From assembly GCA_910589375.1 (NCBI GenBank), contig CAJUTK010000002.1, positions 3,133 through 67,132 of the forward strand: a stretch of DNA of 64,000 bases. The letters run 5' to 3'. The notes beneath the pieces are model-generated. The model saw only the letters and a program-made list of their open reading frames with translations, searched no databases and was not told where the DNA came from. The number at the start of each line of letters is the position of its first letter. Position 1 is the first letter of the stretch. The translations under genes were made by a program, and so were the position numbers. This stretch comes from an uncultured Bacilli bacterium. Lineage in GTDB: Bacteria; Bacillota_I; Bacilli_A; RF39; UBA660. Of the stretch, positions 1-64,000 are shown in pieces.

Positions 1-121
1 TAATGTTGAAATGACAGTTGAATTAATTGCTCCAATCGCTATCGAAAATGGAACTAAGTTCTCAATTCGTGAAGGTGGTAGAACAGTTGGTTCTGGTAAC
101 ATTTCTGAAATTATTAAATAG
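1..121 (+). CDS. tuf: Elongation factor Tu, 3' end (partial; start lies upstream of window)
   Basis: Frame 2 reads ...[39 protein letters not shown], the conserved EF-Tu C-terminus. Confidence 0.85.
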
Positions 122-138
122 TAATGATGAAAATAGAA

Positions 139-168
139 AAAGAGAATCTTCGGATTTTCTTTTTTTAT
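139..168 (+). terminator. Rho-independent terminator after tuf
   Basis: Hairpin agagaatc-ttcg-gattttct followed by a T7 run. Confidence 0.6.
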
Positions 169-336
169 ATGATAAAGATAATTGGTAGTGATGCTAATGG
201 AACAATTAATTAAACAAATTTCTCTGTCCAAAGAAAAAGAGTATTTAATGGTAGAAAGGAAAAAAGTAGTTTAGAAAAAAATAGAAATCACAAATATAGA
301 ATCTATATTATTAGATTCTAAAGAAGTAGTGGACAT

Positions 337-362
337 AAAAAAACTCTAGATTTCTAGAGTTT
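337..362. terminator. Palindromic hairpin flanked by A/T runs; terminator for the minus-strand FemAB gene
   Basis: actctaga-ttt-tctagagt perfect palindrome, A-run on the + side and T-run on the - side. Confidence 0.55.
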
Positions 363-1611
363 ATTTTTTCATCATATTGCGTAATGGAGCTGTATTTCTA
401 TAGGCCATATAAAGAGGTCTACTAGTAATTAATTCTAAGTCACCAATATATTCTACTATATTAGAACCAAAACCTAGTCTAAAGTCATTAAGTCCTTTAT
501 ATTTTTCTGGATCTTTTGGATCAACAATTCCACCTAAGTTGAACAACTCGTATCCTTCATTTCCATATTTTTCCATTAGTTTCCAAATGAGTAAGTGTTT
601 TGCATTCATCTTTTTATAAGTAGGCTCATATCCGTCCATTAAAAGGTATGCTTCATTTTTATATCTAATTACCATAGCGCAAGCTAGAATAATTCCATCT
701 GGATTTCTATGTAATAAGTTAGTAGCGGATACTAATTGATTTTTTAAGCCTGCCAGTTTATTATCTTCTGAAATTTTTCTTGAGATTAAAGTATTATTTG
801 CATTTCCCTGTCTTTTAAATATTTCCTCTGTTACTTTAGAACATCTTATATTTTGAGCTTGTAATTGCTTTTGTACACTTATTAAATAAGCCTTTGTATC
901 TAGTAGGGCAAAATAGATATCAACCATATTTCTTTTGCTATAATGTTCATAAACATCCTGAAAATATTTTAAATCTCTTGGATATTTATCTTTGGTCATT
1001 TTGTAGAAGAAAGATAAATTTTGGCTAGAGCCCTTATAGATTCTAACTCCATTTCTATCACTCATACGAATTTTTGTACGAAATTCTTTTCTAACTTTTT
1101 GAAACATGATAGAAGAATTTTTATCTAATGGGATAACTGCTTCAAATCTCGGTTTGATGGCTTCAAAAAAACGATTATATCCTAAATGATAATATCCAAT
1201 TTTCTTTAAAAACTTAAATTTTTTGTCGTAATCTGGTAAATCGATTATTTCTGTTCCATTATTTTTAGTAATGGATTTTCTAATGATAGGCGCGATTTTA
1301 ATTGCCATAACACTTTTCTTTTTTAAAAACTTTTTGATTTGCTTAGAAAATGTTTTTACTAAATTTTCATCTTGATAATCAACTAAATATCCTCTAGGAG
1401 CATAGGCGTATTGAAATTTACCAAGTAACTCTACAAGAATTAAAGAAGCTGCTAGTATATTATCATTATCATCAACCATACCTAAATAAAATGTATCATA
1501 GTTCTGTTTATTCATTACCATAGCGTATTCAGGTGTTTGAAAAACAGAAGAAATAGGATAGTTGTTAGCAAATGCTTGAAATTCTTCATTTGTTAGTTCC
1601 TTTAATTTCAT
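361..1611 (-). CDS. FemAB-family peptidoglycan interpeptide-bridge aminoacyltransferase (FemX/MurM-like)
   Basis: 416 aa. N-terminus FQTPEYAMVMNKQNYDTFYLGMVDD and the overall length/pattern are typical of FemABX. Strong RBS aaaaaaggaggatac upstream on the minus strand. Confidence 0.7.
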   Translation of the reverse strand: MKLKELTNEEFQAFANNYPISSVFQTPEYAMVMNKQNYDTFYLGMVDDNDNILAASLILVELLGKFQYAYAPRGYLVDYQDENLVKTFSKQIKKFLKKKSVMAIKIAPIIRKSITKNNGTEIIDLPDYDKKFKFLKKIGYYHLGYNRFFEAIKPRFEAVIPLDKNSSIMFQKVRKEFRTKIRMSDRNGVRIYKGSSQNLSFFYKMTKDKYPRDLKYFQDVYEHYSKRNMVDIYFALLDTKAYLISVQKQLQAQNIRCSKVTEEIFKRQGNANNTLISRKISEDNKLAGLKNQLVSATNLLHRNPDGIILACAMVIRYKNEAYLLMDGYEPTYKKMNAKHLLIWKLMEKYGNEGYELFNLGGIVDPKDPEKYKGLNDFRLGFGSNIVEYIGDLELITSRPLYMAYRNTAPLRNMMKK

Positions 1612-1721
1612 AGTATCCTCCTTTTTTCATTAGTATTAAATTATATCATAAAAATAATAATTTGTCACTTTTTTGTATTAATGTGGCAAAAAAAGGGAAT
1701 AATAAATGCAGGGATAACGTA

Positions 1722-1751
1722 TTTACAATACCTATAATTTTATGTTATAAT
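1722..1751 (+). promoter_or_regulatory. Sigma-A-like promoter (TTTACA-18-TATAAT) upstream of the pilin-DUF285 gene
   Basis: tttaca at 1722-1727 and tataat at 1746-1751. Confidence 0.4.
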
Positions 1752-1784
1752 TCCTTATAGTATAGGATACTAGGAGGTATATCT

Positions 1785-3671
1785 ATGTATAAGAAAAAAA
1801 GTGAAGGATTTACATTAATTGAATTGCTAGCAGTAATCGCGTTATTGGCGCTTGTAGCTTTAATAGCTTATCCTATTGTTATTAATTCAGTTAAAAAAAC
1901 GGGAAAGAAATTATCTAAAGAACAAATTAATAATATTGAGGACGCAGCCAGAGATTATGCAATTAAACATGGACCAGAGGAGTGCAGTTGCATTTCAATC
2001 GAGGATTTACAAACTGGAGGATATTTGGATAAAGGAAAAATATCAGATCCAGATACTGGGGAACAATTAAATGGTTATGTTACTATCGAATGGGTAGAGT
2101 CTCAAAGCCAATATAGTTATAAATATGGAGAAAATTGCAATTGCTCTGGTACTTCTGTTGGAGGACAAATTCAATTAGTTTTAAGTGTTGATCCTGGAGT
2201 TATTAAAGAATCTGGATGGGCAACTTCTACTTTTGATGTTAATGTAAGAGGTAAAAATATAACTGGATATTCGTATTGTATATCAAGTACAGGTGAGTGT
2301 ACTCCAAATACAAAAGTAATTGGAACAAAAGGAACAATACCTATAACAAAAGATGGAACCAATTATGTATGTGCACAAGGAACAAATGGTGGTGGAGACG
2401 GATCAGTTGTATGTAAAACTTATAAGTTAGATATTTCAGGACCTGTATTTGCGTCAGAGTCTGTATACTTTGATAACTATGGGAAAACTGAGGATTATGT
2501 AAATGTGAATTATGGAACAGTACGCTGTGATAAGACAATTAGTCAATTAACATCAAATACAAATAAAGTTAATTGTACTGTAACTAGTGTCAATGGTAAA
2601 AAGACAGAAAAAGAATTAAATTTTATACCTAATACATTAAAAGCTGATGTTTCTGTAACTAGCTCTGATACTACTTTTTTAGGAGGAAGTTTAAAAAGAA
2701 ATAAAGTAAAAGGAATACATATAGTAAATCATAAAAATATACCAAGCGATGCTACTAGTTGGGATGTGTCACATCACCAAAATGGAAGTGTTATGGCATG
2801 GTATGGTGCACCTGATTCTAATGGATTATATGATGTATATATTGGTCAAAATGGTGGTGTAGTAGCAAGAAGCGGGGATTATTTATTTTCTTATTTTAAT
2901 CATGCTACAACAGTGGATGTACAAAAATTAGACACTAGTAGAGTATCTAGTATGTTATTGATGTTTTATGATAGTCAAGCCCCGATATTAGATGTAAGTA
3001 ATTTTGATACAAGTAAAGTAACAACTATGTATGGTATGTTTTCTAATGCTAAAGCAAGAACATTAAATCTAAGTAATTTTGATACAAGCAAAGTCACGAA
3101 TATGGCCCATATGTTTAATGGAAGTGAAGCTACAACGCTAAATCTAAGTAATTTTGATACAAGCAAAGTAACAACTATGTATGCTATGTTTCATCAAAGT
3201 CAAGCTCAAACATTAAATTTAAGTAATTTTGATACAAGTAATGTGACGAATATGGAGCGTATGTTTTTTAATAGTAAAGCAACAACAATAGATGTAAGTA
3301 ATTTTGATACAAGTAAAATAACAACTATGTATGCTATGTTTTATCAAAGCCAAGCTCAGACATTAAATTTAAGTAGTTTTGATACAAGCAAAGTAACAAA
3401 TATGGAGCATTTATTTAATAAATGCCAAGCAACAACAATAGATGTAAGTAATTTTGATACAAGTAAAGTAACAACTATGTATGCCATGTTTAATCAAAGT
3501 CAAGCATTAATATTAGATTTAAGCAGTTTTGATACAAGCAGTGTAACGAATATGGATTCTATTTTCAACGCTGCTAGAACTACAACAGGTTATGCTAGAA
3601 CACAAGCTGATGCTGATAAATTTAATAGCTCTATTGGTAAACCATCTACATTAACATTTACTATTAAATAA
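1785..3671 (+). CDS. ComGC-like type IV (pseudo)pilin N-terminal module fused to a Cys/Gly/Thr-rich linker and ~8-10 DUF285-like 26-aa repeats (SNFDTSKVTxMxxMF...)
   Basis: Prepilin class III signal MYKKKSEG|FTLIELLAVIALLALVALIAYP with E at +5. KKLSKEQI...IEDLQTGGYL resembles ComGC (LADLQSEGYV). The N-terminal ~115 aa are ~60% identical to the ORF at 9745. The C-terminal half is NFDTS(K/N)VTxM..MF repeats, resembling the Mollicutes DUF285 family. Confidence 0.7.
   Translation: MYKKKSEGFTLIELLAVIALLALVALIAYPIVINSVKKTGKKLSKEQINNIEDAARDYAIKHGPEECSCISIEDLQTGGYLDKGKISDPDTGEQLNGYVTIEWVESQSQYSYKYGENCNCSGTSVGGQIQLVLSVDPGVIKESGWATSTFDVNVRGKNITGYSYCISSTGECTPNTKVIGTKGTIPITKDGTNYVCAQGTNGGGDGSVVCKTYKLDISGPVFASESVYFDNYGKTEDYVNVNYGTVRCDKTISQLTSNTNKVNCTVTSVNGKKTEKELNFIPNTLKADVSVTSSDTTFLGGSLKRNKVKGIHIVNHKNIPSDATSWDVSHHQNGSVMAWYGAPDSNGLYDVYIGQNGGVVARSGDYLFSYFNHATTVDVQKLDTSRVSSMLLMFYDSQAPILDVSNFDTSKVTTMYGMFSNAKARTLNLSNFDTSKVTNMAHMFNGSEATTLNLSNFDTSKVTTMYAMFHQSQAQTLNLSNFDTSNVTNMERMFFNSKATTIDVSNFDTSKITTMYAMFYQSQAQTLNLSSFDTSKVTNMEHLFNKCQATTIDVSNFDTSKVTTMYAMFNQSQALILDLSSFDTSSVTNMDSIFNAARTTTGYARTQADADKFNSSIGKPSTLTFTIK
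2975..3565 (+). repeat. Tandem array of ~78-bp near-identical coding repeats (two alternating subtypes, ~156-bp super-period) encoding the DUF285-like repeats
   Basis: The unit aattttgatacaagtaaagtaacaactatgtatgctatgttt... recurs about 8 times with >85% nucleotide identity. Confidence 0.8.
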
Positions 3672-3704
3672 ATTGTGAAAAGAAAATGATAGGAGAGACG
3701 TTAT

Positions 3705-4301
3705 ATGAAAAATAGAATAGTATTAGCATTAGCAATCTTACTGTTAGTGATTCCAGTAGGTTGTGGAAAAAAGAAAGAGAATTTAACAGATGCTCAAAAG
3801 TTTGCTAAAGAGTACACAAATGTGTCAGAGGATAATGTATTTGTATATAGTACAGTGGATGAAATCATAGATATTTTAGAAAGTGGTACAGGGATTATTT
3901 ATTTAGGATCTAAAGATAATATATGGTCACAGGCATATGTAAAATACTTAAATGAAGTTGCAAAAGAAGTAGGAATAGAGAAAGTATACTATTTAGATAT
4001 TATAGAAGTACAAAAAAACAATACTGATAAATATTTAAAAATAGTAGAATCTGTAAAAGATTATCTACAATATGACGATAATGGTGAAAGGGTAATTTCG
4101 GTTCCAACTGTAATTGGAATGAACAAGGGATTTGTAGTAGGATTTAATGATGAAACTGCATGGAATACAAAAGGATATAGTAAGCCAGAAGAATATTGGA
4201 AAGAAGAAGAAATTTCAAAGTTAAAAAACAGATTAAGCGAAATGGCTAATGCAACGAAGTTTTGCATAGATTGTAATGAGGTCAATAATCCAGAAATTTA
4301 A
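3705..4301 (+). CDS. Lipoprotein of unknown function
   Basis: Signal peptide with lipobox LLVIPVGC. RBS ggagag upstream. Confidence 0.55.
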   Translation: MKNRIVLALAILLLVIPVGCGKKKENLTDAQKFAKEYTNVSEDNVFVYSTVDEIIDILESGTGIIYLGSKDNIWSQAYVKYLNEVAKEVGIEKVYYLDIIEVQKNNTDKYLKIVESVKDYLQYDDNGERVISVPTVIGMNKGFVVGFNDETAWNTKGYSKPEEYWKEEEISKLKNRLSEMANATKFCIDCNEVNNPEI

Positions 4302-4305
4302 ATTA

Positions 4306-4334
4306 AAAAGTCCACCAATAAGGTGGCTTTTTTA
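4306..4334 (+). terminator. Rho-independent terminator
   Basis: aaaaagtccacc-aataa-ggtggctttttt. Confidence 0.55.
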
Positions 4335-4400
4335 GTATAAAAAAGATTTCTCATGAAATCTACGAGAAACCTTATACTTTGAATAAACGTTGATGAATTC

Positions 4401-4565
4401 TTATTTTTTTCTTTGTTTATAACTATTGCACATAGTAGATTCTTTATCTTCGTTATGTCCGCAATTACATACTTTAATTTCTTTTAAATTGCATACACAA
4501 TCATCACAATTACAATGCTTGCAGTCAAATACGTTACATTCGATTTTTTGTGTTTTGTTTTCCAT
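4401..4565 (-). CDS. Cysteine-rich mini-protein (54 aa, 9 Cys; DUF1540-like)
   Basis: Reverse-strand translation gives MENKTQKIECNVFDCKHCNCDDCVCNLKEIKVCNCGHNEDKESTMCNSYKQRKK*. Too short to appear in the ORF track (<60 aa). Divergent from the activase operon. Confidence 0.45.
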   Translation of the reverse strand: MENKTQKIECNVFDCKHCNCDDCVCNLKEIKVCNCGHNEDKESTMCNSYKQRKK

Positions 4566-4630
4566 TCTATCACCCATTTATATTTTTAGCATATTTTAAT
4601 AATTTATACATATAGTATAGTGGTGATAAA

Positions 4631-5521
4631 ATGGACAAGGTAAAAATCGGAATACCAAGAGGAATACACTACTATTATTCTGGAATATTTTGGAAATATT
4701 TTTTTAAAAAATGTAATATTGATGTCATTTATAGTTCGAAAACGACTCATGAAATCTTAGAAATAGGTAAGTCTTTAGCGCCCGATGAAATGTGTCTTAG
4801 TATGAAAGTTTATTTAGGTCATATTTCTTCTTTGGAGGGAAAATGTGATTATATTTTAATACCAAGAATAGATAGATTTGATAATTATAATCAAACCTGT
4901 ACAAATTTTTTAGCAATTTATGATCTTGCTAATCACTATTTTAAAACTCCATTATTAAATTATAATATTGATAATAAAAATCATTTATTAGATGGATTAA
5001 TTGAAATAGGGGAAGTACTTCATCTTTCTAAAATGAAAGTGATAGAAGCTTATGAATATGCATGCCTAAAGGAAAGAGAATGGAGAAAAAGTAAAAATGA
5101 GGAACAAAAGAGAATTTTAAATGGAAAAGATAAAAAAGTTCTAATTGTTTCCCACGCTTATAATATTCATGATGATTTTATTGGTGGATCTATCTCTAGT
5201 ATGCTAGAACAAAATAAAATTAAAGTAGTTTATAGTAATTATTTTTTACCCGAAGAAACAAGTAAGATGTCAGAAAAATTGTCTAAAAGTTTATATTGGA
5301 AATATAGTAAAGAAAGTATTGGAGCAATTCCTTTATGTGAAAAGGTAAATGGAATTATATTTTTATCCACTTTTCCATGTGGGTTAGATTCTTTAGTGCA
5401 TGAGTTAATGATTCGAAAGATGGAAAAACCATATTTAAATCTTGTTATAGATGATTTATCTTCTATGACTGGGATAGAAACTAGAATAGAAAGTTTTGTT
5501 GATTTAATTGAGCAAGGTTAG
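4631..5521 (+). CDS. Activase-associated protein (DUF2229 / HgdB-like family)
   Basis: 296 aa. First gene of a three-gene operon ending in a BadF/BcrA/HgdC-type ATPase; family assignment rests on that architecture plus weak pattern similarity. RBS ggtgat. Confidence 0.4.
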   Translation: MDKVKIGIPRGIHYYYSGIFWKYFFKKCNIDVIYSSKTTHEILEIGKSLAPDEMCLSMKVYLGHISSLEGKCDYILIPRIDRFDNYNQTCTNFLAIYDLANHYFKTPLLNYNIDNKNHLLDGLIEIGEVLHLSKMKVIEAYEYACLKEREWRKSKNEEQKRILNGKDKKVLIVSHAYNIHDDFIGGSISSMLEQNKIKVVYSNYFLPEETSKMSEKLSKSLYWKYSKESIGAIPLCEKVNGIIFLSTFPCGLDSLVHELMIRKMEKPYLNLVIDDLSSMTGIETRIESFVDLIEQG

Positions 5522-6554
5522 TTATCCCCAAATGGGAAGTTATGGAGTTCCCATTTATTATTTATTAACTCATATATTGAAGAATGATATAGTAAAGCCA
5601 AGAGAGATTAGTTCCTATACGCTAGAGCTAGGAAGCAAATATAGTCCTGATTTTGTATGTACTCCTTTTAAGTATACTTTAGGAACTATGCTAGAATCTT
5701 TAGAAGAGGGAGCTGATTTTTTAATTCAATTAGGTGGTGGTTGCAGGTATGGATATTATCATGAATTGCAAGAACAAATTTTAAAAGATTTAGGGTATCA
5801 ATTTACTATGGTAAATTTAATAAGTGGGGGAAATAGAATATCTATAAAAAAACTTTTGAAAGAATATCCATTAGAAATTAGAAAGAAAAATTTAGTAAGG
5901 TATCTTTTAATAACAAAGAAAATGGTTATTTATATGGATAAAATAGATGCTTATATTAGAAAAAATAGGTGCTACGAAAAAGAAATAGGAGCATTTAATA
6001 AATTAAGAGATGAAATGTTAACAGAATTTTCTAATTGTAAGAGTTATATGCATTTACGTAGAGTCTATAGAAAATATTTGAAAAAAATGAAGAACATTCC
6101 TAGAAGGGATGTTAATAAAAAAATTAAAGTAGGAATTATAGGAGAACTTTATACTCTAATGGAACCTAAAGCTAATGAGGAGATAGAGCAATTATTAAAT
6201 GAAAGAGGTATTGAGTTAAAAAGGTATACGAATGTGACATATCTTTTATTTCAAAAAAGAAAGTCTGTTAAAAAGTATTTAAAAAATTTTTTTATTAAAT
6301 ATAGAATGGGTGCAGATGCCTTAGATAATATTCATCATACAAAAGAATTATGTGAAAAAGGATATGATGGGATTATTCATATGAAATCTTCTTTTTGTAC
6401 ACCTGAAATAGGAGCAATGCCTATTATAGAAAGTGTAGCGCAAGAATATAATGTTCCAGTTTTATTTTTTAGTATGGATACTCATACATCAGAAACAGGA
6501 TTTTTGACTAGAATAGAGGCATTTTGCGATATGTTAGAAATGAGGAAATCATGA
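5508..6554 (+). CDS. Activase-associated protein (DUF2229-like), second copy; start uncertain (TTG 5508 or ATG 5532)
   Basis: 348 aa. Overlaps the upstream stop. Typical paired arrangement with the preceding gene. Confidence 0.4.
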   Translation: MSKVSYPQMGSYGVPIYYLLTHILKNDIVKPREISSYTLELGSKYSPDFVCTPFKYTLGTMLESLEEGADFLIQLGGGCRYGYYHELQEQILKDLGYQFTMVNLISGGNRISIKKLLKEYPLEIRKKNLVRYLLITKKMVIYMDKIDAYIRKNRCYEKEIGAFNKLRDEMLTEFSNCKSYMHLRRVYRKYLKKMKNIPRRDVNKKIKVGIIGELYTLMEPKANEEIEQLLNERGIELKRYTNVTYLLFQKRKSVKKYLKNFFIKYRMGADALDNIHHTKELCEKGYDGIIHMKSSFCTPEIGAMPIIESVAQEYNVPVLFFSMDTHTSETGFLTRIEAFCDMLEMRKS

Positions 6555-7480
6555 GAGATTGTTATTTAGGAATAGATATAGGTTCCATTTCTACAAAGGC
6601 AGCTATCATAGATGCTGATTATAGAATATTAAGTTCTTGTTACATAGAGACAAATGGTAACCCCATAGAGGCAGTGAAAAAGGCAATTAAAATGGTTAGT
6701 ATTCCAGAGAACTATGTTTTAAGAGGAATAGGAACGACTGGGAGTGCCCGTAAATTAATTGGATTGTTATTAAATGCCAACATTGTGAAAAATGAAATTA
6801 CTGCGCATGCAATTGGAACGCTAACTTTTCATCCAGAAGTAAAAACTATTTTAGAAATTGGTGGTCAGGATTCTAAAGTTATTTTAATACGCAATGGTAT
6901 GATTAGTGATTATGCGATGAATACATTATGTGCAGCCGGAACAGGAGCTTTTTTATCAAGTCAGGCTAAAAGATTAGGAATAGATGTAAAAGAATTCGGA
7001 AATATTGCCTTAGAAAGTGATAATCCTGTAAACATTGCAGCACGTTGTACTGTGTTCGCAGAGTCTGATTTAGTTCATAAAGCTCAAGTCGGATATCCTA
7101 AAAAAGATATTGTTGCAGGCCTATGCAAATCGGTTGTTTTAAATTATTTGAATAATGTATGTAAGGGTAAAAGAATAGAAGGACCAATTATCTTCCAGGG
7201 GGGAGTATCTAAAAATAAGGGAGTAGTAAAATATTTTGAAGAAGAATTAAAGCAAAAAATATTGGTAGATGAAAATGGACATTTAATGGGAGCAATTGGT
7301 GTTGCAATACTTTCTTCTAAAGCAGAAAATAAAGAATACTATGACTTAAATATTGAAAATATTTCATTTAAAACAATCGGAAATGAGTGTAAGGGATGTA
7401 CGAATAGATGTGAATTACTAAGAATATATAGAAATGAAGAATTATTAGATACTTGGGGTAGTAAATGCGGAAAATATTAA
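6551..7480 (+). CDS. CoA-substrate-specific enzyme activase (BadF/BadG/BcrA/BcrD / HgdC-type ATPase, ASKHA fold) with C-terminal Cys cluster
   Basis: LGIDIGSISTKAAI phosphate-1 motif, EITAHAIG, EIGGQDSKVILI, CAAGTGAFL, and a C-terminal CKGCTNRCELL...CGKY. Confidence 0.7.
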   Translation: MRDCYLGIDIGSISTKAAIIDADYRILSSCYIETNGNPIEAVKKAIKMVSIPENYVLRGIGTTGSARKLIGLLLNANIVKNEITAHAIGTLTFHPEVKTILEIGGQDSKVILIRNGMISDYAMNTLCAAGTGAFLSSQAKRLGIDVKEFGNIALESDNPVNIAARCTVFAESDLVHKAQVGYPKKDIVAGLCKSVVLNYLNNVCKGKRIEGPIIFQGGVSKNKGVVKYFEEELKQKILVDENGHLMGAIGVAILSSKAENKEYYDLNIENISFKTIGNECKGCTNRCELLRIYRNEELLDTWGSKCGKY

Positions 7481-7570
7481 AAATGTAAAAATATTTATTA
7501 TTATATTTTAAGAATTGTAAAGTAAATTTGTGAAAGTATAAAATGGATGTTATAAAGTGTAAAATATCAT

Positions 7571-7599
7571 TTGACAAAAGAAACTTTATAGTGTATAAA
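7571..7599 (+). promoter_or_regulatory. Promoter TTGACA-17-TATAAA for topA
   Basis: ttgaca at 7571-7576 and tataaa at 7594-7599. Confidence 0.45.
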
Positions 7600-7626
7600 A
7601 TATAGTTAGACAAAAGGAAGTGGATT

Positions 7627-9660
7627 ATGCCTAAAAAATTAGTAATTGTGGAGTCCCCAAGTAAAACAAAACCTATTGAAAAATATTTAGGTGGAGATTA
7701 TAAAGTATTATCTTCTAAAGGTCATGTAAGGGATCTTTCAACAAAAGGGAAGTATGGTTTTGGTGTAGATATTGAAAATGATTTCAAACCAGATTACATT
7801 CCTATGAAAGGAAAAACAGCGGTTATTAATGAATTAAAGAAAGAAGCAAAAAAGGCCGATAGAGTATATCTTGCTACCGACCCTGATCGTGAGGGAGAGG
7901 CCATCTCTTGGCATCTTTTTGATACGTTAGGATTAAAAGAAGATAGTTACGATAGAGTAGTGTTCAACGAAATTACTCATGATGCAGTTATAGAGGCATT
8001 TAAAAATACTCGTAAAATTGATAAAGATTTAGTTAATAGTCAAGAGACTAGAAGAATATTAGATCGCATTATTGGTTTTCGTTTGAGTAAACTAATTCAG
8101 TCTAAAACAGATGGAAGCAGTGCTGGTCGTGTTCAGTCTGTTGCCCTTAAATTAATTGTAGATAGAGAAAGAGAAATAGAAGCTTTTAAAGCAGAGGAGT
8201 ATTGGACAATTACAGGAATATTCCCATCTTTTGAGGCAGAAATGTTCCAATATAATCATAAAGATATTGAAATAAAAACAGAGGCAGAAGCTAACGAGAT
8301 ATTAGGAAAACTTTCTAATACTTTTAAAATTGAAAGTGTTGATAAGAAAATTAAGCAAAAGCAATCGAAACTTCCTTTTATTACAAGTACACTTCAACAA
8401 GATGCATCTAATAAATTAGGATTTAATGCTAAAAAAACAATGCAAATTGCCCAAAAATTATATGAAGGAATTGAGTTAGAGGATGAGACTGTAGGTCTTA
8501 TTAGTTACATGCGTACTGATTCTACAAGACTTTCTCAGCAGTTCATTACTAGCGCTTATGCACATATTGAAAACAAATATGGGAAAGAATATGTTGGAAG
8601 TGTTAAGGTAACTAAGAAAAAGGAAAATGTTCAAGATGCTCATGAGGCTATTCGTCCAACTAGCATTAATAGAACTCCAGAGTCTGTAAGAACATTTTTA
8701 TCCAATGATGAGTTTAAACTTTATCGTATGATTTATTATCGTGCTTTAGCGTCTTTAATGAAGAGCGCAAAAACAGAAAATACAACAGTAATATTTGATA
8801 ATAATAATTATCAGTTTAAAACAACTGGTCAAGTAATCGTTTTTGATGGTTATTTAAAAGTATTTAAAGATTATGAAGATATTAAGGATAGTGAACTTCC
8901 ACCATTTGATACTTATCAATCCTCTGTAGTGGTATCTCAAGCAATTGAAAAGAAACAACATTTTACTTCTCCACCAGCACGTTATACTGAAGCAAAATTG
9001 ATTAAAGAAATGGAAGAATTAGGAATTGGAAGACCTAGTACTTATGCAACAACAATTGATATTTTAAAAAAGAGAAATTATGCAAATTTAGTTGAAAAGA
9101 AATTTGTGCCAACAGAGGTTGGATTTGAAATTACAGATAAATTACAGCAATGTTTTAGTCATTTAATTAATGTAGAGTATACTGCTAATATGGAGAATGA
9201 CTTGGATAAAATAGCAGAAGGAAATCAAAATTGGGTAGAGACATTACACAATTTTTATGATGAATTTGAGCCTGCTGTAAAGAATGCTTTTGATGCAATG
9301 CCAAAAAAGGAAGCTGAAAAAACAGGTGAAGATTGTCCAGAATGCGGAAGTCCACTCGTTATTCGTAAAGGAAAATATGGGGAGTTTGTTGCTTGTAGTA
9401 ATTTTCCAACTTGTAAATATATTAAGGCAGAACCAAGAGAAGTACAAGAAATTTGTGATTGTCCAAATTGTGGAGCTAAAATAGTGGAAAAAAAGAGTAA
9501 AAGAGGAAAAGTTTTCTATGGTTGTAGTAACTACCCAAAATGCAAAACTGCTTATTGGGATAGACCTACTGGAGAGAAATGCCCAGAGTGTGGTAGTATG
9601 TTAACCGAAAAGAAAAACGTCATTAAATGTAGTTCTTGTGATTATAAAAAAGAAGACTAA
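7627..9660 (+). CDS. topA: DNA topoisomerase I
   Basis: 677 aa. Toprim N-terminus LVIVESPSKTK...EGEAISWHL, active-site region YMRTDS, and three C-terminal C4 zinc ribbons. Confidence 0.9.
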   Translation: MPKKLVIVESPSKTKPIEKYLGGDYKVLSSKGHVRDLSTKGKYGFGVDIENDFKPDYIPMKGKTAVINELKKEAKKADRVYLATDPDREGEAISWHLFDTLGLKEDSYDRVVFNEITHDAVIEAFKNTRKIDKDLVNSQETRRILDRIIGFRLSKLIQSKTDGSSAGRVQSVALKLIVDREREIEAFKAEEYWTITGIFPSFEAEMFQYNHKDIEIKTEAEANEILGKLSNTFKIESVDKKIKQKQSKLPFITSTLQQDASNKLGFNAKKTMQIAQKLYEGIELEDETVGLISYMRTDSTRLSQQFITSAYAHIENKYGKEYVGSVKVTKKKENVQDAHEAIRPTSINRTPESVRTFLSNDEFKLYRMIYYRALASLMKSAKTENTTVIFDNNNYQFKTTGQVIVFDGYLKVFKDYEDIKDSELPPFDTYQSSVVVSQAIEKKQHFTSPPARYTEAKLIKEMEELGIGRPSTYATTIDILKKRNYANLVEKKFVPTEVGFEITDKLQQCFSHLINVEYTANMENDLDKIAEGNQNWVETLHNFYDEFEPAVKNAFDAMPKKEAEKTGEDCPECGSPLVIRKGKYGEFVACSNFPTCKYIKAEPREVQEICDCPNCGAKIVEKKSKRGKVFYGCSNYPKCKTAYWDRPTGEKCPECGSMLTEKKNVIKCSSCDYKKED

Positions 9661-9673
9661 TGATTTACAAAAG

Positions 9674-9711
9674 CAATTGTATTTCTAAAAAATACAGTTG
9701 TTTTTTTTTTC
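9674..9711 (+). terminator. Rho-independent terminator after topA
   Basis: caattgtattt-ctaaa-aaatacagttg plus a T10 run. Confidence 0.65.
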
Positions 9712-9744
9712 TAATTATGATAAATTGTAATAGAAGGTGAAGAT

Positions 9745-10104
9745 ATGAAAAAGAGTGATGGTTTTACATTAGTAGAATTAATGGCAGTAATTGCCGTTTT
9801 AGCGCTTATAGCAATAATTGCATATCCAATTGTTACAGGTGTTATTAAAACATCTGAGAAGAAATTATCTAAAGAGCAAATCCGTACTATTGAGGAAGCA
9901 GCGAGAACTTATACTATCAAGAATGGACCAGAAAGTTGTGGCTGTGTTTCTATCGCTGATTTGCAATCAAGCGGATATTTAGAGACTGGTAAAATAATGG
10001 ATCCAGAAACTGGTAATCAATTAACAGGGCAGGTTACTATTAAATGGTTAGAGGATAAAAAACAATATACCTATACTTATGGAACTAGTTGTGGGTGTAA
10101 TTAA
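9745..10104 (+). CDS. ComGC-like type IV (pseudo)pilin, stand-alone
   Basis: MKKSDG|FTLVELMAVIAVLALIAIIAYP prepilin signal with E at +5. SIADLQSSGYLETGKI matches the ComGC LADLQSEGYV region. Paralog of the 1785 N-terminus. Confidence 0.7.
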   Translation: MKKSDGFTLVELMAVIAVLALIAIIAYPIVTGVIKTSEKKLSKEQIRTIEEAARTYTIKNGPESCGCVSIADLQSSGYLETGKIMDPETGNQLTGQVTIKWLEDKKQYTYTYGTSCGCN

Positions 10105-10158
10105 GAGTCATTTAAAAAAGTGTGAAAAGCACTTTTTTCTTTTCAATTTAAACAAATA

Positions 10159-10187
10159 TTTACAACTTTTTTAATATATGTTAAAAT
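10159..10187 (+). promoter_or_regulatory. Promoter TTTACA-17-TAAAAT
   Basis: Sits just upstream of the MIP channel gene. Confidence 0.4.
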
Positions 10188-10212
10188 GAAATTGGAAGGA
10201 GAATGGAGAGAT

Positions 10213-11073
10213 ATGAAAAAATATCTTTGCGAGTTTTTAGGAACTTGTGTTTTGGTTTTATTTGGTTGTGGAGTTGCAGTAGTATCAAATGGAAATTTAG
10301 TTGCCACTGCTTTGGCATTTGGATTATCAATTGTAGCAGTTGCTTATACAATTGGAAAATATACAGGATGCCATATCAATCCTGCAGTTACATTTGCTAT
10401 GTGGATTGATAGAAGAATTACAACAAAGGATTTTGTTGGATATGTAATTGCTCAAGTACTAGGAGCAATTGCTGGAAGTGGACTACTTGTTTTAATAATA
10501 AATTCAACTGCTGATATTGACAAGTTAGCATTAGGTGCTAATACTTTTGGTGAGTTATCAGCTTCTGGTATTACTATGCTAGGTGCATTAATAGTTGAAA
10601 TTGTTTTAACATTCGTATTTGTGTTATCTGTATTAGGAATAACTAGAGATGAGAAAAAAGAAAATGTAGCACCAATTGTTATAGGTTTGTCTCTTGTATT
10701 AGTACATCTTTTAGGAATTGGATTAACAGGTACTTCAGTGAACCCAGCTAGATCATTAGCTCCTGCTATTTTCATGGGTGGTGAATATTTAGAACAAGTT
10801 TGGGTATTCATCGTTGGACCATTAGTAGGTGCAGCATTTGCTTCTTTAGCAATTTTCTTCATTGATTTTGAAGAGGATAATGTTCCAAAAAGTATTAAGT
10901 TAGAAAAAGAAATAGTAAGTGCAAAAGAGATTGAAGAATCTAAAGAAGAACCAACAGTAGAAGAGAAAAAAAATGTACCAACTATCAAGAATACTAAAGT
11001 TGATACAAAAAAAACTGGAACAAAAAAACCGAAAACTCAAAAGACAAATACAAAAAAAAGAACTAATAACTAG
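10213..11073 (+). CDS. MIP-family channel (aquaporin / glycerol facilitator) with a Lys/Thr-rich C-terminal tail
   Basis: Two NPA boxes (HINPAVT, SVNPARS) and 6 TM segments. RBS ggaaggag before the ATG at 10213. Confidence 0.85.
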   Translation: MKKYLCEFLGTCVLVLFGCGVAVVSNGNLVATALAFGLSIVAVAYTIGKYTGCHINPAVTFAMWIDRRITTKDFVGYVIAQVLGAIAGSGLLVLIINSTADIDKLALGANTFGELSASGITMLGALIVEIVLTFVFVLSVLGITRDEKKENVAPIVIGLSLVLVHLLGIGLTGTSVNPARSLAPAIFMGGEYLEQVWVFIVGPLVGAAFASLAIFFIDFEEDNVPKSIKLEKEIVSAKEIEESKEEPTVEEKKNVPTIKNTKVDTKKTGTKKPKTQKTNTKKRTNN

Positions 11074-11079
11074 TTCTTT

Positions 11080-12333
11080 TTATTTTTTTAAAAACTTTCT
11101 AATTTTTGGAAAGACTTTACGATATCCAAAGTATAGAATAGGATGAATAACATAATCGAATTGACCAATAAATTCCATATATTCTCCGCCAAATCTTTTT
11201 TTAAACAAATGAATTCCATACACAGTATTATCTTTTTCTGGTTCTCCAGTTGTACCAAAGAAATCAACTGTTTGATATCCTTCTTTTACTGCATCTTCAA
11301 TGATTTGATAGTATAGCCAATAGTTGGCATTTAAATATCTTAAACAAGTTCTATTTCCACCATGAATTGTCCAAACTTTACTTTGATATTTTGCAGTGAT
11401 AATAGCAGATAAAACCATTTCTTTTTCTGTAATATTTTCAAGTTCTTTTAATTCTGATTCATTTTTTTCTAATTGTTGATTCAATTCTTTTAATTTGATT
11501 GCTACTTTCTCTTGATTTTTCTTTTCATCTTTTACACTTGCTAATTTTATTTCTTCATGAATAACTTTAATTTTTTCTTCATAATTTTTTTTCAATTCTT
11601 CAATATTTACTTTTACAAGGTAGATATCACTCATATTTTGTTCATGAAGTTTTTCATAAAAATTTTCATAGTATCCAATAGGAGAAAGTACAAGATTTTC
11701 TCTTTCTGCAGTTTCAATCATAGTATCGTAAAAGTCTTTTATATCTTCTTTGGTACCTTTATAAATATCTAAGTGATAGATATTTCCTCTATTAATAATT
11801 TTTCTAGTAGTAGGGTGCATATTTTTTCTAATGTCTTCTATTCCTTTACTAATATCAAGTCTAAAGGTATAACGTGGTTGATCGTTTTCAAAATTTTTAT
11901 TAAATCCACTATGTTTAAACCCCATCTTTTTTAAGGTGTCAACTAATTCATAATTTAGTGGTTCTAATATATTTCCATCACTATCTAGTTTTTGAAGTGG
12001 AATATCTGGATCAATTCTTAAAAAAAGACCATGCTTTTTTTTGCAGTATTTTTTTAAAAAAGTGGAAAATTCTTTTAAGATTTCTTTGTTTTGATAGTCA
12101 CATACAAATCCTCTAGGACAGTAGAAAAAGGAATATTTACTAATTAAATGTTTTTCTAATAATAGTGCAGTGGCAATTAATTTTCCGTCTTGTTTCATTC
12201 CTAAATAGTGAGGTTTAAAATGTTTAAAACTACTTACATTTCCCCAATAATAGGATTGCATAAAGTGTCCTTTTTTACTTTTATTTACAAATTCTTCAAA
12301 TTCTTTTTCCTTTAAGTTTTCTATAAATTCCAT
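11080..12333 (-). CDS. FemAB-family peptidoglycan bridge-formation protein (second paralog, with a coiled-coil insert)
   Basis: 417 aa. QSYYWGNV... N-terminus and a ~60-aa Lys/Glu coiled-coil arm, as in FemA/FemB. Confidence 0.65.
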   Translation of the reverse strand: MEFIENLKEKEFEEFVNKSKKGHFMQSYYWGNVSSFKHFKPHYLGMKQDGKLIATALLLEKHLISKYSFFYCPRGFVCDYQNKEILKEFSTFLKKYCKKKHGLFLRIDPDIPLQKLDSDGNILEPLNYELVDTLKKMGFKHSGFNKNFENDQPRYTFRLDISKGIEDIRKNMHPTTRKIINRGNIYHLDIYKGTKEDIKDFYDTMIETAERENLVLSPIGYYENFYEKLHEQNMSDIYLVKVNIEELKKNYEEKIKVIHEEIKLASVKDEKKNQEKVAIKLKELNQQLEKNESELKELENITEKEMVLSAIITAKYQSKVWTIHGGNRTCLRYLNANYWLYYQIIEDAVKEGYQTVDFFGTTGEPEKDNTVYGIHLFKKRFGGEYMEFIGQFDYVIHPILYFGYRKVFPKIRKFLKK

Positions 12334-12426
12334 ATTTTACACATCCATTCTTTTTTATTATACCAAAAAAATGCTAAATGGAACATCTTTTTTAGTAGAA
12401 CATACATTATAAGTAGTAGGTGAAAT

Positions 12427-13161
12427 ATGAGTGTATATATGTTAGTTCTTATCTGTACATCAATTACTTTCTTTGCAACTGTACTAGGTTCTTTATTAGT
12501 TTTTCTGATAAGAGAAATGAATGAAAATATAGAAAAGATTTGCTTAGGGTTAGCAAGTGGAATCATGATTTCTGCATCTATTTTTTCTTTGTTATTGCCA
12601 GCTTTAGAGGATAGTAGTTGTCTATCTGTAATCATCAGCGTTTTGCTAGGTGGATTTTTAATTTTGGTAATGGATAAAATATTTTCTCATAAAGAAAAGT
12701 TACCTCAAAAAAAATCAATGTTCTTTTTAGCTGTAACTCTTCATAATATACCAGAAGGAATGGCTGTAGGACTCGCTTGTGCTCTTTCTTACCAAGTAAA
12801 CTCGGCAGTGACTCTTGCAAGTGCAGTAGCATTAGCAATTGGAATCGCTATACAAAATATACCAGAAGGAACAGCTGTTTCAATTGCTATGTTAGAACAA
12901 AAGAAGACAAAATTACAAGCATTTCTTTATGGGGTTATATCTGGTATTGTAGAACCTATTGCAGGTATTTTAATGGCAGTACTATCTCATAAACTAGCAA
13001 GCTTTATGCCGTTTTTCTTATCACTTGCAGCAGGAACGATGTTTTATGTTGTAGTTGACGAATTAATACCAAATAGTAAATCTGAAAAGAATAATAGTGG
13101 GGTTTTATCTTTTATGATAGGATTTGTAATTATGATGTATTTAGATGTAATGCTAGGATAA
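12427..13161 (+). CDS. zupT: ZIP-family divalent metal transporter (ZupT-like)
   Basis: HNIPEGMAVG and QNIPEGTAVS ZIP signature motifs; 8 TM segments. Confidence 0.75.
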   Translation: MSVYMLVLICTSITFFATVLGSLLVFLIREMNENIEKICLGLASGIMISASIFSLLLPALEDSSCLSVIISVLLGGFLILVMDKIFSHKEKLPQKKSMFFLAVTLHNIPEGMAVGLACALSYQVNSAVTLASAVALAIGIAIQNIPEGTAVSIAMLEQKKTKLQAFLYGVISGIVEPIAGILMAVLSHKLASFMPFFLSLAAGTMFYVVVDELIPNSKSEKNNSGVLSFMIGFVIMMYLDVMLG

Positions 13162-13188
13162 ACGAAATAACTTTATTTCGTTTTTTTA
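13160..13188 (+). terminator. Rho-independent terminator
   Basis: aacgaaata-actt-tatttcgtt plus a T-run. Confidence 0.6.
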
Positions 13189-13230
13189 TGGAAAGTGATG
13201 AAAATGTGATACAATGAATATGGTGGTAAT

Positions 13231-14196
13231 ATGAAGAAAAGAATATTTATTTGCGGTTGGATTTTTTTATTTTCTATATTTTTATTTTTGTGTTACCAAA
13301 TCACAAATCAAGAAATATTATCCATTGATTCTTTTTTTATAGAACATATTGTTTTAAATGGAAGAAGTGACAATTTAACCGTTTTTTTTAAGATAATTAC
13401 GTTTTTTTCTAGTGTAATTTTGCTTTTAGTTTTGACAATACTTATATTTGTCCTTTTGAAAAAGAAAGAAGAGAAAATGTATTTTTTAGGTCAATTTTTA
13501 GGCGTTGTTGCGATTAGTCAAGGATTAAAGTTTTTCTTTCAAAGGGAAAGACCACTATTATTATATCGGTTAGTGGAGGAGACTGGTTTTAGTTTTCCAT
13601 CAGGACACTCGATGGTAGGTTCTGCTTTTTATGGATATTTAATCTATTTGCTATCTAAATCTAAACTACCCAAAAGAAAGAGAATTCTTTTTAGTGTTGT
13701 ATTGACCATATTAATTGTTGGTATTGGATTTAGTAGGATTTATTTAGGGGTACATTATGCAAGTGATGTACTTGCAGGGGTTGTGTTAGGAATTTGTTAC
13801 ACTAGTTTATTCGTAATATATAAGGAGTATAAAGATAAGATGAAAAAGAAAAGTTTATTAAAGAGTTTCTATCATGCAGGTATAGGAATTTATAGTGCTT
13901 TTTTATCAGAACGTAATATGAAAATTCATGTTTCTGTGATGTTACTTGTTATTTTAGCTGGGATTTATTTTCAAATATCTTTCCAAGAATGGATGATTTG
14001 TATTATTTTATTTGGTGTTGTCATTTCAGCTGAAATAATGAATACAGCAGTTGAAACAACTGTTGATCTAGCAATGCCTAAACTTCATCCAAAAGCAAAA
14101 TTGGCCAAAGATTTAGCTGCTGGCGCAGTTTTAGTACTTGCTATTATTGCTGTGGTTATAGGGCTTATGATATTTTTGCCAAAGGTAAGTGGATAG
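13231..14196 (+). CDS. Fusion protein: PAP2 phosphatase (undecaprenyl-diphosphatase, BcrC-like) N-terminus + DgkA-family undecaprenol/diacylglycerol kinase C-terminus
   Basis: PAP2 motifs KFFFQRERP, PSGHS, SRIYLGVHYASD. The C-terminal 120 aa closely parallel B. subtilis DgkA (ERNMKIH...EIMNTAVE...AKDLAAGAVLVLAIIAV). Confidence 0.7.
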   Translation: MKKRIFICGWIFLFSIFLFLCYQITNQEILSIDSFFIEHIVLNGRSDNLTVFFKIITFFSSVILLLVLTILIFVLLKKKEEKMYFLGQFLGVVAISQGLKFFFQRERPLLLYRLVEETGFSFPSGHSMVGSAFYGYLIYLLSKSKLPKRKRILFSVVLTILIVGIGFSRIYLGVHYASDVLAGVVLGICYTSLFVIYKEYKDKMKKKSLLKSFYHAGIGIYSAFLSERNMKIHVSVMLLVILAGIYFQISFQEWMICIILFGVVISAEIMNTAVETTVDLAMPKLHPKAKLAKDLAAGAVLVLAIIAVVIGLMIFLPKVSG

Positions 14197-14430
14197 ATGA
14201 TGAAGAAAATCATAATTTTCCTTGTTTCTTTATTTGTTTTTCCAGTTTTAGTATTTGCTACAAAATATACGGTATCTAAAAATCCTGTAGTTATTGATAT
14301 TCCAGATACTTTTACAGTTTTTATATTAGATAATTATAAAGGAAATAAACAATTAGAAATGTATGACTTAACAGAAAATGATGTAGAAACTGTTTTTGAA
14401 CTTAATAGAGCTTACATGTATGCTATATGA
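14197..14430 (+). CDS. Small secreted/membrane hypothetical protein
   Basis: Signal-peptide-like N-terminus. May be one frameshifted gene together with 14396..14584. Confidence 0.3.
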   Translation: MMKKIIIFLVSLFVFPVLVFATKYTVSKNPVVIDIPDTFTVFILDNYKGNKQLEMYDLTENDVETVFELNRAYMYAI

Positions 14431-14584
14431 TATAGAAGATGGAATCGAAATTTTTGCGATAAAGTATTATTATATTGGAGATTTTAGAAAGAAAAGTAAT
14501 TCTGAAATAGAGGAAGTAATGAAAGAATATGTTTCTACTAGCGAAGAAAAAAATTTTAAGATAGTAGATAGTTTTATTCAATAA
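14396..14584 (+). CDS. Hypothetical small protein (possible C-terminal part of a frameshifted gene)
   Basis: Overlaps the previous ORF in another frame. Confidence 0.2.
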   Translation: MNLIELTCMLYDIEDGIEIFAIKYYYIGDFRKKSNSEIEEVMKEYVSTSEEKNFKIVDSFIQ

Positions 14585-14638
14585 ATTAATGGCTTACCTT
14601 TTTGTATTGTTGAGTATGATGCTAGTATTGCCAATATT

Positions 14639-14932
14639 GTGGACTATTTTACTGTTTTAAATAACGCCATATATATTTTTAAATTTCAATCTGTTAATTC
14701 ATTTACAGAGGAAGATAGAGAGATATTTAGAAATATTATGGATACGGTATCCATTTCTACAGAGATAATTCGTTATAATTATGTATCTATAATAGGAATA
14801 GTTCTTTTGGTAATAGCAGGAATTATTTTTCTAGTAAAAAGAAAAATGGACAAAACAAAATGTCCTTATTGTAAATTAAAAATTAATCCTAGGATGGAAT
14901 TTTGTCCAAGATGTGGCAATTGTATAAAATAG
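14639..14932 (+). CDS. Membrane protein with C-terminal zinc-ribbon (CPYC...CPRC)
   Basis: One TM helix plus a CxxC-x10-CxxC motif. Confidence 0.4.
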   Translation: MDYFTVLNNAIYIFKFQSVNSFTEEDREIFRNIMDTVSISTEIIRYNYVSIIGIVLLVIAGIIFLVKRKMDKTKCPYCKLKINPRMEFCPRCGNCIK

Positions 14933-14966
14933 AACTTTTTGTTCTATTTTTTTTGAATTAAAAAGA

Positions 14967-14995
14967 TTGACTTTCTAGTAAGCTCAATGTATACT
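14967..14995 (+). promoter_or_regulatory. Promoter TTGACT-17-TATACT
   Basis: Follows a terminator hairpin at 14929-14954. Confidence 0.4.
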
Positions 14996-15069
14996 ACTAT
15001 CTTGAATAATTCTACTTATATGTGACAAAATACGACTATTAGATTTAGTACAATTTAGTTGGTGATGAT

Positions 15070-15534
15070 ATGAAAAAATATTTATTCTCTATTTTTGTTG
15101 CATTAATAGTTGGCTTTGTTATGGCAAAGGTATTTTTAGAACAATATGATTCTTATCAAGGTATTAAATTTACTTCTAATTCGGGGGAAATGGTTTACTT
15201 TATTAAATTTAATTCTTATCCTTCTATAAAGGAAATGGAAAAAAATACGTTATCTCTTACCAATTATATTTATAAGAAAAATGTAGATGTTTATGATGTG
15301 TATATCGGAATAACAAATGATTATGAAAATTTAATTAAACTCAATAATTATTTTAGTTCTTTAGGGTATAATACTTTTACAGAGGAGTTTTTAATAACAA
15401 ATAAAGAATTCTTATTGGAGTTAAAAAATTATGATTCTATTTTAAAGAGTACAGAAGATACTGTTGTTATTTCTTCTATCAATAGTCAAATACTAGAAAA
15501 ATATGAGGAACTTATAAATGGTAGTAAAGATTAA
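15070..15534 (+). CDS. Hypothetical membrane-anchored protein
   Basis: N-terminal TM segment; no recognisable motif. Confidence 0.35.
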   Translation: MKKYLFSIFVALIVGFVMAKVFLEQYDSYQGIKFTSNSGEMVYFIKFNSYPSIKEMEKNTLSLTNYIYKKNVDVYDVYIGITNDYENLIKLNNYFSSLGYNTFTEEFLITNKEFLLELKNYDSILKSTEDTVVISSINSQILEKYEELINGSKD

Positions 15535-16210
15535 ACAATTACCACCTTTAGAAAGGCCTTATGAGAAATTAGAACTTTATGGTGTGGAGAGTTTGTCAAA
15601 TGAAGAATTATTAGCAATTTTATTAAAGACTGGATTTAAAGATATTTCTTCAAAAGAATTATCAAGTATGATTATTTCTAAAGTAGATTCTATTTCTGAT
15701 TTAAAAAGTTTATCTTATGAAAAATTAATTTCTATGAAAGGAATAGGAAAATCAAAAGCGTGCACTATTCTTGCTTCTATTGAGTTAGCTAGGAGAATAG
15801 AAGAAGATAAATATGAAATTAAGAATAGGAAACTAACCAGTAGTGAAATGGTGTATGAGTATTATAAATTAAAAATAGGTGATAAAAAACAAGAATATTT
15901 TTATGTTGTATACTTAGATAATGCTAAAAATATTATTCGTGATAAGTTACTTTTTATTGGGACTATCAATTATAGTGTTGTTCATCCAAGAGAAGTTTTT
16001 AAAGAAGCATATATGCTTTCTGCAAGTGCTATTATCTGTGTACATAATCATCCATCTGGAAATATATTTCCTAGTAAAGAGGATATTGAAATTACTCAAA
16101 AATTAGAAGAAGTAGGAATATTACTTGGTATAAAAGTTTTAGATCACTTGATAATAGGGAGTCAAAATTATTATAGTTTTTTAGAAAATAGAGATATAGA
16201 AAGAAGTTAG
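15518..16210 (+). CDS. radC: RadC-family (UPF0758) JAB/MPN-domain protein
   Basis: HhH region, then HNHPSG...PSKED JAMM-like motif. Classic position upstream of mreC. Confidence 0.8.
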   Translation: MVVKIKQLPPLERPYEKLELYGVESLSNEELLAILLKTGFKDISSKELSSMIISKVDSISDLKSLSYEKLISMKGIGKSKACTILASIELARRIEEDKYEIKNRKLTSSEMVYEYYKLKIGDKKQEYFYVVYLDNAKNIIRDKLLFIGTINYSVVHPREVFKEAYMLSASAIICVHNHPSGNIFPSKEDIEITQKLEEVGILLGIKVLDHLIIGSQNYYSFLENRDIERS

Positions 16211-16218
16211 GTGATACT

Positions 16219-17079
16219 ATGAATCGTAGGCGCGAAAATAGAAAGAAGTATATCATTTTAGTAAGTGTAATCATTTCTTTGCTTCTTTTATGGGTGACAG
16301 CTTATTCTATTGCAACAGATAGAAAGTTGACTATTGTAGAAAAAGCAATTAAAGATACTGTTTTAACAGTAGGGGATGTTTTAGCGACTCCTATTAGGTA
16401 TGTAAAAAGTAAATGGGAAATTCTTTCTAATAGTGAAGAAATCTATGATAAATATGAAGAAATCTTAAAAGAGCATAGTACCCTAGAACAATATGAAGAA
16501 ACGGTAAGAGAGTTGGAGGAAGAAAATAGTAAACTAAAAAAATTGATGGATTTAGATAGCTCTTTGTCTTCTTATGAAAAAATTCATGCAACAGTAATGA
16601 ATAGAAATATGAATTATTGGTTGGATTCTTTTACAATCAATAAAGGATCATCCTCTGGAATAGAAGAGAGTATGGCTGTAGTAGGAAATGGTGGTTTAAT
16701 TGGGTATATATCCCAAGTAAGTAATTATACTAGTACTGTTAAATTATTAACGAATTCTAATCTTTCTAGACCAGTTTCTGTTAAAATTCAAATTTCAAAA
16801 GATAAGTATGCTTATGGATTACTAACAGGATATGATAGAGAAAAGAAAGCATATGCTATAGAAGGTATTAGTGATTATGGACAAATACCAGTGAGTGCGA
16901 AAGTAACTACTACAGGCTTAAGTGACAGATTTCCTAGTGGATTATTAGTGGGATCAGTATTGGATATTCAAACAGATAGCTTTGATTTAGCAAAGGTAGT
17001 GTACGTAAAACCATCCACTGCTATAGATGACATTTCTTTTGTATCAGTATTAATACGTGAAGGAGATATTACAAAATGA
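16219..17079 (+). CDS. mreC: Rod shape-determining protein MreC
   Basis: N-terminal TM, coiled coil, then a beta-rich domain. Context radC-mreC-mreD. Confidence 0.7.
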   Translation: MNRRRENRKKYIILVSVIISLLLLWVTAYSIATDRKLTIVEKAIKDTVLTVGDVLATPIRYVKSKWEILSNSEEIYDKYEEILKEHSTLEQYEETVRELEEENSKLKKLMDLDSSLSSYEKIHATVMNRNMNYWLDSFTINKGSSSGIEESMAVVGNGGLIGYISQVSNYTSTVKLLTNSNLSRPVSVKIQISKDKYAYGLLTGYDREKKAYAIEGISDYGQIPVSAKVTTTGLSDRFPSGLLVGSVLDIQTDSFDLAKVVYVKPSTAIDDISFVSVLIREGDITK

Positions 17080-17588
17080 TTTTTCTAGTAATAATTTCTT
17101 TTCTTTTAGATGGAATATTTTTTAGTTCCCTAAATTCTAATACTTTATTTTGTCCATTATTTTCTATCCTTTCTATCTTAATAATTTATCCAATGCTTAT
17201 TAGTGATAATAACAAATATTATATTATTTGTGGAATTTTAGGAATACTATATGATATTTGCTATGCCAATACATTATTTTTACATTTCTTTATATTTATT
17301 GGATTTGGCATTTTTGTTTCCTTTTTATTTAGAAAAGTTTCTGTCAATGTTTTAAATACATATTTAATAGGAATATCAGGAATTGTATTATATAGATTAT
17401 TTCATGCTCTTTTTTTCGTTGGATTATTCTTTTCCAATTGGAGTTTAAATTTACTATTAAAGAGTATCTTTTCGTCTATCATTATAAATAGTATTTATTT
17501 ACTTTGTTTTTATTTTATAGCAAAAAAAATAAGAATAAATTTAAGAAAGAAAAAATATAAGTTGTTAAAAGTTCAAAAAAGCGAATAA
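17076..17588 (+). CDS. mreD: Rod shape-determining protein MreD
   Basis: Polytopic 170-aa membrane protein, translationally coupled to mreC. Confidence 0.55.
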   Translation: MIFLVIISFLLDGIFFSSLNSNTLFCPLFSILSILIIYPMLISDNNKYYIICGILGILYDICYANTLFLHFFIFIGFGIFVSFLFRKVSVNVLNTYLIGISGIVLYRLFHALFFVGLFFSNWSLNLLLKSIFSSIIINSIYLLCFYFIAKKIRINLRKKKYKLLKVQKSE

Positions 17589-17628
17589 TCATTCTAATAT
17601 TTTAGAATACATTTGTTCGATAAAACTA

Positions 17629-17657
17629 TTGACAACTTTTTTTATGCGTAGTATAAT
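17629..17657 (+). promoter_or_regulatory. Promoter TTGACA-17-TATAAT for recA
   Basis: ttgaca at 17629-17634 and tataat at 17652-17657. Confidence 0.5.
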
Positions 17658-17688
17658 GAAGTCATGAACAATTGAAGGAGGAAATGAT

Positions 17689-18714
17689 ATGGCAAAAACA
17701 TCTGGTGATAAAACTCTTGATCAAGTAATGGCAGATATTGAAAAACAATTTGGTAAAGGTGCTGTCATGAAATTAGGTGATCATGAACATCAAAAGATAG
17801 ATACAATACCTAGTGGATCCATTGCATTAGACGCAGCACTTGGAATTGGTGGATATCCAAAAGGAAGAATTATAGAAATTTACGGACCTGAATCTAGTGG
17901 TAAAACTACATTTGCATTACATGCAATTTCAGAAGCACAAAAAAAGGGAGGAAGAGCTGCTTTTATAGATGCTGAACACGCATTAGACCCTTTATATGCT
18001 GCTAAAATTGGTGTAAATATTGATGAATTATTATTGAGTCAGCCTGATAATGGAGAGCAAGCTCTTGAAATTTGTGAAGCACTTGTTCGTAGTGGAGCGA
18101 TTAGTGTTATTGTAATCGACTCTGTAGCAGCTTTAGTACCACAAGCAGAAATAGAAGGAGAAATGGGTGATTCCCATGTTGGCTTACAGGCAAGGTTAAT
18201 GAGCCAAGCTCTTAGAAAATTATCTGGTATTATTAATAAAACAAATACAGTTTGTATTTTTATTAATCAATTACGTGAAAAAGTAGGGGTATTTTATGGA
18301 AATCCAGAGACTACACCTGGTGGTAGGGCTCTTAAATTTTATGCCTCTGTTCGCTTAGAAATAAGAAGAGGAGAACAAATTAAATTAGGCTCTGATGTAA
18401 TTGGAAATAAAGCAAATATTAAAGTTGTAAAAAATAAAATGGCACCACCTTTTAAAACTTGTACAGTAGATATCATGTATGGAGAAGGTGTTTCCCTTAT
18501 TGGAGAAATTGTAGATTTAGCAACAGAAGCAGGAGTACTAGAAAAAAGTGGATCTTGGTATGCTTACCAAGGAGACAAAGTAGGTCAAGGTAAAGAAAAT
18601 GTTAAGGATTGGTTGAAAAAAAATCCTGATAAATGTGCAGAAATTGAAAAGCAAGTGCGTGACTATTATGCAGAAAATGATACTTTATCTATTGGTAGTA
18701 CAGAAGAAGAATAA
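17689..18714 (+). CDS. recA: Recombinase RecA
   Basis: GPESSGKTT Walker A and the overall conserved RecA sequence. Confidence 0.95.
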
Positions 18715-18742
18715 AAGCAAAAGAAATCCTTTTGCTTTTTTA
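18713..18742 (+). terminator. Rho-independent terminator after recA
   Basis: aagcaaaag-aaatc-cttttgctt plus a T-run. Confidence 0.65.
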
Positions 18743-18822
18743 CTTGACTTCTTATTCAATCCATTTTAAAATAGTAGTAGAGTGATTGATAATCACTTGC
18801 TATAGAAATGGAGGAAATTTAA

Positions 18823-20376
18823 ATGCCAAGTATTTTAATCTCCATTTTGCTAGTCCTAATCGGACTTGTTGTTGGAATAATTGTAATGTTTATATTTAAT
18901 TATATAAGAGGTATAAAAACAGCTGAGAGTGTAGAAAATATATTAGGAAATGCCAAATTAGAGGCAGATAAAATTAAAAAGGATTATTTAGCAGAAGCGA
19001 AAGAGGAGGTCAATCAGTTAACTAAAAAAGCTGAAGAAGAAATTCGTGAGAAGAAAGAAGAACTAAAAAAGACAGAACAACGCTTGGATTCTCGTGAGGA
19101 AAATATTGATAGAAGAGATCAATCTTTGCAAAATCGCGAAGCTCTATTAGAAGAGAAAGAAAATAATCTGATTAATAAACAAAATGATATCCAAGACGAA
19201 CAGGCAAAAGTGGAAGAAATAAAGAAACAACAATATGATTTATTAGAAAAAATAGCTGGATATACAAAAGATAAAGCTAGAGAAATTGTTATGAAAAAAG
19301 TGGAAGAGGAGATGTCACTTGAAATCGCCTCTTACATAAAAGAAAAAGAGACAGAAGCTGCATTAGTAGCAGATAAGAATGCTAAAAATATGATTGTTTC
19401 ATCTATGCAGAAATATGCTAGTGACATGGCTTCTGAACAAACAGTAACAGTAGTGGATTTACCAAGTGAAGACATGAAAGGTAGAATTATTGGTAGAGAA
19501 GGTAGAAATATTAGAACAATAGAAGCAGTAACTGGTGTAGATTTAATTATTGACGATACGCCAGAGGCAATTGTTCTATCAAGTTTTGATCCATTACGCC
19601 GTGAAATTGCTAGAATTACAATTGATACTTTAATTAAGGATGGTAGAATTCACCCTGCTAGAATTGAAGAGATTTATGATAAAACGGCAAAAGAAATGAA
19701 ATCTAAAATATTAGAGTATGGTGATGCAGCTTTATTTGATCTTGGAATTACAAAAATGGATTCTGAGTTAATTGAAGTAATTGGTAAATTGCATTTTAGA
19801 ACTAGTTATGGACAAAATGTACTTACCCATTCCATAGAAGTTGCTCATTTAGCTGGAATTATGGCAGCTGAATTAGGAGAAAATGTTATGCTTGCAAAAC
19901 GAGCAGGATTATTACATGATATTGGAAAAGCAATTGATCATGAAATGGAAGGTAGTCATGTTGAAATTGGAGCATCTTTAGCAAAACGATATAAAGAAAA
20001 TGATATTGTTATTAATGCTATTGAATCTCATCATGGTGATACAGAACCTACTTCTATTATATCTGAGTTAGTAGCTATAGCTGATGCTGTATCTGCAAGT
20101 AGACCAGGTGCTAGAAATGATTCTTTAGAGAACTATGTACAGAGATTACATGACTTAGAGGGAATTGCTAATGATATTAATGGTGTTGACAAGTCTTATG
20201 CAATGCAAGCTGGTAGGGAACTTCGTGTAGTTGTAAAACCAGAAGAAGTAGATGATGTTACTAGCCACAAGATAGCTCGTGATATTAAGAATAAGATTGA
20301 GGAACAACTTCAATATCCAGGTACTATTAAAGTAACGGTTATTAGAGAAACTAGAGCAACAGAAGAAGCTAAATAG
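18823..20376 (+). CDS. rny: Ribonuclease Y
   Basis: N-terminal TM, coiled coil, KH domain ([10 protein letters not shown]), HD domain (HDIGK...ESHH). Confidence 0.9.
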
Positions 20377-20479
20377 GCTTCTTTTTTCTTACTCTATGTT
20401 AGAATGATGATAAGGAGTGCTGAGTAATATGTCAAAATATTGATGGTAAAAATCTTTATTTTGCTTTAAAAACAAATTA

Positions 20480-20512
20480 GTCAAAAAAGAAAGTACATCC
20501 TTATGATGTACA
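20480..20512 (-). terminator. Terminator of mgtE (hairpin gtacatc-ctta-gatgtac, T-run on the minus strand)
   Basis: Convergent intergenic region between rny and mgtE. Confidence 0.5.
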
Positions 20513-20513
20513 T

Positions 20514-21851
20514 TTATAGTCCTAAAAAGGCACTAGCAATTTGAAAATATACTAGTAAAGATAAGGCATCGACAATAGTTGTGATAATGGGATTAGCCAT
20601 AACCGCGGGGTCTAAATGTATTTTATCAGCTAATATTGGTAGAATAGCTCCAATTATTTTAGCAAGCATTACTGTTAGAAATAGGGCAATACATACAATA
20701 CTTGCAAAAAGAATAGATATTTTATCAAATACTAATAGTTTTATGAAATTACAAATTGCTAAGGTAAGTCCACAAATAATACCTACTGAAAATTCCTTTG
20801 CTAAAACTTTTATACTATCTTTAAATTTTACTTCATTTAAAGATAATGCACGAATGATGGTAACAGAAGATTGACCACCAGCATTACCACCAGTACCCAT
20901 AATCATAGGTATAAAAACGGTGAGTGTGGCATAACTAGCTAGTGCAGATTCATAATTAGCAATAATAGCACCTGTGAAAGTCGCACTAATCATAAGAAAT
21001 AATAACCATGGCATTCTACTTTTGTAAATATCCCAAAGCCCTAAATTTAAATATGGTTTTTCGGTAGGAACAATGGCTGCCATTTTTTCAATATCTTCTG
21101 TTGTTTCTTCTTCTATAATATCCATAATATCATCAATTGTAATAATACCAACTAAACGATTTTCACTATCTACAACAGGCATGGAAGTTACATCATATTT
21201 TTTAAACATTTTAGAAACTTCTTCTTGGTCATCTAAGGTATTGATGACATGTGGTACACTTTCCATCAAATCCTTAATGATGATATTATCATCCGCTAAA
21301 ATGAGATGCTTTAAAGAGATAGTTCCTACTAATTCTCTTTTTTTATCGATAACATAGCAGAAATCAATTGTCTCTTTATCAATGGCTTCTCTTTTTATTC
21401 TTTTAATAGCTTCTTTAACAGTAACGAAATCCTTAATATCCATAAATTCAACAGTCATAATACTTCCTGCAGAATCTTCTGGATATTTTAGAAGTAAATT
21501 GATATCACGCCTTGTTTCAGGTGTGGTATTTTCAAGAATTTTTTGAATGACATTAGCAGGCATTTCTTCCATTAAGTCAGTTGCATCATCTGCATACATA
21601 TCATCAATGATAGTAGCAGCTTCTTTGTCGGTAAGAGAAGCGATAATTGTTTGTTGATAGTGAATTCCTAAGAAAGAAAAAGTCTCTGCAGCAATACTTT
21701 TTGGAAGTAATCTAAAAAATGTAATTAAATGATCTTCACTTTCAAGATTTTCTAAAATTTCAGCTATATCCGCTTCTTCTAATTTAATAATTTCTTCTTT
21801 AAATTCAGAATATTTTTTATTCTTGATAAGATTTTCAATTTGTTTTTTCAT
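20514..21851 (-). CDS. mgtE: Magnesium transporter MgtE
   Basis: N-terminal domain, tandem CBS domains, and a C-terminal 5-TM MgtE domain with PMIMGTGGNAGGQSS. Confidence 0.85.
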   Translation of the reverse strand: MKKQIENLIKNKKYSEFKEEIIKLEEADIAEILENLESEDHLITFFRLLPKSIAAETFSFLGIHYQQTIIASLTDKEAATIIDDMYADDATDLMEEMPANVIQKILENTTPETRRDINLLLKYPEDSAGSIMTVEFMDIKDFVTVKEAIKRIKREAIDKETIDFCYVIDKKRELVGTISLKHLILADDNIIIKDLMESVPHVINTLDDQEEVSKMFKKYDVTSMPVVDSENRLVGIITIDDIMDIIEEETTEDIEKMAAIVPTEKPYLNLGLWDIYKSRMPWLLFLMISATFTGAIIANYESALASYATLTVFIPMIMGTGGNAGGQSSVTIIRALSLNEVKFKDSIKVLAKEFSVGIICGLTLAICNFIKLLVFDKISILFASIVCIALFLTVMLAKIIGAILPILADKIHLDPAVMANPIITTIVDALSLLVYFQIASAFLGL

Positions 21852-21987
21852 AATGACCTCCTTTAAACTTTGCCCATTATAACATAAAAAAGTAGGATTG
21901 TATAGTTTCTGTTAAGTAAACTTTAATTGATTTTAAATTTGAAAGATTTAAGAAATATTATGCTATAATCAATTTAGAGGTGTTAGT

Positions 21988-22674
21988 ATGAATAAGATAT
22001 TAAAGATTTTAGGTAGTATATTTTTGGTTATTGGCATTATGATGCTTAGTGCAGGATTATATTTCAAAATATCTTTTGAAGAATTCCGTAAAAATGCGAA
22101 AGAAACAACTGCTGTTATTACTAGTATTAGTGGTACTGGTGATTCTAATAATGTGCTAGTAGAATTTATAGTAGATGGAACAAGATATAGTGGCTCTTTA
22201 AACTACTATAATTCCAATATGTATGTTGGAAAAGAAGAAAAAATCTATTATCAAATAGATAATCCTAACAAATTTAAATCTAAGAATGGGGAAAATTTAT
22301 TATCTGTAGTTTTCCTTATTATAGGTGCTGTGTTTCCAATTTTAGGCATTTTGTTTTTAGTAATTCCTATTTTAAAATCAAAAAAACAAAAGAGAGTATT
22401 ATCTTATAATTATGTAATCCAAGCGAGTATTGTTGGATGCAGTATAGATACTACTGTTTCTATAAATGGTAGATGTCCATATCGTTTAGAAGCCAATTAT
22501 ATTAGCCCATTAGATGGAAAATTATATAGTTATAAAAGCGATGAATTATGGGCTGATGTAACACCAATTTTAACGCAGCGACAAATTACAACGATTCCTG
22601 TCTATGTAAATCCAAATAATTATGCAGAATATTATATGGATATTAGTGCATTAAAGAATTTAATCGGAAATTAA
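21988..22674 (+). CDS. Membrane protein with duplicated DUF3592-like architecture
   Basis: A TM - beta-rich - TM - beta-rich pattern. Confidence 0.35.
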   Translation: MNKILKILGSIFLVIGIMMLSAGLYFKISFEEFRKNAKETTAVITSISGTGDSNNVLVEFIVDGTRYSGSLNYYNSNMYVGKEEKIYYQIDNPNKFKSKNGENLLSVVFLIIGAVFPILGILFLVIPILKSKKQKRVLSYNYVIQASIVGCSIDTTVSINGRCPYRLEANYISPLDGKLYSYKSDELWADVTPILTQRQITTIPVYVNPNNYAEYYMDISALKNLIGN

Positions 22675-22682
22675 AATACATC

Positions 22683-23321
22683 CTATGGATGTATTTTTAT
22701 ATGGTATTCTTCTAATTTTTTGAGAATTTTTTCTGTTGCATATTGAATAAAATCGATGATAATTGGCATGTCAAATACATACGTTTTCTCCATTTTACTA
22801 TTTTCAATAATAACCCCCATTTTATCAACTAAAATGGATAATTTATTAATTGGTATTTCATCCATAGTAATATCAGGAAGAACTATTTCTTCATAAAAAA
22901 GAGATAAATCTAATTCATAATAATCAATTAATTCAATATTAAGGTTTGTATAATCTCCATAAATTAAATCTGATATTTCTTTTTCTGTAGTACTGATAGT
23001 AGATCCATCTAATAATTTAATAGAATTTTCATAGAGTCGTTCCCTAATAAAATTATTAAACCATAATTTATCTGTATAAAGATGGATAAAGTATCCTAAT
23101 AGAAAAGGATTATTTAAGGAATCTTTATATTTTTCTAGAAATTCTAAAATGTTAGGAACATCTTCTTTTGTTTTGGTAAGAAAATGGGATTTTTCTTTAG
23201 TTTCTCCAATTTGCTTACTAATATCTGGCGCAATAGAACCTAAAAAAAGAGGATGTTCTTCTAGCCCTAATACTTTGTTTAATTCTTTAGCAACACAGAT
23301 ATGGATAATTGCAGATGCCAT
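22683..23321 (-). CDS. Hypothetical protein (possible metal-dependent hydrolase/phospholipase-C-like fold)
   Basis: Weak resemblance only; His-rich N-terminus (MASAIIHICVAKE...SHFL). Confidence 0.25.
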   Translation of the reverse strand: MASAIIHICVAKELNKVLGLEEHPLFLGSIAPDISKQIGETKEKSHFLTKTKEDVPNILEFLEKYKDSLNNPFLLGYFIHLYTDKLWFNNFIRERLYENSIKLLDGSTISTTEKEISDLIYGDYTNLNIELIDYYELDLSLFYEEIVLPDITMDEIPINKLSILVDKMGVIIENSKMEKTYVFDMPIIIDFIQYATEKILKKLEEYHIKIHP

Positions 23322-23342
23322 GATATCACCTCATTTTTGATT

Positions 23343-23375
23343 ATATCAAAAAAAGAATTTTTTTGAAATTCTTTT
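23343..23375. terminator. Bidirectional hairpin aaagaattt-ttttg-aaattcttt
   Basis: Perfect inverted repeat flanked by A/T runs between two minus-strand genes. Confidence 0.45.
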
Positions 23376-23617
23376 TAATAGTAATATGGTCCATAATAAG
23401 GAGTAGGATATGGTGGATAGTAATAATTATTTGTATAGTAAGGTTGGTTGTATCCATTTCCTCCTCCATAGAAGAATGGTGCTACTAATCCTCCAGTAAT
23501 TCCTCCTAATAAGAAAGGCCCTAAAAATCCTACTCTATCTTCTTGTACATTCATTGGTTGATAAGAGGTAGGCATGACATTATTTGATGGAACGAAAGCA
23601 TTAGATTGTTGAAACAT
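23375..23617 (-). CDS. Small Tyr/Gly/Pro-rich protein (80 aa) with a glycine-zipper hydrophobic core
   Basis: Start chosen at the ATG (23615-23617) preceded by the strong RBS aaggagaa. C-terminus is YYTNNYYYPPYPTPYYGPYYY. Confidence 0.45.
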   Translation of the reverse strand: MFQQSNAFVPSNNVMPTSYQPMNVQEDRVGFLGPFLLGGITGGLVAPFFYGGGNGYNQPYYTNNYYYPPYPTPYYGPYYY

Positions 23618-23725
23618 AGATATTCTCCTTTCATGAATAGGATATGCGATAGTGTAATGTTTGTGATTATATCTAGAAAAATGGAAAAACAAAAAAGTTT
23701 TTTCATATACTTTAGTAGGTGGTTT

Positions 23726-24550
23726 ATGAAAAAGTTTTTTGAATATATAGGTCTTCTTAGTTTAGTATGTTTTAGCTTCTTTTTAACGGATAAAACAGCT
23801 TCAGTTGTTCAAGAAGTAGATGATTTAATGATTCAAATTAAGTCACATCAAGAGGAATACAATCAAAAAGGAGAAAATGCAACTGTGAAAGAAAAATATA
23901 TTGTTCCTGGACTACCAAATAGAAGTGTTAATACCCTAAAAAGCTACCAAGAGATGAAAAAAGTAGGTGTATACGATTCTAATTATTTTGTTTACGATAT
24001 TAAAAAGCCTTCTGATAATTTAGATAATCATTTAGATAAATATATCGTTTCGGGAAATCCTAAAAAAAGAATGGTAAGTATTATTTTTTTAGTTAAGGAA
24101 GGGTCTATAAAATCTATTTTAGATAAAATAGGGGATAAGAAAGTATCGTTTGTCATTCCTAATTATAATTTCCAAAATCAAATATCTGATATAGAATTCG
24201 CTATTGGCGAAGGAAATGAATTTCTGATTGAAGATTCTAAAGAACAAAGCTATTTGAATACGAAACAAAAATTAGAAACATTAAAAAATCCTACTAAGGT
24301 TTGTTACAATATAGCACAAGATGATAATTATTTATCATTATGTAAAAAAAATAAATATTATTCTGTAGCACCTACTAAAGTTATCACAAAAACTCCTTTG
24401 ACAACAACGAAAGAAATTTTAGCGCCTGGTTTATTTTTAACTTTTGAAGTGAATAATCAATTGTTAGAGGAACTTCCAAATATTATTTCTTATATTGAAT
24501 CTAGAGGATATCAAATTAAACCTCTTTCTGAACATATAAAAGAAGATTAA
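23726..24550 (+). CDS. Secreted protein, possibly a degenerate polysaccharide-deacetylase-like fold
   Basis: Signal peptide MKKFFEYIGLLSLVCFSF. The C-terminal ...ESRGYQIKPLSE pattern recalls PdaB-like proteins, but the catalytic His/Asp motifs are not evident. Confidence 0.3.
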   Translation: MKKFFEYIGLLSLVCFSFFLTDKTASVVQEVDDLMIQIKSHQEEYNQKGENATVKEKYIVPGLPNRSVNTLKSYQEMKKVGVYDSNYFVYDIKKPSDNLDNHLDKYIVSGNPKKRMVSIIFLVKEGSIKSILDKIGDKKVSFVIPNYNFQNQISDIEFAIGEGNEFLIEDSKEQSYLNTKQKLETLKNPTKVCYNIAQDDNYLSLCKKNKYYSVAPTKVITKTPLTTTKEILAPGLFLTFEVNNQLLEELPNIISYIESRGYQIKPLSEHIKED

Positions 24551-24598
24551 AGGTTTTCAAATCTTCTTTTTTTCTATATAATAAAGTTGGTGATATTT

Positions 24599-26764
24599 AT
24601 GAAGAAACCAGAACTTTTATCTCCAGCAGGGAATATGGAGAGTTTGTATGCTGCTATAGAAGGTGGTTGTGATGCTATTTATTTATCGGGGACATTGTAT
24701 GGAGCACGTAGTTATGCAGCAAATTTTACAAACGAACAATTAAAAGAAGCTGTCAGTTATGCTCATATGTATAATGTAAAGGTTTATGTAACCATTAATA
24801 CTCTTATTTATGAAGCAGAAGTAAAAAGATTTTTAGAATATGTAGATTATTTGGTTTCTATTTTTGTAGATGCTGTTATTGTTCAAGATATTGGAATGAT
24901 GGACTTATTGAGAAGTATATATCCAGATTTAGAAATTCATGCTTCTACTCAAATGCATATTCATAATTTAGAGGGGGTTAAGCTTTTAGAAGAGCTTGGA
25001 TTAAAAAGAGTGGTTCTTGCTCGTGAAACTCCAATTGAGTTAATATCTGAAATAAAAGACAATTCCTCTATTGAAATAGAGATATTCGTTCATGGTGCTT
25101 TATGCATTTCTTATTCTGGTCAATGCCTTATGAGTAGTTTGATTGGAGGAAGAAGTGGTAATAGGGGAACTTGTGCACAATGTTGTAGACAACCATATGA
25201 TTTATATTCAGACGGGAAAAAACAAAATAAAGAACAGTATCTTTTGAGTACCAAAGATTTAAATACATTAGATTATATTCCTAGCCTTATGGACATTAAT
25301 GTGGATAGTTTAAAAATAGAGGGTAGAATGAAAAGACCTGAATATGTTTATTTGATAACTTCTCTTTATAGAAAAGTAATAGACTCTTATTTTTCATCTG
25401 GAAAAGTGGAGGTAAGTAGTTTGGAACAAAAAGAAATAGAAAAGATTTTTCATAGGGGATTTTCCAAAGGATTTTTATTTCATGAGGAGAACAATCAGTT
25501 TGTAAATGAATTTAGACCTAATCATATGGGAATACCAATGGGTGTAGTAAAAGATATAAAAGGCTCTTTTGTGGAAATAGAATTGACAGATAACCTAGAA
25601 ATTGGTGATGGCATTCGCATATTAGGAGAAAAAGAAGATTTTGGTACTACTATTGATGTGATATGGAAAGGGAAAGAAAAAATAAAAATTGCTAGAAAAA
25701 AAGATACAGTCACAATTCCTTTTAAAGAGAATGTTAGTAAAGGTTCTTTGGTAGTAAAGACAACTGATAAAGAACAGTTAGAGAGATTAAAAGATCAAAT
25801 TTCTAAGAAATTAAGAAAAGTTCCAATTAGTTGTTTTTTAGAAGCAAAAAAAGGTAGTCCAATACGTTTAAAACTAGAAGAAGGAAAATGTCAATGTGAA
25901 GTTGAAAGTGACTTTATAGTAGAGGAAAGTTCTACTTCTCCTATGACAAAGGAAAGAATTAAGAAGCAAATCGAAAAGTTAGGAGGGACCGTATATTCCC
26001 TAAAAGAACTTTCTATCAATATGGATGATTCTATTTTTATTCCTATTCAAAAACTAAATGAATTAAGACGTTTAGGAATTGAAAAACTAACAGAGAAACG
26101 GTTATTCCGAGATAATATTTTGAAGAAGGAGTATCATAAAAACATTCCAGATTTCCCATTAAAAAAAGAAAGGTCTGTTTATGTTACTACTTTAGAACAA
26201 TATGAAAAAATAAAGAATAAAGAATATGATGAAATTTACATAGATGGATGTATCTTCTATGAAATAAGAAATAGCAAATCTATTTTAAAAATTCCTCGTG
26301 TTCAGGAACATTTAAAATCAACAGAAGAAAAAGTATTAGTAGGGGAATTAGGTAGTGTTGCTTATTATAAAGATAGCGTATCTGATTTTTCTTTGAATGT
26401 AGTAAATTCCTATAGTATAGCGTTTCTTCATGGATTGGGGGTTAGAAAAGTAACTCTTTCTTATGAATTAAATGATTATCAAATAGAAAGAATGATAACA
26501 GAATATCATAATCGTTATAAGAAAAATCCTTGTTTAGAAATGATTGTTTCTGGACCAATAGAAGCTATGGTTATGAAATATAATTTATTTGAAAAATATC
26601 ATTTAAAAGGACAAAATAATAAATTGGTAGATAAATATCATAATCAATTTCCAATAAAATGGAAGGACGGATATGTATATATTTATCATTATCAGCCAAG
26701 AAAATTAGTAGATTTAGAAAAGTATTATGCTATGGGAATTACCTGTTTAAGAGATTCTTTTTAA
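24599..26764 (+). CDS. Peptidase U32 family protein (collagenase-like, PrtC/YhbU type) with a long C-terminal extension
   Basis: MKKPELLSPAGN...AIEGGCDAIYLSG...E..Cxxxx Cys cluster (ALCISYSGQC, CAQCCRQ). Confidence 0.8.
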   Translation: MKKPELLSPAGNMESLYAAIEGGCDAIYLSGTLYGARSYAANFTNEQLKEAVSYAHMYNVKVYVTINTLIYEAEVKRFLEYVDYLVSIFVDAVIVQDIGMMDLLRSIYPDLEIHASTQMHIHNLEGVKLLEELGLKRVVLARETPIELISEIKDNSSIEIEIFVHGALCISYSGQCLMSSLIGGRSGNRGTCAQCCRQPYDLYSDGKKQNKEQYLLSTKDLNTLDYIPSLMDINVDSLKIEGRMKRPEYVYLITSLYRKVIDSYFSSGKVEVSSLEQKEIEKIFHRGFSKGFLFHEENNQFVNEFRPNHMGIPMGVVKDIKGSFVEIELTDNLEIGDGIRILGEKEDFGTTIDVIWKGKEKIKIARKKDTVTIPFKENVSKGSLVVKTTDKEQLERLKDQISKKLRKVPISCFLEAKKGSPIRLKLEEGKCQCEVESDFIVEESSTSPMTKERIKKQIEKLGGTVYSLKELSINMDDSIFIPIQKLNELRRLGIEKLTEKRLFRDNILKKEYHKNIPDFPLKKERSVYVTTLEQYEKIKNKEYDEIYIDGCIFYEIRNSKSILKIPRVQEHLKSTEEKVLVGELGSVAYYKDSVSDFSLNVVNSYSIAFLHGLGVRKVTLSYELNDYQIERMITEYHNRYKKNPCLEMIVSGPIEAMVMKYNLFEKYHLKGQNNKLVDKYHNQFPIKWKDGYVYIYHYQPRKLVDLEKYYAMGITCLRDSF

Positions 26765-26780
26765 GAATCTCTTTTTTTTA
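26748..26780 (+). terminator. Rho-independent terminator after the U32 gene
   Basis: aagagattc-tttttaa-gaatctctt plus a T8 run. Confidence 0.7.
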
Positions 26781-26892
26781 GAAGGAAATTGGGATGTTAT
26801 CAATAATAATTAAGTAGGAAGGTGATAAAACGAAAAAATATCCATTTGAGCATCAAGAAGAGGAGAAAGATTGCGCCATTGCCTGTTTTTTA

Positions 26893-28908
26893 ATGATTAT
26901 GGAGTATTATGGTGGCTATATGGATACAGAAGATATAAGGGAGCTTTTTCATACTAATAAAAATGGAACGAATGCATTTGATATTGTAGAAGGAGTAAAA
27001 CAAATTGGCTTTTCTGCAAAGGGGGTTTTTTGTCCAACAGATAAGTTATTAGAAGAAGAATTAATGCTTCCTTGTATAGCAAACGTAACGATGAATCAAT
27101 CTTATTCTCACTTTGTAGTGATTTATGAAATAGATAAGAAGAAGCAGAAGTTAATAATAGCAGATCCTGCCAATAAAATTATGGAGATAAAGTTAGATGT
27201 TTTTAATGCTATCTATAGTGGAAATCTACTGTTTTTATATCCTATAAAACCATTACTACATTTTGAAAAAAAGAGAATTTCATTAAGAGATATATGGATA
27301 CTTTTACAGGATAGTAAAAAATTAATTATGCAAGTTTTTTTGATATCTATCTTTATCATAACTTATGCAATTGCCACTTCTTTTTATGGTGAAACTATGT
27401 TAAAAAAATTACAAATGAATCAGCAAAGCTCTTATTTTTTATTTCTATTTCTCATTTTTTCAATTCTTACTTTTTTAAAGTTAACAAGTGAATTTATTAG
27501 AACTAAATTAATTCTTTGGATAGAAAAGAATGTGGATATTTTATTAACCCAGGATATATTTTTTAAAGTTTTATTCCTTCCATATTGTTATTATCATAAT
27601 CACACCTCGGGAGACATTTTGTCTAGAATGAATGGAATTAATGATATTAAAGTTGCTATTAGTAAATGGCTTATGGTTCTTATAGTTGACATTCCTCTCA
27701 TGCTGATATCTTTTATTTGTCTTTATATTCTCCATTCTAAATTAGCAATTATAATAGTTTTATTTTTTATATTACAGCTTTTCGTATTAAAACTTTTTAG
27801 TAATCCTTTAAAAGAAAAAATAGAAGAATGTCAAAAAGAAAATGCATACTTATCCACTCTTAAAGTAGAAGGAATTCAGTCTTTTGAGACAATCAAAGGA
27901 ATTTCCTTAGAAAAGTATTTTTATAAAAAGTGGATGGAACAAAAAGTTTCTTTTATCAGAAAAATTCATAGCTTAGAAAGTATTATCGGAGTAGAAAGTT
28001 ATATAAAAGAATTTTTTCAAGAATTTAGCTCTTTACTTTTATTGCTGTTTGGCTGTCTATTTGTAAAAGAAGGTTCATTACAATTTTCTACTTTATTGAC
28101 AATTCAGACTTTGTCTCTTTATTTTTATACTCCTGTTGGAGAATTTATAGATTTGAATAGAGATACGAAACAAGCAGTGGTAGCTTGGGAGAGACTTTCT
28201 ATATTATCTAAAAAAGATTCTGGAAAAGGATTTTTAAAAAATTATCAAACGGATAATATTATTTTTCAAGATGTAACTTATTCTTATAGACCAAGTATGG
28301 AGGTATTACATCACGTAAACCTAACTATAAAAAAGGAAGATAAGGTTTTAATTTTAGGAAGTAGTGGAAGTGGAAAAAGTACTTTATTTAAACTGTTAAA
28401 AAGGTATTATGAAATCCCTAGAAATAAAATTCTTTTAGGAATTAATGATATAAATGATTATGATAATGTTAATTTTATTTCCTATATTCATCAAAATGAA
28501 AATTTGTATACAGGAAGTATGCTTGAAAATATTGTATTAGGAGAGAAAGTTGATGAAAGCTATTTAGAAAAAGTTTGTAAAATTTGTAAATTAGATGAAA
28601 TTATAAATAGAGAACAGTTAGGATACTATCAATTAATAGAAGAAAATGGAATTAATCTTTCTGGTGGTGAAAGACAGAGAATCGTTCTAGCTAGGACTTT
28701 GCTTAAACCATTTTATATCTTGATAATAGATGAAGGACTGAATCAATTAGATGTAAATCTTGAAAGAAAAATCTTAAAGGATATTTTTCATGAGTTTTAC
28801 GATAAAACGATTATTGTAATTTCACATAGGGAAGAAAATTTAGATTTATTTTCTCATAAGGTAAGAATGTCTCATGGAAAAATTATAGAGGATGTGGAAA
28901 AATGCTAG
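26893..28908 (+). CDS. Bacteriocin-type ABC transporter with N-terminal C39 peptidase domain; the 5' end is disrupted (catalytic-Cys segment is in frame upstream but has no start)
   Basis: The C39 motif QEEEKDCAIACFLMIMEYYGG lies in frame at 26854-26892, immediately after a stop at 26815. His region YSHFVVIY; 6 TM; Walker A GSSGSGKST; signature LSGGERQRIVLAR; Walker B ILIIDEG. Confidence 0.75.
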   Translation: MIMEYYGGYMDTEDIRELFHTNKNGTNAFDIVEGVKQIGFSAKGVFCPTDKLLEEELMLPCIANVTMNQSYSHFVVIYEIDKKKQKLIIADPANKIMEIKLDVFNAIYSGNLLFLYPIKPLLHFEKKRISLRDIWILLQDSKKLIMQVFLISIFIITYAIATSFYGETMLKKLQMNQQSSYFLFLFLIFSILTFLKLTSEFIRTKLILWIEKNVDILLTQDIFFKVLFLPYCYYHNHTSGDILSRMNGINDIKVAISKWLMVLIVDIPLMLISFICLYILHSKLAIIIVLFFILQLFVLKLFSNPLKEKIEECQKENAYLSTLKVEGIQSFETIKGISLEKYFYKKWMEQKVSFIRKIHSLESIIGVESYIKEFFQEFSSLLLLLFGCLFVKEGSLQFSTLLTIQTLSLYFYTPVGEFIDLNRDTKQAVVAWERLSILSKKDSGKGFLKNYQTDNIIFQDVTYSYRPSMEVLHHVNLTIKKEDKVLILGSSGSGKSTLFKLLKRYYEIPRNKILLGINDINDYDNVNFISYIHQNENLYTGSMLENIVLGEKVDESYLEKVCKICKLDEIINREQLGYYQLIEENGINLSGGERQRIVLARTLLKPFYILIIDEGLNQLDVNLERKILKDIFHEFYDKTIIVISHREENLDLFSHKVRMSHGKIIEDVEKC

Positions 28909-29345
28909 ACTCTAGAATGTATTTACACCCCAATACTATTTTAAAAAGAAAAATGCCTTCCTATTTTTGTTATTGGGTAGTTTTCCATTTATTATTTTGT
29001 CTTTTATTTTTCCCAATTTTTGCTTTTTATAAAATAGAGAAAAGGCTTACTGTTATTGGCTATTATCAAAATAACCAAGTACGGATAGTTACAGATAAAA
29101 GCTTTTTTCAACTTAAAACAGAAAATCTTAAAATAAATGAAAAGATGTATTTGTACCATATAAATAAAATACAACCTATTGCTTATGAAGAAGGAAAAGC
29201 TAGTTTATGGGAAGTAATGATATCTTTGAATCTACCAGATAGTTGGAAAGTTGATAATAATCAATTTGAACTGTCTTTCATACAAGAAGAAACAACTTTG
29301 CTAAAACAATTTTTAAAAACTATAAAGAAAGGGATGAGATTATAA
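28902..29345 (+). CDS. Short membrane-anchored accessory protein of the bacteriocin exporter (HlyD/LcnD-like N-terminal region only)
   Basis: One TM followed by a beta-rich stretch; translationally coupled to the ABC gene. Confidence 0.3.
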   Translation: MLDSRMYLHPNTILKRKMPSYFCYWVVFHLLFCLLFFPIFAFYKIEKRLTVIGYYQNNQVRIVTDKSFFQLKTENLKINEKMYLYHINKIQPIAYEEGKASLWEVMISLNLPDSWKVDNNQFELSFIQEETTLLKQFLKTIKKGMRL

Positions 29346-29482
29346 GAGAATTACAAGAAGCAGAAATGAAAAAAATAAATGGAGGAGGCATATCCCTAGG
29401 TGCAGGTGCTTTAATTGTTATGGGTGCTGTATTTATAATCGGGGTAATTGATGGTTTTCTAAGGCCACTAAAATGTCATTAG
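29339..29482 (+). CDS. Double-glycine-leader bacteriocin-like peptide (alpha); start codon unresolved (in-frame ATT at 29339 with an SD, ATG only at 29366)
   Basis: Frame reads ...EIIRELQEAEMKKINGG|GISLGAGALIVMGAVFIIGVIDGFLRPLKCH*. The leader has the consensus EL...I.GG. The mature part has GxxxG motifs. Confidence 0.5.
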   Translation: MIRELQEAEMKKINGGGISLGAGALIVMGAVFIIGVIDGFLRPLKCH

Positions 29483-29489
29483 GTGAAAA

Positions 29490-29657
29490 ATGAGAGATCT
29501 TACGAAAGAAGAATTACAAAAAATTTATGGTGGTGCCATTAGTGCTACTTTATTAAATGCCTTTATTAGAGGTATTAATACTATTTTAGAAGTAGGTAGA
29601 AGTTTTGGAAGCGCTATTCGAAGAATCATTGCTAAAGATGCATGCCCTATATCTTAA
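29490..29657 (+). CDS. Double-glycine-leader bacteriocin-like peptide (beta)
   Basis: MRDLTKEELQKIYGG|AISATLLNAFIRGINTILEVGRSFGSAIRRIIAKDACPIS*. RBS aggtga overlaps the stop of the alpha peptide. Confidence 0.65.
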   Translation: MRDLTKEELQKIYGGAISATLLNAFIRGINTILEVGRSFGSAIRRIIAKDACPIS

Positions 29658-29803
29658 AATGTAAACAAATAGTATTAAAAATAGTTATTTTTCTTTTTCT
29701 TTTCTTTTTATTAGCATTAGGAAGTTATCTATTTTTGGAATTGGGTAGATATTTAGGTACAATGATACGATATTTAGTAGAAGGAAATATCTGTTTTTTC
29801 TAG
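29642..29803 (+). CDS. Candidate bacteriocin immunity protein (53 aa, single TM), overlapping the 3' end of peptide beta
   Basis: MPYILKCKQIVLKIVIFLFLFFLLALGSYLFLELGRYLGTMIRYLVEGNICFF*. No clear SD; the position and hydrophobicity fit an immunity gene. Confidence 0.25.
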   Translation: MPYILKCKQIVLKIVIFLFLFFLLALGSYLFLELGRYLGTMIRYLVEGNICFF

Positions 29804-29869
29804 ATATTTCTTTTTTTTTGTAAAAATAGAAATATCCCTTTATTTTTTGTAAAAAAGTGTCTTTTTTTG

Positions 29870-29898
29870 TTGAAAACTAAAAGGAATGGTGCTATAAT
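29870..29898 (+). promoter_or_regulatory. Promoter TTGAAA-17-TATAAT for rpsU
   Basis: ttgaaa at 29870-29875 and tataat at 29893-29898. Confidence 0.5.
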
Positions 29899-29927
29899 AC
29901 TGTTAGCTTGTGAAAGGAGGGGAATCA

Positions 29928-30122
29928 ATGTCAAAGGTAGTAGTTAGAAATGGTAATGTTGAGAGTGCTTTACGTACAATGAAGCAAAAAAATGCTAGAG
30001 ATGGCCTCCTTAAGAAAGCTCGCGAGCGTCAAGATGGTTATAAGAAACCAGGAGTTCGTAGAAGAGAGAAAAAGAACGAAGGTATTAAAAATACTCGAAA
30101 GAGAGAAAGAAACAATTATTAA
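29928..30122 (+). CDS. rpsU: 30S ribosomal protein S21
   Basis: MSKVVVRNGNVESALRTMKQK... RBS aaaggagggg 6 nt upstream. Confidence 0.9.
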   Translation: MSKVVVRNGNVESALRTMKQKNARDGLLKKARERQDGYKKPGVRRREKKNEGIKNTRKRERNNY

Positions 30123-30130
30123 AAACATGG

Positions 30131-30159
30131 GGAGCTTTCAAAAAAAAGCTCCTTATTTG
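30131..30159 (+). terminator. Rho-independent terminator
   Basis: ggagct-ttcaaaaaaa-agctcc followed by ttattt. Confidence 0.5.
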
Positions 30160-30173
30160 TTAGGAGGAACTAT

Positions 30174-30614
30174 ATGAGAGAAAGAATTTTAAAAGATTTA
30201 GTAACTGCTATGAAAGAGAAGGATAAAGAAAAATTAGCTGTATTAAGAATGGTAAAAGGAGCTATGCAACTAGAGGAAATAAATAAAAAGGAAGAACTTA
30301 AAGATGATGAGGTTATAGCTGTTTTAGCAAAACAGATTAAAACTAGAAAAGAATCTATTGTAGAATTTCAAAAAGGTAACAGAAATGATTTAGTAGAACA
30401 AACAGAAAAAGAAATAGAGATACTAGAAACTTATATGCCAGAACAATTAAGTGGGGAAGAAGTTGAAAAAATAATAGTGGAAGCCATTCAAAAAGTAAAT
30501 GCCAGTGCACCATCTGATATGGGAAAAGTTATGGGAATTATTACACCTTTATTACGTGGTAAGGCAGATATGAGTTCTGTAAGCAAAATGGTAAAAGAAA
30601 AATTATCAAATTAG
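30174..30614 (+). CDS. yqeY: GatB/YqeY domain protein
   Basis: Conserved rpsU-yqeY pair; sequence pattern typical of YqeY. Confidence 0.7.
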   Translation: MRERILKDLVTAMKEKDKEKLAVLRMVKGAMQLEEINKKEELKDDEVIAVLAKQIKTRKESIVEFQKGNRNDLVEQTEKEIEILETYMPEQLSGEEVEKIIVEAIQKVNASAPSDMGKVMGIITPLLRGKADMSSVSKMVKEKLSN

Positions 30615-30628
30615 AAAGATGAGAAATT

Positions 30629-31303
30629 ATGAAAAAGAGTAATGCGCTTTATAAAAATCAAGGAATTCATGTCATTACAGCTATTTTTACAGTTGAGCAA
30701 GGTGTAACAAAGGTTTTGCTTGTCAAAAGAAAAAATGAGCCTTATAAGGGAGATTGGACATTGACTGGTGGAGCTCTTTACAATAATGAGGATTTAGAAG
30801 CTGGTGCCAAAAGAGAAATCTTGGAAAAATCAGGAATTGAAAATATTGAAATTGATCAATTTCATACTTTTGGAAAAGTAGATCGTTCTTCCGTTATGCG
30901 TATGATAGCAGTTGCCTATGTTGGTGTTATTGACTGTAATAGAGTAAAGATTATAAGAGAGACTACTAATACTAGTAATGCAGATTGGTTTCCAATTGAT
31001 AAAATTCCAGGTTTAGGATTTGACCATGAAGAAATTTTAAAGGAAGCTCTTGTTTATTTACAAAGTAAAATTGTTAGTACAGACATTCTAAAAGCATTAT
31101 TTCCAAATGAATTTACTCTTCCAGAAATTCAAAAAACATATGAAGCAATTTTGAATAGAAAATTTGATCGTAGAAATTTTCGAAAAAAATTATTGAATTT
31201 GAATTTAATTGAAGATACAAAGCGTACAGGAAAATTTGAAGGAAAAAAACCAGCTAAATTATATAGATTTAAAAAGAGTATAAAAAAGCAAAATGTTTTT
31301 TAG
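30629..31303 (+). CDS. NUDIX hydrolase with C-terminal NrtR-like winged-helix region
   Basis: Nudix box GGALYNNEDLEAGAKREILEKSGIE. The C-terminal ~80 aa resemble the NrtR DNA-binding domain. Confidence 0.5.
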   Translation: MKKSNALYKNQGIHVITAIFTVEQGVTKVLLVKRKNEPYKGDWTLTGGALYNNEDLEAGAKREILEKSGIENIEIDQFHTFGKVDRSSVMRMIAVAYVGVIDCNRVKIIRETTNTSNADWFPIDKIPGLGFDHEEILKEALVYLQSKIVSTDILKALFPNEFTLPEIQKTYEAILNRKFDRRNFRKKLLNLNLIEDTKRTGKFEGKKPAKLYRFKKSIKKQNVF

Positions 31304-31315
31304 AAAAGGGGATTT

Positions 31316-31747
31316 ATGGATAATTTTAAACCAAAAAAATTTACAGAACCAGCTATCCTTTTTGCTTTAACAGGGCATGTGTTTATTAGGTATGATGCAT
31401 CTTTAGAATATTATCAAGAGTGTTTACGAGAGATTCATGATGACGAATTATATCGTTTTGTTATGAAAGATGTGCCAAGGAATGTTTTAGAAAATTTATT
31501 AGAGACAATTGGTTCTGATACTCAGGATATAGATCCTATATTGGTACAATATTTATGTAGTTCTAGTGAGATTTTATCAGCTATTAAGGACTATTCTGAT
31601 AAGACAGCTTATCGCAAATCAAAAGATTTAATTGAAGAAAAATTTTTGACAAATGGTTATATAGAAGTATCACCTATTGATTTTAAAAGTTTTTGTGATT
31701 TTGCAGAAAATAGTGTAAAAGCTAATGCTGATAAATCTTATAAATAG
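31316..31747 (+). CDS. Hypothetical protein (143 aa), upstream partner of the ClpX-like ATPase
   Basis: No recognisable motif. Confidence 0.35.
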   Translation: MDNFKPKKFTEPAILFALTGHVFIRYDASLEYYQECLREIHDDELYRFVMKDVPRNVLENLLETIGSDTQDIDPILVQYLCSSSEILSAIKDYSDKTAYRKSKDLIEEKFLTNGYIEVSPIDFKSFCDFAENSVKANADKSYK

Positions 31748-31809
31748 AGTATATTCTAAAAGTTCATAAAAAGTAATACATTAGAACTTTGTTTTTTAGG
31801 GGGATTAGA

Positions 31810-33960
31810 GTGGAGAATAAAAGTTATGGTATTTTAATGAAGCGCCATAAAGTAAATGAAAATATATGCATATATCATCCAATTTATTTAATAGCTGGTA
31901 GGGATACTGGTCAAGATTTTGAAGATGAAATGGGATATTTTTATACTTATGCAACAGACACAGATTCGTTCTGCTTACGAGAAAATGATTTAAGTGTAGC
32001 ATATATTATTTCAGAAGAAGAGTTACAAAGACAATATGGCGAAGTATCTTTATCAGAAGCAAAAATGGGATATTTTAGTAGCATTAATGAATATATACAT
32101 GTTGGCTATTATATGGACGTTGAAGATGAACTTATTATAAAAACTTATAATGCAGAAGTATTATTAGAACAGGTATTATCAAAAGATGAAAGTGCATCAC
32201 CAAAGTCTTCTGCTGAACAAAGCCAGGCAGAGGGAATTCCATTTCTTAGAATTGAGCGTGAAAAAAACGTAGGAGAAAGAGAGTCTACATCTTTGATGGT
32301 AGAAGAATTGATTCCTATTACAGCAACTGATTTTAAGAAAATGTTAGATATTAGGGAAGACGGAAAATTGAGATCTATCTTGCAAAATATGTATGAACAA
32401 TTTCAAAATGGTAGGCTGCCAGTAACAATTGGAATGGATGAAAGTGAGATATATCCAACTCTTGAGAATCAAGAAATTACGGGAAAAAAGATTGTTTCGT
32501 TTTTTAAAGATATCTGTAATAAAATGATAATAGCAAGTTCAATGGAACAGATTTCTCTATTAGAAACAAATTTTAAAAACGGTTTTACAGCTGCAGTACT
32601 TATTTTAGATACTCATGCTAATAATGAGATTGCAGCTTCAGCAGCAGAAGAAATTTTTTATAGAATTATAGATGAAATTGCAGTAATAACTGCTTGTAGA
32701 GATATTGCTAGAGTAAAAACTGATATAGCAAATGTTTTAAAAACAGAAATGGAAGAAGTTGCAAGGGCGGCTGCTATTTATGACGAATATGATGCAAAAT
32801 TTGAAAAAACTATGGGAGATGGAGAGCCTCAATCTAGTCAAAAAAGTTTTTCATTAAGAAAAGTAAATGCTAAGAAATTGAAAGAATTCTTTGATAGGAG
32901 AATTGCTGGTCAAGAAGCAGCTAAAAGAGCAGTTATTTCCGCTGTTACAATGAATATATTATCAGAAAATCCGGATGATAAGACTTCTTGTTTTTTAGTA
33001 GGACCTCCAGGAAGTGGAAAAACATTGATTGCGAAAACTTTAGGAGAATTTTTGAATATTCCATGTGAAATTGTGGATACCACACAATTAACGAGTCCAG
33101 GATATATTGGTGGAAATATAGAGGACTTTTTAGCTAGACTTATTACAAAAGCTGGTGGAGATTTAGAGAAAGCTGAAAATGGTATTGTTGTTTTCGATGA
33201 ATTAGACAAAAAAGGATCTGATAAAAAATCAGATATTGCTGGTCAAGGTGTGCTTAATTCATTATTACCTTTTTTCCAAGGTGCAACTTATCAAGTTGCA
33301 AAAGGCAAAGATAAAGTAGATTTTAATACTTCTAGATTAACTATATTTGCAACTGGTGCTTGTACTGATGTAGCAAAAGCAAAATTGCAAAAAGAAGGAT
33401 TAGATCATTATAAGAAAACGAAAATTGGATTTTTAGCAGATGTTTCTGATAATCAAGCGGAAGAAGATTTTGTTTATCCGCAACTAGAGCCAGAAGATTT
33501 TGTAAAGTATGGTGGTATGACAGACGAAATAATTGGAAGAATTACAACGATATGCCAATTATCTGGTCATACAGTTGAGACATTAAAGTTTATTTTGACT
33601 GATATTGAAACTAGTGCGTTATTATTACAGCAAAAAGTTCTTGCTAAAATTGGTATTTCTCTAAGATGGACTGAAGATTATTTAGAAGCGGTAGCGCATA
33701 AAGCAATTCAACTGAAAACTGGTGCTAGATCACTTAAATCAACAGTGGAGAAGTCTATTATGGAGGCACGCTGGGAAGTTTTATTGAATCCTGATAAATA
33801 TAGAGAGATTCTATTAACCGCAGAATGTGTAGAGAATCCTTTTAAATGTAAGTTAGTAGATCGAACAGGAAGAGAATTTACAGTGGAGGAAACATTAGTA
33901 GAAGAGCAACCATTGAATCAAAAAGTAAAAAAAGTTAGTGCTGCGCAACAAAATATATGA
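31810..33960 (+). CDS. ClpX-paralog AAA+ ATPase with a novel ~370-aa N-terminal domain replacing the zinc-binding domain
   Basis: GTG start after the RBS agggggatt. ClpX-like KKLKEFFDRRIAGQEAAKRAVISAV; Walker A GPPGSGKT; Walker B VVFDELDKK; an IGF-like loop KIGFLAD; sensor-2 KTGARSLKSTVE. Confidence 0.65.
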   Translation: MENKSYGILMKRHKVNENICIYHPIYLIAGRDTGQDFEDEMGYFYTYATDTDSFCLRENDLSVAYIISEEELQRQYGEVSLSEAKMGYFSSINEYIHVGYYMDVEDELIIKTYNAEVLLEQVLSKDESASPKSSAEQSQAEGIPFLRIEREKNVGERESTSLMVEELIPITATDFKKMLDIREDGKLRSILQNMYEQFQNGRLPVTIGMDESEIYPTLENQEITGKKIVSFFKDICNKMIIASSMEQISLLETNFKNGFTAAVLILDTHANNEIAASAAEEIFYRIIDEIAVITACRDIARVKTDIANVLKTEMEEVARAAAIYDEYDAKFEKTMGDGEPQSSQKSFSLRKVNAKKLKEFFDRRIAGQEAAKRAVISAVTMNILSENPDDKTSCFLVGPPGSGKTLIAKTLGEFLNIPCEIVDTTQLTSPGYIGGNIEDFLARLITKAGGDLEKAENGIVVFDELDKKGSDKKSDIAGQGVLNSLLPFFQGATYQVAKGKDKVDFNTSRLTIFATGACTDVAKAKLQKEGLDHYKKTKIGFLADVSDNQAEEDFVYPQLEPEDFVKYGGMTDEIIGRITTICQLSGHTVETLKFILTDIETSALLLQQKVLAKIGISLRWTEDYLEAVAHKAIQLKTGARSLKSTVEKSIMEARWEVLLNPDKYREILLTAECVENPFKCKLVDRTGREFTVEETLVEEQPLNQKVKKVSAAQQNI

Positions 33961-33966
33961 AAAAAC

Positions 33967-33995
33967 TTGTAAATCTTGGAAATATATGTTAAAAT
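33967..33995 (+). promoter_or_regulatory. Promoter TTGTAA-17-TAAAAT for rplS
   Basis: ttgtaa at 33967-33972 and taaaat at 33990-33995. Confidence 0.4.
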
Positions 33996-34062
33996 GAATA
34001 ACGACGTGATCCGCTGGATGTATTTATTTAAGATCATAGTTTAGATAAAGGAGCGTGACATT

Positions 34063-34416
34063 GTGAATTTAGTTGAAAAGGTAACTAGTAGTCAAATCAG
34101 AACAGATTTACCTGTTTTCCAAGTAGGAGATACTGTTAGAGTAGATTTGAAAATTGAAGATGTAGATTCTAAAGGTAATAAGAAAATTAGAATTCAAGCA
34201 TTTGAAGGCCTTGTAATGGCAATTAAAGGTGCTGGAGTAAGTAAAACTTTTACAGTTAGAAAAGTTTCTGGAAATGTTGGCGTTGAAAAAACATTACCTG
34301 TTAATTCACCAACAATTGATAAAATTGTAGTGGTAAGAAAAGGTAAAGTTAGACAAGCTAAACTAGGCTACATCAGAGATTTAAAGAAAACACCAAAGAT
34401 TAAAGAAAGAGGATAA
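34063..34416 (+). CDS. rplS: 50S ribosomal protein L19 (GTG start)
   Basis: FQVGDTVRV...IQAFEGLVMAIKGAG...VRKGKVRQAKLGY. RBS aaaggag. Confidence 0.9.
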   Translation: MNLVEKVTSSQIRTDLPVFQVGDTVRVDLKIEDVDSKGNKKIRIQAFEGLVMAIKGAGVSKTFTVRKVSGNVGVEKTLPVNSPTIDKIVVVRKGKVRQAKLGYIRDLKKTPKIKERG

Positions 34417-34441
34417 GGCTTAGCAACTAAGCCTTATTTTA
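34415..34441 (+). terminator. Rho-independent terminator after rplS
   Basis: aaggcttag-caac-ctaagcctt followed by atttt. Confidence 0.6.
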
Positions 34442-34457
34442 ATTAATAGGTGATAAA

Positions 34458-35009
34458 ATGGAAGAACACGAAAATAAAAAAGATTATAATGAAAAAACAA
34501 GAATTTTTAAAATAATAAAAGAGGCAGTTCCTTATATAGTAATTATTATTGCTGTTATTTTAATAAGAGCTTATATAGCGACACCAGTAAGAGTAAATGG
34601 CGATTCTATGTATCCTTATTTAAAAGAAGGGGAAGTTCTTATTTTAAATAAGTTAGATAAATCTTATAATAGATTTGATATTGTAGTAATTAATTCTAAT
34701 AAAACAAAGATAATTAAAAGAATTATAGGACTTCCTGGTGAAACTGTAGCTTATAAGGATTGTAAGTTATATATCAATGATAAAGAGGTAGAAGATTTTG
34801 TTGGGGAATGTATTACAGATGACTTTTCATTAGAGGGGTTATATGACTATGCTATGATACCAGAAGGATATTACTTCGTTATGGGGGATAATAGAAAGAA
34901 TTCATCTGATAGTAGAGATTATCGTGTAGGACTAATTTCTAAAAAGCAAATAGAGGGAACTACATCTTTAAGATTATATCCATTTAACCGTTTAGGAAAA
35001 CTAAAATAA
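34458..35009 (+). CDS. lepB: Signal peptidase I
   Basis: GDSMYP (Ser box), KRIIGLPGE (Lys box), GDNRKNSSDSR. Confidence 0.9.
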   Translation: MEEHENKKDYNEKTRIFKIIKEAVPYIVIIIAVILIRAYIATPVRVNGDSMYPYLKEGEVLILNKLDKSYNRFDIVVINSNKTKIIKRIIGLPGETVAYKDCKLYINDKEVEDFVGECITDDFSLEGLYDYAMIPEGYYFVMGDNRKNSSDSRDYRVGLISKKQIEGTTSLRLYPFNRLGKLK

Positions 35010-35031
35010 GAATGTTTTACATTCTTTTTTT
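35009..35031 (+). terminator. Rho-independent terminator
   Basis: agaatg-tttta-cattct plus a T7 run. Confidence 0.6.
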
Positions 35032-35078
35032 ACGGCAAATTATAATCATTTTATGATATAATGTACTAAGGTGAGTTT

Positions 35079-36809
35079 ATGAATGGCGGAAGAGGAGCAA
35101 AGGGATCTATTAATGATCGTCTAATTAGTATGATGTATCATAATAGATATAAGCTAGAACAAAGAAAAAAAGAAGGATATACAAAGGAAGAAAAAGCGAA
35201 ACAAAAAGAATATATTAAAACGATGCGTACTTTTGATATGGAGAAAGATACTGTCAGTTTGGAAGAAAAAGATAATAAAGTAGTTCAAGAAGCTTTTAAA
35301 CCATTACCAATAGAACAGATAGGTATACCTAGTTTAGAAAATACCCCAGTATTAAAACAGGAAGAGTCTAATTTTATAGTATTAGATAATCCTAGTGAAG
35401 AGGTAACTTTTAAAAGTATTGGAAGTAACCCTGCTACAATAGAAGATTTATCTAATAAACAGGTTCCTTTTAAATCATCCTATGAAGAAAGAGTATCAGA
35501 AATTAAGAGTGCAGGAACTGCTATAGAAAGTAGTTCAACTCCATCTGTTGCTAGTATTCATGATTTAAGTGGAAAAATGATAGATGTGGATATTGATACT
35601 GAGGTTTTTGATTTTGAACATTATGATTATTATGAAGTTCTTCAAACTCCTAAAGGAAAAGCTTCTAATTCTAGTTCAGAACAGTTTTTTGTACAAGATG
35701 AGTTAGCTATGCAAGATAGTGATGAAAGTTTAGATTTTGATAGAGAAATAGAAAAAGTAGAAGATGAAGAAACAATATTAGAAGAACTTACTACTTTTAT
35801 AGAGGATAGTCAGGAGACTTTACTAGATATTAAAGAGGACTTATTAGAAGTTAGAGAATTAGTTTCTCAAAGTAAGACACAAGAGCAAGTAGCAGAATTA
35901 GAAGAGCGATATGCTGCTATTCGTGCAAAAGTAGATAAATTGAAGGCTCAGTACGATGTAGTAAAAGAAAAATATAATTTTGATGATTTTCGAATCTTAG
36001 AAAGCATTGAAATGATGACTGCCATCGAAGATTATAAAGATAAAGCTTCTTTAGATGAACTAGAAACAATGGTAGATGTTTGCAAGGATGAGATAGATCA
36101 AATAGATGGAATATTAATAGAAGAAAAAAGAAGTGTTGCTGTAGCAGAAGAAGTAGAAGAACAAAGAAAAGCAGTGGTGAAACGTGATCAAGATTTCGAG
36201 AAAAATAGAGAAGGTGTTATTTATTTAGATGATTTAGAAAAGAAAATAGCACGTGAAGCAAGAGAACAGGCCTTGATTATTGCCGATTTAGAAAAGCAAT
36301 TAGGTAAATTTACAACAGATATAGAAGTGGTAAGAGAAACTGTTTATCACACAGAAAGATTATTTGGTTCCTTTTTTAGAATAGCAGCTGGAATTCTTAC
36401 GATGCCTTTTAATGGTAGACATATTTTTGGTACTATGTTAGGAACACATTTGATTAATAGGGGAATTCATCAACTTAGGGATTATATGAATCCTGAAGTA
36501 ATAGAAAGAACTGAAATTAAACATCGTTATAAAGATATTGAAAGAGAAATATTGAATAGTAAAGACTATGTAAAAACTACTGCCCACTTAATAGAAGATT
36601 CTATTTATCAGCTAGATAAGTTTGATGCTGAATTTAAACTTCGTTTTAGTGCCTATTCTAATCTTATACCTGCTTATGCGGAGGTAGAAAGAAAGATAGA
36701 AAGCTTAAAGAAGAGCTTAAAAATGAAAAAAGAAGAAGTAAATGTAATGTCAAAAGATTTAGATAGACAATATGAAGCAAATAAAGTAAAAGTAAAGAAA
36801 GCTTCTTAG
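35079..36809 (+). CDS. Large acidic coiled-coil protein with one hydrophobic segment near the C-terminus; function unknown
   Basis: 576 aa, Glu/Asp/Lys-rich, heptad-like stretches. Confidence 0.4.
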   Translation: MNGGRGAKGSINDRLISMMYHNRYKLEQRKKEGYTKEEKAKQKEYIKTMRTFDMEKDTVSLEEKDNKVVQEAFKPLPIEQIGIPSLENTPVLKQEESNFIVLDNPSEEVTFKSIGSNPATIEDLSNKQVPFKSSYEERVSEIKSAGTAIESSSTPSVASIHDLSGKMIDVDIDTEVFDFEHYDYYEVLQTPKGKASNSSSEQFFVQDELAMQDSDESLDFDREIEKVEDEETILEELTTFIEDSQETLLDIKEDLLEVRELVSQSKTQEQVAELEERYAAIRAKVDKLKAQYDVVKEKYNFDDFRILESIEMMTAIEDYKDKASLDELETMVDVCKDEIDQIDGILIEEKRSVAVAEEVEEQRKAVVKRDQDFEKNREGVIYLDDLEKKIAREAREQALIIADLEKQLGKFTTDIEVVRETVYHTERLFGSFFRIAAGILTMPFNGRHIFGTMLGTHLINRGIHQLRDYMNPEVIERTEIKHRYKDIEREILNSKDYVKTTAHLIEDSIYQLDKFDAEFKLRFSAYSNLIPAYAEVERKIESLKKSLKMKKEEVNVMSKDLDRQYEANKVKVKKAS

Positions 36810-36817
36810 GAGGATTT

Positions 36818-37288
36818 ATGAAAAAGATGGAGACAACTCTTTGTTTACTTAGAAGAAATGAAGAAATATTATTAGCTATGAAAAAAAGAGGATTTGGGGA
36901 AGGAAAATATAATGGTGTAGGTGGCAAGATAGAAGGAACTGAAACTCCAGAAGCTACCATGCTTAGAGAAACAAAGGAGGAAATAGGAGTAACTCCTATT
37001 CAATATGAAAAAGTAGGTGTTGTTTCTTTTGATGAATTTTATAAAGATGAAAAAGTAAATTTGATTTTTCATCTTTATATGGTAACAGAGTGGGAAGGAA
37101 CCCCAGCAGAGAGTGAAGAAATGCAACCAAAATGGTTTTCTATAGACAGTATCCCTTATAACCAAATGTTTCCTGATGATAAGTATTGGCTACCTCTTAT
37201 TTTAGAAGGAAAGAAAATAGATGCTTACTTTGATTTTGATGAAGAATGGAATTTGTTATCTAAGGATATTAAAGAATTAAGTGATTAG
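36818..37288 (+). CDS. NUDIX hydrolase (MutT/8-oxo-dGTPase-like)
   Basis: Nudix box GGKIEGTETPEATMLRETKEEIGV. Confidence 0.7.
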   Translation: MKKMETTLCLLRRNEEILLAMKKRGFGEGKYNGVGGKIEGTETPEATMLRETKEEIGVTPIQYEKVGVVSFDEFYKDEKVNLIFHLYMVTEWEGTPAESEEMQPKWFSIDSIPYNQMFPDDKYWLPLILEGKKIDAYFDFDEEWNLLSKDIKELSD

Positions 37289-37297
37289 AGGGATTAT

Positions 37298-37900
37298 ATG
37301 AAACAAATACTATTTGCAACTATCAATGAAAGTAAAGTAAAAAGATTTCAGAAAGCATTGTTAGAAAATAATATAGAGATGTTAACTTTAAAAGATATTG
37401 ACACTGCTATTGAAATAGAAGAAAATGGCAGTACGGCTATAGAAAATGCATTAATTAAGGCACGTGCTTATGCAAGTATTACTAACATTGCTACTTTAGC
37501 GATGGATGATAATTTATATTTAGAAAATGTTCCTTCTACATATCAACCAGGGGTGTATGTTAGGCGAGTAAATGGTAAACGTTTAACCGATGAAGAAATG
37601 ATAAAATATTATACTAATTTAGTTCAGGAGTATGGAGTAGATGGAAAACTAGTAGCGCGTTGGGTACATGGTTTAGCTTTGGTAATAGGAGAAGAGGAGT
37701 TCACTTATAGTTGGAGTAATAGTGATTTTGATTTAATAACTACTCCAAGTGAGATTATTCATCCAGGTTATCCATTAGATTCTATTTCTATTAATAGAAA
37801 ATTAAATAAGTATTTTACTGAATTGACAAAAGAGGATAAACTTTCTATTCAAGAGGACGAAACTCATGCAGTGGAGTGGATAGTAAGTCATATGAAATAA
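37298..37900 (+). CDS. Ham1/RdgB-like non-canonical purine NTP pyrophosphatase fold protein (tentative)
   Basis: ILFATINESKVKRF...NALIKARAYA...LAMDDNLYLENVP...PGVY parallels the ITPase motifs. Confidence 0.4.
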   Translation: MKQILFATINESKVKRFQKALLENNIEMLTLKDIDTAIEIEENGSTAIENALIKARAYASITNIATLAMDDNLYLENVPSTYQPGVYVRRVNGKRLTDEEMIKYYTNLVQEYGVDGKLVARWVHGLALVIGEEEFTYSWSNSDFDLITTPSEIIHPGYPLDSISINRKLNKYFTELTKEDKLSIQEDETHAVEWIVSHMK

Positions 37901-38403
37901 TGAAAATAATTCATCCTTTAAATCCCATTTATGATTCCAATTCTACGGTATTAATATTAGGAACTATGCCTTCTATTCAATCAAGAGAGAAAAATTTTTA
38001 TTATGCCCATCCTAAAAATAGATTTTGGGAGACTTTAAGTAATGTGTATAATGAACCAATTGGAAATAGTAAAGAAGAGAAAATTGAATTTTTATTGAAA
38101 CATCAGATTGCTTTATTTGATGTTTTAAAAAGTTGTGATATTACTTCTTCGAAGGATAATAGTATTAAAAATCCAGTTCCTAATGATTTTACTTTTATGT
38201 TATCCCATTCTAAGATTAAATATATATTTACAACAGGAAAAAAAGCTTATTCTCTCTATCAAAAATATTGTTATCCAAAAACAAAAATAGAAGCAATTTG
38301 TTTGCCAAGTCCTTCACCTGCTAATTGTCCTAAAGGAATAGAAGATAAATTGCTTCAAGAATATAAAAGAATAAGAGAAGTAATAGAGGAGATGGGTGAA
38401 TGA
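37900..38403 (+). CDS. Mug/TDG-type (UDG family 2-like) DNA glycosylase
   Basis: ILGTMPS...YYAHPKNRFW and ICLPSPSPAN match the E. coli Mug motifs GINPG...FAHPANRFW / LPNPSG. Confidence 0.6.
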   Translation: MKIIHPLNPIYDSNSTVLILGTMPSIQSREKNFYYAHPKNRFWETLSNVYNEPIGNSKEEKIEFLLKHQIALFDVLKSCDITSSKDNSIKNPVPNDFTFMLSHSKIKYIFTTGKKAYSLYQKYCYPKTKIEAICLPSPSPANCPKGIEDKLLQEYKRIREVIEEMGE

Positions 38404-38927
38404 AAATATATTTAGTACGACACGGAGAAGTTATTAGTAATGCGTTAAAACATTATAACGAAGATAGTGATGATTTAACAGAATTAGGTATAAAGCAAGC
38501 TGAGGAATTAAGAGAAAAAATAAAAACTATAGAAATAGATGCTATTTTTTGTTCAACCTTATTACGAGCAAAGCATACAGCTTCTATTATTAATGAAAAT
38601 CATAAACCTATTATTTATGATGACAGGATAAAAGAAAGAAATGTGGGGGATTTAGCAGGTAGACCGCTTACTGTTACGAACAGAGATGAATATTGGAACT
38701 ATAATACAAGCCTTCAATACGGAACAAGCGAAAATATAAAACTGTTTTTTAAACGAGTTTATCAATTTCTTGAAGAATTAAAAAATCAGCCATATGAGTG
38801 CATATTAATAGTTGCTCATAGTGGTGTATCAAAAGCTTTTAGTGCCTATTTTGAAGGAATTCAAGATGGAATGTTTTTAAATAGAGGATTAAAAAATTGT
38901 GAAATGAAAGAATATGATTTAAAATAA
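38400..38927 (+). CDS. Histidine phosphatase family protein (phosphoglycerate-mutase-like)
   Basis: YLVRHGE RHG motif; catalytic His later in AHSG. Confidence 0.65.
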   Translation: MKIYLVRHGEVISNALKHYNEDSDDLTELGIKQAEELREKIKTIEIDAIFCSTLLRAKHTASIINENHKPIIYDDRIKERNVGDLAGRPLTVTNRDEYWNYNTSLQYGTSENIKLFFKRVYQFLEELKNQPYECILIVAHSGVSKAFSAYFEGIQDGMFLNRGLKNCEMKEYDLK

Positions 38928-38948
38928 ATAATTTCATGTGGAGATAAA

Positions 38949-40511
38949 ATGATAGAACAAAAAAATGTAGAAAAATATGCTTTTTATCAAATTGATAAAA
39001 AAGATTATTATCAGTATTTACCAACTTCTAAATTGGAAGATGTTGTGTATGTTAGCGGTATGAAAAGTGTCTGTGAAAAGCACTTTATTGAGGATGATGG
39101 GCATTTTATTGAAATACCAACCAAAGAAACTGTTTTTGGTGTGGGAGAAGTTGTTAGTTCTTTAGATATTGTAAGAAGATATTATGAGGGAGTTTCTTTT
39201 TTTCAACACTATGATTCAGAAACAATTGAATATTTAAAAGAAAATCCAAATAGAGAATGGAATTTAGATGGCGAAGGAGAAGCTACATTAGGTTGCTATT
39301 CTTCCTATATAAAAGTAAATCATGGCGAAGTTCCAGTACAAAAAAGCCTACAGGATATCATTTTAGGAAGTTCCTATTGGTATGTAGAACTCCATCAAGA
39401 AGATGGCACAGTTTGTTATGAAAAAACGGTCTATAATGACAAAAAATATCGTGGACAAAATTGTCAATTTTACGAACTAGTTGAGATAGTAGAGTATGAA
39501 TTAAATGGAATTCAAAAGAAAGCTATTATTAGAAGAGAGAACAAAAAATATCCATATAAGCCTGTAGAAATGGATTCCTTAGATGAGATTATTGATAGTT
39601 CTAAGGGACTTATTTCCCATCAGCTATCATTTAATGGTTTTAATACTTCTCCATTATATAGTTTTAATACAGAAGATAGTGCTTCAGTATTTTGTGCTAA
39701 GAAGCCTTTAATAGCTAATCAAAATGTTGTTACAGTAACAGGAAGTGGAGATGCCATATTAGATTTATTTTTGAATGGAGTTTCTAAAATAATAGCATTT
39801 GATACGAATGCTTTTACTGTTTTTTATGCAGAATTGAAGTTTATAGCTGCTAAACAATTATCTTTTCAACAATTTTGTTTATTCTTTTCTTCTTTTAATG
39901 AGACTATTTATAGAAAGTTAGAACCTCATTTATCAGTTTCAACAAAAAAGTTTTGGAATGAATTATATAGTTATTGTAAAATTGTAGACATGCCCTTAAA
40001 AGATGCAGAAAAAGGCGGACTTTTTTATCCAACTGCTTCTATATTCGCTGGTAACGATACAATGTATAATCCAAATGGATACTATACAGAGGAAAATTAT
40101 GCACGCCTACAGAGGCAATTACAAACAAAGTCTTTAGAAGATATTCAATTTGTAAATTGTGACTTATTAGAATTACCAAAAGCCGCTAATTTATCCAACT
40201 GCTCTTATGCTTATTTATCTAATATTATGGATTTTATGGTTGGTGTAGATGATATGAAAGTAGATAATGAGAAATTAGTAGCATTTAAAGAATTTATTTT
40301 AAAAAGGCTCTATCCATCATTAAAGGAATCTTCTGTTATTGATCTTTCCTATATTAAAGCTAGTTGGCATAATGGTATTGAAGCAGGATATTATGAAGTT
40401 TATAAGGAAAGTGATGGTTTTCAAATAGAAGAACTATCTAATGGAAGGGATAGTATACTATCGTTTAATAGTTCTGTTTTAGAAAAAGAAGTAGGAAGTC
40501 AAAAAAGTTAG
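38949..40511 (+). CDS. Protein with N-terminal unknown domain and C-terminal BtaA/DUF3419-like SAM-dependent transferase domain
   Basis: VVTVTGSGDAILDLFLNG...IIAFDTNAFTVFYAELKFIAA resembles the DUF3419 N-terminal motif. Confidence 0.35.
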   Translation: MIEQKNVEKYAFYQIDKKDYYQYLPTSKLEDVVYVSGMKSVCEKHFIEDDGHFIEIPTKETVFGVGEVVSSLDIVRRYYEGVSFFQHYDSETIEYLKENPNREWNLDGEGEATLGCYSSYIKVNHGEVPVQKSLQDIILGSSYWYVELHQEDGTVCYEKTVYNDKKYRGQNCQFYELVEIVEYELNGIQKKAIIRRENKKYPYKPVEMDSLDEIIDSSKGLISHQLSFNGFNTSPLYSFNTEDSASVFCAKKPLIANQNVVTVTGSGDAILDLFLNGVSKIIAFDTNAFTVFYAELKFIAAKQLSFQQFCLFFSSFNETIYRKLEPHLSVSTKKFWNELYSYCKIVDMPLKDAEKGGLFYPTASIFAGNDTMYNPNGYYTEENYARLQRQLQTKSLEDIQFVNCDLLELPKAANLSNCSYAYLSNIMDFMVGVDDMKVDNEKLVAFKEFILKRLYPSLKESSVIDLSYIKASWHNGIEAGYYEVYKESDGFQIEELSNGRDSILSFNSSVLEKEVGSQKS

Positions 40512-40519
40512 GAGATAGT

Positions 40520-41062
40520 ATGAAAGAAAAATTATCATTTCAAATGGTATCTAATTGTAAGAAGCTAGTAGCAGAAACTACTTATCAAAGAATTGATGAA
40601 TGCTTTACAGAAGAAGAGAAAGAGAATATTTTAGTTGCGGAAATTAATCCAGATTATATGGATGGAGTAGCGCTTTTTGAACATTATCAAATAGATAAGC
40701 AAATGGGAGTTAACTGTTTAATTTGTGAGTGTAAAAGATCTGAAAATAAGACCTATGTTGCTTTACTCGTTCCTACTGGTTATCGATATAATATGTCAAC
40801 AACAGTAAGAAGATATATAAACGCTAGAATAGTATCTGTTGCTCCTTTAGATTATGTATTGCAGCAAACAAAGATGGAGTATGGTAGTATTAATCCTATT
40901 GGGCTTCCTAAAGATTGGAAAATTTTAATAGATTCTAAAGTATTAGATTCTGATAGAATTATTTGTGGAAGTGGTTTACAATATTCTAAATTGTCTTTAC
41001 CAAGTAATTATATTTTTAAATTGGATAATGTAGAAGTTTTAGAAAATTTAGCAAAAGATTGA
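40520..41062 (+). CDS. YbaK/ProX-like aminoacyl-tRNA deacylase domain protein
   Basis: INPIGLP motif and overall ~160-aa pattern. Confidence 0.4.
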   Translation: MKEKLSFQMVSNCKKLVAETTYQRIDECFTEEEKENILVAEINPDYMDGVALFEHYQIDKQMGVNCLICECKRSENKTYVALLVPTGYRYNMSTTVRRYINARIVSVAPLDYVLQQTKMEYGSINPIGLPKDWKILIDSKVLDSDRIICGSGLQYSKLSLPSNYIFKLDNVEVLENLAKD

Positions 41063-41137
41063 TTAATATCAGTCTTTTTTAATTTGACAATTGCTCTTTA
41101 AAATGCTAGATTAGTTAGCGTTTGGTGGGGTGTGAAA

Positions 41138-42247
41138 ATGGCTACGTATAAGGAAGCAATAAAATTACTACAAATTGAAACGGGATTTTTAGAAGAACAA
41201 TTAGAGTCTAATTTTTCACGGTTAGAACAAGAATACAATCCTGATCAATATGAATTTTTATCCCCAGAATATGAGGAAGCAAGTACAATAAACCATGAGT
41301 TATTCATGGCCTATTGTACTCTACATAGCTATTATAAAACTTACATAGTAAGTAGTACCTCTAAACCTACTATTGATAATGAAATTTTAGAGGAAGAACT
41401 TTTAAGAACAATTAATGACGCTGTTGCTAATGGTAAAGAAATAGATGAAAATTTTATTGCGCAAGTGGTAGAAATATTAGTATGTAATTTAGGATTAAAT
41501 GATTATGTTAGAAGTATTTCTTTTGAAAAATACGGAGATAAATCTTTAGCATCCTATACTAGAAATTGTCAAATAAAAGTATTTCTTGGGTCTATTAAGA
41601 GAAGTATTGAAGAAAGTTCCGGTTTAATATTGACACCTTTAGAAAAAAAGTACAATCCTTATTGTCAAGTTACCGAGTTTTTAAGACATGAGGTAGAACA
41701 TGCTAATCAAGTAAGAATTTTAGTGGTACATGGTAGTGATACTGAAACTAGGATTCTTACTGCTGAGAATGAAAGAAACGAAATGAGAGATAGGGAGCTA
41801 AATCGAATAGTAAAATACCCGTTCTTACTATATCATTTAGCACTTATGAAAAGAAAAATAGGTTTATCACTAGATAAGAAAAAATATGATAAATATTGGG
41901 GTTATATTTCTAGTGAGAGAATGGCTAATATTCGTTCTTATAATTTAATATTAAATTTATTGTCAAGACTTTCTCAATTGGAATCATATTCTTTTTCTAA
42001 TTTAGAGAGAGTTTATATGGAAAACTTGGGAAAAATAGTTACATTTGGTTATGATAAGACATTTGCTCCTATACTCTTTTATTTAGAAAAATTTAAACAA
42101 TATGGCGATTGTTTAGATATCTTAAAAATGTCAGAGAATTTAGAGCTTGCGGATAGATTAGCACTAGGACTGAAAGCAACGCCTTTAGAACTAGAATCTT
42201 TTGAAAAAAATAAAGAGAAGGTAATGGTTAAGATAAGGACTATGTAA
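41138..42247 (+). CDS. Hypothetical protein with HEXXH motif (possible zinc metallopeptidase)
   Basis: FLRHEVEHANQ. Start at ATG 41138 after the RBS ggtgggg. Confidence 0.3.
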   Translation: MATYKEAIKLLQIETGFLEEQLESNFSRLEQEYNPDQYEFLSPEYEEASTINHELFMAYCTLHSYYKTYIVSSTSKPTIDNEILEEELLRTINDAVANGKEIDENFIAQVVEILVCNLGLNDYVRSISFEKYGDKSLASYTRNCQIKVFLGSIKRSIEESSGLILTPLEKKYNPYCQVTEFLRHEVEHANQVRILVVHGSDTETRILTAENERNEMRDRELNRIVKYPFLLYHLALMKRKIGLSLDKKKYDKYWGYISSERMANIRSYNLILNLLSRLSQLESYSFSNLERVYMENLGKIVTFGYDKTFAPILFYLEKFKQYGDCLDILKMSENLELADRLALGLKATPLELESFEKNKEKVMVKIRTM

Positions 42248-42262
42248 GAGGGAGATTTTTAT

Positions 42263-43111
42263 ATGTCACAAATTTTTATTTTAAATGAAAAAGCTAATAA
42301 TGAGAAAAATTTATTTTTACAAGATAAGTTAGCGTTTTCAATAAAGGATATTGCGGGAGTCATTGAAAAAACCACTTCATTGGAGGAGTTAAAAGATGTA
42401 TTAGCATTTTATAAAAATCGCGCAGATGTTATTTATGCAGTTGGTGGCGATGGCACTGTTAATACAATTTTAAATGGAATGTTTGGTGGAAGCGCATCTC
42501 TTGGAATTATTCCAGTAGGAACTGGAAATGATTTCTATAAAAAACTAAATGAATATAATAGTGAAGTTTTAGATGTAAATGTTATGAAGGTAAATGAACA
42601 ATTGGGAATAAATAGCTTTAGTATTGGGCTAGATGCTGAAATAGGAATTAATGCTAATTTGATGAAGAGGCTGAGAATTCCTTCTCATTTAGTTTATATT
42701 ACAAGTATGTTTTATACTTTTGCACGTTATCAAAATAAAGAAGTAACTTTAAATGATGGCCTTAAGAGTATTACTTTATTAGCACTTTGTAATGGGACTT
42801 ACTATGGTGGTGGATTTGCCATTAGCCCAGAAGCAGATATAACAGAACCTTCATTATGTGTATATTCTTTAAATGGAGTTAGTAAAATAGAACAAGTGAA
42901 ATTTTTATTACAATTATTAGGTGGTAGGCATCAAGAAAACCCTAATTTAGACTTTTTTAAAACAGAAAATGGTATCCATATTTCTTCCATTTATCCTTTG
43001 ATTGGGCAATTAGATGGAGAATTAATGGAGGATACTTGCTTTGACGTAACTCCTAGTGTTGGAAGGATAAAAGTAGTAAATAATAAAACTTTAATAAAAA
43101 AGTTACGTTAG
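42263..43111 (+). CDS. Diacylglycerol kinase catalytic-domain lipid kinase (YegS/DagK family)
   Basis: AVGGDGTVNTILNGM and GIIPVGTGNDF. Confidence 0.8.
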   Translation: MSQIFILNEKANNEKNLFLQDKLAFSIKDIAGVIEKTTSLEELKDVLAFYKNRADVIYAVGGDGTVNTILNGMFGGSASLGIIPVGTGNDFYKKLNEYNSEVLDVNVMKVNEQLGINSFSIGLDAEIGINANLMKRLRIPSHLVYITSMFYTFARYQNKEVTLNDGLKSITLLALCNGTYYGGGFAISPEADITEPSLCVYSLNGVSKIEQVKFLLQLLGGRHQENPNLDFFKTENGIHISSIYPLIGQLDGELMEDTCFDVTPSVGRIKVVNNKTLIKKLR

Positions 43112-43142
43112 AAAATTTAAGATTTTATCTTAAATTTTTTTA
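43112..43142 (+). terminator. Rho-independent terminator
   Basis: aaatttaagat-ttt-atcttaaattt plus a T-run. Confidence 0.6.
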
Positions 43143-43193
43143 TTCAAAGAACTAGAAATTAATGTTATAATGGAACTGTAAAGGAGTGATTAT

Positions 43194-43619
43194 ATGATTA
43201 ACACTAAAATGACTAGAGAGGCAATGAAGATTGCTTACAATGCCCACTATAATCAATTTGATAGAGCAGGTGTTCCTTATATTTATCACCCAATTCATTT
43301 AGCTGAGAATATGGATTCTGAGATAGCCTGTGTAGTAGCGCTCTTACATGATGTTGTAGAGGACACTGATATTACAATGGAAGAATTAGAAAAAACTTTT
43401 CCAAGAGAAGTAATCGAAATTTTAAAATTATTGACACATGATAAAAAAGTAGATTATATGGAATATATAAAAAGAATAAAGGAAAATGAAATTGCTAGAA
43501 AAGTAAAAATAGAAGATATTTTACACAATGCAGATGAAACAAGATTAGATTCTATTACAGAAGAAGATATTATTAGACGAGAAAAATATAAAAAAGCATT
43601 AGAATTTTTAAGGATGTAA
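43194..43619 (+). CDS. HD-domain protein resembling small alarmone hydrolase (SpoT/Mesh1-type HD)
   Basis: YIYHPIHLAE...LLHDVVEDT. Confidence 0.5.
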   Translation: MINTKMTREAMKIAYNAHYNQFDRAGVPYIYHPIHLAENMDSEIACVVALLHDVVEDTDITMEELEKTFPREVIEILKLLTHDKKVDYMEYIKRIKENEIARKVKIEDILHNADETRLDSITEEDIIRREKYKKALEFLRM

Positions 43620-43622
43620 ATT

Positions 43623-44069
43623 ATGGATTATCAATTTTGTAAAGCAACGAATATAGATATTCAAAAGCTAATAGAGTATAAGCTTATAAATATTTTAGAA
43701 TATGCAAAAAATCTTCCTTCACAAGAAAATAAAAAAATTCAAGATTATGTTCAAAAAATGGTTCCTATTCAACTTAAAAATTATAAAATGATTTTAGTAG
43801 ACAATAAAAAAGTAGGATGTCTTTTAGTAGAAAAGTATGAAGATGGAGTTTTACTAGATGAAATTTATTTAGAGGAAATTTATAGAAATCGAGGAATAGG
43901 GAAAGACATTATTCAAAATATTTTACGTACTAATGAAAATGCTTATCTTTGGGTATATAAATTAAATAGAGGTGCTATTTCCTTATATCAGAGATTAGGA
44001 TTTCAAGTTTTGAAAGAAACAGAAAATAGATATTATATGAAATATGAAAAAAGAATGTGTGAGGTTTAA
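43623..44069 (+). CDS. GNAT family N-acetyltransferase
   Basis: RNRGIGKDII...LYQRLGF. Confidence 0.55.
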   Translation: MDYQFCKATNIDIQKLIEYKLINILEYAKNLPSQENKKIQDYVQKMVPIQLKNYKMILVDNKKVGCLLVEKYEDGVLLDEIYLEEIYRNRGIGKDIIQNILRTNENAYLWVYKLNRGAISLYQRLGFQVLKETENRYYMKYEKRMCEV

Positions 44070-44071
44070 AT

Positions 44072-44815
44072 TTGAATATAAATTATTGTCAGTGTAAAAA
44101 GATAGTGAAGTGTTTAGATAATTATTTTCAGAATAATAGATCTTTAGCGCACGTTGAGTTTCCTTCTACTATTAAATATAAAACAGATAGTTACTATTTA
44201 TATATGTTTTATTCTTGCTTATTAGATTATGGTATGCGCTCTAAAATATACCATCAAAATTTAGTAAAAACTTATAAAAACTATCCAGAAATTTTTAATC
44301 CAGATTTTGTTTTATCGATGAATGAAGATGATTTAAGGAATATTATAGTAAGTTCTATTCATCCAAGATATCCTAATGTGGCACTAAAAAAATGGATAGA
44401 GCTTTCTAATGTATTAAAAAAATATGAAAGTATAAAAGATATTTTAAAAAGAATGAATAGTTTTCAGGAATTAAATTGTTTTATAAAAGGAATAAAAGGG
44501 TATGGACAAAAAACTGGCGGATTATTAATTAGGATTATTGTGGATTCTAGAATTTGTAATTTTGAAGAAGAAATAGATAGTATTCCAATTGATAGGCATG
44601 ATATAGAGATTAGTTATTTTGTAAATATAATAGATAGTAAAACCATAACTTCAAGTGATATCCAAAACTTATCAGATGCTTATGTAAATGTAGGAAAAGA
44701 ATTACATATTAATCCTAGTAATATTGATAAGTACTTATGGGAAATAGGAAATTCTTTTTGTAATAAGAAAGATTGTAAGAATTGTCCTATTTACTCTTTT
44801 TGTAGTAGAAAGTGA
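44072..44815 (+). CDS. HhH-GPD-like DNA glycosylase with Endo III-type [4Fe-4S] Cys loop (divergent)
   Basis: IKGYGQKTGGLLIRII (HhH-GPD-like) and C-terminal CNKKDCKNCPIYSFC, i.e. C-x5-C-x2-C-x5-C. Confidence 0.45.
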   Translation: MNINYCQCKKIVKCLDNYFQNNRSLAHVEFPSTIKYKTDSYYLYMFYSCLLDYGMRSKIYHQNLVKTYKNYPEIFNPDFVLSMNEDDLRNIIVSSIHPRYPNVALKKWIELSNVLKKYESIKDILKRMNSFQELNCFIKGIKGYGQKTGGLLIRIIVDSRICNFEEEIDSIPIDRHDIEISYFVNIIDSKTITSSDIQNLSDAYVNVGKELHINPSNIDKYLWEIGNSFCNKKDCKNCPIYSFCSRK

Positions 44816-44824
44816 TGTTAGAAC

Positions 44825-45556
44825 ATGTTTGATAAGTATTATAAGAAAATAGAAAAATTAAATAGTTTTGATAAAAAAGATATTTTGACGAATAAATTTT
44901 CATTATATCAAGATGAAAAATTGAATATTTATTATGCACCTCATAATGAGATAGTGAATAAGAATGCGAAAATATTTTTAGTAGGAATTACCCCAGGGTG
45001 GTCACAAACACATATTGCTTATCAGACAGCTAAAGAGGCAATTGAAAGTCATTTACCAGAAGAGCAAATAAAAAAAGAATGTAAAAGAAATTCTAGATTT
45101 GCTGGAAGTATGAGAAAAAATCTAATTGAAATGTTAGATGATTTAAACCTAAATCAATATTTGGGCATTACTTCTTGCATACAGCTTTTTAATGAGAGAG
45201 AAATTTTATTGCATACTACTTCTGTTATACCATATCCAGTTTTTATCAAAGGAAAAAATTATACAGGTAGTAATCCTAAAATATTAGAACATAAAGTATT
45301 ATCTTCTTTCGTAAGAAAATACTTTTATGAAGAGGTAAAACTATTGCCAAAAGCTTTTTATATTCCTCTTGGTAAGGCTGTAGAAGAAATACTTGAATGT
45401 ATGGTTCAAGAAAACATTTTAAAAAGTGAGCAATGTCTTTTTGGTTTTCCTCATCCATCAGGTGCTAATGGTCATAGAAAAAAACAATTAGAAGAAAATA
45501 AAGAAAATTTAAAGAAAAAAATAGAGGATTATTTTGGAGATATGCATGATTGTTAA
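44825..45556 (+). CDS. UDG-superfamily-like protein (GxxPG and HPS motifs)
   Basis: FLVGITPGWSQ and FGFPHPSGANG parallel UDG motifs A and B. Confidence 0.35.
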   Translation: MFDKYYKKIEKLNSFDKKDILTNKFSLYQDEKLNIYYAPHNEIVNKNAKIFLVGITPGWSQTHIAYQTAKEAIESHLPEEQIKKECKRNSRFAGSMRKNLIEMLDDLNLNQYLGITSCIQLFNEREILLHTTSVIPYPVFIKGKNYTGSNPKILEHKVLSSFVRKYFYEEVKLLPKAFYIPLGKAVEEILECMVQENILKSEQCLFGFPHPSGANGHRKKQLEENKENLKKKIEDYFGDMHDC

Positions 45557-45692
45557 TTATTTAGATAAAGAAGTAATAATGGGGCAAAAGCTACACGATG
45601 ATTCAACGAAAGAAATTGTTCCACTAGAAGAAAGAGTAATTTTTAGAAAAGTAAAAGAGAAAGATTGTTAGTGTTTCAAGGAAGGAGGTAGC

Positions 45693-46829
45693 TTATGGAA
45701 TATAATGTTGTTATTATTGGTTGTGGACCAGCAGCTATGCTTCATGCTCTTTATTTAAAGAAGTATGGAATAGAAAATATTTGTATTATTAATAAAATAA
45801 TCATAGAGTTCATAAAACTTGTTCAGGCTATTTTACCCCAAAAACGGTTACACTTTTATCAGAATTAAATATTTCAGCAACACAGGATTTAGGATATCGT
45901 AAGGAAACCGATTTAGTTATTAATTATCATTATAAAGAGTGGCTCCATTTAAATGAAGAAGATATATTTACTTTCCTCCTTGTTCTAATAGAGAAGATTT
46001 AGACAATTATTTATATCAGCAAATAGTAAAAGAGGATATTAAAGTATTAGAAAATACAGAAGTGAAAGAAATAGATTTTGAAAAGAAAAAAGTAATATTA
46101 GAAAATGATATTATTTCTTACTGTTATTTAGTGTTAGCGGATGGCTTTGTAGGCATATCTTCTAAATATCAAAAGAAACCAAAAGATAAACAAATAGGTT
46201 TTGAAGTAAGGCTTACAAATTCTCAGAAATTAAATCAGAAAGCAGATCTTAATTTTGGCATAACGAGAAAGGGATATGCTTGGGTATTTACACAAGAAAA
46301 TTATACAACGATTGGTTTTACAGATTTATATGATAAAAATATTAAATATTTAGAGTTATTAAAAGAATTTGCTAGCAAAAAAGGTTATTCTATTGATACT
46401 AAAAATATAAAGGGGGCTTTCATTCCAAGAAGAGTAGAAAAGTTAAACTATCATAATGCTCTTCTTATTGGTGATGCAGCTGGATTAGTAGATTCTTTGA
46501 CACAAGAAGGAATCTATTATGCTTTAGTGTCTGCGAAAGAAGCAGTTTACGCTATTAAAGAAAATAATTTAACTTTGTATAAAAAGAATATGAAAACTGT
46601 TGTAAAAGAATTAAATGCTTCTAGGATAATTGCTAATATTTTTTATAATCCTTTTATCAGTAAAAGATTGTGGAAACCAAAGAAAAAGAAAACAAATAAT
46701 TCTTTTAGAATATATCTATTTAAAAAAGTATTAACAGGAAATGATTTTAGTTATCAAAAAATACATTCCTATTTAAAAGAATATAAGAAAAGTAGAAAGG
46801 AAAATGATAATGAATATAGAATTTATTAA
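45693..46829 (+). pseudogene. FAD-dependent oxidoreductase (geranylgeranyl-reductase family) disrupted by at least 2 frameshifts
   Basis: Frame A: MEYNVVIIGCGPAAM... (45693-45866). Frame B: ...HRVHKTCSGYFTPK... Frame C from ~45957 continues into the 46062..46829 ORF (GDAAGLVDSLTQEGIYYALVSAKEA). Good RBS ggaaggaggtag. Confidence 0.7.
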
Positions 46830-47670
46830 TGACGCTTATACTTCTGATGATATAAAGTTACCAATGGTACATTATTTTTCTTCTAATAAGGATGTCTGTG
46901 TTATTTGCATTCATGGAATGTGTGCTAATTTTGCTGACAATTATTTTGCTTCCGTTTGGGGAAAACATTTGAGTGAAAATGGTATTGGATTTATTTATGA
47001 ATACAATAGAGGTCATGATATTGAAAATGATTTAGTAAAAAGAGATGGAACATTTTTAAGATGTGGAACGATGTATGAAATATTTGAAGATTCTATTATG
47101 GATATTGATTTAGCTATTATGATTGCTAAAGAAAAGGGATATAAAAGAATCATTTTATTAGGTCATAGTTATGGGTGTAACAAAGTAATTTACTATTATT
47201 ATAAAAAAAGACCTGAATTATTAGGTATCATACTAGCAAGCGCTCCTGATATGGTTGGATCTCATATTACTAATCAACCTGATTATAAGGAATTATTAAA
47301 AGAAGCAAAAGAAAATATTGGTAGTGGGAATCCTACTAAGTTACTTTCTAAAATGGTTGAAGACTACATGTATATGAGCTCTGAAACTTATTATAATTGG
47401 TTTCATGAAAATTCTAATATAGATAACCTTCCTGTTATTGCTAATCCAAAATGTTGGATTCAATTTTCTAAGATTGATGTACCAATTCTTACTTTCTCTG
47501 GCTCTTTAGAAGAAGAACATTATTTACAGTTAGAACTTTTAAAAGAAAAAGCACTCAGTTGTAAAAGCTTTGAATATAAAATTATAGAAAATACAGGCCA
47601 CACTTACCGTAGCAAAGAATTAGAGATTGCTAATTTAATTAGTGATTGGGTAGAAGCATGTAAATCGTAG
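46810..47670 (+). CDS. Alpha/beta hydrolase
   Basis: GHSYG nucleophile elbow; Asp/His downstream. Confidence 0.6.
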   Translation: MNIEFINDAYTSDDIKLPMVHYFSSNKDVCVICIHGMCANFADNYFASVWGKHLSENGIGFIYEYNRGHDIENDLVKRDGTFLRCGTMYEIFEDSIMDIDLAIMIAKEKGYKRIILLGHSYGCNKVIYYYYKKRPELLGIILASAPDMVGSHITNQPDYKELLKEAKENIGSGNPTKLLSKMVEDYMYMSSETYYNWFHENSNIDNLPVIANPKCWIQFSKIDVPILTFSGSLEEEHYLQLELLKEKALSCKSFEYKIIENTGHTYRSKELEIANLISDWVEACKS

Positions 47671-47684
47671 AAGGGAAAAATAAG

Positions 47685-48038
47685 ATGAGAGAAAAATATG
47701 TTAAAAATTTAAATAAAGAATATACCTTTTCTAAAGATGGTTTTCATGTAACACTTCCGTCCATTCAAAATAATGATGTTAGTATTTGTTTTGTGGATAT
47801 AAATGGTGAGAGAACTAGTTACTGTATGTTAGATAGAAGTACAATATTTTATTACGTATTAGAAGGTTCAGGACAATTTGAGATAGGGAGTGATAAAGTA
47901 AAAGTTCAAAAAGATGACTTAGTTGAAATATTATCAGGCCAAAAATATAGTTATTTAGGAAATATGAAGTTGTTAGAGATACAATCTAATGGTTTTGATG
48001 AAAGTGAAGTTCACGAGTTTAAAAAAGAAATGAAATAG
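47685..48038 (+). CDS. Small cupin-like protein
   Basis: YVLEGSGQFEIGSDKVKV pattern. Confidence 0.3.
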   Translation: MREKYVKNLNKEYTFSKDGFHVTLPSIQNNDVSICFVDINGERTSYCMLDRSTIFYYVLEGSGQFEIGSDKVKVQKDDLVEILSGQKYSYLGNMKLLEIQSNGFDESEVHEFKKEMK

Positions 48039-48046
48039 GTGAAAAT

Positions 48047-49078
48047 ATGATTAGATTAGTACAAAAACAAGATATAGATGAGTTAGCGGTTATTTATAAA
48101 GAACTATATGATAATGCTGATATTGGTGAGAATTGGACAATAGAAAAAGCAAAAGAATTGTTACTATACTGGTATGATAAACAACCAGATTTGTTTTTTG
48201 TAGATATTGAAGATAATATACCAGTAGGAGCCATTGTTTCTGGAGTAAAAGCTTGGTTTGATGGACCACGTTTAATTGATACAGAGATATTTGTATCGGA
48301 TAAATGCCAGAAAAAGCATATTGGAAAAAGTCTAATGTTAGAACATTTAAAAGCAGCTAAAATAAAGTATAATGCTTACATGATTGAATTTCATACTTAT
48401 GGGGAAGAGAGCGAATTTCCACAAAACTGGTATAACAGAATTGGTTTTGAGAAGGATGAAGAATTAATTATTATGCATGCGAATATTGAAGAAGTATTAC
48501 AGAAACTAGGTTATTCTCCTAATAGTGAAAACGATGCAAATAAAACTGTATATCCATTTGAAAACTATAGCTATCAAGATTTAAGTAATCTATATTCTAA
48601 ACTAACAGTAGGTGATAAAGCTTATATATTTGATATGTTGCCAGATTATGCTTATTTGGATAATGAGTCAGAAAAAGAATATATAGAAAGTAGAATTACT
48701 GCTATGAAAAATGGAGCCGAAATTCATTTATTTATGATTGGTAGCAAAAAGAAATTAGCTGAGCTAAAAAAGAATTCTTTATTTCAATATGCTACTCAAA
48801 CATGTTTCCATAATAGTAAAATATATGTCCTAACGGAAGAAGAAATGAAGAGTCATTGTTTAGATGAATATTTCCAGTTAGCGCAAGGCTTATATTATGG
48901 AGAAAGAAATGGGTTTAAAGAAGCGTTTAGAGATTTATGGGTTAATAATGACAATATTGGAATTATGATAAGAGAAGCTTCTATATTAAAACATATTGAA
49001 GAATCTATTCAATCTATATTAGAAAAAATTTCTAGTGACGAAATGAAAGTAGATATTCTATCTGATAAAGAAATTTAG
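48047..49078 (+). CDS. GNAT-like N-terminal domain protein with C-terminal unknown domain
   Basis: HIGKSLMLEHL...RIGFEK. Confidence 0.35.
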   Translation: MIRLVQKQDIDELAVIYKELYDNADIGENWTIEKAKELLLYWYDKQPDLFFVDIEDNIPVGAIVSGVKAWFDGPRLIDTEIFVSDKCQKKHIGKSLMLEHLKAAKIKYNAYMIEFHTYGEESEFPQNWYNRIGFEKDEELIIMHANIEEVLQKLGYSPNSENDANKTVYPFENYSYQDLSNLYSKLTVGDKAYIFDMLPDYAYLDNESEKEYIESRITAMKNGAEIHLFMIGSKKKLAELKKNSLFQYATQTCFHNSKIYVLTEEEMKSHCLDEYFQLAQGLYYGERNGFKEAFRDLWVNNDNIGIMIREASILKHIEESIQSILEKISSDEMKVDILSDKEI

Positions 49079-49302
49079 AAGAAATAATAACAGTTACAGT
49101 AGAACTAAGAGAATTAAATACAGATATGGGGAAAGAAGACTATGAAATGTACCAAGATATTCTTCAAAAAGAATCAGGATCAACCAATTTATGCAAGCTA
49201 TTGCGTTAGATTTTTAAAATTAAAAAATTATGAAAGTTTCAAAAATATCGAAGATATGATACAATAATAAAGCAAATTATCATTAAAAAGGAAGTTCTAA
49301 TA

Positions 49303-49788
49303 ATGTGTAAATATGTTTGGATTAAAAATGAGGTGCCAATAAATTTAGAAGTTAAACAAGTATATGGTATAGTATTTTCAGAGGAAGGAAAAATCCTTTT
49401 ACGTGTAGATAATCATAAGTATAAATTAACTGGTGGGCATCCTGAAGAAAGAGATAATTGTTTCGAAGATACATTAAAAAGAGAATTTATAGAAGAATTA
49501 AATATAGAAATAAAGGATATTTGTTATTTAGGGTATTTATTAGTAGAAGAAGATAATGTTCAATATGCACAAATTAGAATGATAGCAAGAATAAAGAAAA
49601 TAAATGATATAAGGGCTGATATAGATAATGGCAAAATCTATCAAAGATATATGGCTAATCAGAATAATGTTAAAAACTATTTAGATTATAAAGATTTAGC
49701 AGGCAATCAAATGATAGATGATGCTATAAAGCTAGCTAATGAAAATTATTGCTTTTCTACTCCCAATGATAAAGAGTATTTTTTATAA
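49303..49788 (+). CDS. NUDIX hydrolase
   Basis: GGHPEERDNCFEDTLKREFIEELNI. Confidence 0.6.
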   Translation: MCKYVWIKNEVPINLEVKQVYGIVFSEEGKILLRVDNHKYKLTGGHPEERDNCFEDTLKREFIEELNIEIKDICYLGYLLVEEDNVQYAQIRMIARIKKINDIRADIDNGKIYQRYMANQNNVKNYLDYKDLAGNQMIDDAIKLANENYCFSTPNDKEYFL

Positions 49789-49806
49789 AAAGGAAAGAGG
49801 TACAAT

Positions 49807-50415
49807 ATGAAAAAAAAGACTATTATGATAGATATGGATGAAGTTATTGTTAGAGGGCGATTCTCAGAATTTATAGATGAATTTCTGATAGGTGCAGATT
49901 TCAAGCAATTAAATAGTTTTTATAGACAAGATTTAATTAAGGGAAGGGAAGAAGAATTTAGAGAAAGATATCAATATAGAAATTTATACAAAAATGATGA
50001 TGGTTCTTTTATTGAGCCATTACCTAATTGTGTAGAAGTTATAAGAAGATTAAATGAACTTTATGATGTTTATATTGTTACTTCCTATGTCTGGAAAGAA
50101 AGTGTGATTGATGCTGCTAGTAATTTAAAAAATAAGCATGAGTACTTAAAATATTTCTTTCCGTTTATGAATGAAAATAATTTTATTTATATAGCAGATA
50201 AAAGTAAAATTGCATTTGATATTGGTATAGATGATAGGCCAAATAACTTAGTCAGTTGTGGTACGAGACTATTATTCACTGAATTTAGAAATGAACATTT
50301 AACTGATGAGGAATTAGCAAGAAGTAATATCACTAGAGCGAATGATTGGTTAGAAATTGACCGAATGTTAAATGAAAATGAACTAGGACAGATGGGACAA
50401 AAAGTGATAGGTTAG
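49807..50415 (+). CDS. 5'(3')-deoxyribonucleotidase (HAD superfamily, NT5C-like)
   Basis: MIDMDEVIV DxDxV motif and ~200-aa size. Confidence 0.5.
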   Translation: MKKKTIMIDMDEVIVRGRFSEFIDEFLIGADFKQLNSFYRQDLIKGREEEFRERYQYRNLYKNDDGSFIEPLPNCVEVIRRLNELYDVYIVTSYVWKESVIDAASNLKNKHEYLKYFFPFMNENNFIYIADKSKIAFDIGIDDRPNNLVSCGTRLLFTEFRNEHLTDEELARSNITRANDWLEIDRMLNENELGQMGQKVIG

Positions 50416-50548
50416 TTAATATGAATTATCATAGTAGTTAAAGTTAAGGCTGTAGGGATAAAAAGTCAATCTTAATTAAAGCCTTGGATTATATTAATAA
50501 AAAATTAGATGTGTCTTAAATTGGTATGAGTAAAAGGAAGTGAATAAA

Positions 50549-51418
50549 ATGGAGAATCGACAAAATCAGGCAAATATAAACTGGTATCCAGGCCATATGG
50601 CAAAAACGAAAAGATTAATTACAGAAAATATCAATTTAATTGACGTTGTTTATGAAGTAGTGGATGCTAGAATGCCATATTCATCAAAAGTACGTGATAT
50701 TGATAATTATATTAAGAATAAACCAAGAATTATGATTATGACGAAGATGGATTTATGTGATAAAGAAGAGACTAAAAAATGGATTTCTTATTATGTGGAA
50801 AAAGGGTATCAAGTATATACTACTAATTTAGAAAAGGAGACCAATTTAAGTGGTCTTATCAAGCTAACAGAAGAGTTCATGAAAGAAGAAAATGAGAAAC
50901 GTATTCAAAAAGGAATGACCAAAAGAAAAACTCGTGTTTTAGTAGTGGGGGCTCCAAATGTAGGAAAGAGTACTTTGATTAATCGTTTGGTTAATAAAAA
51001 AGTCGCTAATGTAGGAAATAGACCAGGTGTTACTAAACAATTAAATTGGATACGTATTAGTGATTCTTTAGAGCTATTAGATAGCCCAGGAATTTTGTGG
51101 CCAAAATTAGAGGAACAAGATGTTGCTTATAATTTAGCATCTCTAACTTCTATTAAGGAAGAAATATTACCGATTGATGACGTAGTATTCTATATTTTAT
51201 CTACACTAGAAAGATATTATCCTGAGAAGTTAGAAAAAAGATATGGAATATCTAATGTAACCGAAGATACATTTGAAGATATCTTAGTTACAATTGGAAA
51301 TAAACGTGGATGTATCGTTAAGGGTGGCTGTGTAGATTATGATAAAGTGTATACAGTTATCATGAATGATATAAAAACAGGGCTTATTCCAGAAATCACT
51401 TTTGACAGAATAAAATAG
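50549..51418 (+). CDS. rbgA: Ribosome biogenesis GTPase A (YlqF/RbgA)
   Basis: WYPGHMAK; DARMP; circularly permuted GTPase; GAPNVGKSTLINRL. Start at ATG 50549 after the RBS aaaggaag. Confidence 0.85.
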   Translation: MENRQNQANINWYPGHMAKTKRLITENINLIDVVYEVVDARMPYSSKVRDIDNYIKNKPRIMIMTKMDLCDKEETKKWISYYVEKGYQVYTTNLEKETNLSGLIKLTEEFMKEENEKRIQKGMTKRKTRVLVVGAPNVGKSTLINRLVNKKVANVGNRPGVTKQLNWIRISDSLELLDSPGILWPKLEEQDVAYNLASLTSIKEEILPIDDVVFYILSTLERYYPEKLEKRYGISNVTEDTFEDILVTIGNKRGCIVKGGCVDYDKVYTVIMNDIKTGLIPEITFDRIK

Positions 51419-51503
51419 GTTATTTTTTAAATTTAGAGAAAGCAAGAAATTTTGTTTTCTTTTTTTCTGTGAAATGTTATAATTGAGGGGAAGTTGGTGA
51501 GAT

Positions 51504-51878
51504 ATGGATTATAAATACAGAAATGTTTTAGCACTTGCTTATGTTGGAGATAGTGTATATGAAATCTATATCCGAAAACATTTATTTTTACAAGGAATAG
51601 AAAAAGTAAATGATTTACAGAAAGAAGCAACTAATTATGTAAGTGCGAAAGGACAAGCTAGATATTTAAGAGAAATGATAAATCAACATTTTTTAACGGA
51701 AGAAGAATTACAATTAGTTACACGGGCAAGAAATCATAAAAGTCATGCTAGTCCTAAAAATACAGATGTAGCAACTTATCATGATGCAACTGGTTTAGAA
51801 GCATTAATTGGATATTTATTTTTAAGCAGTAATGACAAAAGAGTAGAAGAAATTATGAACTTTATTATAGGAGGTTAG
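51504..51878 (+). CDS. mrnC: Mini-ribonuclease 3
   Basis: LALAYVGDSVYEIYIRKHL. Confidence 0.8.
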   Translation: MDYKYRNVLALAYVGDSVYEIYIRKHLFLQGIEKVNDLQKEATNYVSAKGQARYLREMINQHFLTEEELQLVTRARNHKSHASPKNTDVATYHDATGLEALIGYLFLSSNDKRVEEIMNFIIGG

Positions 51879-51879
51879 A

Positions 51880-52248
51880 ATGAAGAAAATCATAATTATA
51901 TTTATGATATTATTTTTAGTAGGCTGTAAATCTGAGGAGGTAAAGTTCAAGATACCTTCTATTACTTCATCAGAAGTAAATAGGATGCTTACTAGCAATG
52001 AAGAATTTACATTAATAGATGTTCGTACGAAAGCAGAATACGAATCAGAACATATTAAAGATGCTATCAACATTCCAGTAGAGGAAATAGAATCTACTAC
52101 TTTAGATAAAGATACTAAAATAGTTGTTTATTGTCAGTCTGGAAATAGAAGTGCAAAGGCAGCCCAGATATTGATAGAAAATGGATATGGTAATGTCTAT
52201 GATTTAGGTGGTATTATTGGTTGGACATATGAAACGGAGAGAGAATAG
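51880..52248 (+). CDS. Rhodanese-domain lipoprotein
   Basis: Lipobox LVGC; active-site loop CQSGNRS. Confidence 0.7.
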   Translation: MKKIIIIFMILFLVGCKSEEVKFKIPSITSSEVNRMLTSNEEFTLIDVRTKAEYESEHIKDAINIPVEEIESTTLDKDTKIVVYCQSGNRSAKAAQILIENGYGNVYDLGGIIGWTYETERE

Positions 52249-52249
52249 G

Positions 52250-52948
52250 ATGTATGTATTTGGAAAAAATGTTGCTTATGATACTTTAATGGGTAAGACG
52301 ACTGTAAAAAAATGTTTTTTAGATAAAGATTTTAAAGATACTGAAATCATTAGTCTTTTAAAACAGAAAAGAATTAAAATAGATTATCTATTAAAAAGAG
52401 ATTTAGATAAAAAAGTAAATGGATTACATCAAGGAATTATTCTTGAAATAGAAGATTATAAATATGCATCTTTAGATTCTGTCTTAGAACTAGAAGAACC
52501 ACTGCTTGTAATTTTAGACCATATTGAAGATCCTCATAATTTTGGTGCTATTATCAGAACTTGTGAGGCTGCAGGAGTAGATGGAATTATTATACCAAAT
52601 GATAGAAGTGTAGAAGTAAATGGTACTGTTGTGAAAACGAGTGTTGGTACAACAGAAAAAGTTAAAATTGTAAGAGTAACCAATTTAGTAAATACTATAA
52701 AAGAACTAAAGAAGAAAGGCTTTTGGATTTTTGGAACAGATATGGAAGGTAGCGATTATACAACTTTAGATTATAGAGGAAAGACAGCTATCGTTTGTGG
52801 AAATGAAGGAAAAGGTATGAGTCGTTTAGTAGAAGAAAATTGTGATTTTATTGCGACTATTCCAATGCAGGGAACAGTTAATAGTTTAAATGCATCTGTT
52901 GCTACTGCTATTATTGTATTTGAGGCAGTAAAATCTAGAAGGGGGTAA
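52250..52948 (+). CDS. rlmB: 23S rRNA 2'-O-ribose methyltransferase RlmB (SpoU family)
   Basis: SpoU motifs ...GNEGKGMSR...; conserved position before sigH. Confidence 0.75.
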   Translation: MYVFGKNVAYDTLMGKTTVKKCFLDKDFKDTEIISLLKQKRIKIDYLLKRDLDKKVNGLHQGIILEIEDYKYASLDSVLELEEPLLVILDHIEDPHNFGAIIRTCEAAGVDGIIIPNDRSVEVNGTVVKTSVGTTEKVKIVRVTNLVNTIKELKKKGFWIFGTDMEGSDYTTLDYRGKTAIVCGNEGKGMSRLVEENCDFIATIPMQGTVNSLNASVATAIIVFEAVKSRRG

Positions 52949-52949
52949 T

Positions 52950-53564
52950 ATGGATTACCAAAATCTAAATGATTATGAACTAATTTCTTATGTTTATGAG
53001 AATGATGAAGAAGCGAGAAATATTTTGCTAAAAAAATATGAACCATTGATTTCTTCTATTGTTTCTCGTATGATGAAGTCTTGCCCCTATATAGGAGTAG
53101 ATAGAAGTGATTTGATGCAAGAAGGATTGATTGGATTAAATCATGCAATGGATTATTTTAATGATCAAAAGGATATTACTTTTTATACTTATGCAAAAAC
53201 GTGTATTGAAAGAAAGTTGATTAGCGCGATAGTAGCTTCTAAAAGATTAAAACATCGCCCTTTAAATGATTCTATTCCAATAGATAGTGAAGGTGAAGAT
53301 GCAGTGCCAGATCGCTTTTTAAAGGATAACAGTTTTAATCCAGAAGAAATTTTATTAGATGAAACAAAAACAGAATTCTTAATGAAAGAAATTAAAAAGA
53401 GTCTTACTGATTTTGAACTTCAAGTTTTTGAACTTATGATTTCTTCTTTTAACTATAGGGAGATAGCAGAAATATTAGATAAGGATAGAAAGCAGATTGA
53501 TAATGCTATTCAAAGAATTAAAATGAAAGTAAAAGAAAAATTAAAGGAAATAGAAGAAGACTAG
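52950..53564 (+). CDS. sigH: RNA polymerase sigma factor SigH-like (sigma-70 family)
   Basis: Regions 2 and 4 present; synteny mrnC-rlmB-sigH...secE-nusG. Confidence 0.6.
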   Translation: MDYQNLNDYELISYVYENDEEARNILLKKYEPLISSIVSRMMKSCPYIGVDRSDLMQEGLIGLNHAMDYFNDQKDITFYTYAKTCIERKLISAIVASKRLKHRPLNDSIPIDSEGEDAVPDRFLKDNSFNPEEILLDETKTEFLMKEIKKSLTDFELQVFELMISSFNYREIAEILDKDRKQIDNAIQRIKMKVKEKLKEIEED

Positions 53565-53626
53565 TTTCCTTTTTTCTTTCTTGCTTTCTTAAGGATATTC
53601 CTATATAATAGGGTTAGGTGATGGGG

Positions 53627-54382
53627 ATGAAGGCATTAGTAACAGGGGCATCTTCTGGAATAGGTGCAGATATAGCAGTAGAACTAGGAAATTTAGGATA
53701 CGATCTTATCTTAGTAGCACGTAGAAAAACAAAATTAGAAGCGGTAAAAAGAAGAATAAAAACCAATGTAGAAATTATTTCTATGGATTTAGGAAGTACT
53801 TTTAATTGCATGAAACTTTATGAAATGGTAAAAGAAGAGCCAATTGAAGTAATTGTTAATAATGCTGGTTTTGGTCTTGCAGGAGAGTTTGCAGAAACTA
53901 GTTTGGATAAAGAATTAGATATGGTTGATTTAAATATTAAAGCAGTTCATACTTTAACAAAGTGTTTTTTACAAAAATTTAGAGAAAGAAATAAAGGTTA
54001 TATTTTAAATGTAGCTTCTAGTGCCTCTTTTCAACCAGGACCTTTAATGGCGACTTATTATGGTACAAAAAGTTATGTCTATTTTTTAACGACTGCTATT
54101 TATGAAGAATTAAGAAGAGAAAATAGTAGTGTTTATGTTGGGTGTCTTTGCCCAGGCCCAGTAGATACAGAATTTAATAAAGTGGCAAAAGTGGAATTTA
54201 AACTTCCAAGCTTAAGTAGCGAATATGTTGCTCACTATGCAGTAGAGCAAATGTTTAAAAGAAAATTAGTAATTATTCCGGGTACTAAAATGAAGATAAC
54301 TCATTTCTTTAGTCATTTAGTGCCAAGAAAATTAAAATTAAAAATCACTTATAAAATTCAATATAGAAAGATTAGACAATAA
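53627..54382 (+). CDS. Short-chain dehydrogenase/reductase (SDR)
   Basis: TGASSGIG; NNAG; YxxxK (YYGTKSY). Confidence 0.8.
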   Translation: MKALVTGASSGIGADIAVELGNLGYDLILVARRKTKLEAVKRRIKTNVEIISMDLGSTFNCMKLYEMVKEEPIEVIVNNAGFGLAGEFAETSLDKELDMVDLNIKAVHTLTKCFLQKFRERNKGYILNVASSASFQPGPLMATYYGTKSYVYFLTTAIYEELRRENSSVYVGCLCPGPVDTEFNKVAKVEFKLPSLSSEYVAHYAVEQMFKRKLVIIPGTKMKITHFFSHLVPRKLKLKITYKIQYRKIRQ

Positions 54383-54383
54383 T

Positions 54384-55685
54384 ATGAATGAAGAAATTAA
54401 TAAAATAATAAAGAGAATGGAAGAAAATGGAAGTGCTTTTGAAAATCCTAATCAACTTGCTTCCTCTATGAGTGACATTGTATCTAAGGCAAGAACATTT
54501 GATGATGTTATGAATAGAGCGATAAGTGATATAAAAGAAGCGACTAAACATTTTTTAGATGGAAAAAACGACAACGATAACTCTTATATTAGTGGCTTAT
54601 CTACTTGTATTTATTTACCTACATTTGATAATTCGGGTGATTATAAATTTACTATTATAGGTGGTGCATCGGATTGGAAACATGAGATTCCAGTAAATGA
54701 GCATACAAAATTTGATGTAGCATCTATTACTAAAATGTTTACTCTATTATTGCTATTTAAATTAGAGGAACAAGGAATTATTTCTTTAGATGAAAAAGTT
54801 AGTAATTTAAATCCTGACATTCAAGGATTAGAAGATTTTACTATTAACGATTTAATAAGATTGCACGGTGAATTAAGAACGCAGGGAAATGTTGCAACGG
54901 CTCAGTCTGTAGAAGAAGCTTTCCAAATCTTAAAAACAGTATATTTAACGTCTAATGATAGAAGCAGAAATTTATATACTGATTTTGGCTCTATTGTGAT
55001 TGGTAATACTTTAGAGCATATTTTATCTAAGAGATTAGGTTATAAGATGACATTTGATTCTATTATGCATAAGTATTTGTTAGATCCTCTTCATTTAGAG
55101 AATACAGAATTTAATCCTACTTTCAATATCACCGGAAATGGTGGTGGAGATTTTGTTCATGACCCTAAAGCTAGAGCATTAGGAGGAGCAGTTGGCTCAG
55201 CTGGATTATTTACAACAAGTGAAGATTTAGCTATTTTATCTCGTAATATTTTTAGTGTGAATTATGTAAATACTTCCTTTTTTAGAAAAAAAGATATAGA
55301 GAAATTAGGGGAAATCACTTTCCCTTTAGCACCACAGAGTAATAAAGGAAATTTAGGACTTTATGTAAAGCATCCATTGGGACTACAAAAATCATTTACT
55401 CCAAATGAATTAGCAACAGGCAGTTTTTCTCATCAAGGTTGGACTGGCTCTGTTGCGGTATTTGATCCAAAGCAATCCATTCATCAAAGCTTTTTAGTAA
55501 ATGCTATTTATCCAAAGGATAGTGGCATAGAACTTCGAAATGATAAAGCGGTTGGTTTTGGTGCTGCTTTTGAAGAATACCAAAGAAAAATAACAGAAAC
55601 TACTATTACTTTATATATTGCACGAGAATATTATAAGAGATATGGTAATCAAATAGATGTAAATAAAACTATTATTTTAAAATAA
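54384..55685 (+). CDS. Serine hydrolase (beta-lactamase/transpeptidase-like)
   Basis: SITK (SxxK) motif and ~430-aa size. Confidence 0.55.
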   Translation: MNEEINKIIKRMEENGSAFENPNQLASSMSDIVSKARTFDDVMNRAISDIKEATKHFLDGKNDNDNSYISGLSTCIYLPTFDNSGDYKFTIIGGASDWKHEIPVNEHTKFDVASITKMFTLLLLFKLEEQGIISLDEKVSNLNPDIQGLEDFTINDLIRLHGELRTQGNVATAQSVEEAFQILKTVYLTSNDRSRNLYTDFGSIVIGNTLEHILSKRLGYKMTFDSIMHKYLLDPLHLENTEFNPTFNITGNGGGDFVHDPKARALGGAVGSAGLFTTSEDLAILSRNIFSVNYVNTSFFRKKDIEKLGEITFPLAPQSNKGNLGLYVKHPLGLQKSFTPNELATGSFSHQGWTGSVAVFDPKQSIHQSFLVNAIYPKDSGIELRNDKAVGFGAAFEEYQRKITETTITLYIAREYYKRYGNQIDVNKTIILK

Positions 55686-55743
55686 AGTCAATGTTTTGAC
55701 TTTTTTTCTTTTTTCTTATATGATACTTCCTTGAGGCGATTTT

Positions 55744-56652
55744 ATGGTTAAAATAAATTATGTTTCTTTTAGTGATTATAGGAAAAGTGTTTTACAAAAG
55801 GGAAGAAAATTATTTTCTTCTGATAGTAGTGATTTTTATCAAGTAGGTTTGAATAGTGTTTTAAAAGATTACCAATATCATAAATTGCCAGCAGATGGAG
55901 ATTTTTTATTACATTTATTAGAAAGCTGGAAAGAAATTTTGATAGAACAGTCGAAGTTAACTAGCTTTGAAGAATTATTAAAGGCAGATGAACTTTGGTT
56001 AGTAGATGGATATTTAAAAGGAATTGAGATGCCAATGATGCCATCTAATATGATTGATTTTGAAGATTATATTACTGCTTGTAAAACCAATATGAGAGAA
56101 ATTTGTGAAAAATTTTCTCTCTTAAATACTCTATTTGAAAAAGGATCTAATTTGGGGTTAGTATTTTTAGACAGTACTACGAAAGGAAATTTGAAAATGA
56201 ATCCAAATACGTCTAGCTTTCTTTTCTTAGACGGTGAGGGAATTCAGACAAAGCAAATATTTCCGTTCACAGCAACTGACTTTTTAAATTTAGATGAAAA
56301 TAGATTTATTATGTATAAGTATTTAAAGGAAGGCAAAAAAAGTCTTTATGCTACTTTAGATACTAATCGTTTAATAATACTAACATACTTTATAAAGTTA
56401 TGCACAAGATATGTGTGGATTACAGAACATTATTCTGGTATGCCACCACAAATTGCGATGGAGTTAGTATTAAAAGAAATTGGACTTGCTAATGATGAAT
56501 TTTTAGCGCCTATTATTCGTACAATCTTTAGAAGAGGAGAGATTCCTAAAATAGAAAGTGATAGATGGCAAGAATTTGGACGTGCTTATACATTAGTGCC
56601 AGCTAGTTATGGTGGTATTAAAGATGGCGGTTATGCTTTTAAAAGAAGATAA
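55744..56652 (+). CDS. Hypothetical protein
   Basis: No recognisable motif. Confidence 0.35.
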   Translation: MVKINYVSFSDYRKSVLQKGRKLFSSDSSDFYQVGLNSVLKDYQYHKLPADGDFLLHLLESWKEILIEQSKLTSFEELLKADELWLVDGYLKGIEMPMMPSNMIDFEDYITACKTNMREICEKFSLLNTLFEKGSNLGLVFLDSTTKGNLKMNPNTSSFLFLDGEGIQTKQIFPFTATDFLNLDENRFIMYKYLKEGKKSLYATLDTNRLIILTYFIKLCTRYVWITEHYSGMPPQIAMELVLKEIGLANDEFLAPIIRTIFRRGEIPKIESDRWQEFGRAYTLVPASYGGIKDGGYAFKRR

Positions 56653-56758
56653 AATCTGTGTTATTTATTGACAATAATCCTTTAATATGATAGATTATTG
56701 TTAGACACAAAGAGGTGTTTTTATTTTGAAATAAAAACAGAAAGGAATTTGGTGGAAG

Positions 56759-56938
56759 ATGAAAAGTATTGCAAGATTTTTTGTAGGTGTAAAACAAGAG
56801 ATGGGAAAAGTTAGATTTCCTAATAAAAAAGAGATGGTAAATTATTCTTTAGCAACTATTACATTCGTTGTTGTATTTGCTTTATTCTTTGTTGCATCTG
56901 ATGCTATCTTAGGAGCTTTAGTGAAGGTGTTAGGATAA
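56759..56938 (+). CDS. secE: Preprotein translocase subunit SecE (59 aa)
   Basis: MKSIARFFVGVKQEMGKVRFPNKKEMVNYSLATITFVVVFALFFVASDAILGALVKVLG*. Stop overlaps the nusG ATG. Absent from the ORF track because <60 aa. Confidence 0.8.
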   Translation: MKSIARFFVGVKQEMGKVRFPNKKEMVNYSLATITFVVVFALFFVASDAILGALVKVLG

Positions 56939-57474
56939 TGGAAAAAGAATGGTATGTTGTTAACACTTATTCAGGGCATGAGAATAAGGTAAAAGAAAAA
57001 TTAGAGATGCGTGCTAGTACAATGGGTATGGAAGATTATATCTTTCGTGTAGTTGTACCTGAACAGACTCAAGTTGAAGTAAAAGATGGAGTAGAAAAAG
57101 AAAAAAAATCAAAAATGTTTCCAGGTTATATATTAGTAGAAATGGTTATGACAGATGAAGCATGGTTTATCGTACGTAATACTCCAGGTGTTACAGGATT
57201 TATCGGTTCTTCTGGTAAGGGAGCTAAACCATTCCCATTAACTCCACAAGAAGTGGATAAGATTCTAGGAAATATGGGTATGAGCAGATTAGATATCGGT
57301 AACGAAGTACAAGTAGGAGATACAGTACGTGTTATTAATGGAGCATTTGCTAATATGTATGGTAAAGTTAAGAATATCGATTTAGCAACTCAGAAATTAG
57401 AAGTAGCACTTGATTTATTCGGTCAAGAGACAATCGTTGAAGTTGAGTTCAACGAAATTGAAAAAACAAACTAA
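56938..57474 (+). CDS. nusG: Transcription termination/antitermination factor NusG
   Basis: WYVVNTYSGHENKVKEKLE; KOW motif. Confidence 0.9.
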   Translation: MEKEWYVVNTYSGHENKVKEKLEMRASTMGMEDYIFRVVVPEQTQVEVKDGVEKEKKSKMFPGYILVEMVMTDEAWFIVRNTPGVTGFIGSSGKGAKPFPLTPQEVDKILGNMGMSRLDIGNEVQVGDTVRVINGAFANMYGKVKNIDLATQKLEVALDLFGQETIVEVEFNEIEKTN

Positions 57475-57480
57475 AAAAAG

Positions 57481-57509
57481 TTTACAAAAGTATTATTTTA
57501 TGTTATTAT
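57481..57509 (+). promoter_or_regulatory. Promoter TTTACA-17-TATTAT for rplK-rplA
   Basis: tttaca at 57481-57486 and tattat at 57504-57509. Confidence 0.45.
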
Positions 57510-57606
57510 GTAAGGGCTATGTGGAAATTCATAGCTTTTAGTGGGAGAGTTTTAAATAGCGGATTCATTAGAACCACGGCGAAAAAAATTATAGGAGGTG
57601 TTTTTC

Positions 57607-58029
57607 GTGGCACAATTAGTTAAAAAGATTAAGTTACAAATTCCAGCAGGAAAAGCTACACCTGCTCCACCAGTAGGTACAGTTTTAGGACCAGCAGGAA
57701 TTAATTTGCAAGAGTTTTGTACAAAGTACAATGATGCAACTAAAGATAAAATGGGAGATATTTTACCAGTTGAAATTAATATTTATGAAGATAGAACTTT
57801 CGACTTTGTAATTAAGACTCCACCAACTGCATTCTTAATTAAGAAAGTTGGAAATATTAAGAAAGGTTCAGCAACTGGATCTAAAGGTGTTGTTGGTAAG
57901 TTAACTAAAGCACAAGTTAGAGAAATTGCTGAGATCAAATTACCAGACTTAAATTGCTATACTGTTGAGGAAGCAATGAAAATTGTTGAAGGAACTGCCA
58001 TCAATATGGGCGTTTCTATCGAAGAATAA
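57607..58029 (+). CDS. rplK: 50S ribosomal protein L11 (GTG start)
   Basis: AQLVKKIKLQIPAGKATPAPPVGTVLGPAGIN. RBS ggaggtg. Confidence 0.9.
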   Translation: MAQLVKKIKLQIPAGKATPAPPVGTVLGPAGINLQEFCTKYNDATKDKMGDILPVEINIYEDRTFDFVIKTPPTAFLIKKVGNIKKGSATGSKGVVGKLTKAQVREIAEIKLPDLNCYTVEEAMKIVEGTAINMGVSIEE

Positions 58030-58104
58030 TAAAAATAAACATAGGGATTCCTATGTGGGAGGAAAATCCGCTTTCCATCACTACCACACGAGGAGGTTAA
58101 AAAT

Positions 58105-58800
58105 ATGAAAAAAGGAAAAAAATATGTAGAAGTTGCTTCTAAAGTAGAAAAAGGTAAATTATATACAAAAGAAGAAGCTGTAAAACTAGTAAAAGAAACT
58201 AGCACTGCAAAATTTGATGAGACAGTAGAATTAGTATTACGTTTAAACTTAGATACTAAGAAAGCTGATCAACAATTACGTGGTGCAACAGTATTACCAA
58301 ATGGTATTGGTAAAGTTAAAAAAGTATTAGTTCTTGCTAAAGGAGAACAAGCAAGCCTTGCTAAAGAAGCTGGAGCTGATTATGTTGGAGATACTGACAT
58401 GATTGAAAAAATTGAAAAAGAAAACTGGTTCGATTTTGATACAATCATTGCAACTCCAGATATGATGCCACAACTTGGTAAAATTGGACGTGTTTTAGGA
58501 CCACGTGGTTTAATGCCAAACCCTAAAACAGGAACAGTTACAATGGATACTAAAAGAGCTGTTGAAGATGTTAAAAAAGGACGTGTTGAATATCGTACAG
58601 ATAGTTTCGGTAACGTTGCTGTATCTATCGGTAAAGTTTCATTCGATGCTGAGAAGTTACAAGGAAATATGGAAGCATTCGTTTCTTTAATCCTTAAGAC
58701 AAAACCTGCAGCAGTTAAAGGTAAATACATTAAGAATATTAGTATTTCTACAACTATGGGTCCTGGTATCAAAGTAGATTCTAATAGTTTTGAAATTTAA
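58105..58800 (+). CDS. rplA: 50S ribosomal protein L1
   Basis: Conserved L1 sequence. Confidence 0.9.
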
Positions 58801-58981
58801 TATTGATAAACCACATAAATTATGTTATAATAGGCTCATGTGAGCAAGATAGTACCGTAGACAGTAGGGGATGAAAATCTTAATTATCCTACCGAGGACT
58901 TAATTTAATTAAGAAACTCTAAAGTCCCTGCGGTAAGTGGGGACTTTTTTAACGGTATTACACAAGATAAGGAGGTGTAAT
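58801..58981 (+). promoter_or_regulatory. rplJ (L10) leader with attenuator hairpin
   Basis: Structured leader: a bulged hairpin gtaggggat...atcctac and a terminator-like aaagtccc-(11 nt)-gggacttt + T6 at 58921-58950. Confidence 0.45.
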
Positions 58982-59476
58982 ATGGCTAATCAAAAAATAC
59001 TAGATCAAAAACAAGCAGTAATTGATGAAATCGTAGAAAATGTAAAAAATTCTAGTTCTTTCATTTTTATGGAGAACCATGGACTTACTGTTGCTGAAAC
59101 AATGGAATTAAGAAGAGCTCTTAAGGAAAGTGGTTCAGAACTAAAAATTTACAAAAATACGTTAGTAAATCGTGCATTAACTTCTATGGATATCAATTTA
59201 TCTGATGAATTAAATGGTCCAAAGGTTGTAGCATTTGGTAAAGATGCAATTGAACCAATTAAGGCTGTTGCTAAATTCGCAGAGAAACATCCTAACTTAG
59301 AATTAAAATTAGGACTTGTTGATGGTGAAGTTACTGATCTAGCAACTTTAAAGAAATTGGCTACTATCCCATCAAGAGAGGGATTACTTACAATGTTTGC
59401 TGGTGGTTTAATGGGTATTGCAAGAGATTTCGCAATATGCTTAGACTTACATGCTAAAAATTTAGAAGAAAAATAA
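58982..59476 (+). CDS. rplJ: 50S ribosomal protein L10
   Basis: MANQKILDQKQAVIDEI... Confidence 0.9.
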   Translation: MANQKILDQKQAVIDEIVENVKNSSSFIFMENHGLTVAETMELRRALKESGSELKIYKNTLVNRALTSMDINLSDELNGPKVVAFGKDAIEPIKAVAKFAEKHPNLELKLGLVDGEVTDLATLKKLATIPSREGLLTMFAGGLMGIARDFAICLDLHAKNLEEK

Positions 59477-59503
59477 AAATGAAAAATTAAAGGAGGAAAT
59501 AAA

Positions 59504-59878
59504 ATGGCAAAATTAAGCGCACAAGAAATTATTGATTCTTTAAAAGAAATGACACTTTTAGAGATTAAAGAAGTAGTAGATTTAATGAAAGAGGAATTTG
59601 GTGTTGACCCATCTGCAGTAGCAGTAGCTGCACCAGCTGCAGGTGGAGCTGCAGCAGCTGAAGAAGGACCTTCTTCAGTAGACGTAGTATTAGCAAGTGC
59701 TGGTGCTAACAAGATTAACGTTATCAAGATTATTAAAGAAATCACTGGATTAGGGTTAGGTGAATCTAAGGCAATCGCTGATAACGGTGGCGTTGTTAAA
59801 GAAAAAGTTTCTATGGATGAAGCTAATGAAATGAAAGCTAAATTTGAAGAAGCTGGCGCTACTATCGAATTAAAATAG
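59504..59878 (+). CDS. rplL: 50S ribosomal protein L7/L12
   Basis: Ala-rich hinge; C-terminal VKEKVSMDEANEMKAKFEEAGATIELK. Confidence 0.95.
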   Translation: MAKLSAQEIIDSLKEMTLLEIKEVVDLMKEEFGVDPSAVAVAAPAAGGAAAAEEGPSSVDVVLASAGANKINVIKIIKEITGLGLGESKAIADNGGVVKEKVSMDEANEMKAKFEEAGATIELK

Positions 59879-59899
59879 TTTATTATAAAAAGTGGTTTA

Positions 59900-59937
59900 G
59901 CCTGTGCCGTTTTTGGCACGGGCTTTCACCGTTTTTT
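59900..59937 (+). terminator. Rho-independent terminator after rplL
   Basis: gcctgtgcc-gttttt-ggcacgggc followed by tttcaccgtttttt. Confidence 0.6.
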
Positions 59938-59959
59938 AAAGAGTAGTAGGAGTGATATC

Positions 59960-60544
59960 ATGTCTCATTATTTTATGAACGATGATTCTATTGCAAGTGA
60001 AGAAAAAGTAACGAAAGCAATGATTCAAGGACAACTATTTACTTTTTGGACAGATTATAATGTATTTTCTAAAAACGGCCTTGATTTTGGAACTAGGACA
60101 CTTTTAGAAAGTATAGATATAAATAGTTTAAAAGGGAAAGTATTAGATTTTGGTTGTGGATATGGTCCTATCGGAATATTCTTAGCTAAAAACAATTTAG
60201 AAGTAGATATGATAGATGTTAATTTACGAGCACTGAATCTAGCTAAAAAGAATGCTTCTGTTAATGGGGTAAACGTTTCTATTTTTGAAAGCGATATCTA
60301 TTCCAATGTTACAGAAAAGTATGATTATATCATTACGAATCCACCCATTCGAGTAGGAAAAAAGATACTATATGAAATCTTAATAGGAGCTAAAGCACAT
60401 TTAAAGAAAGATGGTACATTAATCTTTGTTATTAACAAGGATCAAGGTGCAAAATCAGTGGCTAGAGATATGGAAGAATTTTATCAAGTGGATATATTAG
60501 AAAAAAATAAAGGTTTTTATGTAATTGCTTGCAAAATCCGTTGA
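59960..60544 (+). CDS. ybxB: Class I SAM-dependent methyltransferase (YbxB/RsmC-like small-domain MTase)
   Basis: VLDFGCGYGPIG; TNPPI; conserved position between rplL and rpoB. Confidence 0.7.
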   Translation: MSHYFMNDDSIASEEKVTKAMIQGQLFTFWTDYNVFSKNGLDFGTRTLLESIDINSLKGKVLDFGCGYGPIGIFLAKNNLEVDMIDVNLRALNLAKKNASVNGVNVSIFESDIYSNVTEKYDYIITNPPIRVGKKILYEILIGAKAHLKKDGTLIFVINKDQGAKSVARDMEEFYQVDILEKNKGFYVIACKIR

Positions 60545-60569
60545 CAATTTGAACAGTGTTTGGTAAAAT
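60541..60569 (+). promoter_or_regulatory. Promoter TTGACA-17-TAAAAT for rpoB
   Basis: Overlaps the 3' end of ybxB. Confidence 0.4.
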
Positions 60570-60640
60570 TATAAATTGGTGGCATGTATTATTCTGCCTA
60601 ATACGTGCATTCTAAAAAATTTAGTTTATGGGGTGAAAAA

Positions 60641-63600
60641 GTGGCTTATACAGTTAAAAAATACGGGGATTACCGTGAAAGAAGAAGTTATGCAAAAACT
60701 AAAAATGCAATTGAATTGAACAATTTGTTAGAGATTCAAAAAAAGTCATACGATTGGTTTATGACAGAAGGAATTAATGAAGTATTTGAAGATATTTTTC
60801 CAGTAGAGAGTTTTACTGGTAATTTGACGTTAGAGTTTGGAGAGTACTCGTTTGAAGAGCCAAGATATTCCATTAAGGGTTGCAAAGATCGTTATGCGAC
60901 ATATGCAGCTCCTTTAAAAGTGCAAGCAAGATTATTCAATCATGAAACAGGGGAAGTAAAAGAGCAAGAAATTTATTTGGGGGACATGCCTATTATGACA
61001 GAAAGTGGAACTTTCGTTATCAATGGTGCAGAACGTGTTATTGTGTCACAATTAGTTCGTTCTCCTAGTGCTTATTATGGAAAAGATATTGATAAGAAAA
61101 ATGGTAAGCTTATTATTACTTCTCAAATTATTCCAACACGTGGTACTTGGTTGGAGTATGAAACAGATGCAAGAGATGTTATCTATGTACGTATTGACCG
61201 TACTCGTAAAGTGCCAGTAACAACTTTACTTAGAGCATTAGGTTTATCTAATGATGCAGATATCTATGATTTATTTGGAGAAGATGAATATCTTACTCGT
61301 ACTATTGAGAAAGATGCAAATAAGAATACAGACGAATCTTTAATTGATATCCATTCTAAATTAAGACCAGGTGAACCATCTACTTTAGATAGTGCTAAGA
61401 ACCAATTAATTTCAAGATTCTTTGATTCTTTCCGTTATGATTTAGCGAAAGTAGGTCGTTACAAATTTAATAAAAAATTAAATGTAACAGAAAGATTACT
61501 AGGCTGCAAACTAGCAGAAACTATTAAAGTTGGAAAAGAGACTATTGCAGAAGCTGGAGATGTTGTAACAAAAGATTTATTAGAAAAATTAAAGCCAGTT
61601 TTTGAATCAGGATATGGTGTTAGAGAATCTTTAATCAATGAAGAATTAGATAGTTATAACAAAGTACAAGTAGTACATGTTTATTCTAATACTAATCCAG
61701 ATAAGATTGTTCCAATAATTGGAAATGATCAAACATTAGATTTAAAGAGATTAACTATCTCAGATGTATATGCAACAATTTCTTACTACTTAAATTTACA
61801 TGATGGTATTGGTAATTTTGATGAAATTGATCACTTATCTAATCGTCGTGTACGTCAAGTAGGAGAATTATTACAAAACCAATTCCGTGTTGGTATTAGT
61901 CGTATTGAAAGAGTAATCCGTGATAGAATGTCTACACAGGATATTGCAGAAGTAACTCCAAAAACATTAATCAATATTAGACCATTAACAGCTGCTATTA
62001 AAGAATTCTTTGGAAGTAGTCAGTTATCACAATTCATGGATCAGACAAACCCAGTAGCAGAGTTAGCGAATAAACGTCGTTTATCTTCTCTAGGACCTGG
62101 TGGGTTATCAAGAGATCGTGCTGGTATGGAAGTACGTGACGTTAACCCATCTCACTATGGAAGACTTTGTCCAATTGAATCTCCAGAAGGACCAAACATT
62201 GGACTTATTACAGCTTTAGCAAGTTACGCTAAAATTAATGAATATGGATTTATTATGACTCCATATCGTAAAGTAATTGACGGTAAATTAACAGATGAGA
62301 TTGTCTATATGACAGCTGATGAAGAATTGGATTATCACATTTCTCAGGCTACTGTTAAGCTTACAGATGATGAAAAATTTGCAGATGAACGTGTTCCAGT
62401 ACGTTATCGTGGTGAGAACATTATCATTCCATCAAAAGATGTTGATTATATGGACGTATCTAGTCAACAAGTTGTATCTATTACAACAGCTGGTATTCCA
62501 TTCTTGGAACACGATGATGGAAAACGTGCCCTAATGGGTTCTAACATGCAACGTCAGGCTATTCCATTATTAAAAGCAGAAGCTCCAATCGTTGGAACTG
62601 GAATTGAAGCCATTTCCGCTCGTGATAGTGGTGCTGTTATCATTGCAAAAGGTGATGGTATCGTTGACTATGTAGATTCTAGAAAAATATTAATTAAGAC
62701 AAAAGGTGGAACAGATACATATTACTTAAATGGATTTGACCGTAGTAATGCTGGAACTTGTTATCACCAAGTACCTATCGTTAGAGTAGGAGATACTGTA
62801 CATAAAGATCAAGTTATTGCTGATGGTCCAAGTACAGAACATGGAGAAATGGCATTAGGTAAAAACGTTCGTGTAGCATTCATGAACTTCAATGGATATA
62901 ACTATGAGGATGCCGTTATCTTAAATGAGAGATTAGTAAGAGATGATGTCTATACTTCTATTCATATTCAAGATTACCAAATTGAATGTCGTGATACGAA
63001 GTTAGGACCTGAAGAATTTACAAGAGATATTCCAAACGTAAGTGAGGAAAATCGTAAGAACTTAGATGAAAATGGTATCATTGCAATTGGAACAGAAGTA
63101 AGAGACGATGATATCTTAGTAGGTAAAGTTACTCCAAAAGGAATGGCTGAACTTACATCAGAAGAAAAATTATTACACGCAATCTTTGGTGAAAAGACTC
63201 GTGAAGTTCGTGATACTTCTCTACGTGTACCACATGGTGGTGGCGGAATTGTTCACGACATTAAAGTATTTACAAAAGAAGATACAGACGAACTTCCTGC
63301 TGGTGTATCTAAAATTATTCGTGTTTATATCGCACAAAAACGTAAGATTACAGTAGGAGATAAAATGGCTGGACGTCATGGTAATAAAGGTGTTATTTCC
63401 CTAGTATTACCAAGTGAAGATATGCCATATACAGCTGATGGTGAACCAATTGATATTTTACTTAACCCACTTGGAGTTCCATCTCGTATGAACATTGGAC
63501 AGATTCTAGAAATGCATTTAGGTGCCGCCGCTAAAGAATTAGGTATCTATGTAGCAACCCCAGTATTTAGTGGTGCTACTCGTGAAGAAATTATTGATTC

Positions 63601-64000
63601 TTTAAAAGAAGCAAACTTAGATGAAGATGGAAAGATGGTACTATACGATGGACGTACTGGTGAACCATTTGATCACCGTATCAGTGTAGGTATCATGTAT
63701 ATGATTAAACTACACCACATGGTTGATGATAAATTACATGCTCGTTCAACAGGACCATACTCAATGGTTACTCAACAACCATTAGGTGGTAAAGCACAAT
63801 TTGGTGGACAGAGATTTGGAGAAATGGAAGTTTGGGCACTTTATGCATATGGAGCTTCTCATGTACTTCAAGAAATGATGACTATTAAATCAGACGATGT
63901 TGTTGGACGTGTTAAAGTATATGAATCTCTAGTTAAGGGAACCCCAATACCAAAATCTGGTATCCCAGAATCATTTAGAGTATTAATTAAAGAGTTCCAA
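60641..64000 (+). CDS. rpoB: DNA-directed RNA polymerase subunit beta (5' part; continues beyond the window; GTG start)
   Basis: [22 protein letters not shown]...; beta-subunit motifs [13 protein letters not shown] and [13 protein letters not shown]. Open frame to the window end. Confidence 0.95.

Follow-up and report, generated by a model that had tools for sequence, protein, structure and literature searches.

A probable modular type IV pilin with a fast-evolving DUF285 leucine-rich repeat head in an uncultured Bacilli bacterium

The open reading frame found at positions 1785..3671 of a 64,000-nucleotide window (the whole stretch of DNA that was analysed; all features given by coordinates here lie on its forward strand) starts with ATG and encodes a 628-aa modular type IV pilin, composed of a pilin module, two β-sandwich domains and a DUF285/PARCEL leucine-rich repeat (LRR) head. 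The product is a genuine modular pilin, a class defined on PilB and PilC of Streptococcus sanguinis, and its combination of domains has been catalogued since 2021. It is probably a minor, multi-domain type IV pilin presenting an adhesin head made of LRRs, which evolves fast. The original prediction of a pilin N-terminus carrying a DUF285 head, possibly an adhesin displayed on a pilus or pseudopilus, was sustained by the HMM scores, the invariant residues and the structural model, while its description of the protein as ComGC-like, undescribed and of a Mollicutes type had to be abandoned.

The reading frame is real and intact, the identical protein was found on at least 25 public contigs, and orthologues with 71-73% identity keep the synteny. 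A pseudogene or an assembly artefact was ruled out, since the frame is intact and identical across many independent assemblies. Within the 173-nt gap separating the gene from a divergent FemAB gene, a consensus scan recognised a putative sigma-70-like promoter by pattern match (TTTACA, an 18-nt spacer, TG and TATAAT, with 11/12 matches; 1722..1751), and a Shine-Dalgarno sequence, AGGAGG, was read 6 nt 5′ of the ATG (1773..1778). From these strong promoter-like and Shine-Dalgarno signals, together with the intact frame and the syntenic orthologues, the gene looks likely to be expressed. Directly 3′ of it lies the gene of a 198-aa lipoprotein with the lipobox PVGC (3705..4301), which is apparently co-transcribed with the fusion gene, judging by a 33-nt gap devoid of a terminator, and a terminator-like hairpin, also a pattern match, may end this two-gene unit (4312..4326). 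The lipoprotein matched no family in Pfam, NCBIfam or PDB; its gene accompanies the fusion in the P0003 loci, and the close relative L016 lacks both genes. A thioredoxin-like helper role of this lipoprotein for the Cys-rich pilin was considered and dropped, as no evidence spoke for it. The neighbours of the fusion gene comprise FemAB, the lipoprotein, a DUF2229/HGD-D/BcrAD cluster, topA and MIP, which do not correspond to a comG operon. A prophage or mobile-element origin was ruled out in view of the core housekeeping genes around the fusion gene and the lack of integrase and tRNA genes.

The prepilin-peptidase signal with Glu at +5 was confirmed. The sequence MYKKKSEG↓FTLIELL contains a short positive leader ending in Gly (aa 1-8; 1785..1808), with Phe at +1 and Glu at +5, and was recognised by Pfam N_methyl PF07963 (31.5 bits; cutoff 21.2) and by TIGR02532 (26.1 bits; cutoff 16.3), both of which aligned across the cleavage site, presumably placed after Gly8. 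The hydrophobic stretch of approximately 21 residues that harbors Glu +5, FTLIELLAVIALLALVALIAYP, is that expected of a type IV pilin. The pilin module (aa 9-121; 1809..2147) was modelled by AlphaFold2, with pLDDT of approximately 80-90, as an α1 helix spanning aa 11-62, including Glu +5 and Pro +22, and a small antiparallel β-sheet with strands at 67-71, 98-104 and 109-115, which corresponds to the pilin "lollipop" in the predicted structure. Its cysteines are arranged as CxC...CxC (C67/C69/C118/C120). In an alignment of 29 sequences, which included both pilins of the window and 20 homologues retrieved by HMMER, most members not having been selected by motif, F+1, T+2, L+3, E+5, L+6 and V+9 were invariant and P+22 was at least 90% conserved. 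A PDB sequence search with the pilin module returned matches that covered only the α1 helix of assorted pilins.

These observations bear directly on whether the protein is a pilin at all. An ordinary Sec signal peptide or anchor could resemble the motif by chance, in which case the gene would encode a plain secreted DUF285 protein; in fact, the prepilin motif was absent from most of the best 120 DUF285 matches, among which 109 presented other N-termini and only 2 a lipobox. However, two independent curated HMMs scored above cutoff, the G↓FTLxE motif is exact, and the approximately 110 residues past it form a pilin-like α1 and β-sheet domain sharing 64% identity with a bona fide small pilin. 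This explanation is already disfavoured and was judged very improbable. Neither of the outcomes that would have refuted the original prediction was observed: both pilin and DUF285 models were matched, and the N-terminus does not read as a plain Sec signal.

The ComGC-like globular region that had been assigned to the residues after the signal did not hold up, and this result also weighs on a possible role in competence. According to this alternative, the protein would be a ComGC-like subunit of the Com DNA-uptake pilus, whose head acts in transformation. Many monoderms possess a Com pilus (PMC7212644, PMC12153270), which could be the only type IV filament apparatus of a Bacilli bacterium with a small genome; moreover, the ComGC, ComGD and ComGE models gave weak sub-threshold matches, and the likeness to ComGC includes the class III signal and, for the 119-aa paralogue described below only, the small size. 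However, against a cutoff of 75 bits for the ComGC equivalog NF040999, the fusion reached 27 bits and the paralogue 29.4 bits, mainly by matching the generic α1 region. In the models of both proteins, α1 is followed by three β-strands and one short helix, an antiparallel β-sheet architecture, whereas the fold of ComGC is purely helical (PMC7212644). In addition, the gene is placed outside a comG operon, and LRR heads are typical of adhesins rather than of DNA receptors. A competence pseudopilus subunit is therefore an improbable identity for this protein.

Between the pilin module and the head, the region previously taken for a Cys/Gly/Thr-rich linker was modelled instead as two folded β-sandwich domains, all-β in the model (approximately aa 127-217 and 218-290; 2163..2654), with cysteines paired as 165/172, 196/210 and 248/264. 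The linker itself is reduced to the flexible segment GTSVG (aa 122-126; 2148..2162), which is the sole internal segment with pLDDT below 50 in a whole model of pLDDT 90 comprising the pilin lollipop, the linker, the two β-sandwiches and the solenoid. A Foldseek search of PDB with the full model returned only weak Ig-like matches; those falling on the stalk, to Ig-like, PKD and Rib domains, agreed with one another (E 5e-3 to 5e-2; target TM-score 0.53-0.69). A weak stalk match, with 34.5% identity and E of 1.8e-6, was detected in a protein of a related locus (L015/P0208) that carries Pfam Bact_surface_Ig-like.

The remainder of the protein bore out the C-terminal DUF285 array, which scored 188.6 bits with PF03382 (cutoff 25) and 207.1 bits, over 8 stretches, with the PARCEL model TIGR02167 (cutoff 30). 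The head begins with an N-terminal solenoid cap and irregular first turns, modelled with pLDDT above 90 (aa 291-377; 2655..2915), whose motif W..S..QNGS..AWY..D.NGLYDVYIGQNGGV is kept in the alignment consensus. It continues with the tandem DUF285/PARCEL repeats LSNFDTSKVTxMxxMF... predicted to form an LRR solenoid (aa 378-606; 2916..3602), which turned out to be nine repeats of 25 aa and not some ten of 26 aa. At the DNA level, the array shows a 75-nt period and a 150-nt super-period at 84% identity, with nine in-register copies by an anchor-based count. A C-terminal cap, composed in the model of a helix and a terminal strand, closes the protein (aa 607-628; 3603..3668) and is kept in P0002 and P0003. 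A PDB sequence search with the DUF285 part returned no match; the predicted fold is that of a BspA-like LRR solenoid, and relatives of the head are named "BspA family leucine-rich repeat surface protein" by NCBI.

DUF285 is thus a widely dispersed BspA-like LRR and not a repeat specific to Mollicutes, as had been supposed. The DUF285/PARCEL lipoproteins of Mycoplasma (Mbov_0838 family) present the same family of 25-26-aa repeats (PF03382, TIGR02167), in tandem and in variable number (PMC2996958). Unlike them, the fusion has no lipobox or lipoprotein signal, and it scored 80 bits with the Mbov_0838 model NF045896, for which the cutoff is 500; the words "pilin" and "prepilin" have no occurrence in the PARCEL paper (PMC2996958). 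As for the proteins of the BspA family or LRR_5 type, such as BACOVA_04585 (PDB 4fs7), Tannerella BspA, TpLRR and PcpA, they share only approximately 10% identity with the fusion and are anchored by lipid, choline-binding or secretion signals, not by a pilin module.

Comparison between strains revealed how unevenly these modules change. Identity to P0002 was 100% in the pilin module, 94% in the stalk, 87% in the cap and 58% in the LRR region, and motif-based repeat counts were 8, 9 and 11 in proteins of 628, 652 and 707 aa, respectively, the first of these being the window protein, for which the anchor-based count is nine. Next to a constant pilin module, the head therefore evolves fast, as residues are substituted and repeats gained or lost, a pattern that fits an adhesin or an antigen under diversifying selection. 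The LRR fold and the hypervariability of the head suggest that it may serve a filament-mediated function such as adhesion, and the fusion is most likely an adhesin.

The fusion had been regarded as an orphan, which proved correct for assembly genes and wrong for pilins. A stand-alone type IV pilin of 119 aa (N_methyl, 33.8 bits) is encoded 6 kb downstream, at 9745..10104; the public collection contains this exact sequence in 212 blocks. With aa 4-120 of the fusion it shares 64% identity, and the 113-aa module of the fusion and this pilin are recent paralogues. Its AlphaFold2 model (pLDDT 85) is an α1 and β-sheet lollipop with the same topology as the fusion module. A Foldseek search of PDB with this protein returned nothing significant, the best pilin match being PilA1 of C. 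difficile (E = 1.4). We infer that this small pilin is a candidate major subunit. Regarding the machinery, T2SSE, T2SSF and Peptidase_A24 were not detected in the 64-kb window, which was searched through precomputed Pfam hits on identical contigs, motif scans and Pfam on unannotated ORFs, and the available flanks contained no extension ATPase (PF00437) or platform (PF00482) gene either. Moreover, PROSITE-type T2SSE/T2SSF, A24 and Walker A motifs were absent from the window and from 98 sequences of related loci (1.77 Mb, mostly the same syntenic region), with the exception of a single Walker A match (L061), which was found to belong to a TraG/VirD4-like coupling protein, irrelevant to pilus assembly. 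Within 10 kb of the eight other related pilin loci inspected, genes for an extension ATPase, a platform protein or a prepilin peptidase were likewise not found. The lack of assembly genes in the 64 kb and near the related loci counts against the minor-pilin reading, as do the negative Foldseek result for the small pilin and the pilin matches in PDB, restricted to α1.

If the protein is a minor pilin, its route to the surface may be outlined as follows. The hydrophobic α1N helix would place the prepilin in the membrane, where a peptidase encoded elsewhere in the genome would cut after Gly8. The α1 helix and Glu5 would then dock the module into a type IV filament in which a small major pilin predominates, probably the 119-aa neighbour. 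By analogy with what was proposed for PilB and PilC, the bulky C-terminal part would fit only at or near the filament tip. In the predicted structure, the 5-residue linker and the two Ig-like β-sandwiches would form a stalk, holding the nine-repeat LRR solenoid past the cell wall, and the head would bind a ligand, maybe a surface molecule of host, mucus, dietary or microbial origin.

This outline must be weighed against a pilin-type anchor acting outside any pilus, in which the class III signal and α1N would do no more than carry the protein out and fix it to the membrane or to a very short pseudopilus stub. The fusion would then be an ordinary cell-surface protein with an LRR head, and its N-terminus a general surface-display device of the lineage, much as in archaeal surface proteins with class III signals. 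Relatives do encode many dispersed N_methyl proteins bearing unrelated heads (DUF6273, ALK/LTK glycine-rich and FGE-sulfatase-like), including giants of 1840-1871 aa with Ig, fn3, BNR and Flg_new domains, and in nine contexts the pilin-headed genes adjoined housekeeping genes and never assembly genes. It is also hard to picture so many dispersed pilin-headed proteins, up to 1871 aa long, all placed at filament tips, which counts against tip placement itself. However, two residues that are important for building a filament but not for anchoring, Glu+5 and Pro+22, show no or almost no variation, and a small stand-alone pilin suited as major subunit is conserved nearby. Furthermore, the full globular pilin domain has been kept, and it is 100% identical between strains whose heads share 58%, which would be unexpected for a mere anchor. 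The anchor explanation is accordingly considered rather unlikely, and display by a minor pilin is preferred.

The same repertoire permits a broader, tentative proposal, which is possible but doubtful: in this lineage of gut Bacilli with small genomes, the type IV pilin N-terminus would be a general chassis for a large, fast-evolving surface repertoire. The heads seen on it include DUF285 LRRs, DUF6273, ALK/LTK glycine-rich domains, Flg_new and Ig/fn3 giants of up to 1871 aa. Their genes may occupy recurrent "slots" beside housekeeping genes, namely after topA, tuf, ftsZ and the gene of a cell-division PBP (penicillin-binding protein), and may be swapped between close species. The DUF285 pilin may thus be one cassette of an "adhesin wardrobe", located at the pilus tip or anchored by pilins, that would be undescribed for the group; a literature search on RF39 together with pili or competence returned nothing relevant.

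The closest functional precedents are PilB and PilC of S. sanguinis, whose adhesive role was established by experiment and whose models place them at the tip of the pilus (PMC8179133, PMC9934059). PilC consists of a pilin module, an Ig-like fold and a ConA-like lectin, and PilB of a pilin module and a vWA domain (PMC8179133, PMC9934059). The fusion shares with them the class III signal, a pilin module that is small and complete, a short flexible linker, grafted non-pilin modules and a monoderm host, and, as in PilC, an Ig-like spacer precedes the binding head; the modules grafted in PilB and PilC have a predicted or known ligand-binding function. In accordance with the definition of modular pilins, N_methyl and DUF285 occur in one protein, with separate pilin, stalk and LRR modules and a low-confidence linker. 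In contrast to PilB and PilC, the head of the fusion is a DUF285/BspA-type LRR solenoid and not a vWA or lectin module, the stalk comprises two β-sandwich domains, and sequence homology could be detected only in α1. Moreover, pilB and pilC are found inside a pil locus, whereas the fusion gene lies outside any pil operon with assembly genes.

The architecture itself, held in the original prediction to be undescribed, was found in Dataset S1 of Raynaud et al. 2021 (PNAS), which lists the combination IPR012902-IPR005046 in 22 proteins and 9 architectures, some of them with a PF08428 Rib spacer. These proteins present the same architecture as the fusion, including the Ig-like Rib spacer between the pilin motif and DUF285, but were merely counted, and not described, modelled or given a genomic context. 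At least 13 distinct N_methyl-DUF285 proteins were found in metagenomes in the present analysis. Since the architecture had already been counted in InterPro-based surveys, a single gene of this kind would not surprise specialists. If confirmed, it would extend the modular-pilin concept to LRR heads; so far the experimental basis of that concept lies in the vWA and lectin modules of one streptococcus. An LRR head whose binding surface is hypervariable, presented by a pilus, would also be a concrete and testable candidate adhesin for attachment of these gut organisms to host, mucus or partner cells. In addition, the fusion and the small pilin, at 64% identity, offer themselves as a pair in which the docking of a modular pilin on a major subunit could be modelled or reconstituted.

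A search of the genome contigs with the N-terminal 330 aa returned no relative, likely because the closest species representative, L016, whose TopA is 96% identical, does not carry the fusion gene. Relatives identified through TopA and NCBI taxonomy bear the labels Candidatus Coprosoma, Candidatus Fimihabitans, CAG:822 and "uncultured Tenericutes"; names such as CAG:822 and Candidatus Fimihabitans suggest that the lineage probably corresponds to the RF39 group. The uncultured Bacilli lineage is present in many gut-derived assemblies, and the close relatives derive from rabbit, sheep, goat, chicken and human gut MAGs.

The fusion gene is an intact ORF of 628 aa (1785..3671, + strand), whose translation begins with MYKKKSEG followed directly by FTLIELLAVIALLALVALIAYP. 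Both the prepilin and the DUF285 signatures read in it by the original prediction were recovered by HMM searches, far beyond chance: the fusion matched Pfam N_methyl (PF07963) at 31.5 bits (gathering cutoff, 21.2) and NCBIfam TIGR02532 at 26.1 bits (cutoff, 16.3), and its C-terminal half matched DUF285 (PF03382) at 188.6 bits (cutoff, 25) and the PARCEL repeat model TIGR02167 at 207 bits, in 8 stretches. The repeat array itself was confirmed, but its description as about ten 26-aa copies had to be revised to nine 25-aa copies in register (aa 378-606, anchor-based count), with a period of 75 nt in the DNA and a 150-nt super-repeat at 84% identity. Inside the array, a 63-aa ORF with its own repeat pattern (LLVSKLLRF...) runs antisense (2975-3166, - strand); it is probably not a gene, reflecting instead the 'palindromic' coding known from PARCEL repeats.

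An AlphaFold2 model of the fusion, built on a 45-sequence alignment, reached an average pLDDT of 90 (pTM, 0.67). The predicted N-terminal module is a canonical pilin lollipop, in which an alpha1 helix of 52 residues (aa 11-62) packs on three short antiparallel strands. In contrast, the head of ComGC is purely helical (PMC7212644), and because of its predicted strands the module is better regarded as a generic canonical pilin; the label 'ComGC-like', resting on a 27-bit match against a cutoff of 75, did not hold. A five-residue linker of low confidence (aa 122-126) leads to two all-beta domains (about aa 127-217 and 218-290), each with paired cysteines, that Foldseek matched weakly but consistently with Ig-like, PKD, and Rib domains, and the remainder forms a solenoid modelled very confidently (aa 300-628, pLDDT above 95). 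Judged by sequence and predicted fold, the protein belongs with type IV pilins; it also falls among modular pilins and DUF285/LRR proteins, and outside both ComGC and the Mycoplasma-type DUF285 lipoproteins.

Modular pilins, in which a functional module is grafted onto a pilin, are an established class defined on Streptococcus sanguinis PilB, with a vWA module, and PilC, with an Ig-like fold and a lectin; both were demonstrated experimentally to be adhesins, and their position at the pilus tip was modelled (PMC8179133, PMC9934059). In Dataset S1 of the 2021 survey by Raynaud et al., the combination IPR012902-IPR005046 (N_methyl-DUF285) is listed explicitly, with 22 proteins in 9 architectures, and the variants that include a PF08428 Rib (Ig-like) spacer have the same plan as the fusion. 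The feature described in the earlier reading is real and was interpreted correctly in outline, but the architecture is not new: it had already been catalogued, without any member being studied, and the fusion is a further member. The original PARCEL/DUF285 paper makes no mention of a pilin or prepilin.

The motif scan revealed one other prepilin motif in the 64-kb window, in a stand-alone type IV pilin of 119 aa encoded directly 3′ of topA (9745..10104, + strand). Since this small pilin shares 64% identity with aa 4-120 of the fusion, CxC...CxC cysteines included, and is modelled with the same lollipop fold, the fusion seems to have arisen from a duplicate of a local pilin by addition of a stalk and an LRR head. 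These cysteines, at aa 67-69 and 118-120 of the fusion (1983-1991 and 2136-2144) and at the same positions in the small pilin, may either pair as two disulfides that close the C-terminal region or bind a metal as a four-Cys site. In the public collection, the exact small-pilin sequence was found in 212 blocks. The small pilin appears to be fast-evolving: it shares 64% identity with its positional orthologue in L016, the locus of the closest GTDB representative, versus 96% for TopA and 93% for a nearby 58-aa protein. L016 keeps the small pilin and lacks both the fusion and the 198-aa lipoprotein encoded next to it. The slot after topA (position about 12100 in each of loci L016-L095) is occupied by a prepilin-type gene in at least 25 of the 80 species compared, all relatives, with products of 111-1871 aa, including giants with Big_7, fn3, BNR, Y_Y_Y, and Flg_new domains in L075 and L078. 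This slot has the look of a hot spot at which pilin cassettes are exchanged.

The most likely account, which we hold with somewhat better than even confidence, is that the fusion is a modular pilin located at or near the tip of a type IV filament, with an LRR head that binds a ligand. Prepilin peptidase would cut after Gly8, and the pilin module would then join a filament composed mainly of a small pilin, for which the one encoded after topA would be the obvious candidate as major subunit. The bulky C-terminal part would force a place at or near the filament tip, where the Ig-like stalk would push the head outward to its ligand. In a 29-sequence alignment, most members of which were retrieved by HMMER, residues F+1, T+2, L+3, E+5, L+6, and V+9 were invariant and P+22 was conserved in at least 90%, a pattern that favours genuine prepilin processing and assembly into a filament over the main rival explanation, in which the pilin N-terminus merely serves as an export and anchor device. 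That explanation, which we consider rather unlikely, would fit the many N_methyl proteins that are dispersed in relatives and carry unrelated heads (DUF6273 arrays, an ALK/LTK glycine-rich domain, giants of 1840-1871 aa), and whose genes, in nine contexts, adjoin housekeeping genes and never assembly genes. The wider pattern formed by the slot after topA and the other pilin-headed surface proteins scattered across these small genomes is the part worth following up.

By its TopA relatives, the organism is an uncultured gut 'Bacilli bacterium', probably of the RF39 group; these relatives carry the labels Candidatus Coprosoma, Candidatus Fimihabitans, Firmicutes CAG:822, and 'uncultured Tenericutes'. 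The modular pilin reading is also consistent with how the fusion varies among orthologues. Orthologues P0002 and P0003 are 71-73% identical to it and share its synteny; against P0002, identity falls from 100% in the pilin module to 94% in the stalk, 87% in the cap, and 58% in the LRR repeats. Motif counts gave 8, 9, and 11 repeats in proteins of 628, 652, and 707 aa, the 8 corresponding to nine by the anchor-based count in the window protein. This gradient and varying repeat number form a typical pattern for proteins in which a constrained assembly module bears an exposed head, binding or antigenic, that diversifies. The same pilin-stalk-DUF285 plan was found in other genomic contexts in more distant proteins (P0006, P0021, P0086/87, P0032, P0094, P0201, P0206, P0208, and P0210), and such proteins form at least 13 distinct clusters. 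Two arrays were also observed among housekeeping genes: five or six large N_methyl proteins of 350-583 aa in tandem, with faint DUF6273 matches (L096, 10001-20648), and pilin-like proteins of 517 and 1310 aa flanking a DUF285 pilin (L013, 2612-16494). No assembly genes were found within 10 kb of either.

Genomic context was taken from identical contigs with precomputed Pfam annotation covering the whole window. The gene order is tuf, FemAB (-), fusion, lipoprotein, 58-aa Cys-rich protein (-), DUF2229/HGD-D/BcrAD, topA, small pilin, MIP, and a second FemAB (-), with housekeeping genes beyond it (recA, rny, ribosomal proteins, secE-nusG-rplKAJL). As originally predicted, no assembly genes lie nearby: precomputed Pfam, motif scans, and Pfam searches of unannotated ORFs detected no T2SSE ATPase, T2SSF platform, or A24 peptidase in the 64-kb window. 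By sequence patterns, the fusion gene is preceded by a strong promoter-like site and a perfect SD, and it appears to be co-transcribed with the 198-aa lipoprotein gene (3705-4301, + strand; lipobox PVGC, C-terminal CIDC motif) as a two-gene unit ended by a hairpin at 4312-4326. Searches for a family or solved relative of this lipoprotein detected none. The 58-aa protein (4401-4577, - strand), with 10 cysteines in CxxC and CxC motifs, had no family match and is conserved in place in about 40 loci of related species. The two FemAB-family paralogues (361-1611 and 11080-12333, - strand) bracket the fusion/small-pilin region and imply that the peptidoglycan of this 'Tenericutes-like' lineage has interpeptide bridges; between them also lies the 2-hydroxyacyl-CoA-dehydratase-activator-like DUF2229/HGD-D/BcrAD_BadFG cluster (4631-7480). 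Elsewhere in the window, a 576-aa protein (35079-36809) gave only a faint LRR_ComC match, and a bacteriocin-type Peptidase_C39 ABC exporter (26893-29345, + strand), followed by a 147-aa ORF and small ORFs, may constitute a peptide-export locus.

Follow-up and report, generated by a model that had tools for sequence, protein, structure and literature searches.

Two prepilin genes at the locus

The window, by which we mean the whole 64,000-nucleotide (64-kb) stretch of DNA that was analysed, comes from an uncultured Bacilli bacterium and has a GC content of about 29%. Its genes include tuf, femAB, a DUF2229/HGD-D/BcrAD trio, topA, MIP, femAB, zip, radC, mreCD, recA and rny. Scanning of all six frames with a prepilin motif and with the family profile revealed two prepilin ORFs only, one of 119 aa (9745–10104, + strand) and one of 628 aa (1785–3671, + strand). 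Both were verified at these coordinates, and 7,960 bp separate the start codon of the longer ORF from that of the shorter. The 119-aa product, a stand-alone type IV prepilin identified by PF07963, TIGR02532, its AF2 model and its synteny, is referred to hereafter as the short pilin. The 628-aa product is referred to as the fusion, since it joins a pilin module (aa 1–120; 1785–2144, + strand) to further domains.

Both proteins carry a class III signal, in which a basic leader ending in Gly is followed by Phe at +1, Glu at +5 and about 20 hydrophobic residues. In the short pilin the short leader MKKSDG (9745–9762, + strand) precedes FTLVELMAVIAVLALIAIIAYP; the mature protein begins at F7, which places Phe at +1, Glu at +5 and Pro at +22. 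The leader of the fusion is MYKKKSEG and is followed by FTLIELLAVIALLALVALIAYP. Throughout the pilin family G-1, F+1, E+5 and P+22 are invariant. The PF07963 model scored the short pilin at 33.8 bits and the fusion at 31.5 bits (cutoff 21.2), while TIGR02532 gave 29.6 and 26.1 bits, respectively (cutoff 16.3).

The AF2 model of the short pilin, built on an 18-sequence alignment, had a mean pLDDT of 83.5. In it, an α1 helix of 52 residues (aa 9–60) is followed by a head (aa 65–113) with strands at 65–69, 96–102 and 107–113 and a short helix at 70–75. The fusion (mean pLDDT 84.5) was predicted to have its α1 at aa 11–62 and to repeat the three-strand head pattern of the short pilin within residues 1–118, so that both predictions contain the α1 of about 50 residues that is expected of a type IV pilin. 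Cys65, Cys67, Cys116 and Cys118 of the short pilin have counterparts at the same four positions of the fusion module (C66, C68, C118 and C120). A profile search of the PDB with the short pilin matched α1 only, the best solved structure by sequence being the Streptococcus sanguinis major pilin PilE1 (8pfb, 1.6e-12, query residues 8–78). Foldseek of the short-pilin model against the PDB retrieved no pilin (best E 0.75), and with the fusion model it retrieved neither a pilin nor a DUF285 structure. As solved pilins were found for neither model, the fold rests on predicted secondary structure together with the sequence similarity of α1. We classify both proteins as type IV pilins with a prepilin signal and a small head that is predicted to contain β-strands.

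The 90% cluster of the short pilin also contains members of 224 and 349 aa. These have an unrelated N-terminal sequence in common. The 349-aa member, in which this sequence is joined to a full pilin on a 1.8-kb contig, was read as an assembly chimera and not as a modular variant.

The short pilin and the pilin module of the fusion are paralogs

BLASTP aligned residues 2–118 of the short pilin with residues 4–120 of the fusion without gaps, with 75 of 117 positions identical (64%) and 80% positive (E 7e-45). The original prediction had put the identity of the 119-aa protein to the N-terminus of the fusion at about 60% over its whole length and had pointed to a common block, KKLSKEQI..IEEAAR..GPE.C.C.SI.DLQ.GGYL..GKI.DP.TG.QL.G.VTI.W; the alignment bears out both statements. 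It had also specified in advance that the paralogy should be given up if only the hydrophobic segment proved to be similar. When the leader and the hydrophobic α1N were removed, the heads alone were 63% identical (51/81; E 9e-40), so the similarity extends past that segment. We conclude that the short pilin and the fusion are true paralogs across the whole pilin module.

The two copies have diverged to a dS of ~1.0 and a dN of ~0.26. With dS at ~1 their divergence is old, and the dN/dS ratio of ~0.25 indicates purifying selection on both. This ratio, together with the conserved synteny described below, rules out the possibility that the short pilin is a pseudogene or relic.

Domain architecture of the fusion

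The pilin module of the fusion, delimited by its 64% identity to the short pilin, its PF07963 match and the AF2 model, is followed by a linker of low pLDDT (aa 119–127). The model then places two β-sandwich (Ig/FN3/PKD-like) domains at aa 128–215 and 226–282 (2166–2630, + strand), which we describe as a putative stalk. For these domains Foldseek returned weak FN3/PKD/Ig matches only. The first of them is homologous to repeated domains in modular pilins of another related locus (L014).

The remainder of the protein is a DUF285/PARCEL repeat region (aa ~300–628; 2682–3668, + strand), which was recognized by two profiles, AF2 and TRF. PF03382 scored 188.6 bits (cutoff 25) and TIGR02167 scored 207.1 bits over 8 repeats (cutoff 30), so that the tandem repeats of ~25–26 residues typical of DUF285/PARCEL are present at scores above cutoff. 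Part of the region is encoded by tandem DNA repeats at 2961–3562, with a period of 75 bp in 8 copies. TRF also reported a 150-bp super-period in this array, with 84% matches. The pLDDT of the repeat region exceeded 90 and short β-strands recurred at regular spacing in the model, in which the region may be read as a solenoid.

The ORF at 1785–3671 therefore combines a PF07963 module, a linker and a PF03382 domain that is not specific to pili. By this architecture, as read from profiles and the predicted structure, the 628-aa protein appears to be a modular type IV pilin in the sense of Raynaud et al. (2021).

Transcription units

Upstream, the short-pilin unit is bounded by the intrinsic terminator of topA, an AT-rich hairpin with a T10 run (9669–9705, + strand; -13.9 kcal/mol, z -4.6) that lies 40 nt upstream and is conserved in four species. 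The stretch ATTATGATAAATTGTAAT (9714–9731, + strand) separates this terminator from the ribosome-binding site AGAAGGTGA (9732–9740, + strand), which is recognizable from its sequence and kept across species. In the four species compared, ATTATGATAAATTGTAAT and the ribosome-binding site are invariant, while the coding sequence is only about 60–64% identical. A consensus promoter scan found no strong -35/-10 pair upstream of the short pilin. The argument for a promoter comes from conservation of the stretch rather than from a good consensus match, and ATTATGATAAATTGTAAT may be an extended -10 promoter or a regulatory element. Downstream of the gene lies a 10-bp AT-rich hairpin with a T tract (10114–10144, + strand; -8.6 kcal/mol, z -1.7). 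By folding alone it is a weak terminator; compensatory changes in L087 and L090, two of the related loci considered below, preserve the hairpin. Transcription of the short pilin gene as a monocistronic unit is thus credible.

The fusion gene is preceded by a promoter-like site at 1722–1751 (+ strand), TTTACA and a TG-extended TATAAT with an 18-nt spacer, a strong match, by consensus only (11/12 positions, with the upstream TG). A gap of 33 nt separates the fusion gene from a gene for a predicted lipoprotein of 198 aa with the lipobox LVIPVGC (3705–4301, + strand). No hairpin was found in these 33 nt, and a terminator follows the lipoprotein gene (4312–4326, + strand; -13.5 kcal/mol, z -4.1), its GC-rich 5-bp stem lengthened by A/T pairs. 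This arrangement suggests that the fusion gene is probably co-transcribed with the lipoprotein gene as a bicistronic unit. The original proposal that both pilin genes are monocistronic, each with a promoter and terminator of its own, thus stands for the short gene, which is enclosed by two conserved terminators, but not for the fusion, which has no terminator of its own. Searches of Pfam at E<=5 and of the PDB with phmmer gave noise only for the lipoprotein family; the idea that it is thioredoxin-like found no support in either.

The short gene is conserved and the fusion lies on a variable cassette

Many gut metagenome assemblies contain exactly this locus, as does the MAG GCA_949443175.1. 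The exact short pilin is present on 94 contigs, the longest of which is 708 kb. Relatives of the pilin were found in MAGs labelled uncultured Bacilli, Tenericutes or Candidatus Faecisoma; the last of these is filed by NCBI under Mycoplasmatota incertae sedis.

The position of the short gene between topA and the aquaporin (MIP) gene is kept at four related loci, L087, L090, L092 and L007. The sister species L087 is 88% identical to the window at the nucleotide level over 4398–20108 and encodes, in topA-pilin-MIP order, a pilin of 116 aa that is 64% identical to the short pilin. In the more distant L007 (88% amino acid identity in topA) the order is BcrAD-topA-pilin-MIP. In contrast, the fusion gene, the lipoprotein gene and their terminator form a 2.7-kb cassette (1674–4397, + strand), the limits of which were set by blastn against L087. 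The sister species has 47 bp in place of the cassette, between flanks that are 86–88% identical. In L007, the 10 kb upstream contain no second prepilin. The cassette is present at the same site in the close relatives L092 and L093, and the lipoprotein gene was seen only in cassette-carrying genomes. L090 was left unscored, its contig covering the arrangement from topA onward only. Relatives with the short form only, which the original prediction had suggested looking for, thus exist: L087 and L007 are without the fusion at these loci. The short gene is the conserved member of the pair.

Conserved position is accompanied by rapid change in sequence. Between the window and L087 the neighbouring proteins are 80–100% identical and the short pilin is 64% identical; the only other protein with so low a value is MreD, which was partially aligned. 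Such fast divergence would suit a subunit that is exposed at the surface and subject to diversifying pressure. In the closer relative L092, the stretch of genes that runs from the first femAB to MIP is 95–99% identical to that of the window. In this comparison the identities were 97% for the short pilin, 73% for the fusion and 77% for the lipoprotein.

Origin of the fusion

In a neighbour-joining tree, which carries no support values, the pilin module of the fusion is sister to the short pilin of the same genome. It shares 63% identity with that protein and 44–56% with the counterparts of that protein in other species. Its identity to the carrier modules of other pilin-Ig-DUF285 proteins (P0020 and P0035) is 32–37%. 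The combination of a pilin with two β-sandwich domains and DUF285 occurs in the same order in other genomes, with the non-pilin part 37–49% identical to that of the fusion. A carrier that resembles the resident pilin, attached to a stalk and DUF285 region held in common with other modular pilins, points to an exchange at the pilin/linker junction. From these comparisons the fusion appears to have arisen by an old module exchange at this junction, at dS ~1. Either of two routes would account for it: a duplicate of the resident pilin may have captured an Ig-DUF285 segment from another modular pilin, or the carrier of an incoming modular pilin may have been replaced by the resident one. The original account, that of a pilin paralog gaining the repeat domain, is right in that the carrier groups with the resident short pilin but too simple in that the non-pilin modules occur in other genomes as well.

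The repeat region has its own pattern of change. A related fusion, P0016, is 99–100% identical to that of the window over residues 1–215 and 59% identical in the DUF285 region, and related fusion proteins differ in length (628, 652 and 707 aa). This suggests that the repeat module is reshuffled or replaced between strains.

Modular pilins and assembly genes in related genomes

Large prepilins are common in the clade. Among the 114 complete prepilin ORFs in 80 loci fetched from related genomes, 44 exceeded 200 aa, and loci often had several pilin genes each. In L040, L068 and L073 the head of the short pilin resembles the carrier of a modular pilin at the same locus (42–59% identity). A phmmer search of 1.84 billion representative proteins with the head alone gave 128 matches at E<=1e-3, about seven of which were spurious repeat proteins; the top-scoring giant repeat proteins (P0170 and others) were rejected as compositional false positives. 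In the genuine matches the head lies at about residues 36–120. The 127 head-domain sequences retrieved comprised 53 of at most 200 aa and 74 of more than 200 aa.

Neither the 64-kb window nor the flanks fetched from the same and sister genomes contained a prepilin peptidase gene, a PilB/ComGA/TadA-type ATPase gene or a platform gene. Scans of the window for GspE Walker A, His-box and Peptidase_A24 motifs found nothing. Likewise, PilB, PilT, PilC, PilD and PilM of the Trichococcus pil operon (L026) had no tblastn match in the window, and neither did the Tad-like proteins of L073. Across all loci, the L026 queries matched only in true Bacilli and in the MAGs L044, L047 and L086. A 'GspE Walker A' motif match in L011 belongs to an unrelated 596-aa P-loop ATPase and was discarded. 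Since assembly genes are absent from the window, the assembly of its pilins into filaments is something that we infer only.

Two related MAGs do carry such genes beside pilins of this family. L044 has an operon of PilB-PilC-pilin-PilD-pilin, with homologous pilins inside it. In L073 a Tad-like set of AAA_31, T2SSE and two T2SSF genes is interleaved with five prepilin genes. Judging from these operons, more than one type of type IV filament machine exists in the clade.

Proposed role of the pilin pair

We favour, as a reasonably probable explanation, a model in which the short pilin is polymerized by a machine encoded elsewhere and the fusion enters the same filament, on which it displays its DUF285 adhesin. 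A prepilin peptidase would cleave the short pilin after Gly6, and a type IV filament machine from outside the window would polymerize it through its α1 helix. The fusion would be an old, diverged copy of this lineage-specific pilin, extended by a flexible linker, two Ig-like stalk domains and DUF285/PARCEL. The match between its carrier module and the resident pilin would let the fusion enter the same filament, and the strain-variable DUF285 domain would then be presented on the two-domain stalk as an adhesin. Processing, filament co-assembly and the adhesive role are steps that we infer; what the analysis itself shows is the paralogy, the prepilin signals, the predicted fold, the synteny, the presence or absence of the cassette and the domain architecture.

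The original label of the short pilin as 'ComGC-like' leads to a different explanation, in which the short protein would be ComGC, the major pilin of the competence (Com) DNA-uptake pilus, and the fusion a ComGC derivative. The likeness is that of a monoderm prepilin of ~100–120 aa with the same N-terminal motif (NF040999; PMC7212644): 119 aa lies within the ComGC size range, the host is a monoderm relative of Bacillota, and radC and recA lie within the window. There is also a match to the ComGC equivalog model NF040999, but it scores 29.4 bits with the short pilin and 27.0 with the fusion, far under the cutoff of 75. In the short pilin it spans model positions 2–77 and is driven by the N-terminal helix, through which the GspG, ComGE and ComGD models reach equal or higher scores. 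TIGR01710, the model of the type II secretion major pseudopilin GspG, itself reached 33 bits over model positions 2–57 only, against a cutoff of 88.85, which does not make the short pilin a GspG either. The gene is placed between topA and the aquaporin gene, outside a comG operon rather than behind comGA/comGB, and no comGA/comGB-type ATPase or platform gene occurs in the 64-kb window. ComGC heads in solved structures are purely helical, with three helices and no β-sheet (PMC7212644), whereas the head predicted for the short pilin has three β-strands and one short helix, a comparison of a prediction with solved structures. No ComGC chain appeared at E<=1 in the PDB profile search of the short pilin, and an adhesin-like extension of 500 aa would be ill-suited to a DNA-uptake pilus. 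With none of the three defining features found, that is, a model score above cutoff, a comG context and a helical head, we conclude that the short pilin is not ComGC; the label is dropped, and a competence pilus built from these proteins is very improbable.

Two further explanations accept the pilin identity and differ in what the proteins would do. The prepilin signal might serve as a secretion signal, with α1N as a membrane anchor only and no filament being formed. Archaeal substrate-binding proteins with pilin signals stay membrane-anchored in this way. The two window genes, orphans that lie apart from each other between housekeeping genes and have no machinery close by, would fit such a role, and the abundance of large-domain prepilins in the clade (44/114 ORFs and 74/127 head representatives >200 aa) resembles a general display system. 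However, the 119-aa protein keeps its genomic position and evolves under purifying selection although it has no cargo to display, the residues E+5 and P+22 of the assembly interface do not vary, and homologous pilins sit within filament-assembly operons of related MAGs; we regard anchoring alone as unlikely. It is likewise doubtful that both proteins are minor pilins, the major subunit being encoded elsewhere by the machinery and the short one acting as a priming or tip subunit. The machinery, and perhaps further pilin genes, do lie outside the window, several pilin genes per locus are frequent in the clade, and the promoter match of the short gene is weak. Against this, the short pilin is small and simple, its gene is monocistronic with a strong ribosome-binding site, and it has diverged more rapidly than all compared neighbours except the partially aligned mreD, as would be more usual in a major subunit exposed at the surface; moreover, the carrier of the modular pilin copies the short pilin and not another pilin.

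Relation to known pilins and DUF285 proteins

The preferred reading, of a fusion carried in a filament of the short pilin, has precedents in its parts. Raynaud et al. (2021; PMC8179133) defined the modular type IV pilins from the example of S. sanguinis PilB and showed that such proteins are widespread. Dataset S1 of that study lists IPR012902-IPR005046 architectures, nine proteins with one DUF285 match and four with three (PMC8179133), IPR005046 being DUF285 (PMC2996958). The pilin-DUF285 architecture is thus already catalogued (Raynaud et al., 2021), and paralogy among pilins is well known; the pair described here leaves the understanding of type IV filaments unchanged. Like the fusion, S. 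sanguinis PilB (pilin and vWA) and PilC (pilin and lectin) consist of a small IPR012902 module, a short loop and a bulky non-pilus module, which has been proposed to be displayed for adhesion (PMC8179133), as we propose for the fusion. Unlike them, the fusion carries two Ig-like domains and DUF285/PARCEL as its graft, its gene lies outside a pil operon, and its carrier is 64% identical to a stand-alone pilin of the same genome. What is said of it here comes from sequence and structure prediction. A 'conserved pilin' reported for TANB77 (PMC11680825) was considered as a precedent and set aside, since neither its clade nor its gene cluster is the one studied here.

Sharing of a filament by paralogous pilins is also known. 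PilE1 and PilE2 are described as paralogous pilins of one filament in PMC10628169, and as two major pilins of one heteropolymeric filament in PMC8179133. They resemble the window pair in their monoderm host, their short leader and the presence of two paralogous pilins per genome, which in the window pair could share a filament. They differ in that the detected match to the short pilin is limited to α1, with no head similarity, and in that they are encoded by adjacent genes of a pil operon, neither of which has an extra module.

DUF285/PARCEL proteins, named 'BspA family leucine-rich repeat surface protein' by NCBI, form a group of variable surface proteins found in Mollicutes and other microbes (PMC2996958). 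The eight 25-residue repeats of the fusion, encoded by tandem DNA and variable between strains, are like those of this group. Most members of the group are lipoproteins or have ordinary signal peptides or transmembrane anchors, whereas the fusion has a prepilin N-terminus, as do only 9 of its best 120 DUF285 homologs. A Lactococcus deletion mutant lacking a surface protein with DUF285 adhered less to polystyrene and to mucin (PMC5071367). The low-GC gut Bacilli considered here are uncultured and occur in many gut metagenomes, and the pair provides concrete candidates for their attachment. A strain-variable pilin-DUF285 adhesin would, in addition, be a candidate for strain-level surface variation.

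The clade-wide pattern invites a broader and more speculative reading. More than half of the head representatives carry extra modules, and the pilin head may be a general display scaffold in this clade, with each carrier kept matched to the fast-evolving stand-alone pilin of its own genome by duplication or gene conversion. Adhesin subunits would then co-polymerize with the resident pilin, possibly along the shaft as well as at the tip. We put this forward tentatively, as a possibility that falls short of being probable. The window pair is a natural case in which to ask how a carrier module stays compatible with the resident filament subunit. If the display-scaffold reading is true, this pair would be a clear example of it, as its carrier shares 63% identity with the resident pilin but only about 30–37% with the carriers of fusions that are otherwise homologous.

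Repeat turnover in the modular pilin

The DUF285 region of the 628-amino-acid modular pilin, which joins a pilin module to two stalk domains and DUF285/PARCEL repeats, is made up in part, at the DNA level, of 75 bp tandem repeats (window 2961–3562; eight copies, 75% matches), and these also show a 150 bp super-period with 84% matches. A strain variant of the protein (P0016) matched the window protein at 99–100% identity up to residue 215, but identity fell to 59% within the repeats; protein length also varied among strain variants (628, 652 and 707 amino acids). Judged from these sequences, the DUF285 repeats of the fusion are in active turnover.

The modular pilin gene travels together with the gene of a predicted lipoprotein of 198 amino acids (3705–4301; lipobox LVIPVGC, C-terminal CIDC), which lies in the same cassette and for which searches of Pfam and the PDB returned no matches. 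The predicted lipoprotein diverges along with the fusion: it was 77% identical to the copy in L092, a close relative that carries the cassette, as compared with 95–99% for the neighbouring genes.

Modular pilins in related genomes

A Tad-like operon was present in the Bacilli MAG RGIG4822 (L073:6333–17472). It comprises a TadZ-like AAA_31 gene, a T2SSE gene and two T2SSF genes, among which five prepilin genes of the GFTLVE type are interspersed; two of the five encode modular pilins (470 and 504 amino acids). A Wzy_C O-antigen-ligase-like gene, murG and ftsQ lie in the same interval. In another related locus (L014:4804–12650), three modular pilin genes stand in tandem, encoding proteins of 796, 867 and 877 amino acids. 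These proteins contain repeated beta-sandwich domains with cysteines, which are homologues of the fusion's first stalk domain (residues 128–222). The C-terminal region of a 371-amino-acid pilin from a third locus (L011) resembles the C-terminus of P0046, a protein carrying PF19789.

Conserved cysteines in the short-pilin family

The cysteines of the short pilin (ORF 9745–10104) are a CxC at residues 65/67 (window 9937–9945) and Cys116 and Cys118 (10090–10098); their counterparts in the fusion are residues 66, 68, 118 and 120. All close family members have four cysteines, namely the CxC, Cys116 and either Cys118 or a cysteine in strand beta2 (‘NGCV’), while distant members have two, the beta2 cysteine and an invariant C-terminal one. 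The pattern suggests either a metal site or one or two disulfide staples that would fasten the C-terminus to the sheet.

The 90% cluster of the short pilin (P0139, P0143) includes a 349-amino-acid member in which the full pilin follows an unrelated N-terminal sequence, read as a Rossmann-type, epimerase-like enzyme. It was encoded on a 1.8 kb contig and was taken as a metagenome assembly chimera, not a real fusion. A 224-amino-acid member consists of the unrelated part by itself, without the pilin.

Surrounding genes

No tRNA genes were found in the 64 kb, and the sole Rfam match at the gathering threshold was a ribosomal protein L10 leader (58837–58959; RF00557, 77 bits). Two ORFs that sit amid nucleotide-repair and housekeeping genes (NUDIX, Ham1, UDG and histidine phosphatase), 35079–36809 (576 amino acids) and 41132–42247 (371 amino acids), matched no Pfam family at E ≤ 1e-3.

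Two FemAB-family paralogs on the minus strand, of 416 (361–1611) and 417 amino acids (11080–12333), bracket the region. Together with mreC/mreD, these paralogs point to a walled cell, despite the ‘Tenericutes’ label on related MAGs. Within 11080–14196, the 417-amino-acid FemAB, Zip and PAP2-DAGK proteins were 99–100% identical to those of the sister species (L087), as compared with 80–95% for genes on both sides; this interval may be a patch of recent inter-species recombination.

What the first reader, a model, noticed from the sequence alone, without database searches (positions are those of the whole stretch)
29270..29657. Pair of double-glycine-leader peptides with GxxxG motifs: a two-peptide (class IIb-like) bacteriocin, the first lacking a canonical start
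The beta peptide (29490-29657) is clean: leader MRDLTKEELQKIYGG, a 40-aa cationic amphipathic mature peptide, and an RBS aggtga. The alpha peptide frame reads ...ERDEIIRELQEAEMKKINGG|GISLGAGALIVMGAVFIIGVIDGFLRPLKCH. This is a perfect GG leader (E-8, L-12, I-4) with a Gly-zipper mature part typical of class IIb alpha/beta pairs. The only in-frame ATG leaves a 5-residue leader. An ATG at 29334 with a good SD is 1 nt out of frame and stops after 3 codons (it is the tail of the accessory gene). So the peptide either starts at the in-frame ATT 29339 (SD aaaggga 5 nt upstream), or the locus carries a second frameshift, or it is decaying.
Basis: partly seen in the sequence, partly recalled or inferred. 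Interest (0 to 1): 0.75.

Follow-up and report, generated by a model that had tools for sequence, protein, structure and literature searches.

The report
Two-peptide bacteriocin operon, non-AUG starts
This is a real, conserved two-peptide bacteriocin-type operon of uncultured small-genome gut Bacilli; the first peptide gene is not frameshifted but has had its ATG start mutated to ATA (and still looks functional), while the exporter gene begins at a conserved ACG codon.

Summary
Window 29342-29482 and 29490-29657 encode two double-glycine-leader peptides (mature 31 and 40 aa, with GxxxG motifs). They sit in one operon: C39-ABC exporter, 147-aa accessory, alpha, beta, 53-aa membrane ORF, terminator. 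About 50 distinct homologous alpha+beta pairs exist in metagenomes, and alpha just passes NCBIfam TIGR03949 (class IIb).

The missing start is neither a frameshift nor a sequencing error. Relatives read TTATGAGAG, where the accessory stop TGA overlaps the alpha start ATG. The window and 11 independent assemblies read TTATAAGAG. One G-to-A change keeps the stop and turns the start, at leader position -15, into ATA 29342.

Since that change, mature alpha has accumulated 5 synonymous and 0 non-synonymous differences, so it is still under selection. A 7-nt Shine-Dalgarno sits at normal spacing from ATA.

The "first frameshift" in the exporter is also not one. In every relative of this clade the C39 domain starts at ACG, 7 nt after GGAGG, with no canonical start possible. 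The codons downstream of ACG are under strong purifying selection.

The 53-aa ORF is a leaderless, membrane-anchored paralog of beta and the likely immunity protein.

Function is inferred, not shown. I rate it a new variant of a known kind, of moderate interest.

The parts
26749..26773 (+). Intrinsic terminator of the upstream U32-peptidase gene. It marks the 5' boundary of the operon.
   Evidence: 11-bp stem followed by a T-run.
26817..26826 (+). Extended Shine-Dalgarno GGAAGGTGAT of the exporter gene.
   Evidence: duplex with the anti-SD of -13.7 kcal/mol, spacing 7 to ACG. It is the strongest SD in the locus. Relatives carry GGGAGGTGAT.
26830..28908 (+). Peptidase-C39 / ABC bacteriocin exporter, about 692 aa, starting at the near-cognate codon ACG 26830. 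The first ATG (26893) lies downstream of the catalytic Cys.
   Evidence: Pfam PF03412 3.6e-31, PF00664, PF00005, and TIGR01193 2.9e-103. An in-frame TAG lies 15 nt upstream of ACG, and no ATG/GTG/TTG precedes the DCAIAC motif. For the 21 codons after ACG, pS is 0.9-1.2 and pN 0.07-0.10 against relatives.
28902..29345 (+). Accessory protein of 147 aa: an N-terminal TM helix plus a beta-barrel, resembling a minimal membrane-fusion protein. Its stop TAA 29343-29345 overlaps the alpha start.
29326..29332 (+). Shine-Dalgarno AGAAAGG serving alpha.
   Evidence: 7-nt match, -10.5 kcal/mol, aligned spacing 6 to ATA 29342. Conserved in relatives that have ATG at that position.
29342..29482 (+). Alpha precursor. 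Start is ATA 29342 (ancestral ATG), leader 29342-29386 (15 aa, ...KKINGG), mature 31-aa hydrophobic Gly-zipper peptide 29387-29479, stop 29480-29482.
29490..29657 (+). Beta precursor. ATG start, 15-aa GG leader, mature 40-aa cationic amphipathic peptide with GRSFG and one Cys.
29642..29803 (+). orf3, a 53-aa single-TM protein and leaderless paralog of beta (ELGRYLGTMIRYLVEGNIC aligns with EVGRSFGSAIRRIIAKDAC). It is the candidate immunity protein. Its start overlaps the end of beta by 16 nt.
   Evidence: Conserved downstream of beta in most loci. hhalign of the beta profile against the orf3 profile gives probability 96.2%, E 2.6e-9, 56 columns.
29779..29819 (+). Intrinsic terminator: a 15-bp AT-rich hairpin followed by a T9 run, overlapping the orf3 stop. 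It marks the 3' boundary of the operon.
   Evidence: dG -13 kcal/mol, z -4.66, 0 of 200 shuffles fold as well. The rpsU promoter follows at 29870-29898.

Best explanation
The region is the structural-gene part of a chromosomal, class IIb-type two-peptide bacteriocin operon in an uncultured small-genome member of the Bacilli.

Gene order (26830-29819): C39-ABC exporter, minimal membrane-fusion-like accessory, alpha, beta, orf3, terminator.

Proposed mechanism (inferred by analogy with class IIb):
- Alpha and beta are made as precursors with 15-residue double-glycine leaders.
- The C39 domain of the exporter cuts after GG and exports a 31-aa hydrophobic Gly-zipper peptide (3139 Da) and a 40-aa cationic amphipathic peptide (4230 Da).
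- The two peptides pack helix-to-helix through GxxxG motifs in the target membrane and permeabilise it.
- orf3, a membrane-anchored leaderless paralog of beta, protects the producer.

The alpha start (shown by comparison):
- In the ancestor, the alpha ATG overlapped the accessory stop as ATGA.
- In this lineage one G-to-A transition made it ATAA. The accessory still stops, and alpha now begins at AUA 29342.

How alpha is still made (inferred):
- Alpha is translated from AUA, possibly helped by the adjacent AUU.
- Translation is driven by the 7-nt SD at normal spacing and by coupling to ribosomes terminating 1 nt away.
- Output is probably reduced relative to an AUG start.

The exporter likewise starts at a conserved near-cognate codon, ACG, behind an extended SD. 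The locus therefore appears to be translationally throttled rather than broken.
For: Peptide identity:
- Alpha scores 21.8 bits on TIGR03949 (cutoff 21.5). Five of six family alphas hit it, best E 5.6e-7.
- Beta matches the GG-leader model TIGR01847 at its cutoff.
- The exporter has C39, ABC_membrane and ABC_tran domains.
- Alpha is followed by a beta homolog wherever downstream sequence is intact, about 50 distinct pairs. orf3 follows in most loci.

The start codon:
- The junction is TTATGAGAG in L006-L013 and ATTTGAAAG (TTG start) in L014.
- It is TTATAAGAG in the window and in L001, L005, L079-L082 and L084-L088. That makes 12 assemblies from different samples.
- Window versus L005 (92.5% nucleotide identity, both ATA): mature alpha has 5 synonymous and 0 non-synonymous differences. 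The chance of that under neutrality is about 0.27^5 = 0.001. Beta has 4 synonymous and 1 non-synonymous.
- The SD AGAAAGG pairs at -10.5 kcal/mol with aligned spacing 6 to ATA. The internal ATG 29366 has no SD (-2.9). The start region is unstructured.
- AUA or AUU occupies the same start position independently in L035, L054 and L046/47/49.
- In S. aureus, AUA and AUU starts behind extended SDs give about 10-30% of AUG output (PMC13009471).

The exporter start:
- TAG-GGAGGTGATAAA-ACG is conserved across the clade, with no canonical start before the catalytic Cys.
- The N-terminal 21 codons have pS 0.9-1.2 and pN 0.07-0.10.
- Other lineages carry ATT, ATA, TTG, GTG or ATG at exactly SD+7.
- ACG-initiated GFP begins with Met in E. 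coli (bioRxiv 10.1101/063800).

orf3 and the accessory:
- orf3 is homologous to beta.
- A 42-aa one-TMD immunity protein, CbnZ, is a precedent (PMC6957408).
- The accessory model resembles membrane-fusion proteins.
Against: - No expression, export or killing data exist, and the organism is uncultured.
- Alpha passes TIGR03949 by only 0.3 bits, largely through its leader and Gly-rich N-terminus. It fails Pfam PF10439 (15.8 against 27.1).
- AUA is a weak start, 0.02-3% of AUG in E. coli. Class IIb peptides act at about 1:1 (PMC2850506), so an AUA alpha beside an AUG beta is an odd stoichiometry.
- The selection test rests on only five substitutions.
- Related loci do decay. In L009 the alpha 3' end is replaced. 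In L083 the exporter, the accessory and most of alpha are deleted.
- No regulator or pheromone gene lies nearby.
- The locus has stayed next to rpsU across deep divergence, which is unusual for a bacteriocin.
Confidence: 0.65

Rival explanations
1. Alpha is a recently silenced gene. The ATG-to-ATA change abolished production, and the locus is on its way to a beta-only or immunity-only ("cheater") state.
For: AUA is a poor start in E. coli. Relatives show decay: L009 is disrupted and L083 keeps only beta and orf3. Start loss is a common first step of pseudogenisation (general knowledge).
Against: The ATA allele is shared by two sub-lineages that differ at 7.5% of nucleotides. Since then mature alpha has collected 5 synonymous and 0 non-synonymous changes, and its ORF is intact in 12 assemblies. 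The exporter, accessory, beta and orf3 all have pN/pS of 0.07-0.20. The SD is intact at optimal spacing. AUA and AUU arose independently in three other lineages that also keep intact ORFs.
Confidence: 0.15
2. Alpha is translated from the internal ATG 29366, giving a 38-aa precursor with a truncated MKKINGG leader. This is how gene callers annotate it.
For: It is the only canonical in-frame start. Database entries P0001, and the genes called in L005 and L080-L088, use it.
Against: No SD precedes it (-2.9 kcal/mol). Met at -7 is a conserved hydrophobic leader residue in relatives that start 8 codons earlier. A 7-residue leader lacks the -12 and -15 positions and falls below the 15-30 residue range that defines the class (PMC2850506).
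Confidence: 0.07
3. The exported pair is not an antimicrobial. It could be a signalling pair or a conserved membrane-active factor (for example host- or self-directed) of reduced-genome Bacilli.
For: The locus has stayed at one chromosomal site, upstream of rpsU-yqeY, down to about 36-41% exporter identity, and some carrier contigs are only about 0.8 Mb. That looks like vertical inheritance of a core trait, which is atypical for bacteriocins. The nearest named relatives of the exporter and accessory are uncharacterised Mycoplasma families (NF045998, NF045999).
Against: No histidine kinase or response regulator lies nearby. The mature peptides are 31 and 40 aa, hydrophobic or amphipathic, with GxxxG motifs, which is typical of pore formers rather than pheromones. 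A co-transcribed small TM protein paralogous to beta fits an immunity role.
Confidence: 0.12
4. The missing start reflects a frameshift or a sequencing or assembly error around 29330-29345.
Against: The sequence is identical in 11 other assemblies from different samples and assemblers. ATG 29334 is the conserved Met145 of the accessory protein (KKGM). Relatives need no indel, only G instead of A at 29344.
Confidence: 0.01

Closest known systems
Class IIb two-peptide bacteriocins with a complete single operon, e.g. lactococcin G (lagA, lagB, lagC, lagD, lagE)
   Same: Two adjacent genes for GG-leader peptides of 30-40 aa with GxxxG motifs. An immunity gene, a C39-ABC exporter and an accessory gene lie in the same operon (PMC2850506). 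One peptide is very hydrophobic and the other cationic and amphipathic.
   Different: There is no sequence membership: NF038035 and NF038034 score 14-17 bits against a cutoff of 37. The accessory is 147 aa rather than the HlyD-like accessory of roughly 450 aa (size from general knowledge). The immunity candidate is a 53-aa paralog of beta. Each peptide has one conserved C-terminal Cys. The exporter and alpha use non-AUG starts. The locus is chromosomally fixed next to rpsU.
NCBIfam TIGR03949: class IIb bacteriocin, lactobin A/cerein 7B family
   Same: Alpha reaches the curated cutoff (21.8-21.9 against 21.5 bits). Five of six alphas and 17 of 39 betas of the family match at E<0.1. The shared features are the GG leader and the Gly-rich N-terminal mature region.
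   Different: The match covers only the leader and the first 16 or so mature residues. The conserved core G(I/A)VF(L/I)IGVIDGxxRPLKC is not part of that model. The window's own beta does not hit it.
Carnobacteriocin XY immunity protein CbnZ (42 aa, one TMD)
   Same: A very small, single-TMD protein encoded beside the two peptide genes, and the shortest known class IIb immunity protein (PMC6957408). orf3 is 53 aa with one TMD.
   Different: orf3 is homologous to its own beta peptide. I know of no report that CbnZ or any other class IIb immunity protein is a paralog of a structural peptide (own knowledge). Immunity by orf3 is untested.
Non-canonical start codons behind extended SDs in Bacilli (S. 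aureus infC and ccpN AUA, cvfC1 AUU)
   Same: AUA or AUU starts are preceded by strong, extended SDs at proper spacing, are conserved, and give reduced but real expression of about 10-30% of AUG (PMC13009471).
   Different: Here the codons are inferred from comparison only. The exporter uses ACG. My literature search found no natural conserved bacterial example of an ACG start.
Mycoplasma Mbov_0121-family C39 ABC transporter plus MAG1140-family protein (NF045998, NF045999)
   Same: A C39-ABC exporter paired with a small protein of about 126-147 aa. Both window proteins give their most specific named hits to these models.
   Different: Both score far below the cutoffs (251.7 against 500 and 17.2 against 35). 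Nothing on the function of these families turned up in the literature search.

Membership tests
Class IIb two-peptide bacteriocin (definition in PMC2850506) | Two different peptide genes lie next to each other in one operon. | tested here: met
   Alpha 29342-29482 and beta 29490-29657 are 7 nt apart between two terminators. The adjacency holds in about 50 distinct homologous loci.
Class IIb two-peptide bacteriocin (definition in PMC2850506) | Both precursors carry a 15-30-residue double-glycine leader. | tested here: met
   Beta has a 15-aa leader and scores at the TIGR01847 cutoff. Alpha has a 15-aa leader if it starts at ATA 29342, the position of ATG or TTG in relatives. L-12, E-8 and I-4 are present. 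Caveat: the alpha start codon is non-canonical.
Class IIb two-peptide bacteriocin (definition in PMC2850506) | A dedicated ABC transporter has an N-terminal C39 peptidase domain that cleaves after GG. | tested here: met
   PF03412 3.6e-31, PF00664, PF00005, and TIGR01193 E 2.9e-103 (below its equivalog-type cutoff). The catalytic Cys motif DCAIAC is present once the ACG start is accepted. Cleavage itself was not tested.
Class IIb two-peptide bacteriocin (definition in PMC2850506) | An immunity gene lies in the same operon. | tested here: inconclusive
   orf3 (29642-29803) is a conserved 53-aa one-TMD protein directly after beta and is homologous to beta. Its immunity function is inferred only.
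Class IIb two-peptide bacteriocin (definition in PMC2850506) | The mature peptides carry GxxxG (or similar) helix-helix motifs. | tested here: met
   Alpha has G1xxxG5 and G19xxxG23, and beta has G21xxxG25. The beta G36 and G40 columns are nearly invariant and invariant, and alpha G34 and G38 are invariant.
Class IIb two-peptide bacteriocin (definition in PMC2850506) | [quoted passage not shown] | not testable with these tools
   This needs synthetic or purified peptides and a sensitive indicator strain.
NCBIfam TIGR03949 (lactobin A/cerein 7B class IIb family) | HMM score at or above the curated cutoff of 21.5 bits. | tested here: met
   Alpha scores 21.8 and 21.9, which is marginal. The window's beta gives no hit, and 17 of 39 beta homologs hit at E<0.1.
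Pfam PF10439 Bacteriocin_IIc | HMM score at or above the gathering cutoff of 27.1 bits. | tested here: not met
   Alpha scores 15.8 bits, E 0.014. Beta gives no hit.
Lactococcin G / enterocin 1071 families (NF038035, NF038034) | HMM score at or above 37 bits. | tested here: not met
   Scores are 14-17 bits, from leader-region matches only.
Mycoplasma Mbov_0121 / MAG1140 system (NF045998, NF045999) | HMM scores at or above 500 bits (transporter) and 35 bits (small protein). | tested here: not met
   Scores are 251.7 and 17.2 bits, so the relationship is distant at best.
HlyD / membrane-fusion-protein type bacteriocin accessory | An N-terminal TM anchor plus MFP domains (beta-barrel, lipoyl, alpha-hairpin). 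| tested here: inconclusive

The most novel reading that the evidence does not exclude
Near-cognate initiation codons are a selected, recurrent feature of this bacteriocin system and not damage.

- The exporter uses a clade-conserved ACG start. This would be a natural, conserved ACG initiation codon in bacteria.
- Other lineages use AUU or AUA at the same SD+7 position.
- Alpha has switched to AUA or AUU at least four times.
- Together these changes throttle an otherwise unregulated toxin-export operon.

In addition, the toxin may be an alpha-beta heterodimer joined through the single conserved C-terminal Cys of each peptide. A membrane-anchored beta mimic (orf3), which carries the same GxxxG-x3-R-x7-C module, would then neutralise it in the producer.
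Probability: 0.35. Interest if true: 0.75.

Novelty: new variant of a known kind. Interest (0 to 1): 0.55.

Why it matters
- It defines a large, uncharacterised two-peptide family. An alpha profile finds 361 clusters at 50% identity, and no hit returned by the name-carrying protein searches had a source name. The family occurs in uncultured small-genome gut Bacilli, for which little is known about antagonism.
- Automatic annotation systematically mis-calls this locus. Alpha is truncated to 38 aa, and the exporter is truncated so that it lacks its catalytic Cys. The reason is that the true starts are ATA and ACG. The same problem will affect RiPP and bacteriocin mining pipelines.
- It offers a clean comparative case for natural ACG, AUU and AUA initiation behind extended Shine-Dalgarno sequences in Firmicutes, which reporter fusions can test directly.
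- An immunity protein that is a paralog of one toxin peptide, together with paired conserved cysteines, gives concrete and testable hypotheses about how two-peptide bacteriocins assemble and how producers protect themselves.

Tried and rejected
- **Frameshift or sequencing error at 29330-29345.** Rejected. Eleven other assemblies carry the identical sequence, and relatives differ by a single substitution, not an indel.
- **Poly-A frameshift or programmed -1 slip from GTG 26822 for the exporter.** Rejected. That GTG abuts the SD with 0-2 nt spacing. Other lineages have ATT, ATA, TTG, GTG or ATG at the ACG position with no slippery run.
- **Upstream mini-ORF or readthrough of TAG 26815.** Rejected. 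The upstream ATG is not conserved in relatives.
- **Genome-wide use of odd start codons.** Rejected for this window. An SD-guided scan of about 65 ORFs found the exporter ACG as the only convincing case among them. Alpha was too short to be included in that scan.
- **Structured RNA or a riboswitch at the start sites.** No Rfam hit falls in the locus, and both start regions fold less stably than their shuffles.
- **Sequence relatives with solved structures.** None found for alpha or beta.
- **Metagenome scan with accessory-derived patterns.** It found nothing. Repeating it with an alpha alignment gave 64 loci.
- **Genome-collection scan.** Only 2 loci: an uncultured Bacilli MAG and a probably mis-binned 5.8-kb contig.
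- **Literature searches.** Nothing useful for MAG1140 or Mbov_0121 function, interchain disulfides in two-peptide bacteriocins, or bacterial ACG starts.
- **Data to disregard.** The beta rows printed are off-frame because of my spacer error. The beta counts to use are those.
Full report
**1. The observation**

- Beta (29490-29657) reads MRDLTKEELQKIYGG|AISATLLNAFIRGINTILEVGRSFGSAIRRIIAKDACPIS. AGGTGA sits at normal spacing from its ATG.
- The alpha frame reads ...ERDEIIRELQEAEMKKINGG|GISLGAGALIVMGAVFIIGVIDGFLRPLKCH*.
- The only in-frame canonical start in alpha is ATG 29366, which gives MKKINGG.
- ATG 29334 belongs to the accessory gene: ...KKG-M-R-L-TAA, ending at 29345.
- Mature alpha is 31 aa and 3138.8 Da, with GRAVY 1.48 and GxxxG at residues 1-5 and 19-23.
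- Mature beta is 40 aa and 4229.9 Da, with net charge +3, strong amphipathicity and GxxxG at 21-25.

**2. The operon**

The operon lies between the terminator of a U32-peptidase gene (26749-26773) and a strong AT-rich terminator (29779-29819; dG -13, z -4.7). It contains five genes.
- A C39-ABC exporter: PF03412 3.6e-31, PF00664, PF00005, TIGR01193 2.9e-103.
- A 147-aa accessory protein.
- Alpha.
- Beta.
- A 53-aa single-TM ORF, orf3 (29642-29803).

Downstream come a consensus promoter and rpsU. No kinase, regulator or pheromone gene is nearby.

**3. Is it a real peptide family?**

Yes.
- Alpha scores 21.8 bits on NCBIfam TIGR03949, "class IIb bacteriocin, lactobin A/cerein 7B family" (cutoff 21.5). 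Beta matches the GG-leader model TIGR01847 exactly at its cutoff. Pfam Bacteriocin_IIc is below threshold.
- Protein searches found alpha homologs with normal ATG starts and 15-aa leaders. P0002 is MQNLNKQELMSINGG|GISLGAG...RPLKCN, and P0003 is similar.
- A metagenome scan with an alpha alignment returned 64 loci from human gut, animal gut and other samples.
- In every locus with intact downstream sequence, alpha is followed at once by a beta homolog. That gives about 50 distinct pairs. The alpha core is G(I/A)VF(L/I)IGVIDG(Y/F)xRPLKC(N/H). The beta core is xGRSLG(S/T)AIRRx6C(P)x.
- An alpha profile finds 361 clusters (50% identity) among 1.84 billion representatives, nearly all 44-50 aa long.
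- No hit returned by the name-carrying protein searches has a source name, and none has a solved-structure relative.

**4. The missing start of alpha is a point mutation in a stop/start overlap**

- Close relatives keep the same synteny: U32, ABC exporter, accessory, alpha, beta, rpsU, yqeY, NUDIX.
- The junction reads TTATGAGAGAATTA in L006-L013, whose accessory proteins are 51-61% identical to the window's. The accessory ends TTA-TGA and alpha begins ATG-AGA-GAA (MREL...), a 4-nt ATGA overlap.
- L014 has ATT-TGA with a TTG start.
- The window reads TTATAAGAGAATTA.
- A single G-to-A transition at 29344 therefore keeps the accessory stop (TGA to TAA) and converts the alpha start, leader position -15, from ATG to ATA.
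- The same sequence occurs in 11 other assemblies from different samples: L001, L005, L079-L082 and L084-L088. This excludes a sequencing error.
- These assemblies form two sub-lineages that differ at 7.5% of nucleotides over the locus.

**5. Is alpha still functional?**

The evidence favours yes.
- Between the two ATA sub-lineages, mature alpha shows 5 synonymous and 0 non-synonymous differences (pS 0.20). With 27% synonymous sites, the chance of this under neutrality is about 0.001.
- Beta shows 4 synonymous and 1 non-synonymous. The exporter, accessory and orf3 have pN/pS of 0.17-0.20.
- A 7-nt SD, AGAAAGG, pairs at -10.5 kcal/mol and sits at aligned spacing 6 from ATA. That is the spacing seen for ordinary genes in this window.
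- The internal ATG 29366 has no SD (-2.9 kcal/mol).
- ATA overlaps the accessory stop, so termination-reinitiation coupling is plausible. This step is inferred.
- In S. aureus, also a member of the Bacilli, AUA and AUU starts behind extended SDs give about 10-30% of AUG expression (PMC13009471). In E. coli the figure is 0.02-3% (bioRxiv 10.1101/063800).
- AUA or AUU at the same start position arose independently in L035 (ATT), L054 (ATA) and L046/47/49 (ATA). Their sister sequences have ATG.

**6. The exporter's "frameshift" is a conserved ACG start**

- The first ATG of the exporter ORF (26893) lies downstream of the catalytic Cys (DCAIAC).
- The frame is open back to TAG 26815 and contains no ATG, GTG or TTG.
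- All relatives of the clade (L006/7/13, L009, L014, L079-L087) read TAG-GGAGGTGATAAA-ACG-AAA-AAG-TAT-CCA. ACG lies exactly 7 nt after GGAGG.
- The 21 codons after ACG are saturated at synonymous sites (pS 0.9-1.2) but have pN of only 0.07-0.10 between the window and its relatives. They are therefore translated.
- The four in-frame codons between TAG and ACG form the SD itself.
- More distant lineages carry, at the same SD+7 position:
  - ATT in the L019 group, L036 and L072;
  - ATA in L053;
  - TTG in L017;
  - GTG in L030, L043, L049, L052, L057 and L073;
  - ATG in the others.
- A slip from the out-of-frame GTG is implausible. That GTG abuts the SD, and the other lineages have no slippery run.
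- An SD-guided scan of about 65 ORFs in the window found no other convincing non-canonical start. Alpha itself was too short to be scanned. Non-canonical starts are therefore specific to this locus and not a genome-wide habit.
- My literature search found no natural conserved bacterial ACG start.

**7. The other components**

*orf3*
- orf3 is conserved after beta in most loci, and its start overlaps the end of beta.
- A profile-profile comparison of 39 betas with 33 orf3s gives probability 96.2%, E 2.6e-9, over 56 columns.
- The C-terminal modules align residue for residue, including the Cys position. Beta reads LEVGRSFGSAIRRIIAKDAC, and orf3 reads LELGRYLGTMIRYLVEGNIC.
- orf3 is thus a leaderless, TM-anchored paralog of beta and the best immunity candidate.
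- A 42-aa one-TMD immunity protein, CbnZ, is a precedent for the size (PMC6957408).

*Accessory protein*
- It has no Pfam hit.
- Its AF2 model (pLDDT 79.9) is a TM helix plus a beta-barrel.
- It looks like a minimal HlyD-like accessory.

*Mycoplasma link*
- Both the exporter and the accessory give distant, sub-threshold hits to the Mycoplasma families NF045998 and NF045999.

**8. Mechanism: shown versus inferred**

- Shown by sequence and comparison: the operon structure, the GG leaders, the intact C39 and ABC motifs, the conserved pairing of alpha with beta, the ATG-to-ATA history, purifying selection, and the homology of orf3 to beta.
- Inferred from the class IIb paradigm (PMC2850506): cleavage after GG with export, GxxxG-mediated helix-helix pairing and membrane permeabilisation, and immunity by orf3.
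- Speculative: each peptide has one conserved Cys near its C-terminus. The only locus that lacks the Cys in both peptides (L072) also lacks orf3. This hints at an interchain disulfide, but it rests on a single event.

**9. Comparison and novelty**

- The architecture matches single-operon class IIb systems such as lactococcin G. Membership of that sequence family fails.
- Membership of TIGR03949 is met only marginally.
- Six features distinguish this system:
  - a minimal accessory protein;
  - an immunity candidate that is a paralog of beta;
  - paired conserved cysteines;
  - recurrent ACG, AUU and AUA starts;
  - long-term residence next to rpsU, down to about 36-41% exporter identity;
  - carriers that include contigs of about 0.8 Mb and a MAG labelled only "uncultured Bacilli bacterium".
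- I rate it a new variant of a known kind.

**10. Verdict**

- Its frameshift and decay alternatives are not supported.
- The true start is most likely ATA 29342.
- Interest is moderate (0.55). It is ordinary as a bacteriocin. It is notable for the comparative evidence of near-cognate initiation and for the beta-mimic immunity hypothesis.

Noticed in passing
window 26815-26893: The C39-ABC exporter has no ATG, GTG or TTG between the in-frame TAG and its catalytic Cys. ACG 26830 sits 7 nt after an extended SD and is conserved across the clade. Other lineages carry ATT, ATA, TTG, GTG or ATG at the same position. Gene callers truncate the protein to start at MIMEYYGG, which removes the active-site Cys.
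   Followed up: yes
window 29642-29803: The 53-aa orf3 is a leaderless, TM-anchored paralog of the beta peptide. It has the same GxxxG-x3-R-x7-C module, and hhalign gives E 2.6e-9. It is a possible immunity protein that works by mimicry.
   Followed up: yes
window 28902-29345: The accessory protein has no Pfam family. Its predicted fold is a TM helix plus a beta-barrel, which best matches membrane-fusion (HlyD/AcrA-type) adaptors. It gives a weak hit to the Mycoplasma MAG1140 family.
   Followed up: partly
L017, L018, L019-L029, L032, L036, L038, L042, L044, L065, L069, L072, L073, L075: The peptide operon sits directly upstream of rpsU-yqeY even in lineages whose exporter is only about 36-41% identical. 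This implies ancient vertical inheritance at one site in very small genomes, which is unusual for a bacteriocin locus.
   Followed up: partly
L083 1-2520 (equivalent to window positions up to about 29455): In one sample of the same lineage, the exporter, the accessory and the 5' two-thirds of alpha are replaced by foreign genes (sigma-70-like, DUF3800, HNH). Beta and orf3 are retained. This may be an immunity-only variant.
   Followed up: partly
L009 6691-7767: The alpha C-terminus is replaced (…IDGYIPQTYT*) and a 308-aa reverse-strand gene follows. Beta and orf3 are missing, so this relative's locus is disrupted.
   Followed up: no
L072 4001-4300: This is the only locus where both alpha and beta lack the conserved C-terminal Cys. 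It also lacks orf3, and rpsU follows directly. The co-loss hints that the two cysteines work together.
   Followed up: no
P0019, P0075, P0107 (database proteins): Some database entries fuse accessory and alpha into one ORF of 185-190 aa. For P0075, whose sequence matches the L057-type locus, the junction reads the TGA stop as Trp, which points to code-4 gene calling; P0019 has the same KGEW junction, but I did not check its DNA. P0107 fuses alpha and beta into a single 102-aa ORF.
   Followed up: no
window 58837-58959: A ribosomal protein L10 leader (RF00557, 77 bits) is the only Rfam hit in the window.
   Followed up: no
window 31777-33960: The large AAA/ClpB-like ORF has no canonical start with a recognisable SD near its 5' end; the listed TTG 31789 has none. 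Its true start was not examined.
   Followed up: no
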